From a virus, in the IMG/VR virus record IMGVR_UViG_3300011271_000003, positions 34,805 to 98,804 of that record: a stretch of DNA of 64,000 bases; one strand, written 5' to 3'. This document shows, piece by piece, positions 1-64,000 of the stretch. The translations under genes and the position numbers were made by a program. Positions within the stretch are counted from its first letter, which is position 1. Each line of letters begins with the position of its first letter. The notes beneath the pieces were generated by a model. That model had not been told where the DNA came from, did not search any database, and worked only from the letters and a program-made list of their open reading frames with translations.

Positions 1-460
1 TCAGTCTTGCAAACTCTCCGAAAAGTTCCTTCGCTTTCTCATCGTATGCCCTTGCTGCCTCAACCTCATCGTCGAAGTAGCCCAGGTGATAGTGTTCGCC
101 TGTACAGTTTACGTAAGCAACCCACTTACCTCTTCGCTTGTACCAGGAGACACCTTTGAATCGACTTGACCCTCTACGCGACGTAGAGTTAGCGAGGTTC
201 TGTGCGTGGGTTGCTTCTCGTAGGTTGGTCCTAACATTGTTTAGTCCGTTTCCGTCTTTGTGGTCAATCTGAACTCTACCCATGATAAGGTTATGCATGT
301 AAATATAAGTAGTCTGATAGTCCTTCGTCTTGCTAGCTCTGGCGTACACAAGCCAGGGGTTACAGGTAGGCGTAAAAGGGTACCACTTGCGCCTGCTAAC
401 CAGGTCGTAGTCTTCGTCGTCAATAAAGGCCACGGCGCTACCTACCGGTATCTCTCTCAT
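1..460 (-). CDS. HNH endonuclease with C-terminal AP2 DNA-binding domain (runs off the window; not in the ORF track)
   Basis: Manual translation from ATG at 460: MREIPVGSAVAFIDDEDY...YMHNLIMGRVQIDHKDGNGLNNVRTNLREATHAQNLAN...SRFKGVSWYKRRGKWVAY...HLGYFDDEVEAARAYDEKAKELFGEFARL. TGATG overlap with the upstream gene. Confidence 0.9.
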   Translation of the reverse strand, partial: MREIPVGSAVAFIDDEDYDLVSRRKWYPFTPTCNPWLVYARASKTKDYQTTYIYMHNLIMGRVQIDHKDGNGLNNVRTNLREATHAQNLANSTSRRGSSRFKGVSWYKRRGKWVAYVNCTGEHYHLGYFDDEVEAARAYDEKAKELFGEFARL

Positions 461-2622
461 CACTCGCCCCCTTTAGACTCTGTGCTGGCGCCCAACTTTT
501 GTCGTACGTAGTACGGGAGTCTTCGCTCATACAGAGTGTTAAGTGTGTACTGATAGTCTTGTCCGGAGTTTTGGGAAATGCAGGGTGTTTGGAAAGCGCA
601 GAAGTTGCAACCGAATTTTCCAGGGGAAGGGTAAATACGGAGGTTCGGGTCGATCATGTCTCGGACTTCGGCTAGTAGGTTCTTTTCGACCTGATCCAGT
701 TCGTAGTCGGACTTGTACACAATGAACCTACGGTAGTAATCGGTTCCGGCTGTTTTAAGGTGCTCGAGGAACTCGTCGTACGCACCTTCTTGCCACGCCT
801 CTGTGTCGAACTCTTTAATGTGTGCGAGGTAGACTTCGTAGCTCGTGGCCTGATTTACGTTAACGCTAAACAACCTGCCAAGACGTCGCTGCTTGTTCTC
901 CTTGGGAGGTTCCGGAAATGCTTTACGTTGTTCGTGATAGATGAAACCACGAACGTTCAGATTCAGCTTCTTTCTTAGCGCCATACAATAGCTGTTTCCT
1001 GTTACTACTATCTGGCCATTCTGACGCATTACCCAGGTGCCGAGGCGAGTAGTTGGGCACCAAACTGGTCGAGGCTCTGGCAGATTAGTTGTTACTATTG
1101 TTCTAGTCCACTTGCGTGGCTCACTTACAACAGTTTGTTGGCACCTCTTGGCGCCATGCTGAGTAGTTGGATACTTGCCTGAGAGGAAAAAAGCTAGGCA
1201 AAATAGGTCGTTCTTCAGTCCTGGGTTCTGGTGGAACTTATTAGAGTGCCCTTCTGCGAGGATGATAGTCTCACAGAATACTTGACGTGCCTTAGGCGCT
1301 AGCCCGAGGACGAACGATTCCCACCCGTCTAGTTCGTAATTGAGCTTGGCCTTGTCTAGTAGCCGCCGGAAGAAAGGAGCACGCAAGTGCCACTTCAACC
1401 CCTGGACGCCCTTTCCTTGGGGTCCGAACCCTCCGCTGAACTTCGAGATGCTAGAGTAGCAGTCGCTAAACCTATCGAGGAGGCTCTGAATCTCTTTAAC
1501 GTACTTGCTCTGAGCAATTGTTACCTGAACGCCTCTGGGTCCTCTGCTGATGTTTCCGTCTGACAGCACCCAGGCAATAACAGCTGCCTCGTCAGGAGTA
1601 ATATCGTTAGTAGGGTTGTCCAGCTCGGCTGCTAGTACGACGTAGGCTTGTTGTTGTCCGTTCTTGAGCGCCTGAAGCTGATACGCTCCATGGTCTGGCG
1701 TTGTTGTGTGAGTTCGCTTCGCCCATCTATGTTCGGGAGTTGTGATAAAGTCGAAGGACTTTGCTCTAGAACGAACAACGCTCGTTGGTCCATACACGTT
1801 GACGTCCTCTAGGAGAGTCCACTCTAGAGCGTCTTCTTTTCCGTTATAGCCGAGGACCTCTTCGCCTACGACAAGCTGATTGTGGTGCTTCCAGCCACTA
1901 CGAGTAAGAATTTCTGAGTCAAGTGGTACACAGGCGATTTGATCATCGAGCTCCAGGAAGACTTCACTGGTAGAAAGTTGCGCTGCAGTCTTCCAGTCCC
2001 AGGTGGGCTTTAAAATCCAGTAGTACCCCTCCATGTCGTGAACGACCAAGTCTACGCGCCCGGAGAGAACTACAGGATTTCCAAACCACCTCCCTCCGCC
2101 GTTCTTGGCGAAGGCTTTTCGACAGGTGACACACTTGCAAAAGACTTGCTCGCCGTTCTCGTCTGTCAAAGGTACGTCGAAGCTGGCTTCAACATACACG
2201 GGAACGTACTTGGCCTGGATGTCTGCAAGCTGATTATTAACGTAGTACCAAATCATCCCCCGGCCTAGACGGACTCGCTCGGAATAGTCTTCTTCGACCT
2301 CACCTCCGAGCGCTTGCTCTCCGTTAGCGCGTAGGTACTCTCGCATCTGTTGTTCGCAGATGTCGAAGAAGGCCTTCTCGGCTAGGGCCCCCAAAACCTT
2401 AGGGTGGTATTTCCAGGTTGCCGGGTTATGCAGCACCTCCATCGCCTTATGGTACGCTATTCCGAACTCAAGCGGTTTGGCTGTCACTGTGGGATAGTAA
2501 TTCTGTCTGAACAACCAGTTCCACCTACGTCGACATCCTCTGAACGATCTGCGCTCGCTGGTGTGTATCTCGTGCATGAGCCCACGAGCAATCATATCCT
2601 CAGCGTAGACAGCTAGGGCCAC
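460..2622 (-). CDS. PD-(D/E)XK nuclease, Cas4/RecB/AddB-like with a probable Fe-S cluster, interrupted by an intein
   Basis: N-terminal C..RW and FGIAYH motifs, then VE, GRVDLV and DWKT nuclease motifs, and C-terminal CNFCAFQTPC. Confidence 0.85.
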   Translation of the reverse strand: MALAVYAEDMIARGLMHEIHTSERRSFRGCRRRWNWLFRQNYYPTVTAKPLEFGIAYHKAMEVLHNPATWKYHPKVLGALAEKAFFDICEQQMREYLRANGEQALGGEVEEDYSERVRLGRGMIWYYVNNQLADIQAKYVPVYVEASFDVPLTDENGEQVFCKCVTCRKAFAKNGGGRWFGNPVVLSGRVDLVVHDMEGYYWILKPTWDWKTAAQLSTSEVFLELDDQIACVPLDSEILTRSGWKHHNQLVVGEEVLGYNGKEDALEWTLLEDVNVYGPTSVVRSRAKSFDFITTPEHRWAKRTHTTTPDHGAYQLQALKNGQQQAYVVLAAELDNPTNDITPDEAAVIAWVLSDGNISRGPRGVQVTIAQSKYVKEIQSLLDRFSDCYSSISKFSGGFGPQGKGVQGLKWHLRAPFFRRLLDKAKLNYELDGWESFVLGLAPKARQVFCETIILAEGHSNKFHQNPGLKNDLFCLAFFLSGKYPTTQHGAKRCQQTVVSEPRKWTRTIVTTNLPEPRPVWCPTTRLGTWVMRQNGQIVVTGNSYCMALRKKLNLNVRGFIYHEQRKAFPEPPKENKQRRLGRLFSVNVNQATSYEVYLAHIKEFDTEAWQEGAYDEFLEHLKTAGTDYYRRFIVYKSDYELDQVEKNLLAEVRDMIDPNLRIYPSPGKFGCNFCAFQTPCISQNSGQDYQYTLNTLYERRLPYYVRQKLGASTESKGGE
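994..1932 (-). mobile_element. Intein (313 aa) with LAGLIDADG-type endonuclease remnant, in the nuclease
   Basis: IA|CVPLDSEILTRSGW; block B TTPEHRW; IAWVLSDG and IILAEG motifs; VWCPTT...VVTGN|SYC splice junction. Confidence 0.92.
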
Positions 2623-2731
2623 TTAGAGGTCCTTTTCTTCTCGCATAGCAATCTTACAGCCTGTCGCGTTCGCTGCTGTAGCGATCAGAATTGCTTCATA
2701 GGGCCTCCTAATGTGTTTGTTCTTACATATA

Positions 2732-2763
2732 ATTATACTTGGAACTCTCTTGGATCACAAGGG
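2732..2763 (-). promoter_or_regulatory. sigma70/SigA-type promoter
   Basis: CCC-TTGTGA-N17-TATAAT on the - strand upstream of the nuclease. Confidence 0.7.
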
Positions 2764-2817
2764 TTTCGCTACCAGGTCATTTAAGTTCCCGCCAGTGAAA
2801 GCCGGGACGTGTATCCT

Positions 2818-3291
2818 TTAGCACCTACAGGCAACATAGCCACATCTGTTACAGACTACACGGCCACGTCGCGCAGCGTGTCGTACTCTGCTACACACCT
2901 TACATTCGTGCGAGACCGTGTGAACGCCAAATAGCGCTTTGAGGTGCCCGTTACTACAGTACGGGCTGTATGCTTCTGCTATGTTCTCTTTGTGTGTAAT
3001 AGGCCGCACATGCTCCCAGAACGCACGCTTGTCTTTCTTTCGTATGTGTCCGAGCTCGAAACCTTCAGGTACTTCTCCTACGAAGTGGTTGTATGCGACT
3101 AGGTGCGCAGGATGGCTTATCCAAGCTAGACAGAATTGTCCGTATCCCCAGGATCCGTACGTGCCACCACGCCAGTTCCAGCAGCCCGTTTCTAGATCTA
3201 CCACGCAAAAGCTGTAGAAGCGCCTGAGGTCAGCTTCTGACATAAGCAACCTAGTCAATTGGCCCACTCCTTGTGTTGACCATAAGTCCAC
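2818..3291 (-). CDS. HNH-type endonuclease (possibly degenerate) with C-terminal Cys-rich domain; probable start near 3243
   Basis: CWNWRGG..WGYGQF..AHLVAY..VPEGFELGH..HVRPITHKENI, then CSNGH..CKVC..CNRCGYVACRC. Confidence 0.75.
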   Translation of the reverse strand: MDLWSTQGVGQLTRLLMSEADLRRFYSFCVVDLETGCWNWRGGTYGSWGYGQFCLAWISHPAHLVAYNHFVGEVPEGFELGHIRKKDKRAFWEHVRPITHKENIAEAYSPYCSNGHLKALFGVHTVSHECKVCSRVRHAARRGRVVCNRCGYVACRC

Positions 3292-4170
3292 AGGCTAGGA
3301 GCGCCTCAGTTAGTTCCAACTTCAGGCCTGCTATATCTCCCGGCATAGTGTCTTCCGCCTTGATACCATATACTCGGAGCGCTGCTCTGGCAAGTCGGAG
3401 TTGTGCCAGTCTGATTTCGCCATAACTAAAGGGTGCGCCTGGGGCCTCCGGGTCGAGCTGGTTTGAATGGTATGCGGACCTAGGTCCGTCCACAAGCGTC
3501 GCCCCTGTGTCTCGTCCTTGTTGGAAGTGGCCGGCACGTCTGACTGGAATAACCATACTGCTTCGGTGTCGCATACATTCTCCGTTCAAGGTCCGGCCCG
3601 AGCCCGTAGGGGACTATCCGCCGACGCAACCGCCTACCAGGATTGTGTTCACCTCCTTCCGAGTGGCAAGCTTGACCACTCAAGCCCCTGCACGGCTGGC
3701 GTCCCCGGAGAGTCCTCGCCACTCTCGCCGTGTCGGCGGCAGCCTGTCAATTCAGGTCGTTTCCGTGTCGGGAATTCAGTGGTCAAGCTCTTTCCTTATC
3801 GTTTAGGTACTCGCTGTCTCTTTTACCCACTGCTCTCGTAGGTCCGGCAGAAGGTTATTGCCAGATGCGACAACCATGTTCTTAACGAAGTCTCTGACTA
3901 CGTCAGCGTGAGGTCTGCGACAGCCTGGCTCTGCATGCACATACCAACCAAATTTCTTGGTCTGTGCATAGCCGCCTCTACCCGTGTTGTGCTGGCAGGC
4001 AAGTGTTGGCTTTGCCACCACAGCTTCCATAGTGGAAGAAGCAGCCACTATGGCACCGAGGGCTACAAGCTCATTCTCAGCCTCTTCTGCCGAAGTGTCG
4101 TCGCTTTCCCACTTGTCCTTCAGGTGAATGAACCGCTCGGCTGCAGCGTTGTCTCTGAACGACAGTATGA

Positions 4171-4560
4171 CTACCCTGGCCATGATTCGACTCTCCTCAC
4201 TGCGTGGCGTCCCATTCCATTACACCCTCGACTAGTATAGGGAGGCCCGCATCGGACCGTGTTGGCTAGTGGTGGCTTGAAGAATCCTCCACGTACGGCA
4301 TTGATTCGTATGCTCTTCGGGATTGCTCCATATGCTCCGGTAGTAGGATCTTTATAGAGGACTCCACAGCCGTCGCAGGCTGTGCAGCGCTGCCAACGTA
4401 GCTTAGTCTTACTGAACTGAGCTATGTGCCAGCGCATGTTTCCTGCTCTGTACCACATTACTCCGATAGCAATGAACACTGCGGCCACCGCGAGCACTGC
4501 GATTGCGATAAGCCAGTTCAGGAAGTCCTGAAACTGAGTCAGTATATGTTGGGCTGCCAA
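4171..4560 (-). CDS. Membrane-anchored protein with DnaJ-like CxxCxGxG zinc motif
   Basis: N-terminal TM segment (WLIAIAVLAVAAVFIAIGVMW), CTACDGCG and GCNGMG. Confidence 0.6.
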   Translation of the reverse strand: MAAQHILTQFQDFLNWLIAIAVLAVAAVFIAIGVMWYRAGNMRWHIAQFSKTKLRWQRCTACDGCGVLYKDPTTGAYGAIPKSIRINAVRGGFFKPPLANTVRCGPPYTSRGCNGMGRHAVRRVESWPG

Positions 4561-4728
4561 GGTTACTCCTTTCTGTACACGGTAGTGATCCTGATCTTTC
4601 GGAAGACCACCTTCTTGTTGAGAGGATCATTCACTGGGTAGGCAACGAGCTTAAACAGCTGAAGTGCCTCGAGGCACTTCAAGGCCTCCTCATCGCCGGA
4701 GGAGTCGAACCCGATCACGATCACCACG

Positions 4729-5058
4729 TCACTCGTCGAACCCGATGACGTCGATGGTACCGGTGTGTACTTCAGGCAGTACGTGTCCTGAGCTATACCA
4801 GAAGCCTCCGTGGTGTCTGTAGAACAGTCCTTCGCTGACGCGGCGAAGGACATCGAGTGCGGTCATGATCTGTGTGTTGTCTGCCTGGTAGACAAGGTCT
4901 AGAGGCTCCATGTTTGGATCGATTAGAAGTTCGAGGTTGAATTCGTCCGCGTAGTGCGCGGCAGCGACATAGCAGTACTCAGGAATAGCCGTGGGGTCTC
5001 GCACCGTGTTCAGTAGGACATACAGGCGCTTGATGTCATTCGGGTTCATCTTTATCAT
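4729..5058 (-). CDS. Hypothetical protein, paralogue of 33739-34155
   Basis: Shared Y.AAA.YAD and ALDVLR...G.F motifs. Confidence 0.7.
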   Translation of the reverse strand: MIKMNPNDIKRLYVLLNTVRDPTAIPEYCYVAAAHYADEFNLELLIDPNMEPLDLVYQADNTQIMTALDVLRRVSEGLFYRHHGGFWYSSGHVLPEVHTGTIDVIGFDE

Positions 5059-6104
5059 GGCTTATCGTGCACCTCACCGTCGATGTAGGAGTAGTGTTGT
5101 CCTTCTTGACAGGCTGACCCCTGTCTATGCAGGTGCACGATTACTACACTGTTTGGACCGTCTGTCACCGACTTGGCTGCAGCATCCTCGAGAGTCCTCT
5201 GTTTGTCGATCCCCTCAAAGACATACATATTTCTCATCAGAACGTCCTTCCTGAGTCAGTAATGCCGTCTGGTACTTCTACGCCTCGACACTCAGGCATC
5301 CTACAGAGGTCTCGTAGTTCTTCCTTCGTGGGGAATTGTTTGTTTTCTGCCGGCCAGCTCCAGGTAGCGGTATTGATTGTAATGCCGCAGGCTGTTTGAC
5401 GTCCGTCTGTCGGGTCAACCCGATGCCACCTCTTTGTGTGTGGCGACATCACATAGGTGCTGACCTTGCTCTTCTTACCGCCAAAGAGCTTCCTCACAGT
5501 GAATACCAATCTCTCGTGATGTACTTGTAGGCCCCACGTATGCTTCTAAACGTGGCGACAACAGGCTTGGCTAGCACCCTGTGGACTTTCACTCTTAGGG
5601 TGGCCCGCAGCAGGCGACGCGCGTCTCGCCTACCCTGACGAATTAGGTACCGCCTGTCGCGGCTACTCTCCTTGAGATGCGACTCGTCGGTCCACAACTT
5701 ATTGCCGGCTTCGTCCCAGATGCCTATGACATTAGTCATATGTCTATCTGTCTCTGCGAGCTCTGCATCTGTCGGAGCTGGAATTCGCGCTGACGGTCTT
5801 GTGTCAGTTGCGAGAGGCATCTCACCTGTAGTGTGTGCGACCTCGATTTGCTCGGTTGCGACGATAAGAGGCATCGAAACGGCCTTGAACGTTCCGGTTG
5901 CCTCGACCTCATCGAAGACTTCACGACGCTCGCCGTAAACGCGAAGCTCGACCATGTACTTGGCGAAGCTGGGATCCTCGATCTGGCTGACAAGCGCCTC
6001 GAACTGGAGTGACGTCTCGGTGGTTACATCAACGTGGAACTCCTTGTCGAGGGGGGTGATTCGTCCGTGTGTGAAGATAGGGTTGTAGTGTGTTACGGTC
6101 ATGA

Positions 6105-6323
6105 CTATGCCTCCACTAGGTAGTCGAACTCACCCTTCTTGACGCCGCCCAGAAACGCTTCCCACTCCTCTCTGGTGTATGCGAGCGCAGGGCCTTTGGG
6201 GTCCCTACCGTTTCGCACGAGTACGGCTATTGGCTTTCCATCGAAGTGCGTTCCTTCAGGTGCTGCAGCCACCTCGAAGCAGGCACCATTGTTAACGCTG
6301 TAAGATGACTTCTTCCACTGCAT
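6105..6323 (-). CDS. DUF397-family (BldB-like) small protein
   Basis: WKKSSYS...GACFEVA...VLVRNGRDPKGPALAYTREEWEAFLGGVKKGEF matches the DUF397 pattern. Confidence 0.92.
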   Translation of the reverse strand: MQWKKSSYSVNNGACFEVAAAPEGTHFDGKPIAVLVRNGRDPKGPALAYTREEWEAFLGGVKKGEFDYLVEA

Positions 6324-7227
6324 GGTAACTCCGTTCAGTTGGGTGACTGGCCACGCTGAGCGTCTCTCTGCTCGTACAGATCTGCCAAGCCTATCTGGAT
6401 AGCCTTGTCGATTATTCTGTCCTCGGGGTTGGGATCGATTGCGGCTGTGAACCAGACGTAGTTAACCTGTCCTAGCAAGCGTCCTTTCATGCCCATGGTG
6501 ATGTTGAGACAAGGCTGATCCATCTGCCTTGGCAGTCCCGTAGTAGGGTCTGGAACGACTACTTGCATGGTGCCTAGGCAGTACTCCCAGAATATTTCCT
6601 GTCCGAAGGCTTGCTTCCTAATTGCCTCTGTGATCTTCTCAGGGGGTGTCAGATCCATCAGGCGGATGATATTGGTGCTGAGCGGTTTGCCACTTATGCC
6701 TCCGTGGCGCTCGACCTCGTCTGTCATCAGACCTTCCTCCAGTCGTCTTTGTACATGACGTATTCGAACTCGTCACCGTTGGGGGCTGCGAGGTACAGAT
6801 CAGGCTCGGGCTCTCCTGCTAGGTTGGCGGTCTGAAAGGCCGCCTTGATGTGATTTTTCGCTTCCTGCTCTGTGCCGGTTAGAACAGGGGCTACCTGGCT
6901 GCCCCAGACAGTCCAGTCCATGTCACTAGCCATTTGACTCGGCCTCCTTCTTCTTGAGCTGCTCGATTGCCTGCTCGACTCCTATGTGAGCGCATGGACT
7001 GTCAAACCCTGCGTTGCGGAGCGTCTTGTTGATTTCGTCGATCTCTGCGTACGGCGATCCCGTCTCCTCGAAGGCGAATGGGTTAACTAGCACAGCAGAC
7101 CTAACAAACGGTCCGTTTACGCCCATCTTCCTGAATCGTTGCACGTACCAATGGGACATGTCTGTCTCAGCCTGCTCTAGGCTGTCGTAGGTATACTCCA
7201 TTAGACGTAGGACTCTAACTGTCACTG

Positions 7228-7557
7228 CTACTCCTCCCATTGTACGTGTCCGTATTTACGCAGGGCCTCGCTCAGTCGGCGAACCTTCGCTGCTATTGCT
7301 TCGTCGTCCATCATGCCTCGGCTGTATTTATGGTGGTCAACGTAGGGGTCGTAGGCCTTAGTAGGTCCCTCGTCGTAGAAGCACCAGAGACACGTCTATG
7401 TTAGGTCTCCTGTTAGACCCTGGATACACTCGAACTTGCAGTGGCAGTGCCTGCATACAACCCAGACCCATACGTAGGGCCTGTGTGTCCTTGCGTCCCT
7501 TGCTGACCGTCCATCTCTACAAGGACCTGGAACCTTAATGTCGGTTCTGTCGACTAT
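7228..7557 (-). pseudogene. Probable decayed zinc-ribbon gene (non-canonical ATA start, in-frame TAG at 7396-7398)
   Basis: One frame reads ...VVCRHCHCKFECIQGLTGDLT*TCLWCFYDEG...QWEE*, fills the gap between genes and follows a GGGAGG SD. Confidence 0.5.
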
Positions 7558-9098
7558 AATAGGTCCCTCCCGAAGATTCGTTGTGCGTCCGCCATTGCTT
7601 CCTGTATTAGGGGGTCTGCGGCTGTCATTCCGTACGCCTCAGGGTCCACGGTATCTCCTAGCAGGAACCTTAGGTCTTCCCATTTCTGGGAGATAACCGT
7701 CCTGCGTCCGATGTCCACGGTATTCTTTGCCATTATGTCGATGATGTGGACTGCGTTCTTTTGTCCGATGCGGTGCTGACGATCTTCAGCCTGTATGTTT
7801 TTTGTAGGGGACCAATGTCGATCAAGAAATATGCCTGTGCTCGCTGCATGGAGCGTGATGCCCTCGCCACCAGCAGCGATTGTCCCGGCGAAAACATGCA
7901 AGTCACCCCGTTGGAATGCTTCGACAGCAAGATCACGTTCTGTCTGGGGGACCGTACCTGTATAACGGCCGACTGATATTTTATTAGCCTCCAGCCTCTG
8001 GGCAGCGAGATCGACCATGCTTCGGAATTGCGACCAGACAACAAGCTGTTCAGTGGGGTTTCCACTAACCATTTCCTCCAGTGCATCTAGCTTGGCGGAC
8101 GGCTCGATCAGAGTGGTTGTCATTCTTCGTTCCGGCTCGGGCTCCTCTCTTGCTTCGAGCGCACGCGCTCGTGCAGTCCTGGTTATAACGTACTTGTAGC
8201 CAATCTCTACTGATGCCAGAGCAAACTGCTGCAGCCTCACCAATTGCGCAATTACAACAGGCGCCACTAGAGGTTCATCTTCATGCTCGCCAACCCAAGC
8301 GATCATGTCCTTGCGCATCTGGTTGTACGCCTTACGTTGAGCTGGTCCGAGCTCAACCCAGACGTCTGAGTAATACTTCTCTGGCAGATCTTGAAGTACC
8401 TCTCTCTTAAGTCGTCGCACATACCACGGGCGCATCTCAGCTATAAGGTGCGGAGTGGTCTCCCTGTTGGGCTTGTTATAGTTTCGGAACGTTGCTCCGT
8501 TCTTCCCCTCAACTATCTGTTCCACGCAGTAGGTCTTTACGTGTCGCCAATAACTCGTGTAGCGCTTTGGATACAACCAATTCAGAATAGACCAGATGTC
8601 TGCTGGCCTGTTGTCTGCCGGTGTCCCTGACAGGCCAGTCTTGTACCTAGCTGGTAGAGCCTTCAGCGCTCGGGTTTGTTGTGCTTTTCTCGACTTTGCG
8701 CGGTGACATTCGTCAGCGATGATGTGGAACCAGGATACCCTGCGCAACTCCGGCATAAGCCGTAGGGCCTCGTAGTGAATGATATAGCAGGTGTAGTTCT
8801 GTGACAGAGCCTTAACAAATGCTGGCCGGTCCTTCCTATCGATTACGTAGATTCTCGCTGTGGGCCAGACTAGCTTTATATGCCTTACCCAAGCATCCTG
8901 GTGTGTCGCTAGCGGCGCTATGATCAGCGTCTTCCTTTTGGGTCCGCCCTTCACGTAGGTCTCGATACGCAGCTTGTAGTCGATCCAGAGCGCTTCAGGC
9001 GTCTTTCCCAATCCCATTTCGTCTGCGATGAGACGAGACAGGAGTGTTGGTATGCCTACCTTGTCGACACACTCCTGCTGGAATGGACGTGGCTCCAA
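7554..9098 (-). CDS. SNF2-family (SF2) helicase/ATPase
   Basis: ADEMGLGKT, IIADECH, LSGTP, GGEGITLHAA and QAEDRQHRIGQ motifs. Confidence 0.95.
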   Translation of the reverse strand: MEPRPFQQECVDKVGIPTLLSRLIADEMGLGKTPEALWIDYKLRIETYVKGGPKRKTLIIAPLATHQDAWVRHIKLVWPTARIYVIDRKDRPAFVKALSQNYTCYIIHYEALRLMPELRRVSWFHIIADECHRAKSRKAQQTRALKALPARYKTGLSGTPADNRPADIWSILNWLYPKRYTSYWRHVKTYCVEQIVEGKNGATFRNYNKPNRETTPHLIAEMRPWYVRRLKREVLQDLPEKYYSDVWVELGPAQRKAYNQMRKDMIAWVGEHEDEPLVAPVVIAQLVRLQQFALASVEIGYKYVITRTARARALEAREEPEPERRMTTTLIEPSAKLDALEEMVSGNPTEQLVVWSQFRSMVDLAAQRLEANKISVGRYTGTVPQTERDLAVEAFQRGDLHVFAGTIAAGGEGITLHAASTGIFLDRHWSPTKNIQAEDRQHRIGQKNAVHIIDIMAKNTVDIGRRTVISQKWEDLRFLLGDTVDPEAYGMTAADPLIQEAMADAQRIFGRDLL

Positions 9099-10054
9099 GC
9101 TACTCTCCTTCGGGCCTGTAGTCTCGGATGAGGTCGTCCAAGCCGGTTCCTTGGAGGCTCTCCATTGCCTTCGCCGTCATAGTCTCTTGTTGTCTGAGTG
9201 CCTCGAAGAACTCCTTGGCGATCTCTGGGTGTCTATGGTTCATGAAGGACTGTAGTCGGTTCGTGAGGTTCCGCTCGAGGAGTTCGAACTTCTCCTCGAG
9301 AAACTGTACACGCCCCTCCAAGTCGTGACGTGGAGGCCTCCAGTCGAACTCATCCATCCTCTTCGCTCTCTTCCTCTTCTGACAGGAATGCTTTTTGCCA
9401 GCACTCGTCGTGAGTGCCAGAGATCAGGATCTCTCGATCGCCTGCTGTCAGCATGGGGAGTGCGTTCTGGATGAACATTCCCTCTTGCCATCTCTGAAAG
9501 GCGTCTGCGGGGATGTTCTCGACGATCGCTGGCTTGGAGCAGAACTGGCACGTCGTTTCAAAATGAATCTTTCCGTTGTCGGTCGTTGTGATCTTGCCGT
9601 TAATCATTCTTCTCCTTCTTCGTCTTCGTCTTCATCGCCATCATCTTCGTCATCAGCTTCGGGCTCACGGAGCTCGTAGTAGACACATTCATGTGTCCCC
9701 TGGCTATCGTCGTAAGTCCCTGAGTAGAACCGAATGATCTCGTCCTCAGCGTACTCGTCAAGAATTGGCACGTCTTGCTCGAGCTTCAGAAGCTCTCTGA
9801 TCGCCTCACGAGGTGTCATGACTTCTCCTCTTCCAGGAGCGTTCGGATTGTTAGACAGGGGTAAATCTGTTCGCAGCCTAGACAGGTCGGCTTGCCGTTG
9901 AATGTGAAGACGGTACTAGGACTATGCAGCCTCCAAACACGTCGCAGCGACTTGTGGTCGGTGCGGATATGCTCTTCCAGGTTGTCGATGTGCTGCCTCA
10001 GATTGGCAATGCCACCTCGTATGTTGTGTATAGCTTCTGGCGAATATTGGTAAA

Positions 10055-10192
10055 TCACTCCGCCCTCCAGAGTCGCCTCCAGTGAGGCTGATTCTTTTTG
10101 TGTCCTAGGGAGTTTCTGCTCCCTGCTCCAGGTAGCTCCCCGCAATGCGGACAGTCGATCGTGAGAGCTAGTGCTACTTGTTCTTCAGTCAT
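10055..10192 (-). CDS. 45-aa phage zinc-finger-like protein (not in the ORF track)
   Basis: GAGGAG SD, ATGA overlap; MTEEQVALALTIDCPHCGELPGAGSRNSLGHKKNQPHWRR. Confidence 0.65.
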   Translation of the reverse strand: MTEEQVALALTIDCPHCGELPGAGSRNSLGHKKNQPHWRRLWRAE

Positions 10193-11875
10193 GACTCCTC
10201 CTCTGTAGTCTCGTCCGGATATAGTTCCTTATCTCGTGCACTCACGGTTACGTGGAGGTCGGCGGTATCTGCCTCCTCTAGCTGCATGATGATGACTTCT
10301 ATTGCCTCTCCTACACTAAGATTCCTTTCGTAGTCGATCACCTCCTGTTCTGTCATTTGGTGCTTCTCGACCGAATCGTAGTACGATTCCAGAGACGTGG
10401 CGTACTCGACTGTTACCGTTCGCTTGACCACTATCTCACGTTCGGGCATTCTTTCCTCCACGGCTTGGATCGGATCGCTTTGGCCATAAGCCCTAGTGCA
10501 AACTCCGCAAACTGTCGAGCCAGTCTGCCTTAGTGCTTCTTGTGGCGTCTTCCAGAAGTACCTAGCACTCTCCCACTGCTCGGATACTATTCTGCAACAG
10601 ACTGTTCGCGCTAGCAGAGGTCTGACGGCGTGCCATAGACCTCTGCTAGAGGGGTCATTCCTCGGAATCGGTCTGGCGTAGAGCGGCATTCCTTCCTCCC
10701 ACTTAACGTAGTCTTGAGGACAAGCGCTCGGCTAGTTCGTTTATGTAGTCTGCCCTCTCCTGTGAGCGAATCTTATGAGGATCAGGAAGTAGGTTCAACA
10801 GCTCTTTTATGTCCTTTTCACTTAGCAGCACGACCTTGAATTCTGTCACCGTTTTCCTCCCAAGTAAACTTCGCCTACTACGTCGCCGGATCTCGGACAC
10901 AACCATAGTAGGACCCAAACCTTACCTCGCTTCTCGTATTGCGTCAATAGCCTGGAAGAGGCGCCTCCATTGTATGGGTGGCGCAACCTGCATCGGGAGC
11001 ACCACTCTCCCCTGTTTACATCTTGAAGAGTCGGAGGATCTCCCTGAGCCCAGTCTGCTCCGCGGTGCTTCCGCTTGCGTCGGAAGGTCCTGTAGATGTG
11101 CCGCGGAAAAAGTTCGTCGTTCATCTTCAGTCATCTCGGCAGTTTCTCTCGCAGATCCTGGGCCAACAGCTCTGCATGTGCTGTAGCTGCGTTAACTTGA
11201 CGCTCTTCCACTACGGTGAACATCTTGCTGTCGCACCTGTCACCGTATCGCTCGTGCCGTAGCTCAGTTGATGAGCTGACGCGTATGCGCATCTTGTGCC
11301 GGACACACCGGACATAGGTGTTAGTCATCACCACACCAGATGTAGTAGGAAGTATGCGGACGTATATGCAACTACTGTTAGGGCTGCTATCACTAGCTTG
11401 CCCACTAACACTTACCACCCTCCATGGGATGCGGCAAACTGGTGAAGTACCGGTCTGCACACCGGTTATCAGCAGAGCTGCTGAAGTTGCCGCCAGTCGG
11501 GCAGCGCCGGTCTCCTGCCACGCCGCCACATCGGCCTATGCGCCCTAGTATCGTGGGCAGTGCCTTAAGTCCTAGCTCGGTAGCTTCGGCGAGACCTGTG
11601 CCACTGCAGTTAGTCAGGGTACACGAAGTGCGAGCGGTCGTCGGGGTCAGGAGGTGGTGTACGCCGATCACTATCCGAACAGTGGTCTTCGTCAGTTGTG
11701 ACCACTGGTAGAGCCGGATCGAGCTGGCTAGGATGTTCATGCGTCTCCTCTTTGAATGGACCTATGTAACGGATAACCTGAATCGGCTCACCATCAGACC
11801 ACTCGAGAGTTATCTCAACGTCGTATGCCCCAGTGGGAAGGTTCTCCGGAAAGCCTACAAACGTCTGGTATATCA

Positions 11876-12289
11876 TTACCGGTTCCGCCCCTCTTCCGCT
11901 GCGGTGCAAGATCCACAGCACCTACATGTCGCATACCCGCAGTCGAAACAACAAGTACTGCCGTAGCGCTGTGCATACTTAATCCGCTGGCATACTCGGC
12001 ACGTACCGTTCGACTCTTGGCGGCCGAAACGTTCTGTATCGTGTCCTTTTCCGCATGCTCCTCTGGAGCAGTCGTAATGTCTGTGACATGGAACACAAAG
12101 CGTAACGTAGACATTTCTTGTGTCGTGAACGTGAGCCCACTCCTGAGCTCGACTCTGGCACCCGCCTTCACAAAGTTGCCGGTGCGCAGGACCAAATCTT
12201 TGTCGGAGCCAGGTATGCAGCATCTGGTACGCAGCCGAGTTCTTGGGCAGCGCAACGTACGGAGATCCGAACTCAAGAGTAACTTGCAC
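11876..12289 (-). CDS. HNH-like Cys/His-rich endonuclease, paralogue of 17703-18071
   Basis: YQMLHTWLRQRFGPA..QLCEGGCQSRA.EWA...TLCVPCHRHYD..CGKGH..FG..CRVC..CFDCGYATCRC. Confidence 0.7.
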   Translation of the reverse strand: MQVTLEFGSPYVALPKNSAAYQMLHTWLRQRFGPAHRQLCEGGCQSRAQEWAHVHDTRNVYVTLCVPCHRHYDCSRGACGKGHDTERFGRQESNGTCRVCQRIKYAQRYGSTCCFDCGYATCRCCGSCTAAEEGRNR

Positions 12290-12370
12290 CCTAGCGCCTT
12301 TCTTCTGCAGCTACGCAAGCTCGACAAGGCCTCTTATCTTCAGGTGGGCTATCAAGAAGCCTGAGTAGCC

Positions 12371-12655
12371 TCATGGTACTATTTCAAATAGATGCCAGAC
12401 GAACCCACTTGCTTGGACCGCTGTTCCGATGTATACTTTCCCTGCCGGATCGAAGTCATGTCCAGTGCCGTGGATTTCGAACGTTCGCTGAATCCAAGTC
12501 TCCTCTGCTCTGACGGTATGCATTTCCCAGAGACAGATAGCATTCGCGATGTGGTTCTGGGCCCCAACATGCAGAAGCTGCGCCCCGTTAGGAAGCTCGA
12601 CAGTTAGTGGCTTCTCGGGCTGTAGCGAGAGTTCGTGCTTCCAGATCACTTTCAT
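12371..12655 (-). CDS. Conserved small phage beta-strand protein of unknown function
   Basis: IWKHEL..VELP.GA..LHVG.Q...ICLW...FEIHGTGH...YIGT....FVWHLFE, a recurrent phage family pattern. Confidence 0.7.
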   Translation of the reverse strand: MKVIWKHELSLQPEKPLTVELPNGAQLLHVGAQNHIANAICLWEMHTVRAEETWIQRTFEIHGTGHDFDPAGKVYIGTAVQASGFVWHLFEIVP

Positions 12656-12902
12656 TCGGTTTCACCTTTCGGTGGTGTCCAGCCCATTGCTACGAGTGCT
12701 TCGTATGTGTTCGTGTTGAGTCTGGTCTTGACGTCTACGTCAACGACTATTCCGTCTGTAACGTCCAGGCCAATGGTTGCGATGGGGATTTTCTCAGGTC
12801 GGAGGCGCACATCGAGCGCAGTTAGGTAGACAGGGTGGCCGCCCAGCTTGATCTCCTGAACTATGGAGCCCCTGGAAGTAATTTCTAGTCGATTTACGTT
12901 TG

Positions 12903-13163
12903 TCATTCAGCTTCACCCTTCGGTCGGAAGAACTCGTCTGCTTCTTCTTTTTTGATACACTTCCTACCACACGGGCAGAGTACAGTTGCGAGGTGTCCTG
13001 CCCTGATATGATAGTAGATAATCTGTGGCGACAGGCGAGGAACGGTCTTTGCGTAGTTCACTGGAGTAATCAGCGGTGCGTCCTCGATCTCGTCAAGGGC
13101 CATCGCTTTGAGCAGCTCGTCTATGTTCGAGTATGCGTGCTCGCTTTCATCGTTCGCGGTCAT
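12903..13163 (-). CDS. Excisionase/MerR-like HTH DNA-binding protein
   Basis: LITPVNYAK..RLSPQIIYYHIRAGHL...RKCIKKEEADEFF. Confidence 0.7.
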   Translation of the reverse strand: MTANDESEHAYSNIDELLKAMALDEIEDAPLITPVNYAKTVPRLSPQIIYYHIRAGHLATVLCPCGRKCIKKEEADEFFRPKGEAE

Positions 13164-14803
13164 AGTACAACTCTCGTGGGTTTACGTTGCTCGATGAAGC
13201 ACGCTAGTCCGCGCCTTAGACGCGCTATAGTAAAGTCTAATCGCTGAGCTCACCCACTTTGACACCTTTTTAAGGAGGCTAGAGCTAGAGCGTCTAACTT
13301 AATTCTAACTCTTCGTGCTGCAGCTGGCTATCATAGGCGCGCTGCGCCTGCTCGTCGGGCGACAGTTGATCCCAGGTAGGAGTGTACACGTCTCCTACGA
13401 GCTGCTTGGCCTGGCGCCAGATTCCGTAGGAAATCATTGCTGCTGCCGTAACCGGCTCAAGATCGTTGTGCACTTTGCTCCACCACTTTTACCTTCGGGC
13501 AAGTAGTTGTCGGACGCCGTACGTGACTAGGCTTCCAAATCTCTGTGCACTGAGGCCGAATGCACACCAGTACCGGAACGTCGTTGTTCGTTGCCTTCGC
13601 CTTCCAGATATGCTTACCGGTCGGGTTCCCCTGCGAGGTCTTGGCTGCGTACAGCCTCTCCCTGATACGCGCCTCGTTTCGCTTCTGCTCTCTGACACAC
13701 CTCATGTGTCCTTCGTGGTAGACACCAGCCGCTCGCTGACAGACTTCCTCGTCAGGCTTTAGCGGGTCACATCTGTTCATCATTCCTCCCATCCTGCTTC
13801 GCAAAGGCAGTCTCCATTGCCGCAGCAGCCCCACCCGTGCTTCTCTGGATCGTCCTGGGCAGGACACCAGGGCGCACACGTACAAGACCCTATGAAGGCT
13901 GCATGCTCTTCCCACTCGCCGTCGTTGTCGTCGCTCATTCGTCTGGCCTCGGATCCTGCAGCGTAGGAAGGAATGGCCTAGGCTGCGAGCTAAAATGTCC
14001 ACGCTCCTGGAAGAACCCAGGAATCTGTCCTCCGTCAGGGTTGATCATCTTGTACTGAATCCACTCCGTCCGCAGGTAGCGTTTACCTACTCGACTGAAT
14101 TTGCGGTGCAGGAGTAGCTCACCGCACTTGTTGACCTGAACTCTTATCACCCGTGGGTACACGTGCTCCTGACCGCTGAAGGTGCTGACCACTACTTCAA
14201 ACTGCTTTCTCATCCGTGCCACATTCCTATCACCTGTAGATCGTCGTTGCTATCGGTAAGCCAGACTGGGTCGTCTTTGAGATTCTGTATCATTCGGTCT
14301 AGGACGTTTAGCAGCTGAACGTCCTCATCGCCGGTAGGCAGAATTGCTAGCTGAACGTCCAGTATAATCCTCTGCATGTTAATAGGACCCTCTGTAGTTA
14401 AGGTCGTTCAGGATCTCGTGAGCCCGTCCTGTCTTCGCCTTCTCGTCGTCCTGGGCCGCCAGGAGTGCTAGGTTGTCCCGGGCCGCCTGAGCCAGCCCTG
14501 AATGAGGTGATACCTGGTCGTAACGCTTGTCACTCATTCCGCCTGTACCCTTAGGCGGAATCGTCCCATCGGGATTGACTTGCCGAGCCCAGCGATTGCG
14601 GATCGGCTTCATCACTTCTCCGTTCGCCAGTCGCTCAGGCGGGAGGAACTCTGGACATCTGTCGTTCCTACACTCGTACAGTTCCACCGTTGTGCCTTGT
14701 GGAATCCCTGACATAGGTGAGACCTGAGCACGGCGCCGGTTAAGCATAATTCCCATCTCATTACACGATGGGCAGCGTCTGCTCTCTTCCTCCTGCGTGT
14801 CGG

Positions 14804-15229
14804 TCATCCTGTAGCCTCCAGACGCTCAAGTTTCGCCTCTACTGCCTGGAGGCGCTTGTTAATCTCTAGGAAGCGTTGCTCTAGCGCTCCCAGTCTGGTG
14901 CCTCGTACTTTCTGAGCCTTTGCGACCCTCATAAAGACGTCAATGTCTGGATCGTCGAGTAGCTCCCACCTGGATGCAGCGCTCCCACCTCCTCGGCTTA
15001 GCTGCTTGATACAGTTCATCTGTTCGAGTCGGTTCAGACATGAAGAATAGTAGGGCGTAGGTAGCTCGAGCTGTCTGAAGAGCTTAGTTGTGTGCCCCTC
15101 CCAGATGAAGGCGTGCCGCTGGTCCCCACCGTCTGGGATGTTAACGGGTATGGCCCCTGTCTTCATTGCTGCGAACACTCTGCAGACATGTTCGTAGAGT
15201 TTTGGTGGAGCGCTTCGCATTGCGGTCAT
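14804..15229 (-). CDS. Probable winged-helix protein with C-terminal coiled coil
   Basis: LFRQLELPTPYYSSCLNRLEQMNCIKQLSRGG..SRWEL, then heptad tail LEQRFLEINKRLQAVEAKLERLE. Confidence 0.55.
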   Translation of the reverse strand: MTAMRSAPPKLYEHVCRVFAAMKTGAIPVNIPDGGDQRHAFIWEGHTTKLFRQLELPTPYYSSCLNRLEQMNCIKQLSRGGGSAASRWELLDDPDIDVFMRVAKAQKVRGTRLGALEQRFLEINKRLQAVEAKLERLEATG

Positions 15230-15689
15230 GCGGGCTCCAGCTTGGCCCTGATTCGTTCTGCTGTTCTAGCTGCGTCGTCCATCGCGAGTGCGACTCCTAG
15301 TAGGTCTTCCCAGCTCTTGAGAGTGGGATCTGACGCTATATGTTTCTGCTGTGCATCTTTTTGGTCCGCCCAACCTTCGAGCACCGTGTCGAGTATGAAT
15401 GCTAGGACATCGGTCTCGTCGTTGTCGAGCTCAAGGGTCATACTCTGACCTCCGTTGTGTAACACAAAAATCTGCCAAAATATATACGCCATCCACCCTC
15501 AGCGTCACCTCACGACGCCTACACCCGTGGCCTCCCGCGGTCCTACAGAAGCTATTCACCTTCATCCTCATGTCAGAAGGACTGAGCAGGCTCTCTTTTT
15601 CGGCATCCGCTACTGTTAGTGTTCCTTCGACAAGCGGTCGTCGACTACGACGAGAGTTATCTGTGACCTGAAACACAGACAATGACTGT

Positions 15690-16445
15690 TGTAACCGGCC
15701 GGTGAATGGGCCAGCGCTTCTGCAGGCGCTTCCTTGTACTGGTCTGGGTCCGATAGCTCACAGCGCCTTCACGTACACCATCGGACCCAGAAACTCCTAA
15801 GTGCCAGGGTGCCGCAGGGGTAGTGGTCACTAGTAACCAGCGCGCGTTACCCCTGCGACAGAGCGGAATCGAACCGTCCAGCATTACGATCTGCCCAAAT
15901 CTGTGTTGTTGTAAGTTCGGGCTCCGGGAGTCCTGTTCCTGGCCGGCTGACAACCGACCGTTACGGAACAGGACTCCCGTGAGGGTTTAGCCCGACGCGC
16001 TGTGCCCTGCACCTCGAAGAGGTGGACGCTCCCTCGCTATTCCTGGCCCCTTGCCAGTCACGGCTACTCACCAGGACTTTTGCGTCCAGCTCACAGCTCT
16101 AGGCACGTCGGCATCCGACACTTTCGTTCGGACCTCACTGCGAGCTGAACGTGGTGGCGCGCTTACCGTATCGTACCGTGCCATCTGTTAGCTGGCACGG
16201 GCATTTAAGGTAAGCGCGCTGTTTACGACCGGCTCCTCAGGGGCTCCTATACTTGCCGCTCGCGCGGGCCTTGCTGAGGACTTACCTGGTTGACCAGCGC
16301 CCGCCATCCCATTGGATGGCGGGCGTATCCAGTTCGAGGGTGGTCAGTGCCTACCGGTCCGTCTTCCCAGAGGGCGGTTCGGGTTCCCCACTCTCTGGGC
16401 GCTCCTTGTCACCGTACTAATCCGTCATGGGACGAGGAGCCTGTC
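15690..16445 (-). ncRNA. Large (~750 nt) highly structured non-coding RNA candidate; ends approximate
   Basis: No credible ORF; dense long inverted repeats (15, 12, 12, 11 and 9 bp); GNRA tetraloops on the - strand (AC-GAAA-GT, CCGC-GCGA-GCGG); internal T-loop GGTTCGATTCC at ~15865-15875. Confidence 0.7.
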
Positions 16446-16446
16446 T

Positions 16447-16461
16447 CTATTGAGTTGTCAA
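16447..16461 (-). promoter_or_regulatory. boxA-like antitermination motif (actinobacterial rrn leader type)
   Basis: TTGACAACTCAATAG, identical to 42194-42208 and similar to the rrn leader TTGAGAACTCAATAG. Confidence 0.65.
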
Positions 16462-16706
16462 AAGTTATCGGCGGAGCTGCCCCAGCCACCGGCCTAAGGG
16501 TTTCCACGACAGCTCCGCCTTCGGCTCTCCGTCAGCTTTGATCGTGTGCCTGCTCTCAAGGAACTAGCATCGATCTCGAGCTTTTGGCGAACCTAGTCAG
16601 CGGTGGAAGTTTGACCTCCCACCGCCGTCGACCGGTCTCAGCGTGTCGGCGCTGGCCTTGTCGATCCGGCGCTCGGTCAGCGACACCCGACCTGCGTACC
16701 GGAGCG

Positions 16707-16780
16707 TGGACCAGACGGGGTTCGAACCCGCGACTTTCCCGATGCTAGGCACGTCTGCCTAGACCCGCGCATACTGGCCC
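16707..16780 (-). ncRNA. 74-nt tRNA-like RNA lacking a D-stem and anticodon loop
   Basis: Acceptor GGGCCAG/CTGGTCC+A, T-arm GCGGG-TTCGAAC-CCCGT, central hairpin CTAGGCA-GACG-TGCCTAG. Confidence 0.75.
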
Positions 16781-16785
16781 ATCCG

Positions 16786-16885
16786 TGGGTGGGAGGGATT
16801 TGAACCCTCGAGCAGTTTCGCTGGGAGCAGCGACCCCGCGATACTTCCCTAGTATCACCGAACGGCCTCTAGCGGCATACCACCC
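16786..16885 (-). ncRNA. ~100-nt atypical tRNA-like RNA
   Basis: Acceptor GGGTGG/CCACCC, T-arm GAGGG-TTCAAAT-CCCTC, mini D-arm GCC/GGC, 8-bp stem GTGATACT/AGTATCGC with a 5-nt loop, extra arm TCGCTG/CAGCGA. Confidence 0.7.
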
Positions 16886-16934
16886 TACCACCTTACCGAC
16901 GAGAAGGGCATCAGCTCTTACCGTCGGAGGAGGT

Positions 16935-17525
16935 TTATTCAGCCTCGACGACCTCGGAGCCGTCGGTCACTTCGGCCTCTTCCTCCGCCTCGACCGGAAC
17001 GGTCCCTGGCACCTGCACAGCTGCCTTAGCCGTGGTCGTTCCGGAGGCCTTGGCTGCCTTCTCTGCGGCCTTAGCTGCCTTAGCGTCCGCCTTGGCCTGG
17101 TCACGCTCGCCCTTGCGACCCCACCAGGCTACGACCTCAGCGATCACGACGCCAGGCCGAGTGAGAGTAACGCCGTGCTCGCTGACCTGCGGCTCAGCGA
17201 AGGTGTTGCCCTCCGCGTCGTAGTGCTTGACGGGGAACGGGTCGTCCTTGCCCGGTGACTTCACGAAGCCGTACATGCGCTGCGGCTGGAAGTTCGCATC
17301 CACGAACGGTGCGGATGCGCCTTCCTCCTTGTGCGTCTTCAGCCAGTTCAGCGCCTCGATCGGAGTCGAGACACCTTCCGGCAGCTTGTGCTTCGTAGCC
17401 GGGTTCGTGGTACCTGAGGTCGGCTGCGCTGGGACCGCTTCGGTCCCAGCAACCTCCTGCCCGTTGGTAGCAGCTTCGGCCTGTGCTTCCTCGGCCGCCG
17501 GGGCCTCGGTCTGCATGTCAGTCAT
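16935..17525 (-). CDS. Putative nucleic-acid-binding protein (TP...PQ..YG family) with low-complexity tails; first gene of the ncRNA operon
   Basis: STPIEALNWL...FQPQRMYGFVKS core, AKAAKAAEKAAK tail; directly downstream of the 17616-17648 promoter. Confidence 0.7.
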   Translation of the reverse strand: MTDMQTEAPAAEEAQAEAATNGQEVAGTEAVPAQPTSGTTNPATKHKLPEGVSTPIEALNWLKTHKEEGASAPFVDANFQPQRMYGFVKSPGKDDPFPVKHYDAEGNTFAEPQVSEHGVTLTRPGVVIAEVVAWWGRKGERDQAKADAKAAKAAEKAAKASGTTTAKAAVQVPGTVPVEAEEEAEVTDGSEVVEAE

Positions 17526-17615
17526 TTAACGTCCCTCTTCCTTTCTTAGGACTCTTTACGCCCTAGTGGGCTGGCTAGGCTTCTTGCCGAGCCATGCTCT
17601 TGTTGATATATGAAT

Positions 17616-17648
17616 ATTTTATCGCAGGCTCACTGGGGAAGGCAAGGG
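17616..17648 (-). promoter_or_regulatory. sigma70-type promoter
   Basis: CCC-TTGCCT-N18-TAAAAT with upstream A-tract. Confidence 0.7.
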
Positions 17649-17702
17649 CTCAGGTACAGGTTTTTTGAGATTCTTTTGGTCCACTATGTAGCTCTTGGTA
17701 TT

Positions 17703-18071
17703 CTATACACACCTACATGGAGAATAGCCGCATGCTTGGCACGGAGCCTTTTGCCCGTTAGCTTTTGCTGATGATATTCGGCTACACGCTCCGCATCCGC
17801 CGTCTGAGCGACGACCAAAGCGCCTAGTATCATGCCCTCTAGGACATACTTGGTGGTCATACAGCATATGACACCGATGACAAAGTGTCACAAAGGTACT
17901 TCGTGTGCCATGAACGTAAGCCCAGTCCTCTGCCCTACTCTGACATCCGCCCTCGCACAGCTGGAGGTACGCCTGTCCGTACCGTGATCGAAGCACGTAG
18001 TGCAGCTCGTTGTACGATTTCCTGGATACCTTAAACGACACGCATTCGTGACTAGCAAGGGTGACCTGCAC
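17703..18071 (-). CDS. HNH-like Cys/His-rich endonuclease, paralogue of 11876-12289
   Basis: GTG start after AGGAG gives MQVTL as in the paralogue; identical QLCEGGCQSRA block. Confidence 0.7.
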   Translation of the reverse strand: MQVTLASHECVSFKVSRKSYNELHYVLRSRYGQAYLQLCEGGCQSRAEDWAYVHGTRSTFVTLCHRCHMLYDHQVCPRGHDTRRFGRRSDGGCGACSRISSAKANGQKAPCQACGYSPCRCV

Positions 18072-18139
18072 TTTGCTCCTAAGGCTTTTAATCAGGTTTC
18101 TTGTAGCACCTCTTGTATCACTTGGTAACACACAACTCG

Positions 18140-18994
18140 TCAGCACCCGCTGATATTATGGAACTGGGTAAGGGCATCGGTTGTCACCTGGTTCGGGTGA
18201 ACGAACAGCGCGATCGTGAATGCCGCCGTCGTATCTGGGGTCCAGATGTCCACGGTTACGCCAGCCGCCTGGAATGCCCTCACCTGGAATCCCGTGAGGT
18301 AGCCCGTAGCCGCATCCACCTGGGACGAGCCGCCCGCTCCTGCTGCTGTCAGTGGCCAGAACGGGGCGACTAGCAGGTGCGTGCGCTCGCCCGGGTAGGC
18401 CTTGCGCACAGCCGCTAGGCCGGTGACCGAGGTACCGGATACGGTAGTGAACGTGCTGGCCGCAGCCGCCTTCATGACCGCAATGTACGCCGCGAACTCA
18501 GCCGCCGTCCAGCTAGATGATTCCTCGACCTCGACCTTCTCTCCGAGGGTCTTGGCTCGCGCCAGGTATGCTGTCAGCGTCGGTAGGTGTTCGTAGGTCA
18601 GTCCTGAGGGCGGCGTTGTCGAAGTGCCAGGTACCAGGTAAAGCCGCTGAGCCGTTAGTTGTGTAACGGTGTAGTTTTGTGGCGGTCCAGTCAGGTTGGT
18701 AAAGTACTGAAGTGCTGCGCCGTGCATAATGATCGGTACAGGTGACTGGCCTCCACCTGACATGTTGACGTCGGTCTCTACCCACGTCGCTTTGCCGTTC
18801 ACTGAAGCCGCTGTGATCGCGCCAAGACTGTTCTCAGGTAGTCCCCAATACGGGTAGTGAAACCCCATATGCGCTACTAGAGTCGGACAAGTTGCTGTCG
18901 CAGCTTGAACGCCTCCTGGAGGAGGAGGCAGGAGTACAGCTATGGCAGCGAGTGCTGCAATTCCGAAATACTTATGAATCTTCATGTCTCTCAC
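18140..18994 (-). CDS. Secreted glycerophosphodiester phosphodiesterase (GDPD)-family protein
   Basis: Signal peptide, VAHMG...PENSLGA, VETDV, IIMHG, LPTL..YL, VDIWTPD and VTTD motifs. Confidence 0.8.
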   Translation of the reverse strand: MRDMKIHKYFGIAALAAIAVLLPPPPGGVQAATATCPTLVAHMGFHYPYWGLPENSLGAITAASVNGKATWVETDVNMSGGGQSPVPIIMHGAALQYFTNLTGPPQNYTVTQLTAQRLYLVPGTSTTPPSGLTYEHLPTLTAYLARAKTLGEKVEVEESSSWTAAEFAAYIAVMKAAAASTFTTVSGTSVTGLAAVRKAYPGERTHLLVAPFWPLTAAGAGGSSQVDAATGYLTGFQVRAFQAAGVTVDIWTPDTTAAFTIALFVHPNQVTTDALTQFHNISGC

Positions 18995-20039
18995 CTATAG
19001 GTTCCCAGGCCATAGCCCTCTGCAGATCGGTAACTGGGTAGTCACCGCTGTCCATCCAAGCCAGGAGGTCCTCCCACCTGTACCCCTTCGGGCTCTTTGG
19101 TCCAGTGGTGTACCAGAGGCCGTTAACTCTGACAGCAGCATAGCTGTAGGTCGTGTCCTGAAGAGCAGCTAGGGTTGCAGCGAGAGGACTCTGCGGACTG
19201 CCCCAGGACTTGGTGAACCTGATTACCGTTCCATCTACGGAGTCTGGTCCGTAGCGCTTCTCTCGCTCCTTGTGCCTTGCCAGCACCTCGCCAGCCTGTG
19301 CGATGATTGCTTCGGCTGCCTCTTTCGACATCACCACTTCAAATTCTCCTTCTACTTCGGTTGGGCCTTGTATGTACGGTCTACAAGCGCCACAGTTGGC
19401 TTTGTGAAACTCCACGTCTGACGTAAGCGCGACTGACGCGACTGACGCGACTGACGCGAGGCCGTGCGGGAAGCACTTAACGCACAGACGTTCATCTGAC
19501 GGTGGCTGCGCGTACTGCTTGAGCCACTGCATGTAGATTCGGGTATTACAGGGAGGGATGGTGGAGGCACTGCCTACCAAGTAGGCCAAGTGCCACTTAG
19601 GTGAGACTTGGCTGCTGACTGGTGTCGACCTAACGTAGATCACTAGCGCCACCGGAAGTAGGCTGTAGCTGCTAGTACGGTCATTAGTGGTTCCCGTCGT
19701 GAGAGTGGTTTTCCTCTGCCTTTCGCCGAAGTGCGTCCCCTAGGTGGTCGATCTCGATTTTAAGGTAGAGAAGCTCATCCTCCAGGTTTGAAATACGCCT
19801 CTGAGTTTGTGGGTCGATATCGTGTGTGTGCTCTGGTGTTTCCATGCTGTCTCCTCACGCCTCCACGTCTCGTGTGCAAAACTCGATTGCTGACCGGAGT
19901 CCCTGCACCTCTGGCATCCGTACGATATGCGGCGACCCTTGTGCTAGGAGGTCTCCGTCTGTCTCTGCGAGATCGTCAATACAGAAACCAACGCAGACCT
20001 TCAGAACCTCGAAGTTCTCGTCTGTCAGAGTGATCTGCT

Positions 20040-20750
20040 TCATATTACGCCCTTTCGTACTCTCTGAATATGTTTGCAAGTAGGTGGGATGGCTCTGGTA
20101 TATTTATAGGCTAGACACGTGCATGACCAGAACTCGTCGTCGGTTCCCTTACCCCGCACCCGAATGGTGTACTTGCGCGTCGGATCGGTGTCTGATGGTA
20201 CCTGGAACTCTATCTGTTCGGTCTCCGTCGGCGGCTTGAGTACGTACTTCTGCCGGTCTACAGGCCTCAGCCAGGGAATACCTAGGAGGCTGTAGACGCC
20301 GATCTCTGTGCCGTTGTCTACCTGCTTTCCACTTTGGTCAAACAAGCCATACTGGCTCAGCACTAGTCCTTGCGTAGCCGCTAGGGCCCGCTGTTGAATG
20401 TTAAGTGCTTTGGGGCCGCACAGAAACATCGCGAAGGCGCCTCTTTGTTGTAGCGTGCAGCTCCAGAAGTCTACGTGGATTGAGTCTCCGTTTGCCGTCA
20501 GGTCTCCCTGTGCAATCTTTTCGCCACTACGCTGTGCGACGAAGCTACTAGGAAACTCAAAGTGCGCAAACGTTCCTGTTTCCGTTACAACCATTACGTC
20601 GAGATCGCCTACATCTGGTGCTTGTCGCCTCCAACTACCACCAAGCATCCAGATAGCGCCCTCTGGCATCTCAGCCCTCAGAGCCTCTACAAAAGGCCGT
20701 GTCTCCTCTCTTGTTCGTCTGATCTTACTACTTCTCCACGGCCTACTCAT
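20040..20750 (-). CDS. Minimal family-X DNA polymerase (palm+thumb) fused to a SWIM zinc finger
   Basis: GSWRR...GDLDVMV, VDF, GPKALNI..R..A...GLVLSQYGLF, E..VY.LLGIPW..P.DR; C-terminal WSCTCLAY...CKHI. Confidence 0.88.
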   Translation of the reverse strand: MSRPWRSSKIRRTREETRPFVEALRAEMPEGAIWMLGGSWRRQAPDVGDLDVMVVTETGTFAHFEFPSSFVAQRSGEKIAQGDLTANGDSIHVDFWSCTLQQRGAFAMFLCGPKALNIQQRALAATQGLVLSQYGLFDQSGKQVDNGTEIGVYSLLGIPWLRPVDRQKYVLKPPTETEQIEFQVPSDTDPTRKYTIRVRGKGTDDEFWSCTCLAYKYTRAIPPTCKHIQRVRKGVI

Positions 20751-21282
20751 CTATCTCTCCAGGGAAGTTGAGAGGACCTTTGTACTCAGGTCCAAAGGTC
20801 TCCATCGCCCACTTATCGTGGGCCCTTGCAGCATCCTCCTCGATTGCGTGGTTTCCTAGGAAGTAAGTGCGCCCTCCATGATAGCCCACTGCTCGCCATG
20901 ACTTGTGCTCCTTAGTGTGGCATACGCCCTTGTACCTCGACGCCTTGCTCGAGGTGGTTGTGCGTGTAACTGCCTGTATAGGCCTTCTGTTCTTCAACTG
21001 GTCTGCATAGGACGCGTACTCTACGTTTCCTCGTTCGTAGTTGCCCTCGTTGTCTGCTCTCTCAAACGTTAGACCTTCCGGCCTTGGTCCCAGCGTCGTG
21101 CTGATGTCAACGACGAACGTGTCGAAGTCGTGCCATTGGTCGCAGACTATAATTCCACGGCCGCCGTAGTTTTTGTACGCTGGGCACTTTGCATTATAGC
21201 ACCTGTACATCATACTGTACCACATACGGTAGTATGGGTTTGTGCTGTGCCGTTCGAAGTCAGAGTCGTAAAAGTTCTTCAT
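20743..21282 (-). CDS. HNH-like endonuclease with AP2 domain
   Basis: W.SMM.RC...YGGRGI.VC..W..F...RP.G.T.ER.DN.GNY...N, then SRYKGV...LG....EDAARAHD. Start at 21282 after GGAG. Confidence 0.85.
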   Translation of the reverse strand: MKNFYDSDFERHSTNPYYRMWYSMMYRCYNAKCPAYKNYGGRGIIVCDQWHDFDTFVVDISTTLGPRPEGLTFERADNEGNYERGNVEYASYADQLKNRRPIQAVTRTTTSSKASRYKGVCHTKEHKSWRAVGYHGGRTYFLGNHAIEEDAARAHDKWAMETFGPEYKGPLNFPGEIDE

Positions 21283-21301
21283 AAGTCTCCTCGCAGGTCC
21301 C

Positions 21302-22207
21302 TCACAGGTCGATTGGATCCCTCCAGCCAAGGAAGGACGGGTGACGTGGCACGCCGGTGCTTTCAAGCATACCGTGCGGGAGGTACCTGAACTTAACGAT
21401 CTTCCCGGGTAGCTTGTCGCGGTATACCCAAAGAGCTCTACGCTGGGCAAGGTCGAACCCCGTGCCGATCTTGAACCGGATGGTACTTACCCCGTCGCCT
21501 TCCATGAGGTTGACGACTAGTGCTCCCAGCACTCCTCCGGCGCGCTGTCCTGCCTGGTGGCTTGTGTGCTTCGTATGTCCCTGCACGTCCGTGAAGGCTT
21601 CATTCTCGTTACGCATCAATTCTTCGAAGCCGATTACGATTGCCTCAGCGTCGTCGTATCGCTTGAGCTTCAGAAGGTATCCCTCCTTAGCTGTCGAGCG
21701 TCCTTGCTTGTACTGCGCGGAGGGGCTCCGTACGATAATGCCCTCGTAACCCTCGCTGACGTACTTCTCTTCCCAGTGCTCGACCTCCTCCTGGTTCTGA
21801 CACAAAGTTTGCGGGAGAACCTCTACCCACGGAGGCAGCACTGCCTTAAGCTTCTGCAGTGTTTCGAGCCTCAGCGTGTAGGGCGACCTCTGGCTTCCTA
21901 GGTGGTCAAACACCAGGTATCGCAGGTTCGGCACCCCAGTCTGGCTCATGATCCCAGACATCGTTCTGTTGTACACCTCTGGAGCTGAAGGGGGCCCCAC
22001 CACGATCTCCCCGTCGAGAAGCTCCAGTACGTTTCCTGCCTCCTGTACGCAGAGCCTGAGATGTCTGTTCGGTAGCTCCTTCGCTGTTCTGGACATCGGT
22101 CGGCCATGCTCGATGACACACCTGATACCATCGATCTTCGGCGACACGAAGACAGGGTACACCAGCTTGCTGAAGTCTATTTTGCCTGACAGCATTGGCT
22201 TAATCAT
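21302..22207 (-). CDS. ATP-dependent DNA ligase (minimal phage type)
   Basis: KIDGIR, LDGEI, VFD, EGIIVR, LKLK, IGTGF and PRHP motifs. Confidence 0.95.
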   Translation of the reverse strand: MIKPMLSGKIDFSKLVYPVFVSPKIDGIRCVIEHGRPMSRTAKELPNRHLRLCVQEAGNVLELLDGEIVVGPPSAPEVYNRTMSGIMSQTGVPNLRYLVFDHLGSQRSPYTLRLETLQKLKAVLPPWVEVLPQTLCQNQEEVEHWEEKYVSEGYEGIIVRSPSAQYKQGRSTAKEGYLLKLKRYDDAEAIVIGFEELMRNENEAFTDVQGHTKHTSHQAGQRAGGVLGALVVNLMEGDGVSTIRFKIGTGFDLAQRRALWVYRDKLPGKIVKFRYLPHGMLESTGVPRHPSFLGWRDPIDL

Positions 22208-22554
22208 CAGTATTCACCCCAGATTCGGATATCTAGATGGAGTACGCCGTTGTTCTTGAGGACGACGCCTATGCGAAACTCGCCTCCGTGTACCGTAGCT
22301 GGGTACGGTGTGCTCATGTACGCCTTGTGGCCGTACGAGTCCCTCGACTCCTCCCAGCCGAGCTTGAGAAGCTTCTGAATGATCTTTTCGGGAGTCTCCT
22401 CGGCCGTGGCATCGTCGTACGCTGGCGCGCTGCGCACTCCACCGTCGGAGTCGCTCCCGGTTAGAACACCGAGCACGTCGGACAGGAAGTCTAGGACTTC
22501 CTGGTTTAGCACGAGGTCTGCGCCCTTGAAGGGCTTCAAGCTGTCGTCGCTCAT
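22207..22554 (-). CDS. Hypothetical protein, possible PC4-like ssDNA-binding fragment
   Basis: C-terminal FRIGV..NNGVLHLDIRIW resembles PC4-family strands. Confidence 0.4.
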   Translation of the reverse strand: MSDDSLKPFKGADLVLNQEVLDFLSDVLGVLTGSDSDGGVRSAPAYDDATAEETPEKIIQKLLKLGWEESRDSYGHKAYMSTPYPATVHGGEFRIGVVLKNNGVLHLDIRIWGEY

Positions 22555-23384
22555 CAGGTTCTACCTCTCTCTGAACGAGCGTTTTGGAAGAGTCCGTTTG
22601 CCGGCTCTTGAAACGGTACGTCGAATCCCGCCTCTCGAAATGAGGCTTGCTGAACTTTGGCCTCGTCCTGCCTGATCACTGTCTCCCAGCAGTAGTCGCA
22701 TGCGCCCCCACGACGTCTACGGTTGGAGTGATCGCGTGCGTCGCACATAGTTTTCGCCTTGCGCGATAGAAAGTGCTTCTCAGTGAAGTGGTCCGGCTCC
22801 CACCCCACGTCGGAGGGCTTGTAGCCCGACTGCACTCGTACTCTCGCTCGCTTCTTACGAACTGCCTGGCGTGCTCTCTCGACGGAGACCTGCCCTTTCC
22901 TGACTCGGTCTTGAGTTGCCTCGTTCAGCTCGAGGAGTGCGAGGGAGTTGCTCACCGTCGACTCAGATACGCCTACCGTCTTCGCTATAACCTTGAGCGA
23001 CATGCGCATCTCTGTGCGAAGTCTGCCGTAGGCTTTGGCTCTCTCGATCGGGTTCAGATCAGCCCGGTGAATACTCGTGACCAAGCCAATGACGAGAACG
23101 CGCTTAACTGAGTCCTCAGTTAGTCCTAGGAGGTAGACCCTGCACGGCACCTCTGACTGAGAGAGCTTTGCTGCTGTCCACCGTCGTAGTCCGTCCTCGA
23201 TAACGTAGTGGCCATCGCCTCGAGTAGAAGACGGTCGAACACTCAGCGCCTGAAGGATTCCCACCTCCCGGATCGAGGCAGCTAGCTCGGTGACGTCCCC
23301 CGCCTCAAACCGCGGATTGTCCGAGTTGGGGTGTAGGTTCTCTATCGGAACCATAATCTCGCCCTCGATGTAGCCTGATGTCAT
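22554..23384 (-). CDS. ParB/Spo0J-like protein
   Basis: LHPNSDNPR, LAASIREVGILQAL, DGLRRW.AA, DLNPIERA, HTH LKVIAKTVGVSESTVSNSLALL. Start at MTSGY. Confidence 0.9.
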   Translation of the reverse strand: MTSGYIEGEIMVPIENLHPNSDNPRFEAGDVTELAASIREVGILQALSVRPSSTRGDGHYVIEDGLRRWTAAKLSQSEVPCRVYLLGLTEDSVKRVLVIGLVTSIHRADLNPIERAKAYGRLRTEMRMSLKVIAKTVGVSESTVSNSLALLELNEATQDRVRKGQVSVERARQAVRKKRARVRVQSGYKPSDVGWEPDHFTEKHFLSRKAKTMCDARDHSNRRRRGGACDYCWETVIRQDEAKVQQASFREAGFDVPFQEPANGLFQNARSERGRT

Positions 23385-23864
23385 TAGCCTGACTCCTTTC
23401 TGTTCTGGATGAACCTGGTGAACATGTCCAACGCCTCGATTGCATCCTCCTCCCCCGAGTATTGCTGTCCCTTCCAGATAGGCGCATCGCTCCACTTCCA
23501 GGGCATCTCTGCGATACCTGCAGATGCTAGCGACTCCACTATCTGGAGTGCTTTAAGCTCATCCACTCTGATGGTCTCCCTTGTCGGTAATGCTAAACGT
23601 TGGTCCGAGCCAGCCGTCGGCGTAGTTCACGTAGAACCTGGAAGTCCTAGCCTCGGCGTCACTCTCTACGTCGCCCACTTCTGGTCCGTTACTAAGCGTG
23701 AGCGCCTGCCATGCAACAAGGCGTAGGTCATTCCGATCGTATCCATACAGTATGTCGAGCACGTCCTGCAATGTAGCTGCCCGAGCATCCTGATACTCCT
23801 CGTTCTCACATCGGTCATCAGGCAATGTTCGACCTCCTCGACGCTAGTTTTATCTGCTACTTAT

Positions 23865-23897
23865 ATTATATCTGGGGTCTAGAGGAAATTGCAAGGG
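23865..23897 (-). promoter_or_regulatory. sigma70-type promoter
   Basis: CCC-TTGCAA-N18-TATAAT with A/T-rich UP region. Confidence 0.8.
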
Positions 23898-25000
23898 ATA
23901 ATGAAAAGATTTTAAAGGACCTTTGGCACCTCCTACTCTGACAGCCAGACTCGGAAATCAGGCGTAAGCACCCGATCTAGGTTCGGCGCTAGGCTTCGTA
24001 GCCCTGAAGGCACACGGGCTCCACTGAGTAGGATCAGCGCATCACCCTGACTATAGCCTTGGTCTAGGAGCAGCTCGTGAATTTCAGCTACAATCTGCTC
24101 CTCAGGCGTATAGGCCCAACTCCGGTCACTAATGCGAGGCATGTTCCCTCCCTATCTTAAATGGCATGTCGTCTAAAGCGGGAAGGTCCATGCGTCCTCC
24201 GCCCTGTGGACTTGCAGTCCAACGCGAGTCCGGAACCTGACACGAGATCCACAGGGCGTTGTTTGGCAGCCTCGATTCGCGCTTTCTGAACCGCGGGGTG
24301 GATCGACGTTGCTACTAGAGCTCTGGTCTTGATAGCATCGAAGGTGTCATTGTGGAAGTAGACTCTACCATCTGTCTCGAGTAGCAAAACGGGATCTCCG
24401 TCCTCGCAGTACCAGCTTCCGTCGTAGTGCTTGGTCATAACGTATCGCATTTCTCCTCCAGAATTACGATCCATGATGCGAGGCAGGCCTCGTCGATCTT
24501 GTCGGAGGCGTCTACTAGCTTGGCTATTCTGTCTCGGTATGGCAGGAGCCAGTTTTCTGGGTTCGATGCAGCGCCTGAAGCTACATACAGTACGGCATCT
24601 TCCCCGGCTTCTTCTGCTCTCTGTGTGGCGTCATGCCTTGCCAGCCACTCCAGTTGGCTTATTGCCACTCGATGTGTCCGTTTTTCGTCTTGTGCCCTTG
24701 AGCACAACCACTGAAGCTGATCTAGTACGCCATCCGAGTCTTCATCAGGGTGGAAGAGTACGTCGCACGAATGGTACACACAGCGAATACGCACTTGTGC
24801 CTGACCGTACGGCACTTCGAACGTCATTCGACGCCCTTGTTGTCATAGTAGCCGTCGACTTCTTCACACGTTGCTGCGTGTGAGAAGCCGTGTGCGTCAC
24901 AGTAGAGGTCCTCTGCACTAGCTGGTTGATCCCACCCAAGTGGCTCATTCGCCTCATTGTAGTACACTTCTGAGCCTGCTGGTGGAAACATACTGCCTCC

Positions 25001-25345
25001 TTATCTGTTGATGCAGTGCTGAGGGAGCGTCACCGGCGTTTGACTGGGTGTCGCACTGATAGTAGTTCCGTCGTTGTTCAGAGAGACGCTATACAGGATC
25101 TGTAGGCCGAGGTTCTGAAGGTCCTGGCAGGTAATCAGGTCTGCTGCTGCCCCGCTGCTCTTACCTTTGAGCAGGCCAACGTCTGCTCGCAGTACTGTAA
25201 CCTGACTAGTGAGGTCGTGGTTCTGTCTTGTCAGCCGATTTACGCTATCGTTTGCGTGGTCGCTGTTGATCGCGAGGACAACAACTGCGCTTGAGAGCAG
25301 TCCTCCAACAAGAACGATGCCAAGGTCTTGCCAATTGCCTCTCAC
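25001..25345 (-). CDS. Single-TM membrane protein with coiled coil
   Basis: LGIVLVGGLLSSAVVVLAI, then a heptad segment and two Cys. Confidence 0.6.
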   Translation of the reverse strand: MRGNWQDLGIVLVGGLLSSAVVVLAINSDHANDSVNRLTRQNHDLTSQVTVLRADVGLLKGKSSGAAADLITCQDLQNLGLQILYSVSLNNDGTTISATPSQTPVTLPQHCINR

Positions 25346-25551
25346 GGCTGCAGGTCCTGATAAGGATGTTTGTCCTCGTCTGCTTTGTCCATCTTGTCGA
25401 GCAGGTCGACAATCGCCTGGTCGATGATTACGCCTACTGACGTGTCGTCCATGATAGCGCGTATCTTCAGACGCTTCTTGGTCGCAACCGTTACTCGCAC
25501 CCCGTTCAGGTAGACTAGGGGTGCGTGCTCTGCTTCTTTTTCTTCGGCCAT
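25342..25551 (-). CDS. Ribbon-helix-helix DNA-binding protein
   Basis: GVRVTVATKKRLKIRAIMDDTSVGVIIDQAIVDLL. Confidence 0.7.
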   Translation of the reverse strand: MAEEKEAEHAPLVYLNGVRVTVATKKRLKIRAIMDDTSVGVIIDQAIVDLLDKMDKADEDKHPYQDLQP

Positions 25552-25613
25552 TTGCCTTCTCCCTTCCGCCCCGCTGCCAGGCTTCTGAGACTGGCAGGGA
25601 GGCGCAGCGGAGA

Positions 25614-25829
25614 CTAGCTTGCCTGGGCTTCTGCTTCTACTTCTGCTTCTACTTCCATCTCAGCTTCGGCTCTGATGCCCCGCTTGATAAGTGCTATGCC
25701 AAGCATGAATGCTTGTGTCTGGAGAGTGCTCATGCTGATGCCTCTCTGCGCAGCGAGGATCTTGGCCTCTCTCCGTAGGCTCTCGGGCACGACCGTGTTC
25801 ATCTGGACGGTCTTCTCATCGGTTGCCAT
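25614..25829 (-). CDS. Ribbon-helix-helix DNA-binding protein
   Basis: VQMNTVVPESLRREAKILAAQRGISMSTL; acidic EVEA repeat tail. Confidence 0.75.
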   Translation of the reverse strand: MATDEKTVQMNTVVPESLRREAKILAAQRGISMSTLQTQAFMLGIALIKRGIRAEAEMEVEAEVEAEAQAS

Positions 25830-27864
25830 CGTTCACCTCCTCTACTGTAGGCACTATTAGCTCCTAAAGGGAGGAGGTAGCGACGTGCCATCCATACGTA
25901 CTAGGCGGTCTATCGCGGCTTGTTTCATGTCTAGATCGTGTCCCGTTCTAGGGTTCATGTCCGTTACGGTTTGTCTGATCCAACCTAGGATGCAGTCTGG
26001 ACATGTTGGACATGTTGGGTCAGTGCAGTAGTCGTGCTTGTTCTCTTCAGGCGTCATTTGCCAGTCCCTCCAGGTTGTCTGGTGCCTTGTACCGTGGGTC
26101 AGGTATGAACTGGTCCCCGAGCTTCTTGCCGACTGACATTAGTATGTCTGCCATCTTGGCGAAGTCCCGAGCTGAGTCAAGAGTCGCTAGGCTATCCGCT
26201 AGTACGTCTGACTGTGCCATGAGGTCGTCGATCATCCTCTGTACAGCCTGGACGAGTGCTGAGTATTCAGTAGGGGTAAAAAGCTCAACGTTCGTCCTTC
26301 GTGTGAGGTGGCGACTTCCCAGGTCGGTCAGGTAAGCCTTAAGCTGCTTCGCGTACATAGCGTCGTCTGTAGGATCGTCGACGCGGATGATAAGATGGAA
26401 TTCGGGCACTGTGCTAGCTCCAGAATATTCGAGGTGGCGCGATACCTAGGTGGTCCATCTGAATTTCGGTGTTGCCCAGGCAACGTACTTCGTAGGCGAT
26501 CGAGCTTCCGTCTGCTGCTTGCCAAAGGTAGCCTGGCACGACCTGTGCGAGTTCACCCTTGTCAAAAGCAAGACACCACTCGTCGGAATCGCAGTGTCCT
26601 GGCTGTCTATAGCCTGAGTCGCGACGGGCTGCTTCTGCTAGGACGAACGCTGCCTCTGCATCATTGGCCTCGACAATTTGGTGCCAAGCGATTGTTTCGC
26701 TGTCACCGTAGGGCGCCATTGTATGTTCTTCGATAAGCCAGAACTGACTCACTTGCTTCCTTCCGGAAGGATTGGTTCGTACTCTCTCAGCTCAAGTCCT
26801 AGAATCTGATGCCAAGGAATGAGGTGCTTGCCCTTACTGCTCTTTTCCTGCCACCAAAGGCCGTAGGGCAAATATTTCCACCTGTACTTCCTTGTAGACA
26901 GGAGGAAGTCGAGCGTGCCTCCGTCCATGAACTTGATAGTTAGTACTGACTCCTTCGGTTGCACTGTCAACTTCGCACCTTTCTTAGGCTGGGTTGCGGT
27001 GCTTCGACGTGTAGTTGCTACACGACATTTCTGCGCAGCGGCCCGTGTCGTAATACTCCTCGTGCTCGCATGGCCTATCAGGCCTAGAGTTGTTGTACTT
27101 GGTTACTGCCCTGGTCGCGATCTGTCGGAAGCTCTCCTTGACTGCGTCACGGAGATCGTCCCACTCCACCACGAAGGAAACCTGGGCTGGGAAAATCTCC
27201 CGGAAGGCCTCGTAGACTTCGTGGCCGGCTTCTTCTGTACGGTCTTTCTCGATCATGACTTCTCCGCAATTATGCCTAGGATAGCTAGCGGTACTAGAAC
27301 CGTTGCCCAGTTCCATTGTGAGCAGAGCCAGTAGAAGAGGGAGAATGTGTAGACGTGTGTCATGCCTTGCCCCATTTTGCCGTAGATGCAGTGTTTTCGA
27401 GGTAGACGCCGAAGTCTCCTAGAATCAGCGATAGGTTTTGGACGTCCTCTTCCCAGTGGTCTGTCTGTTCTGGCCCCTCGGAGATGTACTCCTCAAGTGC
27501 CTCTGCTACGGCGCCCTTAAGCTTAGTTATGGCCCAGCCAACATGTGGCGGTACTTCTCCTGTTGTCATATAACTACCCTTCTTGCTGCCCAGTGATTCT
27601 GACAGTCGTTGCTCTCTACGTAGAACGGACACTCCATGTAGCTCAGGTCGATCGCGAAGGTATCGTCTTCCTGGTCAAAGAAGATTGGCTCCCCTCCCAA
27701 GTTCCGCTCATGCCTGAAGCACCAGAATGCGAATACCCACCTGGTCCTAGACAAGTACTTGCGTCTGTCATACTTTGACCGAGCGTTTTTACATTGTTCG
27801 TCGATAGGTTCTCCTCGACGCTTGTGGGCCATGTATGCGGCTAGTGAGCCGCAGTCGTGCTGCT

Positions 27865-28137
27865 TCAGAGCGGACACTGGTCACTAAGCCTCCCATACAT
27901 GTATTGGGCAGTTCGCCAGCTGCTTCCATATGTTCGCTTCAACATGCGCGGAACGTGGTAGGTGTGCATCAGGTTGCCTCGTGCAGTATGGCAGGGATCT
28001 CCAGGCTGTGCACAGCAGTACTCACAATCGACTGCGCGTAGTTCCCTGTTGTGCTCCAGCTCGGACTGGAGTCTTTCCATTGCCACTGCGGTCATAGCCA
28101 TTTTCTGGCCAAGCGTCATCTCAATGTTCGGCTCCAC
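27865..28137 (-). CDS. Phage CxxC-PG-C-H zinc-finger protein
   Basis: VDCEYCCAQPGDPCHTARG....YHVPR. Confidence 0.7.
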   Translation of the reverse strand: MEPNIEMTLGQKMAMTAVAMERLQSELEHNRELRAVDCEYCCAQPGDPCHTARGNLMHTYHVPRMLKRTYGSSWRTAQYMYGRLSDQCPL

Positions 28138-28471
28138 TGCTACCCCCTTACCAATCGTGTAGGCACAGTCCGCAGAACGGAACGTCCACTATCTGCGTCG
28201 CACGGGGTTGTTCGGCGGTCTTGACGACCTCGATGAACTGCTTCTGGGTTGCGTCGAATGTTAGCAGTGCGTTGAACGCGTCTATGACTTCCTGCATCGT
28301 CTGGTAGACATGCTTGCACTCAAAGCACTGGTGGTACGCACCCGTCAGGAGTTCGTGGGTGTGGTGGATGTAGCAGTAGTTCACGTTCCACGTGCACCCA
28401 CCCGTAGGGCACACCCTGCCGAACTGGTGGACGTGTACGGGTTCTACGTACTCGTAGTTCTCCATATAGTT

Positions 28472-28561
28472 CCTCCTTTCAAAGCCCGGCTCAGGCCTTC
28501 CACGGTGGCGATCGTGTGGGTTGGCCACGCCTCCATACCTGAGCCGGACGTTCAACGGAGG
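28472..28561 (-). promoter_or_regulatory. Long intergenic RNA stem with G.G motif, sequestering the SD of gene 28148-28465
   Basis: CCTCC-G-TTGAA-CGT-CCGGCTCAGG...CCTGAGCCGG-GCT-TTGAA-AGGAGG-AACTAT-ATG. Confidence 0.7.
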
Positions 28562-29243
28562 TTACTCCTCGTAGAGGCCGCCTGCGTAAGGTGCATCTGG
28601 TGGGTCCTTGGGTGTTGGAACGTTCCACTGCTCGTTGAAGGCGTCGGTGAGACCTTTGATGACATCCTGCAGGTCGCCAGGATCGAGGTACTTGAGTACG
28701 TCGACGATTTGCTGCGGCGACATTGCGAGATAGGCTACAGCCTCTGAGCCGTCGTCTCGCACTGTTACGATCTGCGTGACAGCGTCGATCGCTGCTGGTG
28801 TCTGCTCGGTCACCTGTACCTCCAGTTCTGCTCGAGATTCGTGTACAGTTCTCGGTCTGACTTGCTTACTGCGTTGCTGGACACTAGGTCAAGCAGCCTT
28901 AGGTACTGGTCGACTGTTACGTACGGAAGCCTAATGTTGTGTCCACCAGGTTCTGGCCGTTGCGCCTCCTCCCGGCTTGGCGTTGGTGCCGCCACATCAT
29001 AGTCCTTCTCAGCCTGACATAGGCTGCACGTATCATGACGGACGTTGTCGTGCATCTTATGTAGTTCGATAGGAGTAATATGGTCCACTTCCCTTTTTGG
29101 TGTCATGTCAGCTCACAACCAGTGTAGGAATTCGCTCGTGTATCCCAGCGTGACACAGAGGAAGAATAGTCCAGGGCATATCCAGCGGTTACGCGGTGCT
29201 CTGATGCCTCTGAAGGCACCGAAAATACCAAAGAATTCGAACA

Positions 29244-29816
29244 TTAGGTTTTCTCCTTTTCTTGTACGAAGTGAGCAGCTAGTGCCTTGTAGTCCTGGCG
29301 AGGCCTTCCCGCCCTCTGCCGAACAAACTGTACTGTCTCCTCAAGGAGGACGCAGTAAGCTATTTCGAATGTCGCTACTAGGTCCTTAACGCGCTCGTGG
29401 GCGTCGTACCCTAGGTCGAACCACTCGCCCTCTTGTCTTTCACGCTGGAGTATCCGATGAAGAAACCGCTCCATCTTTCTTCCGCCACGAAAGGCGTCTA
29501 CAAGGTGCAAGTCAGGACAGCCTACTCGCAGTTGGCTTATTCTGCTGTTAACGCTACTAGACGTAAAGCCTATCTTGTATAGGCCCTGGCGCTCACTGTG
29601 GGCTAGGTAGACGCACCCGCTAGTAGCTTTGATCCAGAGCTCTGCTCTGCGTTTCTGTTCGAGCTCCGAAATTGGTACTACGAAGTCCTCCACCTCGTCT
29701 GTCGCGGTAACTTCTCCGCGCTTCGGAAGCGGTCCCTTAGTCGCCTCTAGTCTGGCTAGAATGGCGGCTCGGCTTTCTCGAATTTCTCGAATTTCTCGAA
29801 TTTCTTCACCATTCAT
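29244..29816 (-). CDS. GIY-YIG nuclease (T5orf172/MUG113-like)
   Basis: VYLA...LYKIGFT....RI.QL.VGCP...ERFLH....EGEWF; a 9-bp tandem repeat encodes EIR x3. Confidence 0.85.
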   Translation of the reverse strand: MNGEEIREIREIRESRAAILARLEATKGPLPKRGEVTATDEVEDFVVPISELEQKRRAELWIKATSGCVYLAHSERQGLYKIGFTSSSVNSRISQLRVGCPDLHLVDAFRGGRKMERFLHRILQRERQEGEWFDLGYDAHERVKDLVATFEIAYCVLLEETVQFVRQRAGRPRQDYKALAAHFVQEKEKT

Positions 29817-29886
29817 TTCCTTGCCACCCTCCTTTAAACCTGTTAGCATTTAAAATTGTTGATGAAAAATCTTTGAGGTGCTCCCG

Positions 29887-31047
29887 TCAGAGCTCCATCT
29901 CACCTGGTGCCGTAGCTGGTTCGACGTGCTTGCCCATAGCTGCTAGTTCTGCCTTGAATGTCTCCTCCAGTTCTTCTCGCTTGTAGCCGTTAGCTGGTCC
30001 GTTGCCAACCCAGACGCTGTGTGCTTCTAGGCCTAGGTTCCTGATTGCCTGCGCGACGGCGCGGCTCCCCTGGTTGAGCGAACTCCACCAGGCTCCGCCT
30101 CCGGCCTCATGTACCTGCTTTGCGATATCGGTGACGGTGAGGTTACCTTCGGTGGTGCATACGATAGCCGCGATGTAGTTCCGAAGCTGATCCTGCGGTG
30201 ACAGGATCGTCTCAGAACTTCCGTTCTTCAGGCTCAGCTCTCTACATGCGTCCATGACCATCTGCGGCCACGCGCCTCCTGCGACCTCTGCGATTTGGAA
30301 TAGTGGCTTCCAGATCTGCCGCATTCGCATCTTGAGGCCAACCATCGATGGCTTCGCGTCCAGAATGTCTTCCAGAACCTGCTGGACACGTGCCCCGAGA
30401 GTTCTGCCTGTCGAACGAACCCACTCTCTGTGCGTCGTGGAGTCGTAGCAGTCGTCGTCATCCATCGGGTGTGGTGGCTTCTCCATGAAGATGATGATTG
30501 TCCGTGTCCGTGTGTCCTCCAGGTGCGGGTTACCGAGGAACGCTGCTTGCTTCCCTGAGAAGGCAAGTGCGGCGAATGTGCTCTGGAACCCTGTTGCGTT
30601 TAGTGACTGTCCGGTGTCCTCGTAGCCGGTGTTCATGATCTCGAAGATACCCTTAGAGCTGTTGCCTACTCTGGTGACGAGCTTGTGTATCTCGTCCATG
30701 CAGAGCGTCGCTCTCTGTTCTCTGATCACGTTCAGCAGTCCTGGAGCTGTTGCTGTGCTGGCGCCAAAAAGCTTGCCGTTCCGCGACATCAGGCCGTTCA
30801 GCTTGAGTATTGTCGTTTTGCCGCACTCGGAGGTCTCTCCGAGAATGCCCAGCCTTGGCGTCTGGTCGTATGCCAGCTGGTTGTCTGGTGGCTTGATGCA
30901 CCAAGTATGCGCATCCCAAAGCGCCATTGTCGATGCTTTCGCGATACTTAGCGTTGGACTGAACAGGTGAAAAATGTCCATCGCTTCGGTCAGCGCCATG
31001 TCAAGCGGTGTACGCTCAACATGGACTACTGGTGATTCTTCTGACAT
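29887..31047 (-). CDS. P-loop NTPase, DUF3631-like (replication/primase-associated)
   Basis: PRLGILG...CGKTT, TLCMDE, NTGY, TRTIII.M, WKPLFQIAEVAGGAWP. Confidence 0.75.
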   Translation of the reverse strand: MSEESPVVHVERTPLDMALTEAMDIFHLFSPTLSIAKASTMALWDAHTWCIKPPDNQLAYDQTPRLGILGETSECGKTTILKLNGLMSRNGKLFGASTATAPGLLNVIREQRATLCMDEIHKLVTRVGNSSKGIFEIMNTGYEDTGQSLNATGFQSTFAALAFSGKQAAFLGNPHLEDTRTRTIIIFMEKPPHPMDDDDCYDSTTHREWVRSTGRTLGARVQQVLEDILDAKPSMVGLKMRMRQIWKPLFQIAEVAGGAWPQMVMDACRELSLKNGSSETILSPQDQLRNYIAAIVCTTEGNLTVTDIAKQVHEAGGGAWWSSLNQGSRAVAQAIRNLGLEAHSVWVGNGPANGYKREELEETFKAELAAMGKHVEPATAPGEMEL

Positions 31048-31327
31048 GATTTCCCTATCGGTTGTAGTCCTACCCTTTGCTACTTACCCCTTTTCTACAT
31101 TCGCTACTGTTGTGACGAAGACGTCTGCGTGATACTTTTTGCCTTCGACGTTCCCAGCCTGTGTGGTAGCAGAGTCGGTTTTGCCTGCCTCGTAGACACA
31201 ATAAGGATCGCTTACAGCTAGCTCGGCATTGTCGAAGAACTCTTTTGCCTTCTCGAATGCGTCCTCTTGGATCTCTTTGTTAGTGTCACCAAATGCGAGA
31301 ACATGTAGTACTCCGTCCATGTTGTTT

Positions 31328-31384
31328 ACCTCCTTTCAGGACCAGCTCGAGTTGGGGAACTCGAGCTGATCCTCAACCGGAGGT
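31328..31384 (-). promoter_or_regulatory. G.G-motif RNA stem sequestering the SD of gene 31084-31320
   Basis: ACCTCC-GG-TTGAGGATCAGCTCGAGTT/AACTCGAGCTGGTCCTGAA-AGGAGGT. Confidence 0.75.
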
Positions 31385-31447
31385 GCAGTTTGTGGTCAGC
31401 ACCAGGGTTGACCAACCGTCCAGATCAAGGTGTTTGTGTAGCCCCGT

Positions 31448-31465
31448 TCACTCCTCAGCGGCCAT
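31448..31465 (-). CDS. 5-codon minigene MAAEE
   Basis: Perfect SD AAGGAGGTGA followed by CACG-ATG; lies between two G.G stems. Confidence 0.5.
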   Translation of the reverse strand: MAAEE

Positions 31466-31529
31466 CGTGTCACCTCCTTCGTCGTATGACAGAGGACAGT
31501 CCATAAGGGTACCTGCATGGTACAGGTGG

Positions 31530-31602
31530 CCCTGCCCTCAAAGTCCGCCTCGGTTCCCAGCGTCTCTTTTGAGGCCCACCGAGGCGGCCGTTCAGGGAAG
31601 GA
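31530..31602 (-). promoter_or_regulatory. G.G-motif RNA stem with alternative pseudoknot pairing
   Basis: TCCTTCCCTGAA...TTGAGGGCAGGG enclosing CCGCCTCGGT/ACCGAGGCGG. Confidence 0.65.
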
Positions 31603-32973
31603 TCACGCTTTCAGTTGGTTTGGGCCTTCTACGATATGGAACGGCCCGCCGGGATGGTCGGACCAGGCGGACCAGGCGGGAGTGCTGCCAGATCGCAGCA
31701 CTTCGAGTAGGTTGCGAAATCCCTGCTCGTCGTCGAACTCGATCCTGTACACCTGTGTTACAGGATACGTTACAGTCGGTGACTCGATGTCGGCTTCGGT
31801 TGTGATGTCTGTGACGGTGCTAACGTAGGTAATGAGCGCTTCAGGCATCTCAGATCACGTCCTTCTCTGTCATTATGTGTCTCTGCTCCTCGGACCTGTA
31901 AAAGTCGTTGCCGACCTTACTCCAGTCGTGGCCCTCGGCACACTGCCAGTGGCTTCCAGTTCCTGGAGCACCATAATGCCCCTGGAATCGCAATTCCACC
32001 AAGGCGCCTCGATCGTGCAGCGGACATACTCCCTGACGTAGCAGAACCTGCTGAAGCTGGTGTATTGCCTGCTCAACGTCTGACGTGAGCGTCAGCCTCA
32101 CGTCCGGGCACTCAGGCATTGCTCCTCCATGGAGTAAAGGCCTCTGGCGTCGCTGGTACCCAGCATCTACCGTCAAGGCTGCAAGCGTGCCCTTCCTGTA
32201 GTTCATGATCCGGATGCCAGGGCGCTGGACAGAGTTCCCACCAGTTCTTGCTGTCGAACATGACGTTCGGACGCTTAGGCATTTTTCACCTCCGTCTCTG
32301 CGGCGTAGCTTCCAATCACGTCGCTCAGGCTCGTTAGTTCGTCCTTACTGCTCGGGAGCGTGCAGTGGTAGTACGCACGGTCTTGCTCAGCCGCACTCTG
32401 GCAGTACAAGGTCACAAGGTTTGGGTCACGGTCTGCTCTGATCGCCCAGCCCTGCTTCTGCTCAGCCTCCGTCAGGTCTGTTATCGCTTCTGCTGACATG
32501 TTCACCTCCTCTCGAAGATCACCTTCGGGTTGAGAATGTACTCGGTCTCGCTGTCGTAGCGACTCAGCATACCCATTCCGGCCTCGACTCGGTACACTGC
32601 TCCCCAGACTGTTTGCCCCTCAGGTGTCGTGTACTCCACGATCCGTACGACATCGAATCGCATGCCGTCCTCGGGATCAGCCTCGCCGTTCCTGGCGATC
32701 ATCTTGTCGATGATCTCCTTAGTGACGAATGTGCCCACTACACCATCTCCTCTGCGAACTGCTTGATGCTGAGTGCCAGGTTCAGCAGCTCAGTCTTGTC
32801 CGTCGGTAGGTGGGTATGGTAGTACCCTATCGGTACGGTTGCGTCCGTGCGCTGTGTGTAGAGCTTCAGCTCCGGCCCACGTTCGCCTGCCACGTAGCGG
32901 AATGCTACGTGGCGCTTCTGCTCGCTTGGCGTCAGGAAGATCGCATCTTCCCAGCTTTCGATTGACATGTTTA

Positions 32974-33034
32974 ACCTCCTTTCAGGATTGCTCCCGCCTC
33001 TGTGGCGAGCACGGGAGCAATCCTCAACGAAGGT
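32974..33034 (-). promoter_or_regulatory. G.G-motif RNA stem sequestering the SD of gene 32738-32968
   Basis: ACCTTC-G-TTGAGGATTGCTCCCG/CGGGAGCAATCCTGAA-AGGAGGT. Confidence 0.75.
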
Positions 33035-33055
33035 GCCGTCGATCGTGCCGTTCTA

Positions 33056-33088
33056 TCAGGAGCTGTCGCTACGGCCGTTGAGTTTCAT
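33056..33088 (-). CDS. 10-codon minigene MKLNGRSDSS
   Basis: SD GGGAGGTGA followed by CCGA-ATG, double stop TGATAG; lies between two G.G stems. Confidence 0.5.
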   Translation of the reverse strand: MKLNGRSDSS

Positions 33089-33101
33089 TCGGTCACCTCC
33101 C

Positions 33102-33230
33102 TCCTTCCTTCAATCGCCTGCACGAAGGAGATACGCACCATGAGCACGCATTGGCTCATACTATCCACCGGCGTAGCCCGGTGAGGTGCACTTGCGTTCT
33201 TTTCCGTCGTGCAGGACGTTCAAGGTAGGA
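33102..33230 (-). ncRNA. Multibranch structured RNA element closed by a G.G-motif stem
   Basis: TCCTACCTTGAA/TTGAAGGAAGGA, CCTGCACGA/TCGTGCAGG, GCACC/GGTGC, CACCGG/CCGGTG, ATGAGC/GCTCAT. Confidence 0.6.
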
Positions 33231-33738
33231 TCTAGAACAGACTAAGCTTCCGGGCGCGTGCTGTGTACTCGTTCAGGAGCGCTGCGACCTTGGTGAGAGT
33301 CTCATACAGAAACGCCTGATCTTCGAGGTTCTCTGGCGTGTTGTCGACGTAGAACGCACGCCACGGCTCAAGCTCGTACTTCTCGTTCAGGAGCTCATTC
33401 TGCGATTGCTGCATCATCTTGACAATGCTGGTCTCGAGGAGCGTCTTGTACTCCAGCAGTGCAAACCAGATCGTTGCGAAGGTCATGTCTGTAGTAGTAG
33501 GAAGAATTACCTTCCCTGACATGTCGCCGACGGCCTCAGTAATGGCCGTCGGCGACCTCACGATGCCTGTCGTGTCGCTGTTCGTTTGGTATCGCGTCAG
33601 AAGCTCCGTGACAGTCAGTGCGATCGATTCGTTGTCACTCTGACCGTGCTTCGACATAAAGTCGAAGAATGTCTCGACTGCAGTCTTTCGCTCTGCGGCT
33701 GAAAGCCGAGCATGCTCGTCCGTCATCTGTTTCACCTT

Positions 33739-34155
33739 TCAGGCTACGTGGTCCCACCAGTGCGGCTGTCCTGGCTGGTCGGGACCCTCTTCGGTCTCGC
33801 ACCGAGCCTCGAGGCTCGTGTACCTGCTTGAGAAGGTTCCATCGTCCAGCTCGATGTACTCGACTGTTACTTTGTGCTTCGGGTTCGCTGCTACATGTGC
33901 CTCGGCAGCGTTGCAGTACTCGTACGTGTAGTTTCCGTCAGCGTGTAGTTCTGAGAACGTTCCATCATACGCCAACCTCAGGACGTCCAGCGCCACGAAG
34001 ACCGCATCACGTCCCGTGGCTTCGTTGTCGAAGGTGTAGTCGTTCATGTCCGCATAGTAGGCGGCCGCAGTATATACCTTGTCAGGTACTATGTCGGCTG
34101 CCTCGGTACCGTTGACTCCCTCATATGCGGACTTTACATCAGCCGCTGTTACCAT
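33739..34155 (-). CDS. Hypothetical protein, paralogue of 4729-5058
   Basis: YTAAAYYAD and ALDVLRLAYDGTF. Confidence 0.7.
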   Translation of the reverse strand: MVTAADVKSAYEGVNGTEAADIVPDKVYTAAAYYADMNDYTFDNEATGRDAVFVALDVLRLAYDGTFSELHADGNYTYEYCNAAEAHVAANPKHKVTVEYIELDDGTFSSRYTSLEARCETEEGPDQPGQPHWWDHVA

Positions 34156-35343
34156 GTTACCTCCGCCGGTCCTGTCTTCTCCGTCTCTGCGTTGACTAGA
34201 GTCGTTCTGTACTCGCTTCCCGCGAGCCAGCAGCCAAAGTCCTTAATCGTAGGCGTCACTCCTGTGTAGCCTGAGTGACCTTGGAATGTCTGCCAGAAAC
34301 CCAGAATCTCGAAGATCGTAGGCCACTTGCTGCTGTCCACTTCGTCGCCATCATAGGTGACGTCGACTGGCTCCTGCTCACGAAGCTCTTGCAGCCTCGC
34401 CCGGTCCTCTTCAGAGCCTCCGCCACCGATTAGTGCCTGTTCGATACTCATGTTAGGCTCTCGATCGTAAGCTGCCTGTCCGCGACGCAGAATAGGTACA
34501 GGTCGTTTAGGTACTCGTCCGACGGAACCCGACCTGGCTCGTCCGGGTACAAAACTTCTACGTACTGAGCTACGCGGTCGATTGCCTCGACGCTAGGTCT
34601 GCAGCAGCCACACTCAACCGCTGCACGAACTCTCTCCTTGAGCTGCTCGAGGTTCATGTGAAGTCCACCTCTTCCACCTGCTTGATAATCCCCGTACCTG
34701 CTACGTTCCACTCGTACGTGTTGCCGTGTTCATCTACGGCGTAGTAGCCGTATGACACCAGAGCGTCCCGGGCTTCCTCCTCTGTATCGACCTTACTCAG
34801 CTCGTTACCTGAGTCGTCGAAAACCGTGAAGTCAGGCTCGTCATGACGCTCGACGGTTGCCTTGTTCGACTTTACGAGGTCCCATGTCTGGTCGAACACG
34901 GAATCTAGTGCGTCGTCGTAGGCTTCGACTCCTCTTTCAGTTCGTCCCACTCTTCGGGACTCTCATAGTCATCCTCACTCCAGGTAACGAAAGCCTCAAT
35001 CGTTACCTTGTACCTTACCCGGTCTGTCACGTTCCCCAGCCTCCCCTTCCCCTAATGTCGAAGCCTACGTACTCGGTCAGCTTGACGCCGATCAGGAATG
35101 GCCGGACCTCTTTCGGCATCTCGTCCAGGTCCGTGGACTTGTCAGGACCGTCCGAGATTAGCAGTGCTTCCCATGCCAGACGCCGCAGCTGATCTGCATC
35201 AAGCTGGTAGAGCCGCTCCATGCACTCCTGCATGTAGTCCCGTTCTAGATCAGTCTTTCCGGGACCTGCTGCATCAGACCCTGTTTCCCAGGACATTTCT
35301 GCACCTCCGGCTCATAAACACTTAGTCTTTTTCTCTCAATAAT

Positions 35344-35376
35344 ATTATATTATAGGTCACTGGGAAATATCAAGGG
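35344..35376 (-). promoter_or_regulatory. sigma70-type promoter
   Basis: CCC-TTGATA-N18-TATAAT with UP-like tract. Confidence 0.8.
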
Positions 35377-35390
35377 ATATTTAAAAGAAT

Positions 35391-35726
35391 CTATGGGAAT
35401 TTATGGAACCCATAATCGGGTAGTGCAGGACGCCGACGCTTCGCCCGGTCTATCTTCTCTTGCAGTTGTACTCTCCTCCGCTCGGAGACATACGGCATCA
35501 CACGCTCTGCGAAGGTCCACGCGCCGTGACCAGTCAGTTGCCACTGGTACTTACATCCTGTGTTGTACGGGCCGCCTACTTTGCCACCGAATACCGTAAC
35601 AAGGCGGTCTAGGGGCTCTCTTTCCTTTTGTGGTGCACTGATCCCCAAGTAACCGCCAGGAAGCCCAACGCAGCCTTCTCCTTCCCAGAAGCCTACAGCC
35701 CACGCAAACCAGTCGAAGTCGTCCAC
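35391..35726 (-). CDS. Free-standing single-motif LAGLIDADG endonuclease
   Basis: AWAVGFWEGEGCVG, Q...EPL..L...FGG.V, YQWQL, VMPY. GTG start after AGGAGG. Confidence 0.8.
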   Translation of the reverse strand: MDDFDWFAWAVGFWEGEGCVGLPGGYLGISAPQKEREPLDRLVTVFGGKVGGPYNTGCKYQWQLTGHGAWTFAERVMPYVSERRRVQLQEKIDRAKRRRPALPDYGFHKFP

Positions 35727-36108
35727 GGTGCCTCCTAGTCGGCTATTCGGGCTATCAGTCCGAGGTCCGTTGCTATGCCGAGATTCTCGGTAGCCTCGGC
35801 TAGGTCTTTGCACCTCTGTCAGACTCCAGGAAACGCAAACATCACCGGGTCATCCGTACGTCCCGTTTTTGGTGTCACCTGCATGATCACTATGTGTACT
35901 CGTTTAGCCTTCTCACGACCGCAGTCGGCACAGACCGATACGTCCGTATGGTGGAAGTAACCTGATCCGAAATGCCTAATGTCCAGACCCCAATCCTCGT
36001 CGCCTCCTTCCAAGCATGGTACCTTCTCCACCATGTGGTGGTACCATCCTGCCTCTACCGATGTGTTCCGCACCGGGCCCTCCTTTCCTGAAGTCCACAG
36101 GACGTCCA

Positions 36109-37015
36109 CTATCTTAGTTTCCCGGCCAGAGCTGCCAACAGCATGTCACAAGCCTTATCATAGTCGCTGCTGGCCCCTGTCGCATCCGCAATTTCAAACA
36201 GCGCCTCAATCGCCTTGGCCGTTCCTGGCATACACGCATATGATAGCTCTCGTCTGTCTTTGTGTACCCATTTCGCCCTCGCCCACTTACCCACTCCAAT
36301 TGTGCACGCCCTACCTGGCCTAGCTCGACAGTAAGGACAGAAGTAGTCCCTGACGGCAGCGTTGGCAGCGTCGTTCTCTGCCCTCCCTGGCTCTGCCACC
36401 TTTCGCCTGATGGTACCGAGACATTTGTCACATTGCAAGTTTGGGTACCCAGCATCGTTTCCGCACCCCTTAACGCACTTCATTCTTCGTACCCCGCAGG
36501 AGGTGTGTCCCCATACATCTGACGATAAATGTGTCGCTCGTAGAGCCAGTAGTATATCTGCTTCCGCGCAGAGTGTATGGTGCCAGGTGTTTCTTTACCT
36601 GCTGGATTTGTACAGGGTCTGCCTTGAATGCCTATGCATTCTGGTTTCGGGCAGGTAACTCTCCTGAATCTTGCGTCGCTCATCTGCGCCTCCTAGGCCG
36701 CTCTAGCGTCGCGTCGTAGGCCTCCCACCTAGTGCGGTGCACGGCCTCCATTGGTGTCCTGGTGACCGGTGTCACGCATGCAAACTTTTTCTTGGCATCA
36801 CATGTCGGACAATCCACGCAGTATCTGGGCAAGCGGTTGTTTGCGTACGCCAGAGTGTCGTTGCTAGCTTCTACGGAAATGCGTCCATCGCCAGCGACTA
36901 CGTCTACCCGGGCCCTATGCGGTCGTGTCAGCCAGGCTCCTGCGGCCGAGCGACACGGATCGTCCGGCTGCGCTGCACAAGTTGGACACGCTACCGCGAG
37001 CCAGGCACCTATCAT
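36109..37015 (-). CDS. Three tandem zinc-finger genes (36109-36483, 36480-36683, 36680-37015; the last has two fingers)
   Basis: CPYCRARPGRAC..H.DR; CPKPEC...GRPC..HSAR; CPTCAAQPDDPC..HRAR; CPTCDA....C..HRTR. Confidence 0.75.
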
Positions 37016-37650
37016 GATGGCGGCCCTAGGCTACCAGGCTCGCGGTAACTCGACGGGTCTACAGCAGACTCGCCTGTGTCGTACGTGTCCGACAGCTGCG
37101 GCGCCTTTGCTTGCAAGTCCACAGGCCGTGGGCTGTCGTTTTCTGACAGGTCATACAGCTTGTTGAGCCGCTCTTCCTCGAGTGGGTCCGGAGGATCGAT
37201 CTCCAGGCTGATCCTTGCCTCCTCTGCAGGCGTCAGCTCTCTACGGAATTCGAGAATGTGCGCGATCCTGAAGAGCCTGACCGCTTCCTGATATGGAACA
37301 TCCCACCGCGGGTGCGGCGTAGTGGCATTTAGCATTCTGTCCTCGGTTGCTACTACGTTGGCTTGCTTGGCCGCAAGCTCCGCTTTTGTGTAGTAATGCC
37401 TGATGATCGGTGCTAGCACCCCGTAGTCGTATTGTGGCGCGCCATACCGGTCTGGAGCCTGGAGTTCCTCCCACGCACACCGCTCGATAATACTCCTAAC
37501 CCTAGAGGTAATGGTGGTTCTCTTATTTCGTGACTCTAGGTGCTGCAAACAATAGGACGTTTTTTTGTACTTTGGCTCAGGGGAGCTAACACCTTCGGCG
37601 ATGCAGTCAATACAGTCAGGCTGTCTGCTCATTTGTTTCCTCGTAGTCAC
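37012..37650 (-). CDS. Hypothetical protein with N-terminal CxxC/CxxH zinc motif
   Basis: 212-aa ORF directly downstream of the 37687 promoter; CIDC...YCLQH. Confidence 0.6.
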   Translation of the reverse strand: MTTRKQMSRQPDCIDCIAEGVSSPEPKYKKTSYCLQHLESRNKRTTITSRVRSIIERCAWEELQAPDRYGAPQYDYGVLAPIIRHYYTKAELAAKQANVVATEDRMLNATTPHPRWDVPYQEAVRLFRIAHILEFRRELTPAEEARISLEIDPPDPLEEERLNKLYDLSENDSPRPVDLQAKAPQLSDTYDTGESAVDPSSYREPGSLGPPS

Positions 37651-37686
37651 GTAGGTTGTTAGCGACTCTATTACACAGTACTCTTA

Positions 37687-37716
37687 ATTATAATGTAAAA
37701 CCACGAGAATACGCAC
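37687..37716 (-). promoter_or_regulatory. Promoter GTGCGT-N18-TATAAT
   Basis: Same -35 hexamer and spacing as the late promoter at 42361. Confidence 0.55.
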
Positions 37717-37719
37717 GGG

Positions 37720-38070
37720 GTAGATATTACAAAGTAACCCAAGCTAGATATAGCAGTAATTTCTTGTAACCGCACGTTAATCGCGGTATGTCGCTACCTG
37801 AAAATCTACCGCTCCATAAGCACCCGGTCCGACTCGCAACTTTAAGGATAAGACTATAACACTGTTATTATTAAATACTATTATATAGTGATATTCAGGC
37901 ACACCCACCTGGTAGTAGGCATTCTTGCCACTATTTACAGTAATCAAATACCCAGCTATTAGGTTGCGCGTAAAATTACATGGAGATTACGTGATTACTT
38001 CTTACAAGTACAAACATTACAATTAAGCACTTATGCGATTACAAGATTACACGTGATTCCGGCTAAGGTT
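37720..38070. repeat. AT-rich non-coding region with clustered ATTAC/GTAA repeats (origin or genome-terminus signal)
   Basis: ATTAC at 37975, 37986, 37994, 38016, 38038 and 38046; TATTATTAAATACTATTATATA tract. Confidence 0.6.
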
Positions 38071-38077
38071 TTGGGCA

Positions 38078-38123
38078 AGAGAAAAGGGCGTGGAATCTCA
38101 TGAGATTCCACGCCCTTTTCTCT
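38078..38123. terminator. Perfect 46-bp palindrome; probable terminator for the leftward early block
   Basis: AGAGAAAAGGGCGTGGAATCTCA|TGAGATTCCACGCCCTTTTCTCT immediately after the stop of 38125-38454. Confidence 0.7.
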
Positions 38124-38810
38124 GTCAGAAAGGCTCTGGTTCGCGCGTAATTCCCATGCGCTTAGCCTGCCAAGCCTTCATCGTCTTCACGGTGCGGCCG
38201 TTGACACGGATTACGTACGTGGCCATCTCGTCCAGACGCTCGGTGTCCGTGATAGAAACATCAAAGACCACAAGTCGCTCTTCGCGCCGGTACGCGTCTC
38301 CGACCTTACGGCCATCCTGAGACACGTCCGAGCCGTAGCGGGTGTCTTCGTACGCTACGAAGACGCTTTGGCGACTGCCATGATTGTTTCCTATCTGGGA
38401 ACATACAGGTTGTAGGGCCGTCTTGGTGGCGCCTCTGAAAGAGAGGGAGCCCAATATAGTTCTGAGTCTGGAGGGACAGGAAGATCAGGCTGGACAACAT
38501 CCCGCCCTGTGGATTCGTTGCCTCTTAGGGAGCCCCGGTGTAGGTCCGCCCAGAACATTTCGTCGAGGTCGGCCTCGGGGTCGTCTACCACAGGCCGTCG
38601 AGGTGCCCGCCCAGACTGACGAGAGGCTGAATGAAGTGCCCGCCCCACCAGTAGACGATGAACATGACGTGGCCGAACTCCATTACAAACAGAGGGAACA
38701 TGACTTTCACCTTTCTCCGGAATTCAGACTGATTCTGAATCCACGGCAACCTGCCAGGCCTCACTCGTCCCGAAGGAGTCTTGGCTCTTGGCCTGGCAGG
38801 AAGCCCTAGT

Positions 38811-39155
38811 TCAGTTGTGTCGGTAGGTGTCGGTCACGCGGACCGTGTCGGCCTTGCTGACGCTGACCATGTGCTCGTGCGACCACCAGAGGCGGTTGTC
38901 GTCGTCCTTGTAGGTGTTGGCGGTGCTGTGCGCGCCCGTGTAGCTGAGTGAGTAGCGATGCGTCCACTCGTCGAAGTTGCCCACGCCGCAGGCAACCTTG
39001 TGACGGTTCGTCCACGTCTGCGATCCCCTGGAGGAGATCGAGTACGTATGCGTGTTCGTGGTCGTGCACCTAGCGGCCGATGCGGGAATGGCTCCGAGGA
39101 GCGTCCCTCCGGAGATTGCGACGACACCGGCGAGGCTGAGAAGCTTGCGATTCAT
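38811..39155 (-). CDS. Secreted His/Thr/Tyr-rich small protein
   Basis: Signal peptide MNRKLLSLAGVVAISGGTLLGAIPASA; three TH.Y/H-like beta repeats. Confidence 0.7.
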   Translation of the reverse strand: MNRKLLSLAGVVAISGGTLLGAIPASAARCTTTNTHTYSISSRGSQTWTNRHKVACGVGNFDEWTHRYSLSYTGAHSTANTYKDDDNRLWWSHEHMVSVSKADTVRVTDTYRHN

Positions 39156-39576
39156 GATTTCACCCTTTGTTTCATTGCTAGTTCTGCGAGGTCGACTAGT
39201 AGTTCGGAAAATCGGGTTTCGAGCTCCCGCAGGAGCTTTCGGATCACGTCAGGTCGGCTTCGATGTCCAGAAGCTCCTGTTGCGCCAGCTCTTCGAGGAT
39301 CTCGTCGGAGTCGTCGAGACGGGGTCCGTCGGGCTGACCGGTGTAGCTGGTGTAGACCAGCTCGCTGTAGGCCACGTCAGATCGTCTGCCAGTTCGACAC
39401 GCTGGCGTCCCAGACGTTGTCTTCGCCGTCGACGGCGTAGTACTCGACGTCCGTGTCGTCGTCGTCCCATAGCTCGTAGGGCATGGTCTCACCTTTCGTT
39501 GCCGCCCTGGATAGGCGGACTTGACGGGGGAACGCCCCTCTCGAGGCGTTCCCCATCAGGCCCGTCCAGCTAAGGA

Positions 39577-40005
39577 CTACTCGGCCTCGGTCTCGGACTT
39601 CTCGCCCGTTGCGGTCTCGTACAGCTCCTCGTCGGTCGAGTGCACGTCGACAGCATCGGTCACGGCCTCGTCGACGGCCTGCTCGCCATCGTCCGTACCG
39701 TCCTCGGTGGCCTCGGCGAGGAACTGCTGCGCCAGCGCGGCGTAGTCGACACGGCCAGTGCCGGCGACGAAGCCGCCCGCGAGGCGCATCTTGATGTACT
39801 CCGCGACCGCGTCGCCGTCGAAGTACTTCTTCTTGTCGCCCGGAATCGTGACGGTCTTGATCGCCTGCCGCGAGTGCATGCCGTAGAACGGCTGCGGGGC
39901 GAACTCCTCGCCGGTCAGCTCGGACAGGACCTTCGCCAGCCCGTACGGGGTAAGGTGCGGGTGGACGACGGTCTGCACTTCGGTGGAACTGGACTGCTCG
40001 GACAT
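39577..40005 (-). CDS. Early DNA-binding-like protein (LTPY...PQPFYG family) with acidic tail
   Basis: LTPYG, PQPFYG, FDG and RVDYAALAQQFL shared with 41826-42140. Confidence 0.8.
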   Translation of the reverse strand: MSEQSSSTEVQTVVHPHLTPYGLAKVLSELTGEEFAPQPFYGMHSRQAIKTVTIPGDKKKYFDGDAVAEYIKMRLAGGFVAGTGRVDYAALAQQFLAEATEDGTDDGEQAVDEAVTDAVDVHSTDEELYETATGEKSETEAE

Positions 40006-40294
40006 GATTCCTCCAGGAATCGTTTTGTACGCAATCTGCGTACGCGTCCAGGCTCCTTGCGGAGCCTCGACGTCTACGTAGGTTACCTGTTCTGCATCTG
40101 TCCGCCGGTGATGCTGTGTGCTTCGAGGGTTCTGATTCCTACGAAGTAATCCGCATGCTCTTCGAACTCGTAGCGGAAGATCTCCGTGTGCATCGGCTCG
40201 CCGTCCTTCTCAGGAACAACGAGTGTAACGATTACTTCGACCATTTCGGTTTCCTTCCGGAACTGTAATTGAGTATTATTTTTGCTCTACTTTA

Positions 40295-40327
40295 ATTATA
40301 TAGTGGCGATTGTGTAAATCTCAAGTG
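40295..40327 (-). promoter_or_regulatory. Strong sigma70-type promoter
   Basis: CAC-TTGAGA-N18-TATAAT preceded by phased A/T tracts. Confidence 0.8.
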
Positions 40328-40362
40328 CTTTTGAAAAGAACTTTTGGGAAATTTTTGACTTG

Positions 40363-40409
40363 GGTAGGAGCGGGAGCATCGCCGAAATTCTAATGCTCCC
40401 GCTCCTACC
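40363..40409 (-). terminator. 17-bp-stem hairpin (terminator or processing site)
   Basis: GGTAGGAGCGGGAGCAT/ATGCTCCCGCTCCTACC. Confidence 0.6.
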
Positions 40410-40808
40410 GGCTCTAGCGGTTGCGTCGTTTGTCGTCACGCCTGTTCAGGATGACGTTAGTAACTACGATCAGTACCACGAGCAGTACCGCGTAGCCTAC
40501 GAGCCACGGGATGTAGATCATCGTTCTCCCTTTCCTAGTAGGTCTCGCCAGTAGCCGAGCCATCCGTACCCTGCGGCCTTACTGAGGGCACAGTTTCACC
40601 GTTTGTACCTTTCAGTCGTCGCAGCCTTGACTGCACTTACCGTTTCTGCTCCGTGCGATATTACACGTCGGGCAGATGCTGTTCGGATTGTACCTGCCGG
40701 TCAGCTTCTCGTCGGCAATTTGGTCTAGTAGTTCAGCAGAGGGTTGCTTCCGTAGATCGCACGGACACTTCTCGTACATCATCTGCTGCTTCGTAGTGTA
40801 CGGGCTCC

Positions 40809-41249
40809 TCACTTCTCCTCCAGGTACTGAGCTGCTAGAGCCGCCCAATCGGTTTTACCGTTTCGGCCGCCTCCGTTCGCTCTGCTTCCGCGTCGAGAGG
40901 TCTTGTTCGACTGTGTCGGTTCTCCGGTAGCTTTTCCGCTCCGGAAGTTCTGTGCCGGATTGTACTGATCATTCGGTCCGACTTCTCTTGTAGTCGTAGC
41001 ATTCTCGTCGAGAAGCGGAGTTACGTTCCATCTCGACTCCGGAACGTAGATTGCTCGGATCGTATTCGGACTCTGTCCGCTTACGATTCGTCCTTCTCTG
41101 GACTGCATCCGAGCTATCTTCGGCATCCGACGTTTCGGCGTCGCCGGAGGTCTCCGAATTTCTCGGTCAGCCGCTTGAACGTATTCGAGCCACTCTTGTT
41201 CCTGATGCTGTCGGAGAAGTTTGTCTCGCTTCCGTTCGTTCTCGTTCAT
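40809..41249 (-). CDS. Basic early protein sharing a C-terminal helix motif with 39577 and 41826
   Basis: GRNGKTDWAALAAQYL. Confidence 0.7.
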   Translation of the reverse strand: MNENERKRDKLLRQHQEQEWLEYVQAADREIRRPPATPKRRMPKIARMQSREGRIVSGQSPNTIRAIYVPESRWNVTPLLDENATTTREVGPNDQYNPAQNFRSGKATGEPTQSNKTSRRGSRANGGGRNGKTDWAALAAQYLEEK

Positions 41250-41297
41250 CTCGTCTCCTTCCGAATTTTGTTGTAAATAGATTTATTTGTTATTTAT

Positions 41298-41329
41298 ATT
41301 ATATTATAGGATCTATGGAAAATCTAGTG
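41298..41329 (-). promoter_or_regulatory. sigma70-type promoter
   Basis: CA-CTAGAT-N18-TATAAT in very AT-rich DNA with upstream A-tracts. Confidence 0.65.
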
Positions 41330-41781
41330 AATTTGATTGGGAAATTTTTGGAATTTTTCATCGACTCTCTCCGTGCTCTTTGCACAGCTTGACGGTACCG
41401 TTCCGGAAGAACTCACAGGCCGGGCACCCTGCGACGAGCCACCGGAGTAGATCCGGTAGTCCGTTGTAGGCCGGCAGCTTCGGGGGCTTCATCGACTGAG
41501 TCCCGGATACTTGTCGGTCTTGCAGTCTAGCGCGTGCTTGTAGCCGGCGATTGCGCCGCACTCCGGACACCACGCACGTTCCCGTAGGTATGCCTGGTAT
41601 GCCGGTTCGCCGTCCTTACGGCGAACGTCAGCTAGCTGACGGGCAGTACGTTCTTCTTTCGTCATTTCCGTTTTCCTTTCGGATTTTCGGCATTCTGAGT
41701 TTTCGGATTTCCGACTAATCGGAAGATCCGGTTCTATAGGATCATTGTTTTGTTTAACGTTTAACGTTTACCTACTAGTAT

Positions 41782-42214
41782 TACAACTTAACAACTCAAT
41801 AGTGTGTTTGTGTGTGTTAAACGTTCTAGCTAGTTGTTGACGTCTCGTTCACGTATTGTGTTGCGAGCTCTGAGTAGTTGACTTTACTTCTTCCTGAACG
41901 ACCGTTCTTGCGGTTGTCGATTTCTTGTGTCAACCACTTGTTGAATGACTCACCATCGAACATCACTTTGATTCCATGACCCTTACCACCAGCAGCTTTG
42001 AACTGCTTGTAGTTCGATGCGATCGTTCCTGACTTCGCGTAACCATAGAATGGTTGTGGATCTAGCTCGACGTTGATGTGGTTCTTCGCAAACATGATGT
42101 TGGTGATCATCATCGCAGCGTAAGGTGTGAGATCTTGCATGTTGGTTCACTCATTTCTTTTGTTGAAGTTTTGTTTGATCTCACACAAACACACTATTGA
42201 GTTGTCAAGTTGCA
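41782..42214 (-). repeat. 33-bp inverted repeat (41782-41814 / 42182-42214) enclosing gene 41826-42140; includes boxA at 42194-42208
   Basis: 31/33 Watson-Crick pairs; both mismatches are G.U on the - strand transcript. Confidence 0.9.
41826..42140 (-). CDS. First gene of the leftward arm; LTPY...PQPFYG family protein
   Basis: Paralogue of 39577-40005. Confidence 0.8.
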   Translation of the reverse strand: MQDLTPYAAMMITNIMFAKNHINVELDPQPFYGYAKSGTIASNYKQFKAAGGKGHGIKVMFDGESFNKWLTQEIDNRKNGRSGRSKVNYSELATQYVNETSTTS

Positions 42215-42241
42215 TGTTGTTTTGTTTTTACTTCTAACTAT

Positions 42242-42271
42242 ATTATAATAAGGATCATGAAAATTTATACG
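42242..42271 (-). promoter_or_regulatory. Leftward promoter at the start of the early arm
   Basis: TATAAT in AT-rich context with a weak -35 (CGTATA) at N18; boxA ~35 nt downstream. Confidence 0.55.
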
Positions 42272-42360
42272 CCCTTCCGGTTAAGTTATATTCGGGCAGG
42301 ATTTCATGTGTTACATTGTCACACGGTTGGTGGGTGTGTAGTCTTACGGTGGGCCTCTAT

Positions 42361-42411
42361 GTATACCAATACAGTGCGTTTCCATTGGGACATCAGGTAA
42401 AATAGATGACA
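42361..42411 (+). promoter_or_regulatory. Late promoter, copy 1
   Basis: 45/51 identical to 57375-57425; GTATACCAAT box, GTGCGT-N18-TAAAAT. Confidence 0.8.
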
Positions 42412-42458
42412 GGAATACAATCAGTGAATCGAGTAGTCTCTGAGCCTGAGGAGGTGTC

Positions 42459-42737
42459 ATGGAGTCAGCCGACCTTGATGAGGCGAGCAACTTCAGTGAA
42501 ACCCCCGAACAAGCTGCTACCCGCATTATCAGAGAAGCAGCTCCTTTTGCTGCTGCAGCGGTCTCGGAACTGATGAGCGACGTGACCGTTAGCTCATCAG
42601 TTAGGTTTCGGGCGGCACAGTACATAATTGACCGTAACCTCGGACCGGTCAACTCTGACGCGGGCAAGGTGGACGAGCTCGAGAGGTTCCTGACCGAGCT
42701 GAACAGGGAAGCTAACGAAGGCGGCGGACGACACTAG
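42459..42737 (+). CDS. Possible terminase small subunit
   Basis: First late gene; helical, with VRFRAAQYIIDR..G motif. Mostly positional inference. Confidence 0.45.
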   Translation: MESADLDEASNFSETPEQAATRIIREAAPFAAAAVSELMSDVTVSSSVRFRAAQYIIDRNLGPVNSDAGKVDELERFLTELNREANEGGGRH

Positions 42738-42931
42738 CGCCCTGTGGACCTCCTGAAGGGAGGGCACGTGCGGAGCATAGGATGGATACCGGGGTGGCTC
42801 GTGGCCCTGCTTGTTGTCGTAATCGTAGTCATCATTGCAGCTATTATTATCTCTGCCCTCGGTGGATTTGAGTGGGCCGTGGTTGTTGGTCACTTCCACT
42901 GGAACATCGGCGTTAGCAAGGGGGCGTAGGG

Positions 42932-43684
42932 ATGGGCCTAGTATCCGATAGGGTACTGATGCAGACGCTGACTGCTGCTGGCGTTGGTACCGTTAGCAGC
43001 GGGTGGTTCGACCTCTCGTCCTACCGTGCAGGTGCGTTCTACGTTGTTGTGACCGTAGGCGGAACACTCACGCCAAACTTTCACACGTCACCGGACAGCG
43101 GAACTACTGATACGGGGCTTATCTCTACGGGCGAGCTCGCAGCGCCTGGTGCGCAAGCTGGAGCAGGTGGCCTTCGGTACCCGTTCCTGATCCCCATGCA
43201 GATGCCTTGGGTACGGGTTAACAGCGTCATTAGTGTGTCAGCAGTCACTGGGGTCGTATACTTTATAGGAAGGTCCTGAAGGATGCCAACACTTGCCCTG
43301 CCGGCGCCGACGCTTCCCATTGGGTCACTAGCGGGTGGCACGCCTGGTCCTCTGGTAGCAACGCCGAACATACTTCCGGCTGCAGAAACTGCACTCGGAG
43401 CTAACACGGGCTTCAGCTTTCCAAACAACGGTGCGGTGATACTTCGTGTTGTCGTAGGAGCCGCAGGTGCTGGCAACCTGACGCTTGTCGTTCAGAAGAC
43501 AACGGAGGGTCAGGTTCCCGCGGCGTTCGTGATAGCAGTAGCAAACAGCACCGTACTGCTGCTAGGTCCCTTCAGTCCGGCGGACTTCAATGACGTCAAC
43601 GGGTTGCTACAGGCAACCATGTCGGTGCAAACAGGTAACTCCGTAGGCGTCTATCAGCTGCCAGGTAACGTGTTCGGCCGGTAA
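42932..43684 (+). CDS. Two small G/A/T/V-rich beta proteins (42932-43279, 43283-43684), likely virion accessory
   Basis: Composition and late-operon position. Confidence 0.55.
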
Positions 43685-43693
43685 GGGAGAGCT

Positions 43694-44168
43694 ATGTCCG
43701 TCGGGATCATTCAGGTTACGGTTGCTGCAGGTTCGCCTGCAGCTGTGATGCAGGGCGTGGTGCTGCAGGATGGCGTCTATGCCATTGAAGTGTCTCAGGA
43801 CAACACTGGAGTGACTCTGAACGTTAGTACCCCGTACGGCGTGACCGGGCAGAGTGGGTTTGCGCGAGGCGATGATATAGGATGATGCCTTGGTGGGGCT
43901 GGCTGGCCCTAGGCCTAGTCGTTGGCGGCGTGGCTGTGTACGCAGGAGTAGGCATGTACATCACGCGAGGCTGGATGTGAGCCTCTCCCAGATACAGTTC
44001 ACGGTGACGGCCAACGTGGCTAGTACACCAGTCGTGTCTGGACCTGTTCCGGCAGGTACCTACACGATTACGATCGGAACCGAGCCCGGTTTCAATTCCG
44101 AGTACATAGCTATACTGACTCCAGTCGGTGTAGCAGAAGAGCAGGACTTCCAGTCAGGAGACCTCTGA
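43694..44168 (+). CDS. Paralogous ~63-aa pair (43694-43885, 43977-44168) separated by a 32-aa TM peptide gene
   Basis: Shared IQ.TV.A...G.Y.I...TP.GV....F..GD pattern. Confidence 0.6.
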
Positions 44169-44423
44169 TGGACTTCGGTGGCGCTGTACGCGCCCTCAAG
44201 GACGGGCAGCGGGTCACGCGTCCAGGCTGGAATGGCAAGGGCATGTGGCTACCCAGACGGCATCGCGATCAACGTGAACACCGCCGAGGCCACTGGAATC
44301 CCGCCGGGAACCGTCTGCAAGTTCCGGCCTTACATCATGATGTGGACCGCGAACGGCGACTTCGTTCCCTGGCTAGCTAGTCAGAGCGATGTGCTTGCCG
44401 AGGATTGGGAGGTAGCAGAATGA
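44168..44423 (+). pseudogene. tad2: DUF2829/Tad2-family anti-defence protein split by a frameshift at ~44247-44250
   Basis: Frame 1 MDFGGAVRALKDGQRVTRPGWNGKGMW; +1 frame GYPDGIAIN..TAEATG..FRPYIMM.TA.GDFVPWLASQSDVLAEDW. Confidence 0.8.
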
Positions 44424-44793
44424 CGTGGAGCTTGAATGTAGGCGGACATACGCCTACTCCGGAAGGGGAAAGTGACTGGCGGAGAGTGGAGCACGAACTT
44501 GTCGCGGAGCTCCACAGGGTGTTGTCTGACCCGAAGTACGGAACAAGCTCCTCCAACTTCGCCGGCAACTATGTAGTGGGCGAGATTCACAAGACCAACC
44601 CGATTCTGGTAACCGGCGAGCACGGACCTGAACTAGCTACTCTCCCTACTGGATCAACAGTAGTTGCGGAAGACTCGGGTGCTGCGCCATTCGGTACTGA
44701 GAGTGATCCTGGGACCTGAAACTGCCATTCGCGGCCTGTGGACTCCCGGAACGGGTTGAAAGAGAGTCCGCGCGGACATTGAGGAGGTGTCTG

Positions 44794-45054
44794 GTGAGTA
44801 TGTGGATCGATGTCGGCATGGGTCACCGGGTACAGCTTCTTGACGGTGGTGGCGTTCTCTGGGAGCATGACACTTCGCCGGGGTATCGTACTGGCTCATA
44901 CCTTGTCCGTAGGCATCAGGTTTCTCCGGTAGAAGGCGAAATATGGACCGTCGTCCAGCGTGAGCCGCTGACGCTGAGTCCGTCTTTGCATTGTGACCCA
45001 GCACTTGGTGGCTGTGGCATGCACGGGTTTGTTCGCGACGGGAGGTGGACATGA
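44794..45054 (+). CDS. Small DUF6527-like His/Cys protein
   Basis: WTV...PLTLSPSLHC....CGMHGFVRDGRW. Confidence 0.55.
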   Translation: MSMWIDVGMGHRVQLLDGGGVLWEHDTSPGYRTGSYLVRRHQVSPVEGEIWTVVQREPLTLSPSLHCDPALGGCGMHGFVRDGRWT

Positions 45055-47564
45055 CCGTAACACCGACCATGGCTGCCTACTTCAACTCTGTTGGGTATAA
45101 GCCGTTCCGGGAGCAGTGGACGTACCACAACTCCGATGCCAGGTTTAGGTTCTCTGCATGCGGACGTCGATTCGGAAAGTCGACGATGGCAGCCCGTGAT
45201 GTGATTCCGAGGTACCTGCTGAAGCCTGACAAGCGAGTATGGTGCGTTGGTCCAACCTACGATCTGAGTGAGAAGGAGTTCCGAGTCATCTGGAACGACT
45301 TGATCATAAAGAAGAGGTTTGGCAGGGACAAGCGGGTCAAGAAGGCGTACAACAAGCGGTCTGGGGACATGTTCATTACTTTGCCTTGGCAGACTACGGT
45401 TGAGTGCAGGTCTGCTGAACATCCAGATCTGCTAGTCGGTGAGGCTTTGGACCACGTTATTATGTGCGAGGCGGCAAAGCATAAGAAGGAGACGTGGGAC
45501 CGCTTTATTCGTCCGTCTCTTGCAGACAAGAGAGGCTCCGCTGACTTCCCGTCCACTCCTGAGGGCTTCAACTGGTTCTACGAGAGTTGGCAGTTCGGTC
45601 GAGATCCGGATTTGCCTGAATATGCCTGCGTCGACGAGAAGACAGAGATTCTCACACAGCGTGGATGGTTGAGGTATGATCAGGTTCGAGAGGGAGACCA
45701 AACTCTCTCGATTAATCCGAAAACTGGTTTGAGTGCGTGGGATACAATAGAGAGCGTACACCAGTATTCAGGCCAGCACGACCTGACTCGAATGGAGAGT
45801 AACCAATTCTCGGCACTTACAACAGGCAACCATCGCTGGCTCGTTAACAGTAGACCGACTCTCGATGGACGTAGTGGTGGCTGGCGCTGGAAGACTACGG
45901 ACACGCTAGCCTACGTTGATGGCGTTCCGGGGGCTGCACCTTGCGTAGACTTGCCTACGACGTCTAAGTACTCTGACGAGTTCGTTGAGCTGGTTGCTTG
46001 GATTTGGACGGAGGGTTCTCACCTTTCAGATTCGGCAAAAAGCTTGTCAATATCTCAGTCACACGTTGTGAATCCTGAGAATGTCATTCGCATTCGTCGG
46101 ACACTTGAGGTCCTCGCTCCACGGCCTGTGCGTAACCAAGACGGTTACTGGTCAGAGCGTAGAGATACTACGCGGTCAACTCGATTTGCTTTGGGTGCCG
46201 GGCTAAGTAGTCGGTTTTGGAGCGTTTTCCTGCGACATAAGGTTGTCGATCCTGCGTTTGTTCTGTCTTTGACGGAAGCGCAGCTTAGACTGTTCGTAGA
46301 CGTCTCTCAGTTGGGTGATGGGTGTACTAAGGGTGCGAACAACAGTATAGGACAGAAGTCACTAGATCAGCTTCAAGCAGTTCAGATGGCTTGTTGCCTA
46401 CTGGGTATTCCAACTACTGTTCGGCACAGCGGACCTGATGCATGGAAGCTTTTGCTGGGTAAACGACAATTTATTAGGCCTAAGCAGGCGCAGATGTCTA
46501 GCCTGAGAATCACGAAGGAGTTGTACGAGGGGACTGTTTGGTGTGTGTCTACGCATAATGCTAACTGGCTAGCACGTCGGAGTGGTTCGGTATACTACAC
46601 GGGAAATAGTTGGAAGTTTCCGAGCTGGTATAACACCAACGTTTACCCACTGGGAAGAGACGACCCCGAGATAATCCTCCTGCAGAAGACGATGGTCAAG
46701 GAGTGGTTTGAGCAGGAGATTGGGGCCGACTTCAGCTCCTTCGTCGGCAAGATATTTCCAGACTGGGACGAATTCCTGCACGTACGTCCCCATGTATTTC
46801 GGCCAGAGTGGAAGAACTACATTACGTTCGACTGGGGCTACACTAATCCGCTTGCTGCCGTGGAGTTCCAGGTTAGTCCGTCAGATCAGATTTACATTTG
46901 GCGGGTGTACTACAAGAACTACAAGACGATTCCGGATGTTGCGAGGGAACTTAAGGCTCAGGAGCATCCTGAGGGGTACCACGTCGACCTGTGCTTTGGT
47001 GACCCTGCAGATCCTGAGGCAGTCGAGATGATGACCCGGGAGCTGGTTAAGGATGAGCCAGCCGAGTCTCCCTACCGTGGCGCTCCTGTTTGGGCGCCAC
47101 CTGGCTTGAAGAACGATTACACGTGGCGAGACGGCATCGACTTGATGTCGGAGTTCATGAAGAACAACCGGGAGGTTGGACAGGACGAGTGGGGGACGCC
47201 AGAGTATGAGCCGGCGTACTTCGTTGATCCGCGTTGTCGTGAGGTGATTAAGGAACACTCTAACTACAGGTCGAAAGCTCCTGTCAAGGGGCAGAACGTT
47301 CCTGAGCTAGGGAACAAGATCGAGGATCACACTATTGACGCTATTCGGTACGCGCTGCTCTGTATTTTCAAGATCGGCTGTCAGTACCATCTGGCGGATG
47401 TCATGGCACCGGTGCCACTGGTTTCAGCAGGCGCACGGAAGTTGGAGCGGACAGCGGTGACTGATAGCGCACTGGTTGGTCTCGTGAGCGGCGGACCAGA
47501 CGTTTATGCCGGTGCCGCGTTCAGCAGCTCAGGTGGTACCTTCACACAGAACATGGACTTCTAA
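45051..47564 (+). CDS. terL: Terminase large subunit containing an intein
   Basis: GRRFGKS Walker A, VGPTY, GEALD..IMCEAA, STPEG.NW, DWGYTNP, DPA, DHTIDAIRY. Confidence 0.95.
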   Translation: MTVTPTMAAYFNSVGYKPFREQWTYHNSDARFRFSACGRRFGKSTMAARDVIPRYLLKPDKRVWCVGPTYDLSEKEFRVIWNDLIIKKRFGRDKRVKKAYNKRSGDMFITLPWQTTVECRSAEHPDLLVGEALDHVIMCEAAKHKKETWDRFIRPSLADKRGSADFPSTPEGFNWFYESWQFGRDPDLPEYACVDEKTEILTQRGWLRYDQVREGDQTLSINPKTGLSAWDTIESVHQYSGQHDLTRMESNQFSALTTGNHRWLVNSRPTLDGRSGGWRWKTTDTLAYVDGVPGAAPCVDLPTTSKYSDEFVELVAWIWTEGSHLSDSAKSLSISQSHVVNPENVIRIRRTLEVLAPRPVRNQDGYWSERRDTTRSTRFALGAGLSSRFWSVFLRHKVVDPAFVLSLTEAQLRLFVDVSQLGDGCTKGANNSIGQKSLDQLQAVQMACCLLGIPTTVRHSGPDAWKLLLGKRQFIRPKQAQMSSLRITKELYEGTVWCVSTHNANWLARRSGSVYYTGNSWKFPSWYNTNVYPLGRDDPEIILLQKTMVKEWFEQEIGADFSSFVGKIFPDWDEFLHVRPHVFRPEWKNYITFDWGYTNPLAAVEFQVSPSDQIYIWRVYYKNYKTIPDVARELKAQEHPEGYHVDLCFGDPADPEAVEMMTRELVKDEPAESPYRGAPVWAPPGLKNDYTWRDGIDLMSEFMKNNREVGQDEWGTPEYEPAYFVDPRCREVIKEHSNYRSKAPVKGQNVPELGNKIEDHTIDAIRYALLCIFKIGCQYHLADVMAPVPLVSAGARKLERTAVTDSALVGLVSGGPDVYAGAAFSSSGGTFTQNMDF
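45627..46607 (+). mobile_element. Intein (327 aa) with LAGLIDADG-type domain, in TerL
   Basis: YA|CVDEKTEILTQRGW, TTGNHRW, VAWIWTEG, SQLGDG, VWCVST...YYTGN|SW. Confidence 0.93.
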
Positions 47565-48130
47565 TGGGTATTCCGCTGCGCGTCGCCGAGCCAACAGGCC
47601 GGTATCGTCGCTCGCTACGTCGGTTCACCTACAGCAGTGATACAAGCTGTTCGAATTCTTTGGGGCATGATGCGAGTGTTGACCTCGGCGACGTACTCGA
47701 GGCTGAGCGGGAAGAAGCTCACGGCGACAACTGGCCACATGACGACGAGCGGTGGCCGAGGGTCTGTGCTGCGTGTGACTACCAGTTTGCCGGGGCCAAT
47801 GAGTGGCAACGTAACGACGACGAGATCTACCGGCTGCCTGATGGGACCGAGTTCGTGTTCCGCCACTCGCTTGGCAGAGTGGCACCGGTAGGCACCATGA
47901 TCCGCGCTGCCTGGTACGACAAGTACAGCCAGCACCCGGAAGGGATTGAGTCCTGGCTGATTGCGCTGCCCGACGGCGGCGAATGGATCACTAGCCAGAA
48001 GGCTACCGGCGGAGGTTACTGGACAGTTACTGGGGTTCCGCCTAACATTACTGCAAGTCCGTCAATTTTTCATAACTCACCTACAGGGTGGCACGGATAC
48101 GTTCGCAGCGGAGAGCTGGTGAGCGCATGA
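47564..48130 (+). CDS. Hypothetical protein with CxxC and DUF6527-like C-terminus
   Basis: WTVTG.PPNITASPSI....WHGYVRSG resembles 44794-45054. Confidence 0.6.
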   Translation: MGIPLRVAEPTGRYRRSLRRFTYSSDTSCSNSLGHDASVDLGDVLEAEREEAHGDNWPHDDERWPRVCAACDYQFAGANEWQRNDDEIYRLPDGTEFVFRHSLGRVAPVGTMIRAAWYDKYSQHPEGIESWLIALPDGGEWITSQKATGGGYWTVTGVPPNITASPSIFHNSPTGWHGYVRSGELVSA

Positions 48131-49959
48131 GCGACGAAGATGTTGAGGTTCACGAGGAGCCTGCAGAAGGCGTAGAGTGGGACCTCAGCAAGCTGCCTCA
48201 TGTTAGTTTGGCTGAAGTCTTGCGTAACTGCGACCCTGTATCTGTTGGTACGGAGCCTGGTCATGAGTATATCGTCATGGCCCCTAGAGGCTCGGAGCCT
48301 AGTACACAGCTGTCGCTTCTTGACTTTGGCATTCCTAAGGAGAAAGGTCCTCAACGTGTCGGCATTGGTGCTGATACGGGAGCTCAGCGTCCGCATGATC
48401 GAGTGGCCCTTGAGCGTGGCGTTGGTGTCTCAAGCGACGAGGAGCTAACGTCAGAGTTGGGGTCAGCTGTTGCTAGTCCCTGGACAGCGTGGACAAGACG
48501 TGAGTACAACAATGACCTAGTAGGCTTTAAGGGTCTTCGCATTTACGATAAGATGCGAAAGTCAGATGGCACAGTCAGAGGGACGCTGCGGCTAGCTAAG
48601 ACGCCTGTACTGGCGGCTCAGTGGGGTATGAAAGCGGCTAGCGACAACGTCCGTGATAGGAACATCCGCGACTTCATTTGGTCGAATATGACGTCATGGA
48701 TGTCTATGTCCCTGCCGCAGTTCATTACCGAGTCGTTGCTCATGCTGGACTTCGGCTACTACATGTTTGAGAAGGTTTTTGAGTTCGGAGAGAACGTAAC
48801 TGCGGACCCACGGGCTAAGGGCAAGATTGTTTGGAAGAAGTTCGCTCCTAGGCATCCGATGGACGTCAAGGAGTGGTTCTTTGACATTAATGGGGGACCG
48901 CTTTCGGTTGATATGTGGGCGCCTCCCGTACAGGTAGGAGATGTCAACCCAGGAGGGGGTACGGGAGTCCCGCCTAACTTCCAGGGCGGGACTATTCAGG
49001 CGTTTCAGCGTTGGGTAAATATTCCGATCAACAAGCTGGTTGTGTTCACGTTCGACAAGGAAGCCGGCAACATCGAGGGCATTAGTATTTTGCGGTCGGC
49101 CTACAAGCACTGGTACTACAAGGACAACCTGTACAAGATCGACGCCATTCAGAAGGAGCGTCACGGTATTGGTGTTCCTGTGATTCAGTTGCCTGTCGGC
49201 TACTCAGACCAGGACAAGTTGCTAGCTGATCAACTGGGCAGGAACCTGAGAACTAACGAGCGTGCCCACGTTGTTCTGCCTCCTGCGTGGATCTTGGAGT
49301 TTGCCGAGCTGCATGGTAACCCGGTTAACTGTCTAGATTCGATTAAGCACCACGATGACATGATCCCGCAGAGCATTCTTGGCCGATTTATGAACAGCGA
49401 GAAGACGTCGATCGAGGAGCAGCACACAGTCTTCCTTAAGGCAACGCGGTTCACTGCTGACATCGTTCTGGACGTGATGAACCAGTATGCGATTCCGCAA
49501 CTGGTTCAGATGAACTGGGGTCGCTCTGTATACCCGAAGCTGTACGCTAAGCGTATCGGGGAGCAGGAAGATTGGCGTACGCAAAGCTTCACACTCAGGA
49601 ACCTAGTAGGAGCTGGCATTATCGTTCCAGACCAGCCGATGGAAGACCAGCTGCGTGACGAGATGGGCCTCCCGCCCGCAGATGTCGCAACGATGCGGGT
49701 CGTTCGGTCCCCTGCACAGGAGAACCCGCAGAAGATCCAGCCTGCACCGTCAGAGCTGCCTGGTCCAGGACACAAGCAGGATCCAGCACAGGTGCCTGGT
49801 GTACCTCCAACGCCCAACCAGCCTGGGGTTGCAGGGGCTAGCGGTTCTACACCCCAGCTGCCCCATGTAGGTTCGCCAAGGCAGAGTGCGTCTGGAGCCG
49901 TTGCTCCGTCTACAGGTAAGGGTGACAGGTCAGGGACTTCAGGAAGGCGAGGTCAGTGA
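48127..49959 (+). CDS. Portal protein (DUF935/Mu gp29-like) with Pro-rich tail
   Basis: Position after TerL; GYYMFEKV, G.SILRSAY..WYYK, ERHG.G.P, IPQLV..NW. Confidence 0.9.
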   Translation: MSDEDVEVHEEPAEGVEWDLSKLPHVSLAEVLRNCDPVSVGTEPGHEYIVMAPRGSEPSTQLSLLDFGIPKEKGPQRVGIGADTGAQRPHDRVALERGVGVSSDEELTSELGSAVASPWTAWTRREYNNDLVGFKGLRIYDKMRKSDGTVRGTLRLAKTPVLAAQWGMKAASDNVRDRNIRDFIWSNMTSWMSMSLPQFITESLLMLDFGYYMFEKVFEFGENVTADPRAKGKIVWKKFAPRHPMDVKEWFFDINGGPLSVDMWAPPVQVGDVNPGGGTGVPPNFQGGTIQAFQRWVNIPINKLVVFTFDKEAGNIEGISILRSAYKHWYYKDNLYKIDAIQKERHGIGVPVIQLPVGYSDQDKLLADQLGRNLRTNERAHVVLPPAWILEFAELHGNPVNCLDSIKHHDDMIPQSILGRFMNSEKTSIEEQHTVFLKATRFTADIVLDVMNQYAIPQLVQMNWGRSVYPKLYAKRIGEQEDWRTQSFTLRNLVGAGIIVPDQPMEDQLRDEMGLPPADVATMRVVRSPAQENPQKIQPAPSELPGPGHKQDPAQVPGVPPTPNQPGVAGASGSTPQLPHVGSPRQSASGAVAPSTGKGDRSGTSGRRGQ

Positions 49960-50216
49960 ATAGACAGCTACGCTCGCTACGAGTGCTAAGGACTCCTAGG
50001 AGTAGGCGCGCCACGGCACCTAAGGGCTTTGCACAGGTACCTGGTGTGACAGGCGCCTTCACAAGAATAGTACCAGGGGCGGTGAAGCCTACAGGGCCTA
50101 ACCTTGTAGGGCTGAGGAAGGCGGCAGCGGCAAAGAGGCGCACGCCAAAGCACAGGAATAAGCATCTTGTACATGCAAAACGTGCAAAGCTGGCGAAGCC
50201 AACGAAGCTTGGCTGA
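49956..50216 (+). CDS. Very basic small protein
   Basis: K/R-rich, no acidic residues; GTGA overlap with the portal stop. Confidence 0.55.
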   Translation: MNRQLRSLRVLRTPRSRRATAPKGFAQVPGVTGAFTRIVPGAVKPTGPNLVGLRKAAAAKRRTPKHRNKHLVHAKRAKLAKPTKLG

Positions 50217-50231
50217 GGTAGAGGAGAGAAC

Positions 50232-51043
50232 ATGAAGCGCGCGGTTGTTACTACGACTGGGCTCGCTGGGGCAGCGACGGCCGAGTTTGTCGTTGCTACG
50301 CTGCCCGGAGTCCCACTGCCTTCAGAGGCCGGTGGCGTTCTGCTGAGTCACGTCGTAGTTGACGGTTTTATCAACTACTCGACTGGTACGCTTACGACTC
50401 TCGTGACAGTTCGTGTTCGTAGGAATACGCTTACGGGCACACTAGTCGGGCCGGCGCAGGCTGTTACTGTAGCAGCGTCAACGACGTATGCGATTCCAGT
50501 CGCGGCAGACGATCCCATCGTTGCTGCAACACCGCCAGTCATTCCAGGGCAGATCTATGTAGTTACGCTTCAGCAAACTAGCACAGGTACTGCTGGGACA
50601 GTTAACTACGCGGTCGTGACAGCCACGACTAGCTAGGAGCGAACATGCTGAAGAGATCTGTTGTATCGGTGACAGGCGTTGCTAGCCCTGTCAGTACCGA
50701 GGGCCTTGTAGCGACGCTGCCGCCTGTGCCGCTTCCGAACGATCCCAGCTGTCTGCTCGTGACGCACACGCTCATCGACGGGTTCATCAACTTCACAGCG
50801 GGTGCCGGAACGACTGCTGTGATTGTCCGAGTTCGTAGGGCAAGTCTGACAGGTGCTCTCGTGGGCGTGGCGCAGACACACACGCTAGCGGCTACAGCGA
50901 TCGGTGCGATTGCGTTTTCTGCAGATGATCCGGCCTCTGCAAACCCACCTCTGGGTGCAATCTACGTAGTGACGATCCAGCAGACAGGCGGCTCCGGCGC
51001 AGGTAGTACTAACTACGCAGTCGTTACGTCAACCATTAGCTAG
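50232..51043 (+). CDS. Tandem paralogous T/A/V-rich virion-type proteins (50232-50636, 50645-51043)
   Basis: Shared VATLP.VPLP, DGFIN, VRVRR..LTG.LVG.AQ, ADDP, IYVVT.QQT and NYAVVT. Confidence 0.8.
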
Positions 51044-51051
51044 GAGGGAAT

Positions 51052-53118
51052 ATGTCAGAGGTGACACCAGTCGCCAACAAGGCACAATCAGTGCCTGTGC
51101 CGTCGGCGACGAAGGAGGAGATCCTGAAGGCTCTGAAGGGCCTAGCAGGCGATCTCAAGAGTCAGTTTACTGACTCTCGTGACGAGTTGCGGGTCGGGCA
51201 GGCACTAGCGAGTCTGGCAACCGCTTCGATGGCCATCGAGCTCCTTTACTCGACCGTGCAGGGGCGGGTAGACCTTAAGGCGATGCACGCTGAAGAGGCT
51301 AAGAGTAGCGGCCACTATGCGCTTGAGCGCAGCGCACACTCACAGCACTACGCCGCAGCCGATCTCTATGCACACGACGGGAGCTGACGATGGGCCGCTT
51401 CAGGATGACGGCCGAGTCGCAGACGGCTCAGCTTGCGGGACTCCCCGTTACTACAACGTTCAACGGTTATTTCGCTGCAGTGTGTGCCGGTGCATCTCAG
51501 AACTTCAAGCTGCGTCGTGTGTTCATTGGTGTCCGTGCTGGTGCTTCGGTACCTACGTCGCAGCAGATGACGATTCGCGCCTATCGTCAGACGGTTATTC
51601 CCGTTACTACGGGCTTTACCACTACGGTAGGTGTCAACAAGGACCCGCGTGGAAACGTCTCTACGATTGCGGGCCTACTAGTTACTACTGCAGCGACAGC
51701 GAACACCACAGGTCCGACGATCGGCGCCAATGCTCTTGACGAGTGGTCGTTCAACACTCAGATTGGCCTCGACATCCCGTACGAGTTCCTCGACGAGTTC
51801 ATCTGCGATCAGGGTACGGCGAACGGCCTTGCGTTTGTGAACTTCGGCAACGCACTTCCGTCGGCGCACCTGTTCACGATCGCAACAGACTGGGAAGAGT
51901 AGGGTTCGCAACATGGCACCTCTAAACCAGATAGCTTACGTTCTTCCTACTCAGCTGAGTGGGAATACGGATCCAGTCACGTCTGCACCCATACCCGGCC
52001 TGCTCCTTCAAGCTTCGGCACAAGTCCTTGCCTCGGACAACTCTCAGGTGCGGCCTGCCGTACTTCTATCCGTCGTCATCAACTTCAGTGACGATGTGGA
52101 AACTGTGTCTAGCCTCGTGGCAGATGCCTTCCACGAGGCTACAGCCGACGACCTGCGTGTAGATCCGAATGCCGAGGTGCTCGTCTTCCTAGGGGGGCGC
52201 GTCTTCTGATGGCAGTTCGTTGGGCTTTTCCACCATTTGAGCAGGGCTACGCTGATGGCCCGACTGCTAGTACGGCAGCTCTAGTCGATATCACGCCTGG
52301 AGCGGAGCCGTACCTGATTCCGCCAGTCTGGGAGCGGGGGATGCGGCTGCGCGTCAAAGGGCATGGCTGGTGTACGTCGGGATCAGCGACTCCGACCCTC
52401 ATCATTGGACTGTACCTCGCGGCGCCGGCAACGGTCATAGCGTCGGCTCTAGTGCTAGCAGTTACTACTGCGATGGCGCTACCTGCCTCGGTTACACAGG
52501 GGCCTTGGGAGCTGTTTTACGAGGCTGAATGCCGAGCGCTATCTACTCCCGCATCGGCTACGGCTGGCCAGCTTGCCGGGCGAGGGCATGTGTTGCCCGT
52601 GTCGTCGCTGACGGCATTTGGCACGCCACAGGCGCTACCGGCTACATATGCTGGAAGGCTTTTGTCTTTCAACTCGACTCTCCAGCAGAATCTTTTGATA
52701 GGGGCGACCCTTTCGGCCGTTACTGGATCGCCTTCTCTGGCGTGTGAACATCTCGGTGTGGAGCTTGTTGGATGACTAGAACGCCTTTGCAGCCGAATAC
52801 AGCGGGTGAGAGGATACCGCAATGTCCGTAGGATTCCCGTCTAGCAAATCTGACTTGGACTCTCGTGCCGGATCGTTGATCGTCGCTGTGCGAGATTCGT
52901 TGTACAACTGCCAGCGGTTTAGCATCTTGCTCCAGAATGACGCTCGATTCTCGGCAGCAAACTTGCTGACCCTCGGGTATGTGGCAGCAGAAGGAACCCT
53001 TCTCAAGGCTGGTTTCACTGATATGACCAGCCTGTATAACGTAGCGCACGCGAACGGGACCGTACTGGCGAATAATGACTTCTTCTTTAATGCCGGGCAG
53101 CTAACCGGCGTCGTCTGA
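51052..53118 (+). CDS. Five late hypothetical genes (51052-51387, 51390-51902, 51913-52209, 52209-52775, 52822-53118)
   Basis: Tightly packed co-oriented ORFs, some with clear SDs or stop-start overlap; mostly A/T/G/V-rich. Confidence 0.7.
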
Positions 53119-53147
53119 CCATTTCCTCTGCGTGGGGCGGTGACGCT

Positions 53148-55997
53148 GTGCCTATGCCGGTTACCGTCACCGCTTCCCAGGGTGGCAGCACGGCCAACGG
53201 GCTGCTGCTGCGCGTCAAGGTCCTGACCGGGACCGCCGCAACACAGACCGGGAATACGGACAGCAATTCCAGCAGTACCCCGTTCACCCCGGACCTGAGC
53301 CTGATTACCACGGTCACCGGATCGTACGTTTACGGGGCGCTGGCCAACGGGTCACCGGTCACGAACGGAACCGCGTTCACCGCCGCCGCCGGCAACACGG
53401 TCAACGACAGTTACGCGGACAGCACCAACGCCGAGCAGTACGGCACCTGCCGGACTACCGCCAAAACCGGCACCCCCGGCGCGACGACCGTAGGCGCCTC
53501 GCTGCCGCTGATAACCGGCGGCATCGCGTTCGCCGAGATCCTGCCCGGCGCCGGGGGCCTCTCCGAGGACCCGTCATCACCCACTGCGGCGGTCAGCACG
53601 TCCGGCACGTCTGTGTCGAGCTCGAGTTTCACCCCCCCGGACGGCGCCCTGCTCGTCGCGATGGTGTCCTCGGACGGCGGGTCCGGCGTCACCACGATGG
53701 CGCTGTCCGGCGGCGGCCTGACCTGGTCGCCGCTGGCCGAGGCGAACGGCTCCGGGAACGACTATGCAGGCGTATGGATCGCGCAGGTGCCGCCGTCCAA
53801 CCCGTTCGACCCGGTAATCACCGCGACGCAGGGCGGTTCCACCGCAGCGGGCATCGCACTGCGGATCTACGTCCTGACCCAGGCCGCCGCCACGCAGAAC
53901 GGCGGTACCAGCAATAACCAGTTCCTGAACGCGACCAGCTTCACCCAGTCCGTCACCACCACCCAGACGGGCTCGCGGGTCTACGGGGCCAGCGCGGTCT
54001 TCGGCAACAACTCCGCTACCGCCGCCGCAGCCACCACCGTTGCCGACAACATCGCGGATACCGTCAACAACGGCCGGTACGTCACGTTCAAGGCCACGGC
54101 GCTGACCGGGACGCCGGGCGCGACCACGCTGGGTTTCACGGTCGCCACATCGTCGGGGCCGTTCGCGCAGGCGGAGATCCTGTCCGCCGGGACGCTGACC
54201 GAGGATAATTCCGCGCCGCCGCCGGTCTCGGATACGGGCAACACGTTCGTGTCCTGCGCGAACTTCAGCCCGCCCGGCGGGTCGCTGCTCGTCGCGCTGG
54301 TCGCCTCGGACGGGGGCGCCGCCGTCACCACGATGACGGTCAGCGGCGGCGGTCTGACGTGGACTGAGCTGGCCAGGAACAACCCGTCTGCCGGCGACTA
54401 CGCGGGCGTGTGGATCGCGCAGGTCCCGGCTGCCGGCGGGAGTGCGCCGCAGCCAATTTCGCCGTTTATGTTTCCGCCGCTGTCTAAGGCGTTTGGGCCA
54501 TATCCGCCGTTTGAAGTTCCTCAGTCTTACCCGCCACCACCTCTGCAGCAGGCCCTAGTCGTTCTACCGCTGCCATTTAGGCCTTACCATCCGAAGTATA
54601 TGGAGCTGGCGAGGTGGCTACACGGAGACGCAGCAGGGGCTCTTCCTCCTGCTGCACCCCCGCCGGCGCTCACTCGAGCTCGGCTGCGTCCTCCTGCACT
54701 AGTTCAGGTACGTCGCAAGCTTCCTAATCTTCCACCGTCACAATTTAATCCACCTTTGCCGCTCTCCACTCCGAACAAAACACGTCGAGCTCCCTTCTTG
54801 CGTAAGGAACATAGTTTTAGTCCGGTACCGCCCCAGTTTAACCCGCCGCTACCTCCTTCGGCGCTTAGGCAGACCAGACGCATACCGCTCCTTAGGCTAG
54901 GTAAGCCTTCATCCATTACGCCTTCGCTGACCGTAGGCGCGCCCTCACTACCTCTCACTGCGCCAAACAAAACACGCAGAGCGCCCTTCTTGCGCCGAGG
55001 ACGTGCTTTCAGCCCCGTACCGTCACAATTCAATCCGCCGATAGCGCCTTCTGCACCGAACAGGACACGGCGAGCTCCATTCCTGCGTCGCGGAGCGACG
55101 GGACCTGTTGCTCCCGCTCAGGTAACGTTCGTAAATCCTCCTACGACAACGTCGGCACCTAACAGGACTAGGCGAGCTCCCTTCCTTCGAAGAGGGCGAG
55201 CCTCCAGTCCAGTACCTCCCCAGCTGAACCCCCCGCTGCCTACGCCCTTCTCGCGACCTAACCTAAGATCGCCGCTTCAGCTACGTAAGGTAAAGGACCT
55301 CAAGGCAGCAAGCCAGTTGGTCGTGCATCCAGAGCCAGTTATGGGGAGAATGCGTAAGGCGCTTCCTGTTACTCCACGTAGGTCTGTGCGCAGAGTCTCC
55401 GGTCAGCCTGTTCCTTACGCGGAACTGACATTTAGCAAGCGGAGAAGGCTACAGCTTCCAAGGTTCGGCAAGTCCTCACCGATTACTCCATCCGTAGTAG
55501 CGGCTACGCTCCCACCGTTGCCTACTATGTTCTCGCGACCGGTGAAGAAGGCACCTCTCTTGAGGCGAGGCAGGAGCTTTGCTCCAGTACCTCCCCAGGT
55601 CGTAGTTGCTCCGCCTACTCTGCCTACCATGTTCTCGCGGCCTCCTAGGAAGGCACCCTTCCTGCGGAGAGGCAAATCGTTCAGTCCTGTGCCACCACCT
55701 ACTGATACGCCTGCTCTTACGACCTTCAGGCGTCGGTCACCAGGCTTTCTACGTCGCCTTATAAGACGAGTTCTTGGCCCGCTACCGTTTGTTACTCCGC
55801 CAGCAATAGTAGGTGGGTCGGTAACCGCTTTCGACTACCTAACGCAAACTACGGCCGCTATGAACTTCAGCGTATCAGTTGGAGCATACGACAGTCTAGC
55901 GACAGCTACTGTCGTGGCTGTCGACGTGTCTGCACAATCCGTAGTGGCGACGAACACACCGGCGCAAACAGTTCAGGCCACAGATAGGATCCTGTAA
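53148..55997 (+). CDS. 949-aa mosaic virion/fibre-like protein: duplicated beta domain plus Pro/Arg repeat region
   Basis: Two ~210-aa units each starting QGGSTA.G..LR..VLT and ending DYAGVWIAQVP; ~30-aa repeats APN.TRRAPFLRRG..FSPVPPQFNPP. Confidence 0.75.
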   Translation: MPMPVTVTASQGGSTANGLLLRVKVLTGTAATQTGNTDSNSSSTPFTPDLSLITTVTGSYVYGALANGSPVTNGTAFTAAAGNTVNDSYADSTNAEQYGTCRTTAKTGTPGATTVGASLPLITGGIAFAEILPGAGGLSEDPSSPTAAVSTSGTSVSSSSFTPPDGALLVAMVSSDGGSGVTTMALSGGGLTWSPLAEANGSGNDYAGVWIAQVPPSNPFDPVITATQGGSTAAGIALRIYVLTQAAATQNGGTSNNQFLNATSFTQSVTTTQTGSRVYGASAVFGNNSATAAAATTVADNIADTVNNGRYVTFKATALTGTPGATTLGFTVATSSGPFAQAEILSAGTLTEDNSAPPPVSDTGNTFVSCANFSPPGGSLLVALVASDGGAAVTTMTVSGGGLTWTELARNNPSAGDYAGVWIAQVPAAGGSAPQPISPFMFPPLSKAFGPYPPFEVPQSYPPPPLQQALVVLPLPFRPYHPKYMELARWLHGDAAGALPPAAPPPALTRARLRPPALVQVRRKLPNLPPSQFNPPLPLSTPNKTRRAPFLRKEHSFSPVPPQFNPPLPPSALRQTRRIPLLRLGKPSSITPSLTVGAPSLPLTAPNKTRRAPFLRRGRAFSPVPSQFNPPIAPSAPNRTRRAPFLRRGATGPVAPAQVTFVNPPTTTSAPNRTRRAPFLRRGRASSPVPPQLNPPLPTPFSRPNLRSPLQLRKVKDLKAASQLVVHPEPVMGRMRKALPVTPRRSVRRVSGQPVPYAELTFSKRRRLQLPRFGKSSPITPSVVAATLPPLPTMFSRPVKKAPLLRRGRSFAPVPPQVVVAPPTLPTMFSRPPRKAPFLRRGKSFSPVPPPTDTPALTTFRRRSPGFLRRLIRRVLGPLPFVTPPAIVGGSVTAFDYLTQTTAAMNFSVSVGAYDSLATATVVAVDVSAQSVVATNTPAQTVQATDRIL

Positions 55998-56332
55998 TGG
56001 CAAACAAGTACACGGCTGGCGCACTCGTCAGAGTAGCCACCTATACCGGGACGATTGCTGCCCCTACCGGTGGCTTCCGTGATATCAATAACGCCCTGAT
56101 CGATCCCACGGCTGTAACACTCAAGTATAAGCCAGGACCTGGAGTAGCGACTATTACGGTTCTATATCCTGCAGCTCCAGTTATAAAGGATGCGGTGGGT
56201 CTGTATCACGCGGACCTTGATACGACGGGTGGAGCTACACCGCCTCTTACAGAGTGGGCGTACGAGTGGATCGGCACAGGGGTATGCCAGGCTACGGCTA
56301 AGGCCGTATTCGAAGTAGAACCAGGACTGTAG
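55997..56332 (+). CDS. Small beta-sandwich virion protein coupled to the fibre-like gene
   Basis: TAATG overlap; DPTAVTL.Y..GLYHADLD...W.YEW.GTG. Confidence 0.6.
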   Translation: MANKYTAGALVRVATYTGTIAAPTGGFRDINNALIDPTAVTLKYKPGPGVATITVLYPAAPVIKDAVGLYHADLDTTGGATPPLTEWAYEWIGTGVCQATAKAVFEVEPGL

Positions 56333-56342
56333 GAGGCTCGTA

Positions 56343-57349
56343 ATGAATGTCCTTGCGGCTGCAGCTACAACAAGCAATGCGTCTGCGGTTTTTGCGCTCC
56401 TCGCTAGCGCCGTCATCGTCCTCGGTGGTCTAGCTGCACTAATTCGCGCAATCTGGAAAACTGCGACGCTGCTCCGCGATAACACAACTGCGACACGCGC
56501 ACTGACTAGTCGCATGGACCATCTAGATAGGCTAGTGGCTGGGACTAGCAGTGCGTCTGCGGCGCAGTACGATAAACTTACCCAGCGGGTAGAAGCTCTG
56601 GAGAGGAAGATACGTCCATGAGGAGTGAACACGGCCCACAGGAGGGCTTCGTAAACACAGTTGTAGTAGCGATCATTCTGTTCATTGTAGCCGTGCTACT
56701 GGTCGCTGCGGGAACCGGGTATGCAGTACTCCAGGCGCGGCAGCAGTCTCAGGCAAAGGAGACAGAACTTCGAGCACTGTGTGCCGAGCAGCTGGATGTA
56801 GCTAACGCGGCTCCCCAGCCGAACAGCAGCAAACTCGGAGTGAGAATAATCGTAGACTTCCGCACGGCCTACGTAGGCCTAGGCTGCCCAGGCAAGCTAC
56901 CTCCGCCATCAGCAGAGCTGCTCAAGCTTGCTGCCAAGTACCACGTTCGAGTACTCAGGTAGGAAGCTATGTGGCCTTACTGGAGCCCGTGGGTGTCGCT
57001 CCTTCACGTCCTTGGCGTGTACCCCGTACCTTCCGGTGGTAGCCCCTGGTACCAGTTCTGGTCTGGCTCCGGATCAGACTTCGGCGAGTATGCGATAGTA
57101 GGCGCACTCCTAGGTACTATAGTGCACCTATACAGCACGTATAACTGCCACGACCCCGAAGGCTGGCTCCCGTGGGGCTGTTGGCGTATAGGACGACACC
57201 CTGCGGCAGGTGGACTGTTTAGGCTATGCAAGCATCACCACCCAGATCTGCAAGGCAAGGAGGTTTCAAGGGAGCTAATCCACAAGCTGCATCGCGCCCA
57301 CAAAGAGAGGACAATGACACCGACATCGCCCGGCCCTGTGGAGCCTTAG
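56343..57349 (+). CDS. Three membrane-protein genes (56343-56621 holin-like, 56618-56962, 56969-57349)
   Basis: Each has a hydrophobic TM segment; the first has TM plus coiled coil. No endolysin seen in the window. Confidence 0.55.
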
Positions 57350-57374
57350 TGGGTTCTTGACCGTGTGTTCCCAG

Positions 57375-57425
57375 GTATACCAATCCAGTGCTTTTCCTTT
57401 TGGCCATCTGGTAAAATAGATGACA
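57375..57425 (+). promoter_or_regulatory. Late promoter, copy 2 (capsid module)
   Basis: 45/51 identical to 42361-42411. Confidence 0.8.
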
Positions 57426-57442
57426 TAGTAGTCGGAGGCTTT

Positions 57443-58365
57443 ATGACATCGAGGAGCGCACCTCCTGCAGCTAACGTTGAGCTGACGGGGATTTCGGTTG
57501 CATATAATCAGACGCTCAAGCCTGCGCGGGTCAAGCTTTCCAGGAGGGGGCGGGCCGCTGCGCGGCGGAACCTGAAGCCGTTCGGTATGTCTCCGAACAG
57601 ACGACGGGTCAGGCCTTCCGATCCAAGTCAGAACAACCCTAATGACATCGGAGCCAAAATATTGCCTCAAGGACAGGGGCCGCTATAATGGCAGCGAAGA
57701 GCTCAGGAGGCGGACAGCGCAGAGCCGCTGCCGCTGGCGGCATCAAGGCAAGGGGCGGTAAGCGTCTACCTGGAGGTGGTCGCGGTCGGGCTGTTGGCGG
57801 TGGTGCGGCCGCTGGCGCGACGGGCATGCCTCGTAAGGGTGCGTTCGGGGTAGCCAGAGGCAGTTCGAGAGTTGCAGACAAGAGCCAAGGCAAATCGACG
57901 ATGCCGGTCTCAAGTGCCTCGGGATATGGTAATCAGGTTCCTGCCAAGCTAGCTGCAACGGCCCGTGAGCCAGGTCATACCTTTGCGACATCGACCATTC
58001 CTCGTGCTGATGGCATGACGCAGCTGCAGAAGCGTAAGCAGATGGCCGCAACGATGCCGAGCGACGACGACGCCGAGAACCTCTCCAGTTTGCCGTCGCG
58101 GAAGCGGCAAACTGGAGCGTCTGCTCCTGAGACGCCTGCAGACGCTGCAGAAGGTAAGAAGCCGAATCAGCTTAGTGCAGGGATGGGGTTTAAGGCTGCT
58201 GCTGCCTCGGCGGCAAAGTCGGCAGGGGTGTCACCGCAAGCCGGAGCGGCTATGGTGGCGGCTGCCTCACAGGGCGCTAGCTCGAAGGCCAAAGCTAAGA
58301 ATCCGAACCTGAAGAAGGTGCCAACGAAGGGATCGACGAGGCAGAGGGGAGGCAGCTACTCGTGA
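57443..58365 (+). CDS. Two basic low-complexity proteins (57443-57688; 57688-58365)
   Basis: GGAGG SD; A/G/K/R-rich; C-terminal AKAKNPNLKKV. Confidence 0.7.
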
Positions 58366-59528
58366 GATTTGGTTACTGGTCCAATCTTGCCACCCTTCAG
58401 CTGGGTGACGGTTCCACGACACAAACGTGGATGCAGGCGATGCCTTTGGGCAAGTACGACCATCCAGTTTACGGCGAGATTAACATCACGCCTGAGCGAG
58501 TTGCGCAGTTCGCTGAGAACGTCAACAAGGAGGTTCGCGGTCAGAAGCTCGATATCGACTACGACCACAAGGCGTACGGTGGCGAAGCGGCAGGGTGGGT
58601 CGAGAAGGCGGAGGCGCGGCATGATGGTCTCTGGCTTCTCGTTGACTGGACGAAGAAGGCCTACGAGCTGATCAAGGAGAGAGCTTACAGGTACTTCAGT
58701 CCTGAGTTCAACGATGAGTGGAAGCATCCGAAGGATGGGACTACATTTCAGAACGTGCTGTTCGGTGGAGCGATTACTAACCGTCCGTTTCTAAAGGACA
58801 TCCTGCCGATCAACATGAGTGAACTGTTCACTGGAGCGACTCCGCCAGCGCCTACGCCGGCTCCGGCTCCTACACCCGATCCCTCGAAAGGAGGGCGTAT
58901 GGACCCGAAGGTGCTTCGTGCAACCCTGGGTCTGGCCGAAGACGCTACGGACGAGCAGGTCACTGCGAAGCTGGCCGAACTTGCGGCTCGGCCGGTGCCG
59001 CAGCAGGCGCCAGATGCTCCGGCATCCCCAGAAGAGGTTATGGCGCTTGTTCGTCAGCTGTCTGACGTTCAGGGCAACCCGGCACTCAAGGCTCTGACCG
59101 ACCTCGCACAGGCACAGCAGAAGCAGCTGGCCACGCTAGTGCACGAGCGGCATGTCCAGCTCGTGGAGCAGCGACTCACTGAGCTGGACATGGCAATGCG
59201 GGACAAGCACCTTGCGGTGCCTCCTGCAGTCAAGGACCAGCTGCGGGAGATTCTGATCAAGTCGCCGAAGGAGCTTGGCGAGAAGGTCTTCAACGCCTAC
59301 AAGGCCACTCTGGATCTCGGCCTGATCGATATGACCGAGCGTGGCTGGCGGCGCCGTGGCGATGACAAGTCGCCAACGCAGCAGTTCCTGAGCGAGGTCG
59401 ACGTGCTTATGTCGAAGGACCCGAAGATGACCTATGCGGCCGCGGCTACTCAGGTCTCGAGGGAGAACCCGCAGCTGGCCGAGCAGTACCGTGAGGACAG
59501 CTACATCCCCAGTGACGGGGGGAGGTAA
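58362..59528 (+). CDS. Prohead protease/scaffold (Mu gpI-like)
   Basis: IDYDH, AAGWV, VDWT..A, YRYFSPEF, AITNRPFL, LGLAEDATDE scaffold segment. Confidence 0.9.
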   Translation: MRFGYWSNLATLQLGDGSTTQTWMQAMPLGKYDHPVYGEINITPERVAQFAENVNKEVRGQKLDIDYDHKAYGGEAAGWVEKAEARHDGLWLLVDWTKKAYELIKERAYRYFSPEFNDEWKHPKDGTTFQNVLFGGAITNRPFLKDILPINMSELFTGATPPAPTPAPAPTPDPSKGGRMDPKVLRATLGLAEDATDEQVTAKLAELAARPVPQQAPDAPASPEEVMALVRQLSDVQGNPALKALTDLAQAQQKQLATLVHERHVQLVEQRLTELDMAMRDKHLAVPPAVKDQLREILIKSPKELGEKVFNAYKATLDLGLIDMTERGWRRRGDDKSPTQQFLSEVDVLMSKDPKMTYAAAATQVSRENPQLAEQYREDSYIPSDGGR

Positions 59529-59533
59529 GCCAG

Positions 59534-60010
59534 ATGGCAGGAATGGATCATATCCTCAACAAGGCGTATCTTGCTCAGTCGGGTGCGTCGGCCCCGCTGC
59601 TGTTCGGGCAGGTTGTTAACCAGGTCGCTGGCACGACGCTCGATCCGAACCAGGCTCAGGTTGCGCCGCTGCTTGCAGCGCTTCCTGTGAACGCAGCGCC
59701 TCTCGGAGTATGCCAGGAGAACATGGACCTGGTCAAGATCGCCACAGGCAAGGCATACTTCAGCGTTGCTCTGCTGGGAACTGTCAAGGTTATCTACGAT
59801 GGCACTGCTCAGGCTCTTTACCCTGGAGTAGCGCCGTACGCAGGCGGTCTTGTGGTTCCGTGTGCTACTGCCGGCACGATTGGAAGCGTTACCTTCATTG
59901 CGCGCACCGCAGTGTTTAGGGGTATCGCCGTTCTAGGTGTCGCTATGGATCTTCCAACTACCAAGGGTGATATCTTCGACGTCACTCTGACGCCCGGCCT
60001 GATGGTCTGA
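59534..60010 (+). CDS. Capsid decoration/cement protein
   Basis: Between scaffold and MCP; LGV, LGVA...KGDIFDV.L pattern. Confidence 0.7.
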   Translation: MAGMDHILNKAYLAQSGASAPLLFGQVVNQVAGTTLDPNQAQVAPLLAALPVNAAPLGVCQENMDLVKIATGKAYFSVALLGTVKVIYDGTAQALYPGVAPYAGGLVVPCATAGTIGSVTFIARTAVFRGIAVLGVAMDLPTTKGDIFDVTLTPGLMV

Positions 60011-60028
60011 GAAGGGAGGCAAGCCAGA

Positions 60029-61039
60029 ATGGCAGTTTACAACCCGTCAGGGTCCGGCAACGTCCACGTTGATGTCGTCCTTACGAACATCAGCGTTGCG
60101 TGGCCGAACGAGGGTCTCGTTGGCGAAGTTCTCTTCCCAGTCGTGCCCGTGGCAAAGCAGTCGAACAAGTACTACATCTACAACGGTCGCGAGGGTTGGT
60201 ACCCGGCGCTAGACGACAGCCGAGCTCCTGGTACTGAGGCGAACGAGATCACTGGCATGGCGATGTCGGTGGACACGTACTACGCCCAGGAGCACGCGCT
60301 CCAGCTCGCGGTGACCGACGAAGAGCGTGAGAACGCTGACGTCCCTCTGAACCCCGATGTCGACGGTACCGAGATGATCACGTCTCGTGTGGCGCTCGGT
60401 AAGGAGTACAGGATCTACCAGAAGGCTGCGGTTGCCACCAACTACAACGCCAACCTGACAGTCGACCTGAGCACGGCGCCTACGGGCTTCGGGCCCCAGT
60501 GGGACAACGCGGCATCGGCTACGCCGATCAAGGACATCCGCACCGCCATGCGTCTGATCCACGCGCAGTCGTTCCTTCAGCCCAACCAGGCCGTGATTCC
60601 CTACAAGGTCATGTCTGCGCTCGAGGACAGCCAGGACCTAATCAACCGTATCCAGTACGTGGAGCGTGCGATTCTGACTCCTGATCTGGTCGAGAGCCTG
60701 CTGGGACTGAGTAATTGTGTCGTTCCAGGTTTCGGATTTGCCTCGAACAACCCTGGACAGACGCTCACGCTGCAGTATCTCTGGAACAAGGAGGTCGTGT
60801 TCGTCTTCAACCCGCCTCGGCCTGGACTTAAGACTCCAGCTTTCGGGTACGAGTTCGCCTGGGGCTTCGGGGGCGGTCAGGATCGTATCGTTGACCGTTG
60901 GCGTGAAGAGCGGCGAGCGAGTGACCTGATCCGCTTGAGGACGCGCTACGACCTGAAGCTGGTGGGTCTGGACGTGAACAGCAAGAGTATTTGTGGCTTC
61001 CTGTTCACGAACGCGCTTAGCTCCGGCTTCGTTGGGTAG
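60029..61039 (+). CDS. Major capsid protein
   Basis: DVVLTNISVA, LFP.VPV, RAPG, TPIKDI, QPN..VI, PAFGY.F; size and position fit. Confidence 0.9.
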   Translation: MAVYNPSGSGNVHVDVVLTNISVAWPNEGLVGEVLFPVVPVAKQSNKYYIYNGREGWYPALDDSRAPGTEANEITGMAMSVDTYYAQEHALQLAVTDEERENADVPLNPDVDGTEMITSRVALGKEYRIYQKAAVATNYNANLTVDLSTAPTGFGPQWDNAASATPIKDIRTAMRLIHAQSFLQPNQAVIPYKVMSALEDSQDLINRIQYVERAILTPDLVESLLGLSNCVVPGFGFASNNPGQTLTLQYLWNKEVVFVFNPPRPGLKTPAFGYEFAWGFGGGQDRIVDRWREERRASDLIRLRTRYDLKLVGLDVNSKSICGFLFTNALSSGFVG

Positions 61040-61071
61040 CATCGTAGTTGGCGCGGAAGGGAGGTGGCAGC

Positions 61072-61506
61072 GTGAAGCAGTGCAGTAAGTGTAGACGGTG
61101 GAAAGCTGTCACTGACTTCCATCGGTCTTCGAGGTCGTCTGATGGATACCAGTGGCAGTGTAAGTGCTGCAACCGAAGCTCCGTTCGGGCGTCGAACAAG
61201 AAGAACGGCCACAATGGGTACACTCCGTATAGGGCCGAACGAACTGCAGGATATGTGGCCAAGCGTCGCGCTGTCTTGCTAGGCAATGGTCCTGTTGAGC
61301 AGATCGATCGTCGAGTAGTTTGGGGTCGTGACGAAGGTCACTGTCGCATTAAGCTCGTTTGCGATGGTATCTTCGTTCCCTTCGACGAGATGCATCTCGA
61401 CCACGTTGTTCCGGTTAGCAAAGGTGGAACGCACACCTGGAGCAACGTGCAGACGGGGTGTGCACCGTGCAACTACGCCAAGAGCAACTTGCTACTTACG
61501 ACTTAG
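61072..61506 (+). CDS. HNH endonuclease with N-terminal zinc ribbon
   Basis: KQCSKC...CKCC; RD.G.C..C; HLDHVVPVSKGG.H..SNVQ..C..CN..K. Confidence 0.9.
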   Translation: MKQCSKCRRWKAVTDFHRSSRSSDGYQWQCKCCNRSSVRASNKKNGHNGYTPYRAERTAGYVAKRRAVLLGNGPVEQIDRRVVWGRDEGHCRIKLVCDGIFVPFDEMHLDHVVPVSKGGTHTWSNVQTGCAPCNYAKSNLLLTT

Positions 61507-61519
61507 AAGAGGGGCTGAT

Positions 61520-61876
61520 ATGGCAAAAGTCAAAGGGTATGTGGCGTATGCCGATCTTGGCAAGGGTAGCGGCGCGCCCGTCAACCCGGACGACCACGGT
61601 GGCGTGGACTCGGAGGAATTCAAGTACATGCTGGAGCACCGTACGGTGCTCCCGCTAGGGGACCCCGACGTCCCTGCTCCTCCGGATGAGGAGGAAGAGC
61701 CTGTCCCTGCCTTGCAGGTTCCCAAGGACGATACCGCTCGTGGCGCGGATGGCACCACGCCCGAGGTCAAGTCTGACGGAACTACGACTCCGGCTACCAC
61801 TCCGGGTGTAGGGTCATCGTCCGGGTCTTCAGCAGCTAAGGCCGCCGGAGCTGCTGGAGTCAAGCCCGCGGGCTGA
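61520..61876 (+). CDS. Low-complexity head-associated hypothetical protein
   Basis: ATG after GAGGGG SD; follows the MCP region. Confidence 0.65.
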   Translation: MAKVKGYVAYADLGKGSGAPVNPDDHGGVDSEEFKYMLEHRTVLPLGDPDVPAPPDEEEEPVPALQVPKDDTARGADGTTPEVKSDGTTTPATTPGVGSSSGSSAAKAAGAAGVKPAG

Positions 61877-61881
61877 TGACA

Positions 61882-61924
61882 GAGAGACAGCGAGCCTACG
61901 TCGTGGGTGGGCTCGCTGTCTCTC
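61882..61924 (+). terminator. Strong hairpin after the capsid module
   Basis: GAGAGACAGCGAGCCTAC/GTGGGCTCGCTGTCTCTC, no U-tract. Confidence 0.6.
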
Positions 61925-61937
61925 CTGGGAGTTAAAC

Positions 61938-62423
61938 ATGACACATATCGAGCTTGCTGAGGCTCAGTCGTTTCTTGAGGGCACTAAGCTGAATTTGTCT
62001 TCGCTTGACTCTGTACTAGAGAGTGAGCAGGCTAACTACGTTCTTGGCACCCTTGCACAGACGTACGACAGTCCCACTTTTGGCGTAACGACTTGGGTAG
62101 ACGTTAACACTACGCCTGAGCTGGTCAGACTGTGTATTGCCATGTTCTACGCTGGCTGGCTGTATGACCGCCAGTACTCTGAGATGGTTGCCGCCGAGGG
62201 CAACAGCTACGGGTTGATTCTTCGTAATGACGCTGAGGTTCTGCTTCTAGGAATTGCTTCTTCATCTATTCAGTTGGTTGAGCTACTACCTAACATGCCC
62301 TCGGTTGCTCCTGTGTTCTACCCTACGGACACTAGCTCAACGCCGTGGGCGCAGAGGTCTGTTCCGACCTGGATTGATAGTTCGCTAGGTCCAGCTAAGT
62401 TCAGTATGGGAAAGGTGTTCTGA
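61938..62423 (+). CDS. Head-tail adaptor (Mu gp36-like)
   Basis: Position; P.LV....AM..A..LY helical motif; C-terminal FSMGKVF. Confidence 0.7.
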   Translation: MTHIELAEAQSFLEGTKLNLSSLDSVLESEQANYVLGTLAQTYDSPTFGVTTWVDVNTTPELVRLCIAMFYAGWLYDRQYSEMVAAEGNSYGLILRNDAEVLLLGIASSSIQLVELLPNMPSVAPVFYPTDTSSTPWAQRSVPTWIDSSLGPAKFSMGKVF

Positions 62424-62890
62424 TGCCAAACCCATATGCAGCATACACCGACTCAACTGAGTTTGTTGCTAACTACGTATTGAATGCAATCAAGGCTGGA
62501 GCAGCTACGCTTGGCTTGACCGACGCAGTTAATCAGGTCTGGTATGGCGATCAGGTGCTGTTGCCTGAGACGCCCGCGGTCTGCGTGGTACCTGGACCAG
62601 AGACGGATACGCCTAACGGTGCTGGTGGCCGTCCCGTGCGAATAGATTTTCGAACGTTCGTAATGGTTTACTATGGTAAGGTTCAGGATCAGCAGCTGAA
62701 CGTGCACGCCAGCCTAGGGCTAGCTAACCAGATCAAACGACTCATGAACGCAGACCCGACTTTGGGTGGTAACGCGATCGACGCTTACTTCTCGAATATC
62801 GATCCTGGCGTATCTGCGAAGCAGGGCGGACTGATGGACGCAACCCGGATGACGTTGCTGACTAAGAGTAAGGTCGTTCTGAATCCATGA
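62423..62890 (+). CDS. Tail terminator/completion-like protein
   Basis: TPAVCV.P, DPTLGG; located before the tail tube. Confidence 0.65.
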   Translation: MPNPYAAYTDSTEFVANYVLNAIKAGAATLGLTDAVNQVWYGDQVLLPETPAVCVVPGPETDTPNGAGGRPVRIDFRTFVMVYYGKVQDQQLNVHASLGLANQIKRLMNADPTLGGNAIDAYFSNIDPGVSAKQGGLMDATRMTLLTKSKVVLNP

Positions 62891-62911
62891 CGACCCACAG
62901 GAGGTGCTAAA

Positions 62912-63259
62912 GTGTCCTATAAGCTTGTTGTAAATCAGCTTAACCTGGGGGACGCGGGACAGATCTACATTCACGGCCTCGGCTCATTCGGTAACGGGGA
63001 ACATGAGATTTCAGACGAGCTGGAGCAGAACTTTCGAAGTGTAAATACCGTCGAGGTAGGCGGATTCGACGATGATCCCAAATCGGACTCCTTTGGTGTT
63101 TACATACCGAAGTTCGTCGAGGGACCGTCTCTTGTAGACGCTGCCGGGAGTATGCACGGGGTGACGGCGGCAAAGCTGGGGCCTCCTGTGGGCGGACCAC
63201 CTGCGGGTGCCAAATCTGGAGCTTCGAGTTCCGTGACTAGCGACGGAGGCGAGAAGTAA
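62912..63259 (+). CDS. Hypothetical tail-region protein
   Basis: GGAGG SD; TAATG-coupled to the tail tube gene. Confidence 0.65.
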   Translation: MSYKLVVNQLNLGDAGQIYIHGLGSFGNGEHEISDELEQNFRSVNTVEVGGFDDDPKSDSFGVYIPKFVEGPSLVDAAGSMHGVTAAKLGPPVGGPPAGAKSGASSSVTSDGGEK

Positions 63260-64000
63260 TGGGCGTTGGTGTAAGCGGAGGCGGCTCGGCCGGACTGGCG
63301 TTTGAGACAACGCCTGGAACTTACGTCGCGCCGACTAAGTTCTTCCCAATTCTGGGTGAGCAGCTACAGTTTATGCCGGGAAACGTTTATCGGCGTCCGA
63401 TTCGCCAATCAGTGGACCAGACCGGTATGGTTCCTGGCAACGTGTCGGCGACCGGTACCATTACGATGGAAGCGATGGACGACGTCATCGTGTACTTCCT
63501 GTACGCGATGCGTATGGGCATCGTCAGGACGGGTACGAACCCGAACTGGATCTACACGTGCACTCCGACATCAACGAACGCGTTTCCGACTCGTACGCTA
63601 TCCCTGACGATTGTGCGAAACAGCGCTGTGTTTGGCTACGTTGGCTGCGTCGTGTCTAAGCTGACGCTAGCTATTCAGAACGACATTCTCCAAATGGACG
63701 CCGACATCATCGGCACAAATGAGGCTACGCAGTCTCTGCCGACGCCAACCTGGGGTACCGGTACTCCATACGGTCCGGGTTCGTGGAACGTTGGTATCCC
63801 GACAGCGACTCAGGTATTCGACATGGACACCTTCTCGTTCTCGGTCGATGAGGCAGGTGCTCCGGCCTACCGCTTGAAGAACACGGGTGCGAACGCTGGT
63901 CGCGGTGCCCAGTTCGTCTCGATGGGCGAACGCACCGTGGCGATGACTGCCAGTCGTGACTTCATCGACAAGACCGACTACGGTCTCTTCCAGGCAGGTA
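63259..64000 (+). CDS. Major tail tube protein (runs off the window; not in the ORF track)
   Basis: Open frame MGVGVSGGGSAGLAFETTPGTYVAPTKFFPI...FGYVGCVVSKLTL...; position after the head-tail genes. Confidence 0.8.
   Translation, partial: MGVGVSGGGSAGLAFETTPGTYVAPTKFFPILGEQLQFMPGNVYRRPIRQSVDQTGMVPGNVSATGTITMEAMDDVIVYFLYAMRMGIVRTGTNPNWIYTCTPTSTNAFPTRTLSLTIVRNSAVFGYVGCVVSKLTLAIQNDILQMDADIIGTNEATQSLPTPTWGTGTPYGPGSWNVGIPTATQVFDMDTFSFSVDEAGAPAYRLKNTGANAGRGAQFVSMGERTVAMTASRDFIDKTDYGLFQAG

What the first reader, a model, noticed from the sequence alone, without database searches (positions are those of the whole stretch)
15690..17648. A phage non-coding RNA operon built like an rRNA operon: promoter, binding protein, two tRNA mimics, boxA, giant structured RNA
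Seen (- strand, in order): promoter 17648-17616; 196-aa putative nucleic-acid-binding protein; tRNA-like units 16885-16786 and 16780-16707 only 5 nt apart; ~230 nt of further hairpins; boxA-like TTGACAACTCAATAG at 16461-16447; then ~750 nt with no credible ORF but many long stems. Known: boxA recruits Nus factors so untranslated RNA escapes Rho, tRNA folds direct RNase P and 3-prime processing, and GOLLD and ROOL are large phage RNAs found beside tRNAs. Inference: a processed multi-RNA transcript whose tRNA mimics act as punctuation or decoys, with the upstream protein as a possible partner. This is the best candidate for an undescribed system in the window.
Basis: partly seen in the sequence, partly recalled or inferred. 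Interest (0 to 1): 0.9.

Follow-up and report, generated by a model that had tools for sequence, protein, structure and literature searches.

The report
Phage stable-RNA operon with rrn-type leader
An uncultured soil-type phage carries, behind a well-promoted small protein gene, about 1.5 kb of untranslated, hairpin-dense RNA that holds two tRNA-shaped units and a ribosomal-RNA-style "keep transcribing" signal; it looks real but is more likely a row of small folded RNA modules than one giant RNA, and its function is unknown.

Summary
It runs: sigma-70-like promoter (17645-17616), 196-aa ORF, two non-canonical tRNA-shaped units, about 230 nt of hairpins, a boxA-like motif, then hairpin-dense RNA with no credible ORF. 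The untranslated stretch is longer than stated: 1,493 nt (16934-15442), ending at a terminator-like hairpin with a U tract (15505-15486).

Folding is far more stable than shuffled controls only between about 15850 and 16750. It favours the sense strand here and in four relatives. No Rfam family matches (no GOLLD, ROOL, tmRNA, Y RNA or RNase P).

The slot lies between two conserved genes in a family of about 25 uncultured phages. Its length varies from about 40 to 1,490 nt. In relatives it holds real tRNAs, the same motif and shuffled RNA modules.

One window hairpin (16223-16150) recurs in two distant relatives with compensatory base changes. The rest has no detectable homologue, so covariation cannot be tested.

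The motif resembles rrn-leader boxA/boxC. In unrelated phages it sits just ahead of tmRNA and tRNA genes.

Verdict: a probable phage stable-RNA operon that uses host rrn-type antitermination, modular rather than one ornate RNA. Expression is untested. This scan has noted similar layouts on other phage DNA.

The parts
17616..17645 (-). sigma-70-type promoter-like site (TTGCCT, 18 nt, TAAAAT)
   Evidence: Relatives have TATAAT-type boxes at the same distance upstream of their homologous gene.
16935..17525 (-). 196-aa protein gene: acidic N-terminus, conserved about 110-aa core, Lys/Ala-rich helix, acidic tail
   Evidence: No Pfam or PHROG family. AlphaFold core pLDDT above 90. Only weak fold matches to Xis/MerR/BldC-type winged helix.
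16896..16927 (-). hairpin just after the stop codon, no U tract
   Evidence: Read from the sequence.
16786..16885 (-). tRNA-shaped unit 1: acceptor stem, T arm, long extra arm, central stem with a 5-nt loop
   Evidence: Fold (z -2.3). Not called by ARAGORN at default settings. T arm aligns with relatives' units, with covariation.
16707..16780 (-). tRNA-shaped unit 2: G3:U70, A73, canonical T arm, no D stem, 7-bp stem with a 4-nt loop in place of the anticodon arm
16470..16703 (-). block of stable hairpins. The last one (16519-16470, 12-bp stem) sits 8 nt before the motif, in a boxB-like position
   Evidence: pair probabilities 0.9-1.0. (z -2.6 to -4.4).
16445..16464 (-). boxA/boxC-like motif CUUUUGACAACUCAAUAGAG, predicted single-stranded
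   Evidence: Conserved core ACAACUnAAUAG in relatives. Resembles the rrn leader.
16150..16223 (-). conserved hairpin module: 11-12 bp outer stem, internal loop with GUACGA(A/U)ACGG, inner stem
   Evidence: A covariance model built from relative L080 alone hits here at E 0.0003. 13 of 24 pairs show changes on both sides across 3 sequences.
15743..16444 (-). hairpin-dense untranslated RNA, about 14 stem-loops, several 12-15 bp with G-U pairs on this strand
15476..15505 (-). intrinsic-terminator-like hairpin plus U tract, overlapping a promoter-like site for the next gene
15226..15441 (-). conserved downstream gene (about 71 aa from the ATG at 15441) that bounds the slot
   Evidence: tblastn to relatives.

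Best explanation
This is a phage stable-RNA operon.

Proposed mechanism:
1. A host-type promoter drives a transcript that first encodes an abundant small protein.
2. The transcript continues for about 1.5 kb without translation.
3. Two tRNA-shaped units probably serve as handles for RNase P and 3'-end processing, which would free the mRNA from the RNA part.
4. A hairpin followed by a single-stranded rrn-type boxA/boxC-like element then loads host Nus factors, so that RNA polymerase is not stopped by Rho on the remaining about 950 nt.
5. Transcription ends at the hairpin and U tract at 15505-15486.

The RNA part is a row of stem-closed modules that this phage family gains, loses and shuffles. 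It is not one globally folded molecule.

Shown: the anatomy, the strand bias of folding, conserved synteny, motif conservation, and one module with compensatory changes.

Inferred: co-transcription, processing, Nus factor loading, and any function of the modules. Small stable RNAs or decoys for host RNA-binding or tRNA-targeting factors is my guess.
For: - Anatomy.
- Structure: z -2.4 to -6.4 only inside 15850-16750.
- Strand: the sense strand folds 31-59 kcal/mol better than the antisense in the window, L005, L089, L085 and L080. It also has more confident G-U pairs: 20 v 7, 18 v 3, 14 v 0 and 20 v 10, but only 9 v 8 in L089.
- Coding: no conserved peptide and no ORF under recoding.
- Synteny: the slot is bounded by the same two genes in relatives.
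- tRNAs: real tRNA genes lie in the slot in L080, L085-87 and L093. The L005 unit reaches 30.8 bits on the Rfam tRNA model.
- Motif in the family: the core is kept in the window, L005, L089, L073, L076 and L077, with variants in L072, L075, L078 and L080. It usually follows a hairpin or tRNA-like unit. In 5 of 11 loci a helix of 11 bp or more starts within 4 nt after it, which is the 90th-95th percentile of random starts.
- Motif outside the family: Mycobacteriaceae rrn leaders carry GAGAACUCAAUAGUGUGUUUG 120-190 nt before the 16S 5' end. The same phage has two further copies that share 18 nt with that leader.
- Motif against published consensus: the UUUGACAA core differs by one base from E. 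coli UUUAACAA, and that base is the one B. subtilis has (PMC13753749).
- Motif in unrelated IMG/VR phages: it lies 9 nt before a tmRNA gene (L039, L045), inside tRNA arrays (L069, L020), or about 20-25 nt after -10 boxes (L034, L044, L051, L006).
- Module 16223-16150: found by a model built from one relative only (E 0.0003). 91% of cells are paired against 73% in shuffles and 31-46% in slid controls.
Against:
- The motif lies more than 1.1 kb from the only recognised promoter.
- Several relatives have UACAAC without the U run that NusB/S10 is expected to contact.
- GACAACTNAATAG is not enriched in 401 sampled Actinomycetota genomes: 18 hits against about 30 for the reversed control.
- In some unrelated phages the same words form a plain promoter, TTGACA then 17 nt then TATAAT (L008 group, L020, L061).
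- Most of the window's RNA has no detectable homologue.
- The covariation rests on three sequences aligned to the model itself.
Confidence: 0.5

Rival explanations
1. It is one large 'ornate' RNA of about 0.75-1 kb, of the GOLLD/ROOL/OLE kind, with a defined global fold and possibly a protein partner.
For: - About 900 nt of contiguous, GC-enriched sequence with exceptionally stable folding.
- It lies next to tRNA-type elements in a phage, as GOLLD and ROOL often do (PMC5737381).
- Candidate long-range closures exist: 16007-15997 with 15717-15708 (pair probability 0.84), and 16494-16476 with 15715-15697.
- An earlier scan note reports a roughly 1-kb RNA in soil phages with an rrn-like leader (e1-5354198, not tested here).
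Against: - No Rfam match, even at E up to 10.
- All helices with probability 0.9 or more are local hairpins.
- Relatives' slots range from about 40 to 1,490 nt and share only single modules, in different order.
- No primary-sequence homology.
Confidence: 0.15
2. It is a decaying tRNA cluster plus regulatory or DNA-level palindromes (terminators, protein-binding sites, a replication origin), with no function as stable RNA.
For: - Both tRNA-like units fail tRNA detectors.
- Several stems are perfect palindromes of 12-15 bp.
- Slot content turns over quickly among relatives. L074 has almost no spacer.
- The upstream protein shows weak likeness to DNA-binding winged helices.
Against: - The strand asymmetry of folding and of G-U pairs recurs in four of the five loci tested.
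- A module is kept through compensatory changes.
- GC is raised rather than lowered, whereas origins are usually AT-rich.
- All stems of the tRNA-like units are intact.
Confidence: 0.2
3. The conserved motif is not a Nus site. It is instead a binding or processing site for a phage factor (for example the adjacent Lys/Ala-rich protein), or the -35 part of a promoter for the downstream RNA.
For: - The motif always lies next to the conserved protein gene in this family.
- TTGACA is the consensus -35 hexamer, and in some other phages it is followed by TATAAT at 17 nt.
Against: - There is no -10 element 16-18 nt downstream in the window or in L005, L072, L075 or L080.
- Family members with UACAAC lack TTGACA altogether.
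- The same words occur ahead of tmRNA and tRNA genes in phages without this protein and in host rrn leaders.
Confidence: 0.1

Closest known systems
Bacterial rrn operon antitermination signal (boxB hairpin, boxA, boxC; the rrn antitermination complex of NusA, NusB, S10, NusG, SuhB and S4)
   Same: - A hairpin, then a single-stranded boxA-like word with a UUUGACAA core, then CUCAAUAG, ahead of long untranslated structured RNA and after tRNA-type elements. This mirrors the 16S-23S spacer boxA.
- The AAUAG part matches the region of the M. tuberculosis rrn leader reported to bind NusA, where the AUA trinucleotide is critical (PMC2724277). That the bound oligonucleotide reads GAACUCAAUAG is my recollection, and I could not check it.
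   Different: - The upstream product is an mRNA, not 16S rRNA.
- The motif is more than 1 kb from the promoter.
- Some relatives lack the U run.
- No binding or read-through has been measured.
Phage tRNA regions with co-transcribed small stable RNAs (phage T4 tRNA cluster with RNAC and RNAD; my own knowledge)
   Same: Stem-closed small RNAs and tRNA-type units in one untranslated row, mixed with real tRNAs in relatives, with content shuffled between related phages.
   Different: - The window has no canonical tRNA at all.
- The modules are GC-rich hairpins unrelated to those of T4.
- An rrn-type leader element is present.
GOLLD and ROOL large RNAs (PMC5737381; PMC12286853)
   Same: Large non-coding RNA territory in phage DNA, next to tRNA-type genes, with unknown function.
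   Different: - No match to either covariance model.
- No evidence of multistem junctions or pseudoknots.
- Not conserved as a unit among relatives.
tmRNA tRNA-like domain and alanine-type minihelices
   Same: Unit 2 has G3:U70, A73, a T arm and no D stem.
   Different: - No tag reading frame and no pseudoknots.
- ARAGORN finds no tmRNA at default settings.
- 15.9 bits against a 47-bit cut-off.
- No SmpB gene in the phage.

Membership tests
GOLLD / ROOL / OLE and every other Rfam 15 family | Score at or above the family's gathering threshold on its covariance model | tested here: not met
   0 hits in the 64-kb window at gathering thresholds. At E up to 10 over 15200-17800, only chance-level hits and partial tmRNA hits. 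Relatives match tRNA only.
tRNA | Acceptor stem of about 7 bp and a T arm with a GTTCRA-type loop | tested here: met
   Units 1 and 2. The T arm aligns with relatives' units, and 4 of 5 pairs covary.
tRNA | D arm, and a 5-bp anticodon stem with a 7-nt loop (U33, anticodon) | tested here: not met
   Unit 1 has a central stem with the 5-nt loop AGGGA and extra linker bases. Unit 2 has no D stem and a 7-bp stem with a 4-nt loop. ARAGORN at default settings calls nothing. The Rfam tRNA score is below the 15.9-bit tmRNA hit, against a 29-bit cut-off.
tmRNA | tRNA-like domain plus tag reading frame and pseudoknots; SmpB partner | tested here: not met
   15.9 and 14.8 bits against a 47-bit cut-off, covering the acceptor and T arm only. 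ARAGORN -m finds none. No SmpB in the phage genome.
Y RNA / YrlA with Ro | Rfam Y RNA/YrlA match and a TROVE (Ro) gene nearby | tested here: not met
   No Rfam hit. No TROVE domain in the 98.8-kb genome.
rrn-type boxA antitermination site | Sequence match to the boxA consensus (E. coli UGCUCUUUAACA; B. subtilis AUGAUCUUUGAAA) | tested here: inconclusive
   The window has CUUUUGACAA, with core UUUGACAA. L005, L072, L075, L078 and L080 have UUGACAA. L089, L077 and L073 have UACAAC without the U run. Consensus sequences are from PMC13753749.
rrn-type boxA antitermination site | Placed in the transcript ahead of long untranslated RNA, single-stranded, often after a hairpin | tested here: met
   Predicted unpaired, between hairpin 16519-16470 and the next stem. 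The layout is the same in relatives. In unrelated phages it lies before tmRNA and tRNA genes.
rrn-type boxA antitermination site | Binds NusB-S10 and NusA and gives Rho-resistant read-through | not testable with these tools
   Needs binding and reporter assays.
Conserved hairpin module (window, L080, L089) | Outer and inner stems kept by compensatory changes around the GUACGA(A/U)ACGG loop | tested here: met
   Only three sequences, aligned to the model.

The most novel reading that the evidence does not exclude
The locus encodes a previously undescribed kind of phage RNA system. In this reading, the phage borrows the host's ribosomal-RNA antitermination machinery to make a large, processed, multi-part structured RNA. 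Its tRNA mimics include an anticodon-less unit with alanine identity elements. Its hairpin modules would act together, perhaps with the adjacent abundant Lys/Ala-rich protein, as a ribonucleoprotein or as decoys against host RNA-targeting defences.
Probability: 0.15. Interest if true: 0.8.

Novelty: new variant of a known kind. Interest (0 to 1): 0.55.

Why it matters
If transcribed as proposed, the locus shows three things:
- Phages of actinobacteria-like hosts copy the host's rrn antitermination signal to express long untranslated RNA behind an ordinary gene.
- They keep tRNA-shaped units that cannot decode.
- They trade small structured RNA modules between genomes.

It gives concrete, testable objects: a motif to mutate, two tRNA mimics for RNase P and AlaRS assays, and a conserved hairpin with a fixed internal loop. 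These bear on an open question, namely what large non-coding RNA territories in phage genomes are for.

If the RNAs are not made, it is only a fast-evolving spacer.

Tried and rejected
- **Closer homologues.** The contigs of the nearest protein homologues (P0002 and others, 58% identity or less) could not be fetched.
- **Sequence searches.**
  - blastn against INPHARED phages found only a 50-nt hit inside the protein gene.
  - blastn and nhmmer of the window spacer against relatives' spacers found nothing.
  - A pattern scan of IMG/VR for the conserved module found no new strong member.
- **Alignment.** MAFFT and RNAalifold on hand-picked segments misaligned them. Single-sequence covariance models worked instead.
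- **My first guess for the conserved module.** I placed it directly after the motif, at AGUACG near 16418. That was wrong; the model places it at 16223-16150.
- **Module M1.** This roughly 90-nt RNA is conserved in six distant relatives and is absent from the window.
- **RNase P-like reading.** I considered reading GAAGUCC...GGGAACCC in relatives as RNase P-like and dropped it, because no RNase P hit appeared.
- **Protein function.**
  - Foldseek against PDB gave nothing at E 0.001 or better.
  - The ESM Atlas gave no usable hit.
  - VIA-align gave only Z 4.8 or less.
- **Phage-encoded partners.** Ro (TROVE), SmpB and CCA-adding enzyme are absent from the phage genome.
- **Host inference from the GACAAC variant.** It failed, because the variant is not enriched. 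That tally includes the unpublished genomes G019, G089 and G269. No other claim rests on them.
- **Literature.** Beuth 2005 and Arnvig 2004 are not held. The exact NusA-bound oligonucleotide is therefore my recollection.
Full report
**Origin and layout**

The window is the last 64 kb of a 98.8-kb IMG/VR virus record with direct terminal repeats. Genes left of about 42 kb lie on the minus strand, and so does the finding.

Reading the minus strand gives this order:
- A sigma-70-like promoter, TTGCCT, 18 nt, TAAAAT, at 17645-17616.
- A 90-nt leader with a Shine-Dalgarno sequence.
- A 196-aa ORF at 17525-16935.
- 1,493 nt with no credible gene, 16934-15442.
- A conserved small gene whose homology-supported start is the ATG at 15441.
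- Near the end of the spacer, a hairpin and U tract at 15505-15486, the only terminator-like site on this strand.

**Is the spacer non-coding and structured?**

- The longest stop-free stretches are about 100 codons. None has a counterpart in the spacers of related phages. No long frame opens if TGA, TAG or TAA is read through.
- In 150-nt windows the minus-strand folding energy lies 2.4 to 6.4 standard deviations below dinucleotide shuffles, from about 15850 to 16750. In the flanking genes it is about 0.
- The sense strand folds 31 kcal/mol better than the antisense and has 200 pairs at probability 0.9 or more, against 148. It has 20 G-U pairs against 7.
- Sense also folds 32-59 kcal/mol better than antisense in the spacers of relatives L005, L085, L080 and L089. 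In L089 the antisense has more confident pairs, and the G-U counts are about equal.
- GC is 0.62 here against about 0.55 for the genome.
- Almost all confident helices are local hairpins of 12-15 bp, with spans of 71 nt or less. Long-range helices have probabilities of 0.08-0.84.

**Known RNA families**

- Rfam 15 gives nothing at gathering thresholds in the window. At E up to 10 it gives only partial tmRNA-model hits to the acceptor and T-arm parts of the two tRNA-like units, at 15.9 and 14.8 bits against a 47-bit cut-off.
- ARAGORN finds no tRNA or tmRNA in the window or the whole genome at default settings. With relaxed thresholds it gives only distorted cloverleaves.
- Unit 1 (16885-16786) has an acceptor stem, a perfect T arm, a long extra arm and a central stem closed by a 5-nt loop.
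- Unit 2 (16780-16707) has G1-C72, G2-C71, G3:U70, A73 and a T arm. It has no D stem, and a 7-bp stem with a tetraloop stands where the anticodon arm should be.
- The phage encodes no Ro, SmpB or CCA-adding enzyme.

**Relatives**

- The 196-aa protein has 24 homologues, at 58% identity or less, all from metagenomes and without a named family.
- Scans with their alignment fetched 26 loci.
- In those that are long enough, the same two genes bound a non-coding slot of about 40 to 1,490 nt.
- The slot holds tRNA-Met (L080, L085, L086), a long-arm Arg-like tRNA (L085-87), a tRNA-Ala call (L093), a borderline tRNA (L005, 30.8 bits) and further aberrant tRNA-shaped units (L089, L090, L091).
- The window's spacer has no detectable primary-sequence similarity to any of them. 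No closer relative exists in the searched collections.

**The motif**

- TTGACAACTCAATAG (16461-16447) is preceded by CUUU and followed by AG. It is predicted to be unpaired between two stable hairpins.
- The core ACAACUnAAUAG, or a close variant, occurs in the slot of the window, L005, L089, L073, L076, L077, L072, L075, L078 and L080. It usually comes after a hairpin or tRNA-like unit and directly before the 5' strand of a long helix.
- Mycobacteriaceae and other Actinomycetota carry GUGUUGUUUGAGAACUCAAUAGUGUGUUUGGUGG. Where the 16S start could be located (26 of 82 matches), the motif lies 120-190 nt upstream of it.
- The phage has two more copies, at 41791-41802 (+) and 42205-42194 (-).
- Published boxA consensus sequences are UGCUCUUUAACA (E. 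coli) and AUGAUCUUUGAAA (B. subtilis) (PMC13753749). In the M. tuberculosis rrn leader the boxC region binds NusA, and an AUA trinucleotide is critical (PMC2724277).
- In unrelated IMG/VR phages the exact 17-nt word lies in three kinds of place:
  - 9 nt before a tmRNA gene (L039, L045);
  - inside tRNA arrays (L069, L020);
  - about 20-25 nt after -10 boxes (L034 reads UGCUCUUUGACAACU...).
- Caveats:
  - Some occurrences are ordinary promoters.
  - Three relatives lack the U run.
  - The GACAAC variant is not enriched in 401 sampled Actinomycetota genomes. That tally includes the unpublished genomes G019, G089 and G269.

**Conserved modules**

- A covariance model built from one hairpin of relative L080 alone found its counterpart in L089 (E 6e-5) and in the window at 16223-16150 (25.7 bits, E 0.0003 over 208 kb). 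All three lie inside the syntenic slot.
- Across the three, 13 of 24 pairs change on both sides. 91% of cells pair, against 73% in shuffles and 31-46% when partners are slid. The loop strand GUACGA(A/U)ACGG is kept.
- This rests on three sequences fitted to the model. No further strong members were found.
- A second module, M1, of about 90 nt, covaries in six distant relatives but is absent from the window.
- The family's slot is therefore a mosaic of modules in varying order.

**The protein**

- AlphaFold gives a confident core, residues 45-160, followed by a Lys/Ala-rich helix.
- Foldseek finds nothing.
- VIA-align gives only weak matches (Z 3.7-4.8) to excisionase, MerR and BldC-type winged helices.
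- Nucleic-acid binding is plausible, and DNA is more likely than RNA. Partnership with the RNA is untested.

**Conclusion**

The best reading is a stable-RNA operon that uses an rrn-type antitermination element and tRNA-shaped processing handles, and that is built from exchangeable hairpin modules.

A single ornate RNA of the GOLLD/ROOL type is less likely.

Transcription, processing and Nus dependence remain inferred.

This scan has noted similar boxA-led RNA arrays in other phages (e1-5877160, e1-5885586, e1-5703233, e1-5788419, e1-5354198). I could not link any of them to this family by sequence.

Noticed in passing
window 41791-41802 (+) and 42205-42194 (-): Two inverted copies of ACAACTCAATAGTGTGTTTGTGTG flank a 104-aa minus-strand ORF (41826-42140) at the strand-switch region. 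They share 18 nt with the mycobacterial rrn leader. Either transcript would carry the motif at its 5' side and the complement at its 3' side.
   Followed up: partly
L072:5712-5797, L075:5781-5874, L077:5614-5700, L078:5796-5891, L080:5769-5859, L081:5575-5666: A conserved RNA module of about 90 nt (GGGACAACGCUGCUGAGUG ... GGCAAACCAGGCACUGGUGUCCC) with compensatory changes in its closing stem. It lies in the same slot of six distant relatives, matches no Rfam family and is absent from the window.
   Followed up: partly
L039:4819-5191 and L045:3603-3975 (unrelated IMG/VR contigs): The exact motif TTGACAACTAAATAGAG lies 9 nt upstream of a phage-encoded tmRNA (tag AESRSAFALAA), which is followed by tRNA-Trp. 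In L069 and L020 it lies inside tRNA arrays.
   Followed up: partly
L029 (IMGVR_UViG_3300029724_000077), about 1037-1053: The motif occurs inside what looks like a CRISPR spacer, flanked by repeats ending ...CCCCGCACACGCGGGGATAAACCG. This may be a spacer against a phage that carries the motif.
   Followed up: no
window 31520-31609 (-): A weak hit (12 bits, E 1.6) of the L080 hairpin model: another intergenic stem with a GAA-type internal loop. It may belong to the family of intergenic stems that another first-stage note records at 28472-33230.
   Followed up: no
L085:856-947, L090:1062-1179, L091:3425-3553: Oversized tRNA-shaped genes (92-129 nt) that share a D arm (UAGCUCAA) and a GAGAGCC ... 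GAGAUCC frame around a variable inserted hairpin. ARAGORN calls the L085 copy tRNA-Arg(ACG).
   Followed up: partly
window 18140-18994 (-): A 284-aa ORF two genes upstream matches the glycerophosphodiester phosphodiesterase family (PF03009, E 6e-9).
   Followed up: no
window 15479-15508 (-): The terminator-like hairpin at the end of the spacer overlaps a promoter-like site (GTGACG, 18 nt, TATATT) for the downstream conserved gene.
   Followed up: no

What the first reader, a model, noticed from the sequence alone, without database searches (positions are those of the whole stretch)
15690..16445. ~750-nt ornate RNA: GOLLD-like or a new class
Seen stems (+ strand text): TCTGGGTCCGAT/ATCGGACCCAGA (15743-15791), GCAGGGGTA/TACCCCTGC, CGGGAGTCCTGTTCC/GGAACAGGACTCCCG (15925-15979), GGACGC/GCGTCC enclosing TCCTGG/CCAGGA, GCGCGCTTACC/GGTAAGCGCGC enclosing CCGTGCCA/TGGCACGG, TCCTCAG/CTGAGGA and CGCCCGCCATCC/GGATGGCGGGCG. 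GNRA loops read correctly on the - strand, there is an embedded T-loop, and the 10-mer AGCTCACAGC occurs twice (15755, 16088). Size and context resemble GOLLD, but I cannot confirm the family by eye.
Basis: partly seen in the sequence, partly recalled or inferred. Interest (0 to 1): 0.8.

Follow-up and report, generated by a model that had tools for sequence, protein, structure and literature searches.

The report
Phage structured RNA behind rRNA-type antiterminator
An uncultivated soil phage, probably of Actinobacteria, carries a 0.75-kb gene-free, very strongly base-paired stretch that is neither GOLLD nor ROOL; it sits in a 1.5-kb untranslated block behind two tRNA look-alikes and a copy of the host's ribosomal-RNA anti-termination signal, so it is most likely a new large non-coding RNA, though conserved structure could not be shown.

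Summary
The stems are real and far beyond chance. Folding z is -9.9 on the minus strand, and perfect inverted repeats are about 22-fold enriched. The stretch is non-coding. It matches neither GOLLD (RF02032) nor ROOL (RF03087), nor any other Rfam family at a family's curated score.

The new point is a 17-mer at 16461-16445 (-). I first read it as a promoter. It is in fact the boxA/boxC (CL2) element of actinobacterial rRNA-operon leaders, and it is kept at the same place in seven related phages.

The locus on the minus strand reads: conserved 196-aa gene, tRNA-Ser-like pseudo-tRNA, anticodon-less tRNA-Ala-like mimic, hairpins, boxA, then about 750 nt predicted to form two multi-helix domains.

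Best reading (about 0.5): a Rho-protected, tRNA-punctuated transcript that yields a stable large structured RNA acting in trans.

The main weakness is that syntenic ORF-free, strongly folding stretches in relatives share no alignable sequence with it. Covariation is therefore untestable for this RNA, and an array of fast-evolving hairpin modules remains a serious rival. No RNA-seq data were available.

This scan has noted similar tRNA-adjacent, hairpin-dense blocks in other phages.

The parts
16935..17525 (-). Conserved 196-aa protein gene that anchors the locus in all relatives. It has a confidently predicted core at residues 45-160 and a Lys/Ala-rich tail.
   Evidence: 25 homologues (alignment A2). 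AlphaFold2 gives pLDDT above 90 for residues 45-160. Only weak similarity (Z 4.0-4.8) to Xis/MerR-type winged-helix domains. No Pfam or PHROG family.
16785..16861 (-). tRNA-like element 1: a degenerate type-II, tRNA-Ser(GGA)-like pseudo-tRNA. By eye its acceptor stem may start near 16900.
   Evidence: ARAGORN draws it only at 80% of its default threshold. Its T arm is 100% identical over 21-23 nt to tRNA-Ser(GGA) genes of Actinomycetota genomes. By eye the anticodon loop reads UAGGGAA, lacking U33 (sequence).
16707..16780 (-). tRNA-like element 2. It has an acceptor stem with G3.U70 and A73 and a canonical T arm. A 7-bp hairpin with a 4-nt loop stands in place of the D and anticodon arms.
   Evidence: Rfam tRNA model 26.2 bits, below the gathering score of 29. 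ARAGORN at default settings finds none. At 80% threshold it is drawn with an aberrant anticodon loop.
16467..16706 (-). Hairpin-rich spacer between the tRNA-likes and boxA.
   Evidence: 200-nt windows score z -3.3 to -4.8 on the minus strand. Two stems of about 12 bp appear in the 1491-nt fold.
16445..16466 (-). rrn-type boxA/boxC (CL2-like) antitermination element, ACUUUUGACAACUCAAUAGAG.
   Evidence: The same motif with one mismatch lies 147-252 nt upstream of 16S rRNA in Actinomycetota genomes. It is kept at the same place in seven related phage loci. No sigma-70-type -10 follows it at promoter spacing.
15690..16444 (-). The reported structured RNA body. It has two 5' hairpins, then domain A (16340-16031, closed by CCCUCG/CGAGGG, about six hairpins), then domain B (16007-15708, closed by a 10-bp interrupted helix, with nested hairpins and the T-loop motif).
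   Evidence: MFE -370.9 kcal/mol, z -9.9. Helix probabilities: domain A closure 0.97, domain B closure 1.00, local stems 0.75-1.00. GC 0.59-0.64 against a phage mean of about 0.55.
15442..15689 (-). Untranslated tail with little excess structure (z near 0). It contains a terminator-like hairpin plus U-rich run at 15505-15486 and a sigma-70-like promoter match at 15508-15479 before the next gene.
   Evidence: Terminator and promoter scan; sliding z-scores.
15226..15441 (-). Next gene (71 aa counted from the ATG at 15441, which has a GGAG 8 nt upstream). It is homologous to the gene that follows the syntenic gap in relative L005.
   Evidence: Sequence read. Weak blastn match to L005 5478-5533. 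L005 sequence.

Best explanation
The 756-nt stretch is the body of a structured non-coding RNA gene. It lies inside a 1.49-kb untranslated, minus-strand block (15442-16934) of a 98.8-kb soil phage whose host is probably an actinobacterium. The block is organised like a ribosomal RNA operon spacer: two tRNA-shaped, non-decoding elements, then a copy of the host rrn-leader boxA/boxC signal, then the large RNA.

Proposed mechanism:
1. RNA polymerase reading leftward from the upstream gene transcribes boxA.
2. The host Nus factors (NusB/NusE on boxA, NusA on the CUCAAUAG part) assemble an rrn-type antitermination complex. Rho then cannot terminate in the long ribosome-free transcript, and long-range helices are helped to form co-transcriptionally.
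3. RNase P and RNase Z cut at the tRNA-like elements and separate the RNA from the upstream mRNA.
4. The released, very stable RNA of about 0.75-1.0 kb, with two multi-helix domains, accumulates and acts in trans as a scaffold or decoy for a host component.

What is shown: the structure excess, the lack of coding capacity, the tRNA-likes, the identity and conservation of the boxA motif, and the absence of any known RNA family. What is inferred: transcription, processing, a single large product, and any trans-acting role.
For: Structure excess: z -9.9, about 22-fold enrichment of perfect inverted repeats, and a structured zone bounded by genes with z near 0.

Non-coding: all three stop codons occur in every sense frame and there is no protein similarity to the relative's gap.

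The boxA motif: it matches the Actinomycetota 16S leader element with 1-2 mismatches. 43 of 151 genomes match, with several copies per genome, and the copies examined lie 147-252 nt upstream of SSU rRNA.

Literature on boxA: the mycobacterial CL2 leader motif is described as the putative BoxA antiterminator (PMC10218544). [quoted passage not shown]

Conservation: the motif is kept downstream of the same gene in seven relatives down to about 42% protein identity.

Synteny: relatives carry ORF-free, strongly folding stretches of 590-710 nt at the same place (L005 z -5.6; L095 z -9.9 and L074/L075 z -4.3/-5.3), always folding better on the gene-sense strand.

Structure selection in a relative pair: between L074 and L075, every substitution that falls in a predicted pair keeps pairing (1 compensatory, 4 wobble-type, 0 disruptive), and the indels remove or add whole hairpins.

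Strand: the T arms of the tRNA-likes read correctly only on the minus strand and match host tRNAs.

Host: the nearest cultured portal proteins are from Arthrobacter, Gordonia and Mycobacterium phages.
Against: There is no expression data. No homologue can be aligned to this RNA, so there is no covariation for it. The closest relative (upstream gene 78% nt identity over 227 nt) shares only the boxA motif, and four syntenic stretches share no k-mer beyond the tRNA T-loop. That is unlike GOLLD, ROOL or OLE, which keep many invariant nucleotides.

Folding does not favour the minus strand uniformly: in 16100-16500 the plus strand folds slightly better. G.U counts in long helices are equal on both strands here, 8 against 8.

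The domain A closing helix disappears when the whole 1491-nt gap is folded, so the global architecture is uncertain.

boxA is also present in relatives whose downstream spacer is not structured (L090 and L093, z about +0.5). It may therefore serve downstream genes rather than this RNA.

Stems of 11-15 perfect pairs are unusually regular for an ornate RNA.
Confidence: 0.5

Rival explanations
1. The region is a fast-evolving string of independent hairpin modules rather than one folded RNA. The modules would act in cis or as processing substrates, for example as RNase III sites, mRNA-end stabilisers, or pause/termination barriers that only boxA-modified polymerase can cross. That would time the expression of the genes to the left, as in a lambda nut-terminator arrangement.
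For: The robust elements are local stems of 11-15 bp. Relatives show the same style of tandem long stems with unrelated sequences, and hairpins are gained or lost as whole modules. boxA is conserved even where no structured RNA follows. The phage's other two boxA copies sit in the divergent control region at 41.8-42.2 kb, in a nut-like position.
Against: The hairpins lack U-tails, and the scan finds only one terminator-like site on this strand, at 15505-15486, outside the body. 0.75-1.4 kb is a lot of sequence for a timing barrier. The raised GC and a z of -9.9 look more like a stable RNA product. Two long-range closing helices are predicted with probability at least 0.97.
Confidence: 0.3
2. 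The feature works at the DNA level: a cluster of inverted repeats forming cruciforms or single-strand hairpins, serving as a replication origin, a primosome or recombination site, or a protein-binding array.
For: Most stems are perfect palindromic arms that fold on either strand, and the plus strand also scores z -5.5. In part of the region the plus strand folds better. The neighbouring conserved protein has a weak winged-helix (DNA-binding type) resemblance.
Against: The region is GC-rich, not AT-rich, and has no iterons. The cumulative GC-skew turning point is at about 42 kb, not here. Several helices are lengthened by G.U pairs on the minus strand only, for example the 15-bp helices at 16151-16083 and 15791-15743. 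Strand-specific RNA signals (boxA, tRNA T arms) flank it. In L074/L075 the G-C to G-U type changes are neutral only at RNA level.
Confidence: 0.08
3. It is a very divergent member of a known large RNA family (GOLLD, ROOL, tmRNA, group I/II intron, RNase P) that the covariance models miss.
For: The context (phage, next to tRNA-type elements) is that of GOLLD and ROOL, and GOLLD is reported in Mycobacterium tRNA arrays (reference list of bioRxiv 2024.12.08.627333). A T-loop motif and a G3.U70 tRNA-like element recall tmRNA.
Against: No family reaches even E<=10 except a sub-threshold tRNA match. The GOLLD and ROOL models find nothing in the whole phage. ARAGORN at default settings finds no tmRNA. 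The tRNA-like element is contiguous rather than formed from the RNA's two ends.
Confidence: 0.04
4. It hides a protein gene, read with a recoded stop codon, a frameshift or a small ORF.
For: A 98-codon TTG-initiated ORF overlaps 15657-15953 on the minus strand.
Against: TAA, TAG and TGA together interrupt all sense frames: 14, 9 and 5 stops, with at least two kinds of stop in each frame. The ORF has no similarity to the ORF in the relative's gap, and tblastx between the two gaps finds nothing. The ORF lies across 13- to 15-bp stems.
Confidence: 0.02

Closest known systems
GOLLD RNA (Rfam RF02032)
   Same: Encoded by phages and prophages, often beside tRNA genes. Several hundred to more than 800 nt, highly structured, function unknown. 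Reported in actinobacterial (Mycobacterium) tRNA arrays (bioRxiv 2024.12.08.627333).
   Different: No match to the GOLLD model, which captures the universally conserved 3' region. No conserved nucleotides are shared with syntenic RNAs of relatives. No evidence on multimer formation.
ROOL RNA (Rfam RF03087)
   Same: A phage or prophage RNA near tRNA islands, about 0.6 kb, with a complex fold.
   Different: No match at E<=10 (the control genomes also gave nothing, so this search alone is weak, but searches agree). No pseudoknot or covariation evidence here.
Bacterial rRNA operon leader/spacer antitermination (boxA/boxC with NusB, NusE, NusA; mycobacterial CL2 motif) and lambda nut sites
   Same: The 17-mer before the RNA is the actinobacterial rrn-leader element with 1-2 mismatches. 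The order tRNA(-like), then boxA, then a long structured untranslated RNA copies the 16S-tRNA-boxA-23S layout. The two further copies in the divergent control region resemble nutL/nutR in position.
   Different: It is carried by a phage and precedes an RNA that is not rRNA. No complementary copy downstream forms a processing stalk around this RNA (one search is uninformative). Binding of Nus factors is untested.
boxA-protected CRISPR arrays and other long non-coding transcripts
   Same: A boxA placed just upstream of a long untranslated, hairpin-rich transcript to keep polymerase going (PMC7862264).
   Different: There are no repeats or spacers here; every hairpin is unique.
tRNA-adjacent stable RNAs of large phages
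   Same: ORF-free, hairpin-dense blocks with aberrant tRNA-shaped elements inside phage tRNA regions.
   Different: Known to me here only from unchecked notes of this scan. There is no sequence relation, and none of those notes reports an rrn-type boxA.

Membership tests
GOLLD (RF02032) | Match to the covariance model of the conserved 3' core | tested here: not met
   No match at E<=10 in the whole 98.8-kb phage. Nothing at gathering score in the window or at E<=10 in 15300-17000.
GOLLD (RF02032) | Phage or prophage location near tRNA genes | tested here: met
   The record is a phage genome with direct terminal repeats. Two tRNA-like elements lie 260-420 nt upstream, and relatives carry true tRNAs at the locus.
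GOLLD (RF02032) | Homo-multimeric nanocage | not testable with these tools
   Needs cryo-EM or mass photometry.
ROOL (RF03087) | Match to the covariance model | tested here: not met
   No match at E<=10 (though the controls also gave nothing). Searches likewise show no ROOL match.
tmRNA | tRNA-like domain formed by the 5' and 3' ends, plus a tag reading frame and pseudoknots, as detected by ARAGORN or Rfam | tested here: not met
   ARAGORN at default settings finds none in the window or the genome. There is no Rfam tmRNA hit. The calls made at a 70% threshold are mutually overlapping and have no recognised tag, so I disregard them.
Canonical tRNA | Cloverleaf with a 7-nt anticodon loop, scoring above the Rfam or ARAGORN thresholds | tested here: not met
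   26.2 bits against a gathering score of 29 for element 2. ARAGORN calls both elements only at 80% of its threshold.
rrn-type boxA/boxC antiterminator | Sequence identity with the host-type rrn leader element, in the sense orientation of the transcript | tested here: met
   TTGACAACTCAATAGAG compares with TTGAGAACTCAATAGTG, found 147-252 nt upstream of 16S in Actinomycetota genomes. It is conserved in seven relatives.
rrn-type boxA/boxC antiterminator | Binding of NusB/NusE and NusA, and suppression of Rho termination | not testable with these tools
   Needs binding assays and transcription assays with boxA mutants.
Group I / group II introns, RNase P RNA, other Rfam large RNAs | Covariance-model match | tested here: not met
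   None at E<=10 in 15300-17000. The one group-II-D1D4-1 hit is elsewhere in the genome (C1:67269-67336), at 10.5 bits and E 1.5.
New conserved structured RNA class | Alignable homologues with covarying base pairs | tested here: inconclusive
   Syntenic structured stretches exist but cannot be aligned to this one. Only the L074/L075 pair allows a small count: 1 compensatory, 4 wobble-compatible and 0 disruptive changes.

The most novel reading that the evidence does not exclude
A previously undescribed class of large (0.75-1 kb) phage RNA in actinophages, expressed as an 'rRNA-operon mimic'. tRNA mimics would serve as processing punctuation. A stolen host rrn boxA/boxC would recruit the ribosomal antitermination and RNA-chaperone complex, and a two-domain ornate RNA would then assemble into an RNA-only or RNA-protein particle. 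This would be a third solution alongside GOLLD and ROOL, and the first with a recognisable expression mechanism.
Probability: 0.25. Interest if true: 0.8.

Novelty: new variant of a known kind. Interest (0 to 1): 0.55.

Why it matters
Large structured RNAs next to phage tRNA genes (GOLLD, ROOL) are among the least understood RNAs, and none has a known function or a known mode of expression.

This locus adds two testable points. First, a phage has copied the host's rRNA-leader antitermination signal and placed it directly in front of a long untranslated, heavily folded RNA, as well as at its divergent control region. That predicts Nus-factor-dependent, Rho-resistant synthesis, which can be tested with simple reporter constructs. 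Second, in this phage lineage the RNA at this position turns over completely in sequence while keeping its length, hairpin density and flanking signals.

That pattern means either very relaxed, structure-only constraint or repeated replacement. Either outcome would be informative about how such RNAs evolve. The rrn-leader motif also gives a host clue (Actinomycetota) for an uncultivated 99-kb soil phage.

Tried and rejected
- **Promoter reading of the 17-mer.** I held this until. I rejected it because no -10 follows at 16-18 nt and because the motif is the actinobacterial rrn leader element. In unrelated low-GC viral contigs the same 17-mer is simply the -35 of a TTGACA-N17-TATAAT promoter, so the 65 exact matches in viral contigs are mostly irrelevant.
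- **The look-up of encoding contigs.** The contigs of homologues P0002-P0025, including one of 105 kb, could not be fetched.
- **Expression data.** No RNA holder was listed. The laid runs are contigs identical to the window and are probably its source; a third run gave only small fragments outside the RNA.
- **Sequence homologues of the RNA.** None in cultured phages. None in related loci. No shared k-mers except the tRNA T-loop. In 401 Actinomycetota genomes only the T arms of the tRNA-likes matched. The scan's own index held nothing.
- **A processing stalk between the 5' and 3' flanks.** The duplex energy was no better than shuffles, so the test is uninformative.
- **Strand assignment from G.U pairs in long helices.** No asymmetry in this RNA.
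- **The repeated 10-mer and other short direct repeats.** They occur at chance level.
- **ARAGORN at 70% threshold.** Its tmRNA and intron-tRNA calls overlap each other and are not credible.
- **Upstream 196-aa protein.** Foldseek against the PDB gave nothing at E<=0.001. VIA-align gave only Z up to 4.8 to Xis/MerR-type winged helices, too weak to name a function.
- **Genome-contig scan for that protein.** It returned one 21-residue match in a Streptomyces scaffold, which I treat as not meaningful.
- **The rrn-like leader in cultured phages.** Not found.
- **Covariance model from this RNA alone.** Not attempted.
- **Accession RF01998.** Some earlier notes of this scan quote it for GOLLD, but it is group-II-D1D4-1.
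- **Unpublished genomes.** No claim here rests on the genomes flagged as unpublished (G121, G089, G337, G240, G269, G002).

Full report
**Setting.** The window is bases 34805-98804 of a 98.8-kb IMG/VR phage record classed as having direct terminal repeats and as complete. The DNA comes from soil metagenomes. Genes around the finding lie on the minus strand. The finding sits in a gap without credible ORFs that runs from the stop of a 196-aa gene (16935) to the ATG of the next gene (15441, preceded by GGAG), 1,493 nt in all.

- A scan for perfect inverted repeats of at least 10 bp with loops up to 90 nt finds 40 in the whole phage. Six of them lie within 15743-16519, about 22 times the density elsewhere.
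- The 756 nt fold to -370.9 kcal/mol on the minus strand, against -298.7 +/- 7.3 for dinucleotide shuffles (z -9.9). The plus strand gives z -5.5.
- In 200-nt windows the excess structure starts near 15650 and ends near 16700, and the flanking genes score about zero. A 600-nt coding control scores 0.0.
- GC is 0.59-0.64 here, against about 0.55 for the phage.
- The stretch is not coding. Each sense frame has 5-14 stops of at least two kinds. The only sizeable ORF lies across 13- to 15-bp stems, and neither blastp nor tblastx finds similarity to the equivalent gap of the nearest relative.
- The repeated 10-mer is real but expected by chance.

**Known families.**
- cmscan of the whole window at gathering thresholds returns nothing.
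- A permissive scan of 15300-17000 at E<=10 returns only a sub-threshold tRNA match at 16780-16707 (-), 26.2 bits against a gathering score of 29, plus noise.
- Direct searches of the whole phage with GOLLD (RF02032, 416 positions) and ROOL (RF03087) give nothing at E<=10.
- ARAGORN finds no tRNA or tmRNA at default settings.

So the RNA is not a member of GOLLD, ROOL, tmRNA, RNase P or the intron families as Rfam 15 models them.

**The key flanking signal.** Immediately 5' of the reported stretch, on the minus strand, lies TTGACAACTCAATAGAG (16461-16445). It is conserved at the same spot in the only close relative in IMG/VR (L005, where the upstream gene is 78% identical in DNA over 227 nt), although nothing else in the gap is conserved. 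Two more copies exist in the phage, at 41788 (+) and 42208 (-).

I first took it for a promoter. A note from this scan on the same stretch called it boxA, so I tested that reading.
- In a sample of 151 Actinomycetota genomes, 43 carry the motif with at most 2 mismatches, often in several copies.
- The recurrent form is GTTTGAGAACTCAATAGTGTGTTTGGTGG. In the loci examined it lies 147-252 nt upstream of the 16S rRNA gene.
- The phage copies at 42 kb read CTTGACAACTCAATAGTGTGTTTGTGTG, which is almost the same element, including the GU-rich part.
- The literature describes the conserved CL2 motif of mycobacterial rrn leaders as the putative BoxA antiterminator (PMC10218544).
- It also describes the M. 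tuberculosis boxC as a specific NusA KH-domain site with a critical AUA (PMC2724277).
- From memory, not verified here, the crystallised boxC oligonucleotide is GAACUCAAUAG.
- No sigma-70-type -10 follows the motif at promoter spacing.
- The core TTGACAAYTNAAKA is kept downstream of the same gene in seven related loci, down to about 42% protein identity.

I conclude that this is an rrn-type boxA/boxC element on the minus-strand transcript. It also points to an actinobacterial host, as do the nearest cultured portal proteins, which come from Arthrobacter, Gordonia and Mycobacterium phages at 26% identity.

**Other parts of the gap.** Upstream of boxA are two tRNA-shaped elements.
- *Element 2 (16780-16707).* It has a 7-bp acceptor stem with G3.U70 and A73 and a canonical T arm. 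A 7-bp hairpin with a tetraloop stands where the D and anticodon arms should be (sequence).
- *Element 1 (about 16861-16785; the acceptor may start near 16900).* Its T arm is identical over 21-23 nt to tRNA-Ser(GGA) genes of many Actinomycetota. It has a long variable arm and an anticodon loop without U33. ARAGORN draws it only at 80% of its threshold.
- The relative L005 also has an aberrant tRNA (30.8 bits) just before its boxA. Other relatives have real tRNAs at the locus: Arg, Met and Ala.
- Between the tRNA-likes and boxA lie 240 nt with two stems of about 12 bp.
- After the 756 nt comes a 250-nt tail with little excess structure and a terminator-like hairpin with a U-rich run at 15505-15486.

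**Architecture of the RNA body.** Pair probabilities give:
- two 5' hairpins;
- domain A, closed by CCCUCG/CGAGGG (16340-16335 with 16036-16031, P 0.97) and holding about six hairpins;
- a small hairpin;
- domain B, closed by a 10-bp interrupted helix (16007-15997 with 15717-15708, P 1.0), holding the 15+8-bp hairpin, another hairpin and a sub-domain with the 13-bp and 15-bp stems and the T-loop motif.

The local stems are robust (P 0.75-1.0). The domain A closure is lost when the whole 1,491-nt gap is folded, so the global fold is a prediction only.

**Relatives.** The upstream protein has 25 homologues. Scans of viral and metagenome contigs gave 26 loci.

ORF-free, strongly folding stretches follow the gene in several of them:

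| Locus | Length (nt) | z |
|---|---|---|
| L005/L071/L086 | 711 | -5.6 |
| L095 | 592 | -9.9 |
| L074 | 635 | -4.3 |
| L075 | 667 | -5.3 |

L074 and L075 lie between tRNA-Arg and tRNA-Met. In every case the gene-sense strand folds better. All are built from tandem stems of 9-15 bp, and none hits a large Rfam family.

They share no alignable sequence with the window's RNA or with each other: no blastn matches, no collinear 8-mers, and only the T-loop heptamer in common. More distant relatives keep boxA but have a short, unstructured spacer (L090 and L093, z about +0.5; L087 z -3.9).

The one informative pair, L074 and L075, differs by whole-hairpin indels of 33 and 66 nt. Its substitutions in predicted pairs always keep pairing: one compensatory, four wobble-type, none disruptive. 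That is modest evidence that such stretches are under RNA-level structural selection.

**Interpretation.** Four features fit a long untranslated transcript that the phage protects from Rho and folds with the host's rrn machinery. These are a conserved boxA in sense orientation, strand-specific tRNA-type elements, the absence of coding capacity, and the extreme, GC-enriched structure. boxA elements are known to stand before long non-coding transcripts, including rRNA and CRISPR arrays, and to raise distal transcription (PMC7862264). The order tRNA-like, boxA, long structured RNA copies the 16S-tRNA-boxA-23S spacer. The tRNA-likes are plausible RNase P/Z punctuation.

I therefore favour a stable, trans-acting large RNA as the product (confidence about 0.5). 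Its function is unknown; by analogy with GOLLD and ROOL I guess a scaffold or decoy for a host component.

The strongest rival (about 0.3) is an array of independent, fast-turning-over hairpin modules with a cis role in processing or timed read-through. It is favoured by three things: the complete lack of conserved nucleotides, the modular indels, and boxA persisting where no structured RNA follows. A DNA-level role (about 0.08) is disfavoured by the GC-richness, the lack of iterons, the skew minimum lying elsewhere and the RNA-specific flanking signals.

**Limits.**
- No RNA data were available.
- Strand evidence from folding alone is mixed.
- Host assignment is indirect.

**Relation to earlier notes of this scan.** Similar tRNA-adjacent, hairpin-dense, ORF-free blocks have been noted in other phages, with no sequence relation to this one. 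The boxA reading came from a first-stage note on this same stretch and was tested here. Two earlier notes quote RF01998 for GOLLD; that accession is a group II intron family, and GOLLD is RF02032.

Noticed in passing
window 41782-42214: The other two boxA/boxC copies (41788 +, 42208 -) form an inverted pair of about 33 nt flanking a 104-aa minus-strand gene (about 41836-42149). A TATAAT-like box lies at about 42240-42250 upstream of the minus copy. They could be nutL/nutR-like sites for divergent transcription, or the two arms of a long stem around the gene, as another first-stage note proposes.
   Followed up: partly
window 16785-16861 (-): The T arm of tRNA-like element 1 is 100% identical over 21-23 nt to tRNA-Ser(GGA) genes of many Actinomycetota genomes. 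The element looks like a captured and degenerated host type-II tRNA (anticodon loop UAGGGAA, A at position 33).
   Followed up: partly
window 16935-17525 (-): The 196-aa protein that anchors the locus in all relatives has no Pfam or PHROG family. It has a confidently predicted core (residues 45-160), a weak Xis/MerR-type winged-helix resemblance (Z up to 4.8) and a Lys/Ala-rich, histone-tail-like C-terminus. A nucleic-acid-binding partner of the locus is possible but unsupported.
   Followed up: partly
L039 4819-5191 and L045 3603-3975 (viral contigs): The identical 17-mer lies 9 nt upstream of a tmRNA gene called by ARAGORN (tag AESRSAFALAA) in two unrelated viral contigs. In L020, L061 and L069 it precedes tRNA genes, and in L020 and L061 it clearly acts as the -35 of a TTGACA-N17-TATAAT promoter.
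   Followed up: partly
L074 948-1582 vs L075 1858-2524: Two near-identical soil contigs differ in their tRNA-flanked structured spacer by the precise presence or absence of whole hairpins (33 nt and 66 nt). This suggests that hairpin modules are gained and lost as units.
   Followed up: partly
window 38078-38123 and 40363-40409: These are the longest perfect inverted repeats of the phage (21-bp and 17-bp stems). They lie in a GC-rich stretch (38-40 kb, GC 0.60) with a confusing ORF pattern on both strands. Other RNA elements or strong terminators may be here.
   Followed up: no
window 18140-18994 (-): A phage-encoded glycerophosphodiester phosphodiesterase (GDPD) family protein (Pfam E 6e-9) lies two genes upstream of the RNA locus.
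   Followed up: no
Rfam accession used in earlier notes of this scan: RF01998, quoted for GOLLD in earlier follow-up notes, is group-II-D1D4-1. GOLLD is RF02032.
   Followed up: yes

Follow-up and report, generated by a model that had tools for sequence, protein, structure and literature searches.

The minus strand of the window analysed here, a 64,000-nt stretch of the IMG/VR virus record IMGVR_UViG_3300011271_000003 (positions 34,805 to 98,804 of that record), encodes six related intercistronic RNA hairpins, and a covariance model recovers ~30 distinct copies from related phages, spread over at least 14 IMG/VR contigs. As a sequence family, this hairpin set is new. We tentatively regard its members as representatives of an mRNA module that acts in cis and occurs throughout the clade, here named the stop-to-SD (Shine–Dalgarno) clamp.

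Intercistronic hairpins with a common base

Genes here lie on the minus strand, and the RNA is therefore the reverse complement of the given sequence. An initial annotation had grouped five intergenic stems as a family; this held, as all five (w1 to w5) fold with a common base on the coding strand, although their exact ends were off by 1–2 nt. Their minimum free energy folds run in the order CCUYC, N, YUGAR, variable stem, YUGAR, (A), GGAGG, with dinucleotide-shuffle z-scores of –5.1, –7.5, –2.4, –6.8 and –4.0 for w1 to w5, respectively. An outer helix of 4–6 bp, in which CCUYC is paired with GGAGG, GGAAGG or GGCAGG, is followed inwards by a 1–2-nt loop, 2 bp, a 1 × 1 G·G mismatch flanked by U-A and A-U pairs, another 2 bp, and the inner stem.

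Three of the hairpins (28472–28561, 31329–31383 and 32975–33033) had been proposed to hide the downstream SD, in line with modelled SD unpaired probabilities of ≤0.004. The first, w1 (type A; 28472–28561, minus strand; –48.3 kcal/mol; 76.9 bits with covariance model R1, see below), comprises a UAA stop, CCUCC, G, the UUGAACGUCC stem ... GGGCU, UUGAA, A and GGAGG, with AUG 6 nt on; its modelled SD unpaired probability is 0.002, and the masked gene (28148–28465, minus strand) encodes 105 aa without a family match. Type-B hairpin w2 (31329–31383, minus strand; –40.6 kcal/mol; 26.0 bits, E = 1e-4) reads CACCUCC, GG, the UUGAGGAUC stem ... GGUC, CUGAA, A and GGAGG, with AUG 8 nt on, and precedes a gene for 78 aa (31084–31320, minus strand; no family match). 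The other type-B hairpin, w4 (32975–33033, minus strand; –41.3 kcal/mol; 23.1 bits, E = 6e-4), reads CACCUUC, G, the UUGAGGAUU stem ... AAUC, CUGAA, A and GGAGG, with AUG 6 nt on, and masks the SD of a 76-aa gene (32738–32968, minus strand), again without a family match.

The remaining two of the five are of type A and adjoin stop codons. Hairpin w3 (31531–31601, minus strand; 56.1 bits) lies next to the UGA stop of gene 31603–31848 and has the outer stem CCUUCC/GGCAGG, in which GGCAGG is SD-like, but not a good SD. Hairpin w5 (33103–33229, minus strand; –60.6 kcal/mol; 74.6 bits), with a branched apex, starts 2 nt past the UAG stop of gene 33232–33735; its outer stem is CCUACC/GGAAGG, GGAAGG being SD-like. 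The w5–w4 spacer (33056–33100, minus strand) and the w3–w2 spacer (31448–31477, minus strand) each contain the SD GGAGGUGA, together with a mini-ORF of 10 and 5 codons, respectively.

A sixth copy, missed by the initial annotation, lies at 3671–3787 (minus strand; –54.0 kcal/mol; 25.7 bits, E = 1e-4). It possesses a 9-bp outer stem devoid of an SD, CUGAA/UUGAG with the G·G, a U·C mismatch and CCC:GGG, and the SD GGAGGUGA is located 14 nt downstream of the element.

All six window copies sit between co-directional ORFs with no intervening promoter, and promoter-like sites overlap none of the window elements. The best σ70-like promoter upstream of w1 to w5, and also the closest promoter-like site on that side (35344–35373, minus strand; TTGATA, 18 nt, TATAAT; 11/12, a consensus match only), is likely the start of the transcript carrying these five hairpins.

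Copies in related phages

Model R1 was seeded with type-A copies, namely w1, w3, w5 and six from other phages, and run with filters off. In the window it returned exactly six significant sense-strand copies (E = 1e-18 to 6e-4), namely w1 to w5 and 3671–3787, thereby recovering the non-seed copies w2 (31327–31385) and w4 (32973–33035). When all 98.8 kb of the genome were searched with a purpose-built scan, w1 to w5 were the sole strong matches, all on one strand and within 4.8 kb, and first-order Markov random sequences with the genome's dinucleotide frequencies yielded only weaker chance matches. Copies outside this genome occur in contigs G001–G004, G006–G014 and further ones. Two hairpins previously listed as related, at ~25557–25613 and ~39507–39570, do fold, but are not significant family members: 25556–25615 scored 9.7 bits (E = 2.1) and 39507–39570 did not match the model. 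A cmscan of positions 24000–42000 against Rfam, at E up to 1, gave no match, and lent no backing to the analogy with Gram-positive rRNA processing stalks and their boxA that the initial annotation had drawn.

A conserved lower helix with two mismatches

What the family conserves, in sequence as well as in pairing, is a lower helix spanning ~23 positions, whereas the apex is free in sequence and size. Its 5′ side reads CCUCC, N, YUGAACGUCC(K)GCUCG and its 3′ side CGAGC(M)GG(R)CN, UUGAR, (A), GGAGG. The retention of the G·G among unrelated inner stems, noted at the outset for the five hairpins, extends to 27/30 copies, and the earlier motif description was accurate as far as it went, while overlooking a second fixed 1 × 1 mismatch (C·C, C·U or C·A). 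This pyrimidine mismatch lies three positions from the G·G, separated from it by two A-U pairs, and is unpaired in 28/30 copies; w2 is without it. Positions –8 to +14 around the G·G are mostly paired in at least 25/30 copies, the exceptions being the two mismatches and positions –7, –3 and –2, which are paired in 18–20 of the 30. Hairpin stability ranges from –36 to –71 kcal/mol and GC content from 55 to 68%.

Compensatory double changes were present in 14 of the 21 lower-helix pairs. Computed on the seed and on 11 non-seed copies, 93–94% of cells were paired, a level reached by 0/500 shuffles and compared with ≤54% in slid controls; these covariation statistics are biased, as copies were picked, or aligned, with structure in mind. 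Together with a higher stability of the sense than the antisense strand in 22/27 copies (Wilcoxon p = 0.0005; 80 vs. 52 G·U pairs), they uphold the view that the element acts at the RNA level and on the sense strand. Every inspected copy is co-directional with its flanking genes.

The sequences UGAACG and CNUUGA are near-invariant, a degree of conservation beyond what degenerate proximal and distal boxes normally require, and would fit a sequence-specific protein better than RNase III boxes. The helix might accordingly be a candidate target of an RNA-binding protein or nuclease with sequence specificity, either encoded by the phage or specific to the host, with the G·G and C·Y mismatches widening the groove and binding repressing or timing downstream translation. 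The mismatch nucleotides, kept in 27–28 of 30 copies, the adjacent bases, invariant beyond the needs of pairing, and the restriction of the family to a phage set with common early genes are in line with such a site. We nevertheless judge it unlikely: a candidate protein was not found, RNA-binding or RNase domains were absent from the proteins scanned, and contig G010 carries the element while lacking the clade's portal and having only a few small genes in common. The flanking genes are, moreover, mostly unrelated among copies, which argues against autoregulation by a neighbouring gene.

Apices also differ between positional orthologues. Copies w1, G001b and G004a lie behind homologous genes (43–55% amino-acid identity) but have unrelated apices; G001b retains the G·G, with one flanking A-U changed to C-G. 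In a single copy (L503 13485–13583), a C-G pair replaces the G·G.

These comparisons bear on whether the hairpins might instead be DNA-level elements, either MITE-like mobile palindromes or recombination cassette boundaries that shuffle small early genes, akin to the promoter-early stem-loops (PeSLs) that set a precedent in T4-type phages (PMC2839356, PMC4122927). The arms resemble 23–25-bp terminal inverted repeats, the genes surrounding the elements are arranged differently in G000 and G001, and G007 and G009, which are 94% identical, differ by an indel whose end coincides exactly with the 5′ edge of the element. Yet copies of one genome have no interior sequence in common, orthologous copies retain the arms but not the apex, inspection of flanks by eye revealed no consistent target-site duplications, no promoter lies inside the element, and the G·U and stability bias favours the sense strand. 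On the basis of the unrelated apices and the lack of consistent duplications, a MITE/REP-like mobile palindrome was rejected, and we consider DNA-level function as a whole very unlikely; recombination at the element arms may be a by-product.

Stop codons and Shine–Dalgarno sequences

The base of the helix is tied to its surroundings on both sides. Upstream, 21/27 copies abut a stop codon, with the end of an ORF of ≥45 aa lying no more than a few nt from the outer stem, an arrangement that had gone unnoticed in the initial annotation; the lower helix usually starts 0–3 nt from this stop. Downstream, 18/27 copies have an SD plus start codon, and it is this SD that provides the outer stem with its 3′ strand. 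The downstream SD is thus masked in about two thirds of copies, where the helix ends with that SD, while about one third of members are without any SD in the helix, suggesting that SD hiding is an add-on rather than the core of the element. Where present, anti-SD and SD covary (UCUCC/GGAGA, CCUUCC/GGAAGG, CCUCC/GGAGG). Modelled SD accessibility was 0.08 for the intact element, 0.49 when the stop-proximal 11 nt were held open, and 0.43 for the 3′ fragment.

Such a layout could serve translational coupling without any cleavage: the hairpin would join stop and start, a terminating ribosome would melt the anti-SD, and the same or a new ribosome would initiate on the SD thus released. The mismatches would do no more than ease unzipping. 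Stop abutment, anti-SD/SD covariation and the modelled gain in accessibility from 0.08 to 0.49 all speak for coupling. However, the SD-less third of copies and the two copies ahead of promoters do not fit, nor do the type-B copies (w2, w4 and G012b), which lie 12–22 nt or more from any stop (12 nt for w2, 22 nt for w4). In addition, a short anti-SD hairpin would be enough for coupling, leaving the near-invariant UGAACG/CNUUGA and the conserved CC(K)GCUCG stem unexplained. Coupling as the sole function therefore seems rather unlikely to us.

In a bolder variant, the clamp would be the prokaryotic equivalent of ribosome shunting or of termination–reinitiation over a long range. Since the hairpin base juxtaposes the stop with the next SD and AUG, a terminating ribosome could be handed across the structured 60–150-nt insert, and a hypothetical sequence-specific dsRNA-binding factor of these phages or their hosts would read the two mismatches and decide between hand-over and cut. 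We deem this improbable.

The two copies just mentioned lie at transcription-unit ends, 20–50 nt upstream of a promoter, which fits a 3′-end role. Very stable hairpins (–36 to –71 kcal/mol) right behind stop codons could likewise be factor-independent terminators, attenuators or passive 3′ stabilisers of cistron ends, with incidental SD pairing. Against this, the terminator scan yielded no match at any element, no copy is trailed by a U-tract, the 3′ flank being the SD instead, and neither the covariation of anti-SD and SD nor the conserved mismatches would be explained. Such a role is quite improbable in our estimation.

Comparison with known elements

In phage T7, RNase III processing leads to translational activation of gene 0.3. 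Five RNase III processing signals (R0.3, R0.5, R1, R1.1 and R1.3) punctuate the T7 early mRNA (PMC3867540) and, like the clamps, are intercistronic hairpins within one polycistronic early phage transcript, with a conserved lower stem, a variable upper stem and helix irregularities at the presumed target; the expected result is also alike, with the upstream mRNA ending in a hairpin at its 3′ side and the ribosome site downstream set free. Clamps differ from the T7 signals in lacking sequence similarity to them, in having two single mismatches instead of an asymmetric internal loop, and in a base tied to stop codon and SD; as an RNase III target, the clamp is only predicted.

The Bs-RNase III sites of the Bacillus phages SP82 and SPO1 are mutually similar hairpins repeated between small early genes and, as for the clamps, belong to large phages and a host with strong GGAGG-type SDs. 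Nevertheless, model R1 detected no sequence or structure match among SPO1 early-region hairpins, which are AT-rich compared to the 55–68% GC of clamps: the best match in SPO1 1–14000, at a terminator-like hairpin, was not significant (12.5 bits, E = 0.08).

ROSE and fourU RNA thermometers reside in 5′ UTRs of heat-shock and virulence genes and melt near 37–42 °C. They likewise hold an SD in a helix weakened by non-canonical pairs (G·G in ROSE), but clamps are intercistronic, have folding energies of –36 to –71 kcal/mol, and are without the ROSE UYGCU signature.

In Cluster K mycobacteriophages, the 13-bp motif GGGATAGGAGCCC of the start-associated sequence (SAS) is found at ribosome-binding sites, and departures in the inverted repeats of the extended SAS (ESAS) give no support to RNA pairing (PMC3203893). 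SAS/ESAS of Cluster K and of Cluster EF Microbacterium phages overlap the SDs of some of the non-structural genes, their function being unknown (PMC3203893, PMC7302621). Clamps share with them a conserved SD-overlapping motif in one orientation only and an inverted repeat just upstream; in contrast, they lack the 13-bp motif, with 3′ arms reading YUGAR(A)GGAGG, and covary strongly. PeSLs, which combine an early promoter with a terminator-like stem-loop (PMC2839356, PMC4122927), are also conserved intergenic stem-loops, located in a mosaic early region where they flank variable ORFs of small size; clamps, however, have neither promoter nor U-tract within the element.

A possible RNase III processing signal

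Our preferred interpretation, held at less than even confidence and derived from the computational analysis, is that the clamp may be a signal of the T7 type for processing by host RNase III, and that its SD would stay masked until the RNA is cut or a terminating ribosome opens the helix. The enzyme would read the lower helix, and cutting would be limited to one strand by the mismatches, which lie midway along two helical turns. Following the cut, the hairpin would remain as a protective 3′ end of the upstream cistron and the downstream mRNA would be released with a free SD. On uncut RNA, the SD would become accessible only once the anti-SD is melted by a ribosome that terminates at the adjoining stop, coupling downstream translation to the upstream gene across the 60–150-nt insert.

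The ideal bacterial RNase III substrate spans 22 bp, and mismatches at target sites lead to single-strand cuts that leave stabilising 3′ hairpins (PMC3867540). The lower helix agrees in geometry with this idealised substrate (~22 bp, two coaxial turns), and all six window copies occupy an intercistronic position in a polycistronic transcript. The cleavage-activated translation put forward in the initial annotation is thus plausible as a hypothesis. As no gene for RNase III or a dsRBD protein was found among the phage's own genes, the reader of the clamp would be host-encoded. With regard to relatives, the portal of the nearest cultured phage is 26% identical, and Chloroflexota MAG contigs gave only 30% hits.

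Several observations count against processing by RNase III. In B. subtilis and E. coli, sites of this enzyme are >90% paired beside the scissile bonds (PMC11780869), in contrast to the two near-centre mismatches of the clamp; UGAACG and CNUUGA are more strongly conserved than RNase III boxes normally require; model R1 gave no match in the SPO1 host-takeover region, for which Bs-RNase III sites are reported; and the L503 copy has C-G in place of the G·G.

Implications

If this interpretation is true, a whole clade of uncultivated soil-type phages punctuates its early transcript with a compact, sequence-defined RNA module, and the clamp ties translation of the downstream gene to processing or upstream termination. 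The two invariant mismatches sharply predict strand-selective RNase III cutting outside E. coli and Bacillus. As a short conserved base that tolerates any apex, the clamp would be a ready-made part for studying and engineering control at the level of single cistrons. The cis-regulatory RNAs catalogued for phages, still few in number, are joined by a covarying family of ~30 members, and this family may shed light on the shuffling of small early genes among related phages.

Five minus-strand hairpins with a common base

The phage record containing the window (G000 from IMG/VR; 98.8 kb, of which the window spans bases 34805–98804) has direct terminal repeats and a structural block with a Mu/P23-45-type portal and a Mu-like protease, the portal being only 26% identical to those of the nearest cultured phages. 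Matches to bacterial genomes reach only 30%, on short Chloroflexota MAG contigs, a weak hint of the host. The window has a GC content of 55.6%, and no tRNA genes were found in it. As genes lie on the minus strand from ~42 kb leftwards, the five stretches at issue must be read as reverse complement. Their neighbours encode small proteins without assignment, except for a 386-aa DUF3631 protein, for which a pattern search revealed no relative in IMG/VR, and a T5orf172 protein. Megablast with this region found nothing similar among GenBank phages. The early region is mosaic: window 28000–36000 and positions 24000–32000 of the related contig G001 contain homologous small early genes in different order.

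All five stretches folded into hairpins with one common base, consisting of an outer helix (in most cases CCUYC paired to GGAGG), a loop of 1–2 nt, two pairs, a 1×1 G.G mismatch and two further pairs; the initial annotation's description of five intergenic stems with a central G.G was thus borne out. In type B (31329–31383 and 32975–33033, minus strand) the stem follows directly on this base, whereas in type A (28472–28561, 31531–31601 and 33103–33229, minus strand) an additional single mismatch precedes it. Shuffle z-scores of the folds ranged from –2.4 to –7.5. A dedicated whole-genome scan singled out these five, all on one strand and inside 4.8 kb, the remaining matches being no stronger than those in random sequences from a first-order Markov (dinucleotide-frequency) model of the genome. 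They also represent five (I2, I4, I5, I6 and I8) of the eight strongest inverted repeats between 24 and 43 kb.

Two other inverted repeats were observed in the window. A perfect palindrome of 23+23 bp with zero spacer lies in AT-richer surroundings (38078–38123). A 38-nt repeat of 89% complementarity (41784–41821 and 42175–42212) forms a long-range stalk around a 104-aa gene, the first after the divergent promoter region, and may be a further substrate of double-stranded RNA processing.

A hairpin family in related phages

Relatives were collected via the portal protein and by DNA patterns filtered for stems. The patterns (CCTGAAAGGAGG...ATG, two gapped TTGAACGTCC...TTGAR forms and a 16-mer) gave chance matches for the most part, only a handful of fetched loci per scan passing the stem or model filter. 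From an alignment of nine type-A copies of five records (A2) we built a covariance model, R1, which, run with filters off, gave six significant hits in the sense orientation within the window; both type-B copies were absent from its seed, yet recovered at E-values of 1e-4 and 6e-4, and an additional copy emerged at 3671–3787. In the first 34.8 kb of G000, R1 found nothing. Among the related contigs G001–G012, 11 of 12 harbored 1–5 copies each, and others were present in G013, G014 and further contigs, amounting to ~30 distinct copies in total. The 36.7-kb contig G010, rated complete, carries a tandem pair of hairpins, shares only few small genes with G000 and has no homologue of its portal; the family therefore extends past one structural lineage. 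The two G010 copies (contig 34147–34305) follow a 407-aa gene in direct tandem and have one UUGAA in common.

A further SD-adjacent hairpin in the window (25556–25615, minus strand), pairing UCUCC with GGAGA and displaying the U-A, G.G, C-G arrangement of the G001 copy G001b, reached only 9.7 bits with R1 (E = 2.1); it could represent a degenerate relative.

Conserved helix with two fixed mismatches

Alignment of 30 copies on the mismatch revealed a 5′ arm of (A)CCUCC, N, YUGAACGUCC(K)GCUCG and a 3′ arm of CGAGC(M)GG(R)CN, UUGAR, (A), GGAGG. The G.G was present in 27 of the 30; a second, pyrimidine mismatch, three positions inward, was unpaired in 28 (C.C in 18, C.U in 5 and C.A in 3). Between the two stand two almost invariant A-U pairs, with U.G or U-A as the pair that follows. 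Across –8 to +14, at least 25 of the 30 copies were paired at most positions, the figure dropping to 18–20 at –7, –3 and –2. The apex, from ~15 to ~100 nt and at times branched, has no sequence in common.

In the seed, both partners had changed in 14 of 21 pairs, and pairing was kept in 93% of cells, compared to no equally good result in 500 shuffles and at most 54% pairing in slid registers; the covariation was repeated on 11 model-aligned non-seed copies, both tests being biased to structure because copies were chosen or aligned with structure in mind. Independent support comes from three positional orthologues (the window copy at 28472–28561, G001b and the G004 copy G004a), whose upstream genes are homologous (43–55% amino acid identity) and which share arms, not apices. 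In G001b, the pair beside the mismatch has switched from A-U to a compensatory C-G with the G.G retained, which favours the simple G.G register; a K-turn or tandem sheared G.A register for UGAA/UGAA was rejected by hand analysis, as the shifted register disrupts the flanking helices. A copy on a contig of 63% GC (L503, 13485–13583, minus strand) has a C-G pair in place of the G.G (CUCGA/UCGAG) and retains the C.C mismatch.

Other identities were also rejected. CRISPR-repeat or RNA anti-CRISPR mimicry, an idea raised by the 3′ UUGAAAG, is contradicted by the lack of an array and by every stem being different, and neither ARAGORN nor Rfam returned anything tRNA-like or Y-RNA-like.

A probable function in the transcript

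For 22 out of 27 copies, the sense strand gave the more stable fold of the two strands (mean difference 4.4 kcal/mol; Wilcoxon p = 0.0005), G.U pairs numbered 80 in sense vs. 52 in antisense, every copy inspected agreed in orientation with its flanking genes, and a promoter/terminator scan identified no promoter or U-tract terminator coincident with the window copies. Together, these observations point to a function in the transcript. A role as terminator or stabiliser appears quite improbable, and a cassette acting at the DNA level very improbable. A sigma-70 promoter within the arms, with TTGAAC as –35 box, was dismissed for want of a conserved –10 box and of any scan match.

In two phages of 94% identity, G007 (674–1005 of locus L135) and G009 (3124–3240 of L139), an indel (~240 nt vs. 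24 nt) has its edge at exactly the 5′ end of a hairpin common to both, which suggests that the arms can serve as recombination joints. Given this edge and the shuffled gene order between G000 and G001, such recombination could be a by-product.

Stop-codon abutment and SD masking

The upstream stop codon often touches the CCUCC. A GGAGG-type SD, followed 3–12 nt on by a start codon, supplies the 3′ side of the outer stem in 18 of 27 copies, and the anti-SD opposite covaries with it (UCUCC/GGAGA, CCUUCC/GGAAGG, CCUCC/GGAGG). The remaining copies have an outer stem of other sequence, two of them with a sigma-70-like promoter within 20–50 nt downstream. As only part of the copies pair an SD, the constant core is the two-mismatch helix after the stop codon, and SD masking is a frequent addition to it.

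In partition-function modelling of intact RNA, the mean SD unpaired probability was 0.08, and at most 0.004 in the copies at 28472–28561, 31329–31383 and 32975–33033, confirming the initial claim of a hidden SD in three copies. It rose to 0.49 with the stop-proximal 11 nt held open and to 0.43 in a lone 3′ fragment. A coupling clamp that operates without cleavage is, in our estimation, a somewhat unlikely reading. Autoregulation by the neighbouring gene was rejected, as flanking genes are largely unrelated and those after the two type-B copies are not paralogues.

In each of the two long intergenic regions of the window, a type-A copy sits at the stop codon and a type-B one at the SD of the gene that follows, the spacers containing an GGAGGUGA SD with a 10-codon (33056–33100, minus strand) or 5-codon (31448–31477, minus strand) ORF. 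All eight occurrences of GGAGGTGA in the window are on the minus strand.

Possible processing by RNase III

The helix might be a substrate of RNase III, a reading we favour tentatively. It would fit the extent of the conserved part (about two helical turns), the intercistronic site within an early phage transcript and the irregularities near the helix centre: an ideal substrate has 22 bp, mismatches or loops at the target site lead to cleavage of one strand alone, leaving stabilising 3′ hairpins, and T7 early mRNA contains five such signals (Nicholson review, PMC3867540). If the 3′ arm were cleaved, the hairpin would stay with the upstream cistron and the SD would become accessible, which would also account for copies located where transcription units end. 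As the phage has no gene for RNase III or a dsRBD protein, the host would have to supply the enzyme. Against RNase III, mapped sites in B. subtilis and E. coli are >90% paired beside the cuts (PMC11780869), the helix is more conserved in sequence than degenerate RNase III boxes require, and R1 detected nothing in the SPO1 early region. Binding by a specific RNA-binding factor is an alternative we deem unlikely. As a candidate for such a protein, the small protein common to the vicinity of the G012 and G013 copies (window 6727–6933) was discarded, being acidic and without evident RNA-binding character. A Mini-III ACCU site, found in only five copies and incompletely paired, was likewise rejected. 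RNase III processing, clamp, binding factor, terminator or stabiliser, and DNA cassette are not mutually exclusive.

Rfam contains no match to the family. The nearest described systems are the RNase III signals of T7 and SP82/SPO1, the (extended) start-associated sequences (SAS/ESAS) of Cluster K, the promoter-early stem-loops (PeSLs) of T4-type phages and SD-masking thermometers, none of which matches it by its defining features. The hairpins are a new sequence family inside a known kind, the intercistronic hairpin, marked by abutment on the stop codon and two fixed mismatches.

What the first reader, a model, noticed from the sequence alone, without database searches (positions are those of the whole stretch)
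31328..33230. Repeated cassette: stem, perfect SD plus minigene, stem, gene
Seen twice: a G.G stem right after a stop codon, then GGAGGTGAC-N-ATG opening MAAEE (31465-31448) or MKLNGRSDSS (33088-33056), each followed by GAACGG, then a second G.G stem. The peptides are unrelated but the layout is conserved. A similar AAGGAGGTGAACACA-ATC short frame lies near 3630-3660. Inference: cutting both stems would free a short RNA with a very strong SD (ribosome sponge or lambda bar-like minigene), or minigene translation modulates the next stem.
Basis: partly seen in the sequence, partly recalled or inferred. Interest (0 to 1): 0.7.

Follow-up and report, generated by a model that had tools for sequence, protein, structure and literature searches.

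The report
Stop-codon-locked RNA hairpins between phage genes
The two "stem, ribosome-binding site plus tiny gene, stem, gene" cassettes are real, but their core is a previously undescribed RNA hairpin with two fixed mismatches that a whole group of uncultivated phages places directly after stop codons; the tiny genes look incidental.

Summary
Observation confirmed. Two long gaps on the minus strand (33231-32969 and 31602-31321) have the described layout, and 3802-3575 holds a degenerate third.

The first stem of each cassette belongs to a hairpin family. Its consensus is [stop]-N2-13-UGAACGUCCKG...CMGGRCCUUGA-[purine-rich arm]. I found 42 distinct copies in 23 of 44 related IMG/VR phage records, plus one on a Streptosporangiaceae MAG contig. 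It is not in Rfam.
- 93% of cells are paired, against 73% in shuffles, and 19 of 21 pairs covary.
- The G.G and C.C/C.U mismatches are kept in 90% or more of copies.
- 37 of 40 copies start 2-13 nt after the stop of a long ORF.
- In about half, the 3' arm carries the next gene's Shine-Dalgarno (SD) sequence.

In cassettes A and B the arm is followed by an orphan strong SD and a 10- or 5-codon frame. A second hairpin, seen only in this genome, then masks the real SD.

The mini-peptides are unrelated, and the third cassette has no ATG. The mini-ORF stops lie 20 and 62 nt before the next stem, too far for a terminating ribosome to open it. No close relative exists to test conservation.

Best reading: RNA-level punctuation of a polycistronic message, by processing or stabilisation plus SD masking or coupling. 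The orphan SDs would be vestigial starts or STAB-SD-like stabilisers. The sponge or bar-minigene reading is unsupported.

The scan has noted similar kinds of element on other DNA, but not this family.

The parts
33232..33726 (-). Upstream gene of cassette A (164 aa). Its stop TAG is at 33234-33232.
   Evidence: Own gene call with codon-usage score. A 52-54% identical homologue exists in relative G001 and in one JGI contig.
33094..33236 (-). Family hairpin, copy A1. Outer stem is 33231-33223 with 33109-33101. Core UGA is 33222-33220, facing UGA 33112-33110. The apical part is multibranched.
   Evidence: Model R1 scores it 51 bits, E 2.8e-12. Fold; coordinates.
33092..33106 (-). Orphan strong SD, AAGGAGGGAGGTGAC. 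It partly forms the 3' outer arm of copy A1.
33056..33088 (-). Mini-ORF of 10 codons (MKLNGRSDSS), followed by a second stop, TAG.
   Evidence: Codon score is 0.0 and no homologue was found.
32969..33037 (-). Second hairpin of cassette A. Order: anti-SD GCACCUUCG, UUGA, 12-bp stem, UGAA, then the SD AAGGAGGU of gene 32738-32968.
   Evidence: (inner duplex -22.6 kcal). The SD core has an unpaired probability of 0.022, rank 16 of 150 genes.
31603..31848 (-). Upstream gene of cassette B (81 aa). Its stop TGA is at 31605-31603.
31522..31608 (-). Family hairpin, copy B1. Core UGA is 31594-31592, facing UGA 31540-31538. The 3' arm is GGGCAGGG.
   Evidence: Model R1 scores it 58.3 bits, E 1.8e-14. 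Fold.
31466..31479 (-). Orphan strong SD, AAGGAGGTGACACG.
   Evidence: It is nearly identical to the SD and spacer of a real gene start in relative locus L115.
31448..31465 (-). Mini-ORF of 5 codons (MAAEE).
31321..31387 (-). Second hairpin of cassette B. Order: anti-SD GCACCUCCGG, UUGA, 15-bp stem with a tetraloop, UGAA, then the SD AAGGAGGU of gene 31084-31320.
   Evidence: The SD core has an unpaired probability of 0.002, rank 9 of 150.
28463..28568 (-). Family hairpin in its simple form. Stop TAA 28564-28562 is followed directly by CCUCCGU, which pairs with the SD of the next gene (ATG 28465).
   Evidence: Model R1 scores it 70.7 bits. Fold. SD unpaired probability is 0.002. An orthologous gene plus hairpin occurs in G001 and G004.
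3575..3802 (-). Degenerate third cassette. It holds a family-like hairpin at 3664-3792, an orphan SD GGAAGGAGGTGAACACAATC at 3660-3641 without ATG, and a decayed family 3' arm CGGGCCGGACCTTGAACGGAG before ATG 3574.
   Evidence: Model R1 scores it 18.8 bits, E 0.012..

Best explanation
Each cassette is a compound junction between two genes of the phage's leftward polycistronic mRNA, and it works at the RNA level.

Shown:
- The first stem is a copy of a hairpin family conserved across this phage group.
- Each copy has an outer stem of 5-10 pairs that begins at or just after the upstream stop codon.
- Next comes a fixed core: U-A, G.G, A-U, A-U, C.C, then GUCCKG/CMGGRC.
- Above the core sit a covarying upper stem and a free apical part.
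- The 3' outer arm is purine-rich. In simple junctions such as 28.5 kb it is the next gene's SD, which it masks.

Inferred:
- The helix of about 23 positions with central mismatches is a double-strand-specific processing and stability signal, of the host RNase III type as in phage T7. It would separate the messages and leave a protective 3' stem.
- Processing would also free the SD. Independently, a ribosome terminating at the stop codon covers the 5' outer arm and opens the SD (the RNA-unfolding form of translational coupling).
- In cassettes A, B and the decayed C, the gene that once followed the hairpin has been lost or shortened. This leaves an orphan strong SD, with or without a few codons. 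That SD may still load 30S subunits and protect the downstream message, as STAB-SD does.
- The second hairpin masks the real SD of the next gene.
- The mini-peptides themselves have no function.

My odds:
- The family is a genuine selected RNA structure: 0.9.
- The mini-ORF peptides are incidental: 0.85.
- Processing or stability is the hairpin's main role: about 0.4.
- Ribosome-gated coupling is the main role: about 0.3.
The last two are not mutually exclusive.
For: Structure and conservation:
- 42 distinct copies show 93.1% standard pairs against 73.2% in shuffles. 19 of 21 pairs change on both sides, and 0 of 500 shuffles reach the observed values. Slid registers give 34-53% (seed alignment).
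- G.G is kept in 38-40 of 42 copies and C.C/C.U in 39 of 42. Neither is ever repaired to a standard pair.
- In G001 the A-U pair between the two mismatches is replaced by C-G while both mismatches stay.
- The pair at alignment columns 22-190 is U.G in 28 of 42 copies. Sense-strand scores are about twice the antisense scores. This points to RNA of the coding sense.

Distribution:
- The family is present in 23 of 44 related records. It is absent from the remoter relatives sampled for their portal (G017-G033, portal identity 50% or less).

Position:
- 37 of 40 copies have an ORF of at least 40 codons whose stop ends 2-13 nt before the core (modes 7 and 5; one further copy at 22 nt). The distance to the next start is 10-18 nt in about 14 of 32 copies and 25-400 nt in the rest.
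- Three copies are followed by a TATAATATAAT-type promoter-like sequence, which places them at the end of a transcription unit.
- Flanking genes are mostly unrelated between phages.

SD masking and orphan SDs:
- The SDs after the three window copies rank 8, 9 and 16 of 150 for masking.
- The only three orphan AAGGAGG sites in sense gaps of the genome all follow such hairpins.
- The gaps carry no coding signal. The 40-aa frame in B scores -0.105 per codon, below every accepted small gene.

Published background:
- An ideal RNase III substrate is a 22-bp helix. Mismatches at the target site give single-strand cuts and stable 3' ends (PMC3867540).
- The RNA-unfolding model of translational coupling (PMC12548453).
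- STAB-SD as a 30S-binding 5' stabiliser (PMC4113751).
Against: - There are no expression, end-mapping or ribosome data.
- The host is unknown. One copy on a Streptosporangiaceae MAG contig is the only hint.
- The phage encodes no RNase III or dsRBD, so a host enzyme must be assumed.
- RNase III does not explain why the hairpin is locked to the stop codon.
- Coupling does not explain the copies with no nearby start, nor the fixed core sequence.
- If the orphan SDs were mere vestiges they should decay, yet they are among the strongest SDs in the genome.
- Copies were partly collected with a pattern that fixes the core. The core's invariance in those copies is therefore partly by selection. The covariation cited lies outside the fixed letters.
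- Gene calls come from my own simple caller.
Confidence: 0.5

Rival explanations
1. Pure translational-coupling gate. The hairpin exists only so that a ribosome terminating on the upstream gene melts the outer stem and hands the freed SD to the next cistron. No nuclease or other factor is involved.
For: The stop-to-core distance of 2-13 nt in 36 of 37 measurable copies fits the stretch of mRNA a ribosome covers downstream of its A site. In about 14 of 32 copies the SD lies in the 3' arm and the start codon follows 10-18 nt after the core. The SDs are strongly masked. The RNA-unfolding model is established (PMC12548453).
Against: About half of the copies have no start within 25 nt, and three are followed by a promoter instead. 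A generic stem would suffice for coupling, yet the core sequence and both mismatches are fixed across phages whose portals are only 55-67% identical. In cassettes A and B the SD that would be opened leads into 10 or 5 codons only.
Confidence: 0.2
2. The conserved core with its G.G and C.C mismatches is the binding site of a sequence-specific phage or host protein, such as a translational repressor or activator or an antiterminator. This would be the same kind of element as the SAS/ESAS repeats of Cluster K and EF actinophages.
For: The core sequence is invariant while the stems covary, and the mismatches are never repaired. The family is clade-restricted. It has the same general layout as ESAS: conserved inverted repeats with a variable spacer just upstream of RBS-type sequences, tied to unrelated genes (PMC3203893; PMC7302621).
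Against: No candidate protein was identified. The spacer between the arms ranges from 10 to about 100 nt, and U.G pairs point to RNA rather than a DNA operator. Many copies are far from any start codon.
Confidence: 0.12
3. The hairpins are transcription terminators or attenuators without a U-tract, as reported for some actinobacteria and actinophages. Cassettes A and B would then be a terminator followed by an untranslated leader.
For: The hairpins sit immediately after stop codons. Three copies lie directly upstream of promoter-like TATAATATAAT sequences. The stems are strong.
Against: The 3' flank is purine-rich with no U run. The next gene's SD often lies inside the stem, so efficient termination would silence it. 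No promoter-like sequence follows the three window copies, although about 10 kb of genes lie downstream before the next recognisable promoter. Mismatches in the lower stem weaken a terminator.
Confidence: 0.1
4. Either the excised fragment with its strong SD is a ribosome sponge or a lambda bar-like toxic minigene, or translation of the minigene remodels the next stem.
For: The SDs are perfect 9-10-nt matches to the 16S tail, spaced 4-6 nt from ATG. Three orphan SDs all lie in the same context. GGAGGUG of the orphan SD is complementary to the CACCUCC/CACCUUC anti-SD of the second stem, so an alternative pairing is possible on paper.
Against: The peptides are unrelated, and the third cassette has no ATG. 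The mini-ORF stops lie 20 and 62 nt before the next stem. The minimum-energy folds pair the second anti-SD locally, not with the orphan SD. Family copies in other phages are followed by real genes, promoters or another hairpin, and only occasionally by short frames (19 and 31 aa). No relatives are available for a conservation test.
Confidence: 0.06

Closest known systems
Intercistronic RNase III processing signals of coliphage T7/T3 early mRNA (R0.3, R0.5, R1.1 and others)
   Same: Both are irregular hairpins of about two helical turns between cistrons of a phage polycistronic mRNA, right after stop codons. Sequence is conserved around a central non-Watson-Crick region. Cleavage there would leave a protective 3' stem and can free the next ribosome-binding site (PMC3867540 for the substrate rules; the T7 details are from my own knowledge).
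   Different: There is no sequence likeness. The irregularity here is two 1x1 mismatches (G.G and C.C) two pairs apart, not an asymmetric internal loop. Cleavage is untested and the host is unknown. The strict lock to the stop codon and the SD-like 3' arm are not T7 features.
SAS/ESAS repeats of Cluster K mycobacteriophages and Cluster EF Microbacterium phages
   Same: Both are clade-specific, well-conserved repeats in short gaps among non-structural genes. They consist of an RBS-type sequence preceded by imperfect inverted repeats with a variable spacer, are tied to unrelated gene families, and have unknown function (PMC3203893, PMC7302621).
   Different: The SAS 13-mer GGGATAGGAGCCC is absent here. 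The spacer is 10 to about 100 nt rather than 4-13 bp. The anchor is the upstream stop codon rather than the downstream start. Fixed mismatches and RNA-type covariation are shown here and were not described for ESAS.
STAB-SD of Bacillus thuringiensis cry3A mRNA, and the polypurine 5' stabiliser of Bacillus phage SP82 early RNA (the latter from memory)
   Same: Both are SD-like sequences perfectly complementary to the 16S 3' end that sit in an untranslated leader and do not start the gene. STAB-SD binds 30S subunits and blocks 5'-to-3' decay (PMC4113751).
   Different: Here, two of the three orphan SDs are followed by an ATG and a few codons. Their position relative to a transcript 5' end is unknown, and stabilisation is untested.
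RNA-unfolding translational coupling (phage f1 genes VII/IX, MS2 coat-lysis, E. coli rpmI-rplT)
   Same: In both, the downstream RBS is locked in a stem whose other strand lies where the upstream ribosome terminates (PMC12548453).
   Different: The known cases are individual, non-homologous structures. Here it is a repeated, sequence-conserved module, and half of its copies have no adjacent start.
Lambda bar minigenes
   Same: Both are a very short ORF behind an SD in a phage non-coding stretch.
   Different: Bar, as I recall it, is a two-codon ORF whose toxicity comes from peptidyl-tRNA drop-off. These frames have 5 and 10 codons, share no codons, and one cassette lacks a start codon.

Membership tests
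Any Rfam family (release 15) | A covariance-model match at the curated gathering score | tested here: not met
   There were 0 matches over the whole window at gathering score. With permissive filters on 28300-33400, only two chance-level hits appeared (E 2.5 and 4.4).
Stop-locked UGAACGUCC hairpin family (defined here, model R1) | Core 5'-UGAACGUCCKG / CMGGRCCUUGA-3' with G.G and C.C(U) mismatches, between a covarying outer stem and a covarying inner stem | tested here: met
   Window copies at 28463-28568 (70.7 bits), 31522-31608 (58.3) and 33094-33236 (51.0). Copy 3664-3792 is marginal (18.8 bits, E 0.012). The second stems of cassettes A and B are not matched at E <= 1, so they are not members.
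Stop-locked UGAACGUCC hairpin family (defined here, model R1) | The stop codon of a long upstream ORF ends within about 13 nt of the core | tested here: met
   The gaps are 9 nt (A), 8 nt (B) and 7 nt (28.5 kb). Across the clade, 36 of 40 copies fall within 2-13 nt and one lies at 22 nt.
T7-type RNase III processing signal | An irregular double helix of about 20-22 bp between cistrons | tested here: met
   Seven outer pairs plus a 9-position core plus at least 7 further pairs give about 23 positions. The mismatches sit at positions 9 and 12.
T7-type RNase III processing signal | Site-specific cleavage by host RNase III | not testable with these tools
   This needs an enzyme assay or end mapping. 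No phage RNase III or dsRBD was found.
SAS/ESAS (Cluster K actinophages) | The 13-bp motif GGGATAGGAGCCC at the RBS position of several genes | tested here: not met
   Two matches with 2 mismatches were found, neither at a start site, against 1.6 expected by chance.
Intrinsic (Rho-independent) terminator | A G+C-rich stem followed by a run of U | tested here: not met
   The terminator scan lists none at these stems. The 15 nt after each stem hold no T run.
Lambda bar-type minigene | SD plus AUG plus one sense codon plus stop (a two-codon ORF) | tested here: not met
   The ORFs have 10 and 5 sense codons. The definition of bar is from my own knowledge.
Leader-peptide translational attenuator (ermC/cat type) | A leader ORF whose coding sequence overlaps a stem alternative to the SD-masking stem, with a conserved stalling peptide | tested here: not met
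   The mini-ORFs end 20 and 62 nt before the masking stem and do not overlap its arms. The peptides are unrelated, and cassette C has no ATG.
STAB-SD-type 5' stabiliser | An SD-like sequence complementary to the 16S 3' end, in a leader, that does not start the downstream gene | tested here: met
   AAGGAGGGAGGTGAC at 33106-33092, AAGGAGGTGA at 31479-31470 and GGAAGGAGGTGA at 3660-3649 are the only such orphans in sense gaps of the genome.
STAB-SD-type 5' stabiliser | It lies near the 5' end of the stable transcript and prolongs its half-life through 30S binding | not testable with these tools
   This needs transcript mapping and decay measurements.

The most novel reading that the evidence does not exclude
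The stop-locked hairpin is a new class of ribosome-gated RNA switch. The fixed G.G/C.C core would be read by a specific factor or nuclease only when no ribosome is terminating on the upstream gene. Translation status of one cistron would then decide the cutting, stability and SD exposure of the next. In cassettes A and B the orphan SD, which is complementary to the second stem's anti-SD, would act as a 30S-sensing decoy that sets whether the real SD is open.
Probability: 0.12. Interest if true: 0.75.

Novelty: new variant of a known kind. Interest (0 to 1): 0.5.

Why it matters
Intercistronic RNA signals are known in detail for very few phages, mainly T7, T4 and lambda. The repeats seen in actinophage genomes (SAS/ESAS and similar) remain unexplained. 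Here a repeat of that general kind is shown to be an RNA helix with strong covariation. It carries two invariant non-canonical pairs and a strict position rule relative to the stop codon, across at least 23 uncultivated phage genomes. That gives a small, well-defined motif (about 23 positions plus a free apex) that can be tested directly in reporters and nuclease assays. It may show how these phages divide and meter long early transcripts. For the original finding, the result is sobering: the mini-ORFs are probably by-products of junctions where a small gene was lost.

Tried and rejected
Searches that found nothing useful:
- Near-identical phage DNA in GenBank phages: none.
- tRNA, tmRNA and Rfam: none.
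- Close relatives through the flanking proteins: none in IMG/VR. Among 5.8 billion proteins only the proteins themselves were found, plus one 54% hit. The exact gaps therefore cannot be compared.
- The second-stem pattern TTGAGGAY..RTCCTGAAAGGAGG gave 0 hits in viral contigs. It gave 16 in metagenome contigs, all with weak stems and no matching context, so I treat them as chance.
- The core pattern in 185,579 prokaryote genomes gave 63 hits. Only one (L152, 48.8 bits) scores like a true copy; the rest score 26 bits or less. This removed a brief suspicion that the motif is widespread in cells.
- blastn and tblastx of the three gaps against all fetched loci matched only the conserved arms and SD strings.
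- An earlier-findings look-up by sequence found no look-alike.

Readings considered and dropped:
- The 40-aa ORF 31518-31396 as a real gene: rejected on codon score.
- Whole-gap duplication of A and B: rejected, because the middle segments are not significantly alike.
- Kink-turn or loop-E reading of UGA/UGA: rejected, because the outer and inner helices are in the same register with no bulge.
- The core UGA as a second in-frame stop: rejected, because the gap to the real stop is rarely a multiple of three.
- Read-through signal: the frame after the stop is open for 68 codons in B, but closes after 3 codons in A.
- Promoter inside gaps A and B: none of the phage's TATAATATAAT type.
Full report
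CONTEXT
The window is bases 34805-98804 of a 98.8-kb IMG/VR virus record with direct terminal repeats. Genes from 1 to about 42100 run on the minus strand. Terminase, portal and other late genes run on the plus strand from about 42450. The nearest GenBank phages are remote: Arthrobacter and Gordonia phage portals are about 26% identical. There are no tRNA or Rfam matches. I made gene calls with a simple codon-usage and SD scorer of my own.

THE OBSERVATION
On the minus strand two gaps interrupt an otherwise tight array of small genes. Gap A is 33231-32969 (263 nt) and gap B is 31602-31321 (282 nt). Both gaps fold much better than shuffles (z -6.3 and -5.1). A strict scan for hairpins in which UGA faces UGA finds five on the minus strand, all between 28.4 and 33.3 kb, against 0.6 per shuffle. 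What A and B share, however, is the first stem, the SD string and the second stem. Their middle parts are not significantly alike (z 1.06).

WHAT THE FIRST STEM IS
The same scan run on five related contigs (portal 64-67% identical) returned hairpins with almost the same letters. The layout is:
- a stop codon;
- a short pyrimidine-rich arm;
- UGAACGUCC(G/U)G;
- a variable apex;
- C(A/C)GG(A/G)CCUUGA;
- a purine-rich arm.

A pattern scan of IMG/VR found 21 further loci. From 28 copies I built covariance model R1. The model finds three copies in the window: 28463-28568 at 70.7 bits, 31522-31608 at 58.3 bits and 33094-33236 at 51.0 bits. It also finds one marginal copy, 3664-3792, at 18.8 bits.

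Across 44 related records, 23 carry the family, with one to four sense-strand copies each. It is absent from the remoter relatives sampled for their portal (identity 50% or less).

Of 63 pattern hits in 185,579 prokaryote genomes, only one behaves like a true copy. It lies on a 64-kb contig binned with a Streptosporangiaceae MAG. That is the only hint about the host.

PROOF OF STRUCTURE
On 42 distinct copies:
- 93.1% of cells form standard pairs, against 73.2% after shuffling partners and 34-53% in slid registers.
- 19 of 21 pairs change on both sides.
- No shuffle out of 500 reaches any of the observed measures.

The covariation lies in the outer stem and in the upper part of the inner stem. 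The collecting pattern did not fix those parts.

The core reads U-A, G.G, A-U, A-U, C.C, G-C, U.G, C-G, C-G. G.G is kept in 38-40 of 42 copies and C.C or C.U in 39 of 42. A single substitution would repair either mismatch, yet this is never seen. In the G001 copy that is syntenic with window copy 28463-28568, the A-U pair between the mismatches has become C-G while both mismatches remain. U.G at one pair in 28 of 42 copies, and sense scores about twice the antisense scores, point to RNA of the coding sense.

POSITION RULE
In 37 of 40 distinct copies an ORF of at least 40 codons ends within 22 nt of the core: 2-13 nt in 36 of them (modes 7 and 5) and 22 nt in one. The outer stem therefore begins at the stop codon or includes it.

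The downstream side is free:
- a start codon 10-18 nt after the core in about 14 of 32 copies, with the SD inside the 3' arm;
- otherwise 25-400 nt of spacer;
- in three cases a promoter-like TATAATATAAT sequence follows;
- in some cases a second hairpin follows.

Flanking genes are mostly unrelated between phages. TGA is under-used as the stop before the hairpin: 7 of 37, against 44% of long ORFs in the clade (Fisher p 0.003, not corrected for shared ancestry).

THE REST OF THE CASSETTES
After copy A1 the 3' arm runs into AAGGAGGGAGGTGAC, an ATG and ten codons. After copy B1, 46 nt separate the arm from AAGGAGGTGAC, an ATG and five codons. After the marginal copy at 3.7 kb comes GGAAGGAGGTGAACACAATC, with ATC where an ATG would be, followed by a decayed family 3' arm before the next gene. 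These are the only three orphan AAGGAGG sites in sense-strand gaps of the whole genome.

GGAGGTGA-N-ATG is the normal start design of this phage (starts at 32499, 32282 and 25829). B's orphan SD and spacer nearly equal a real gene start in relative locus L115. The gaps have no coding signal, and the 40-aa frame in B scores below every accepted small gene.

The second stems share their bases but have unrelated apical stems. The 5' base is GCACCUYCG(G)UUGAGGAU and the 3' base is UCCUGAAAGGAGGU. R1 does not match them, and I found them nowhere else. They pair an anti-SD with the real SD. The SD cores of genes 31320 and 32968, and of 28465, have unpaired probabilities of 0.002-0.022 against a genome median of 0.38.

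HOW IT MOST LIKELY WORKS
Shown: a selected RNA helix of about 23 positions, with two fixed central mismatches, anchored to stop codons, whose 3' arm is SD-like and often is the next SD.

Inferred:
(i) The helix fits the 22-bp substrate of RNase III, in which mismatches at the target give single-strand cuts and stable 3' ends (PMC3867540). This matches the intercistronic signals of T7 as I recall them.
(ii) A ribosome stopped at the stop codon covers the 5' outer arm and so exposes the SD. This is the RNA-unfolding form of translational coupling (PMC12548453).
(iii) In A, B and C the gene behind the hairpin has been lost or cut down. The orphan SD may still bind 30S subunits and protect the downstream RNA, as STAB-SD does (PMC4113751).

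I put processing or stability at about 0.4 and coupling at about 0.3 as the main role. They can coexist.

AGAINST THE MINIGENE IDEAS
- The peptides are unrelated.
- One cassette lacks a start codon.
- The mini-ORF stops are 20 and 62 nt from the next stem, beyond a ribosome's reach.
- Minimum-energy folds pair the second anti-SD locally.
- Family copies elsewhere are followed by genes, promoters or hairpins, and only occasionally by short frames of 19 and 31 aa.

COMPARISON WITH WHAT IS KNOWN
The nearest kinds are T7 RNase III signals and the unexplained SAS/ESAS repeats of Cluster K and EF actinophages (PMC3203893, PMC7302621).
- The SAS motif itself is absent.
- There is no U-tract terminator.
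- There is no Rfam family.

I file it as a new variant of a known kind: clade-specific intercistronic RNA hairpins in phage mRNAs.

Earlier notes of this scan describe similar kinds on other genomes, namely SD-masking spacers, orphan strong SDs and stop-anchored palindromes. None describes this family.

LIMITS
- There are no expression data and the host is unknown.
- Model E-values are rough.
- Copies were partly collected by pattern.
- Orthologous copies are not independent.

Noticed in passing
window 35339-35373 (-), 23845-23871, 41278-41310, 42222-42248: There is a repeated AT-rich promoter-like motif, TTGAYA-N17/18-TATAATATAAT. The same -10 string follows family hairpins in relatives G001, G003 and G004. 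These are probably the phage's early promoters for host RNA polymerase.
   Followed up: partly
window 42346-42411 and 57360-57425 (+): A 66-nt direct repeat (80% identical) ends in GGTAAAATAGATGACA, at the head of the rightward gene block and again inside it. It may be a late promoter or regulatory box.
   Followed up: no
window 15442-16934 (-): About 1.5 kb has no credible ORF by my gene caller, in the middle of a tight gene array. Other first-reader notes call it a large structured RNA. Rfam gives no match at gathering score.
   Followed up: no
window 25552-25613, 38750-38810, 39485-39576 (-): Other short gaps hold strong hairpins that bury the next gene's SD but lack the UGAACGUCC core. About 10% of genes in this phage have an SD with an unpaired probability below 0.03.
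   Followed up: partly
clade-wide (37 family copies): The stop codon before the hairpin is TAG 17, TAA 13 and TGA 7, whereas long ORFs of the clade use TGA 44% of the time (Fisher p 0.003, not corrected for shared ancestry). TGA seems to be avoided next to the UGA/UGA core.
   Followed up: partly
L202 (G037:C1) about 34142-34312; L105 5648-5800: Family hairpins occur in tandem. In G037 the 3' arm CCUUGA of one copy runs straight on as the 5' arm UGAACGUCC of the next. In L105 a second, slightly diverged copy follows 6 nt after the first.
   Followed up: partly
L115 3975-4092: A hairpin of the second-stem type has the 5' UGA of the UGA/UGA pair as the stop codon of the upstream gene, and its anti-SD CACCUCC forms the gene's last codons.
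   Followed up: no
window 53606-55249 (+): There are internal direct repeats of 104-187 nt (62-74% identical) inside the 947-aa ORF 53154-55997, which has no Pfam match. It is probably a repetitive tail or fibre protein.
   Followed up: no
window 31602-31396 (-): The frame of the 81-aa gene stays open for 68 codons past its TGA stop, through hairpin copy B1. The equivalent frame in gap A closes after 3 codons, so I treat this as coincidence.
   Followed up: partly
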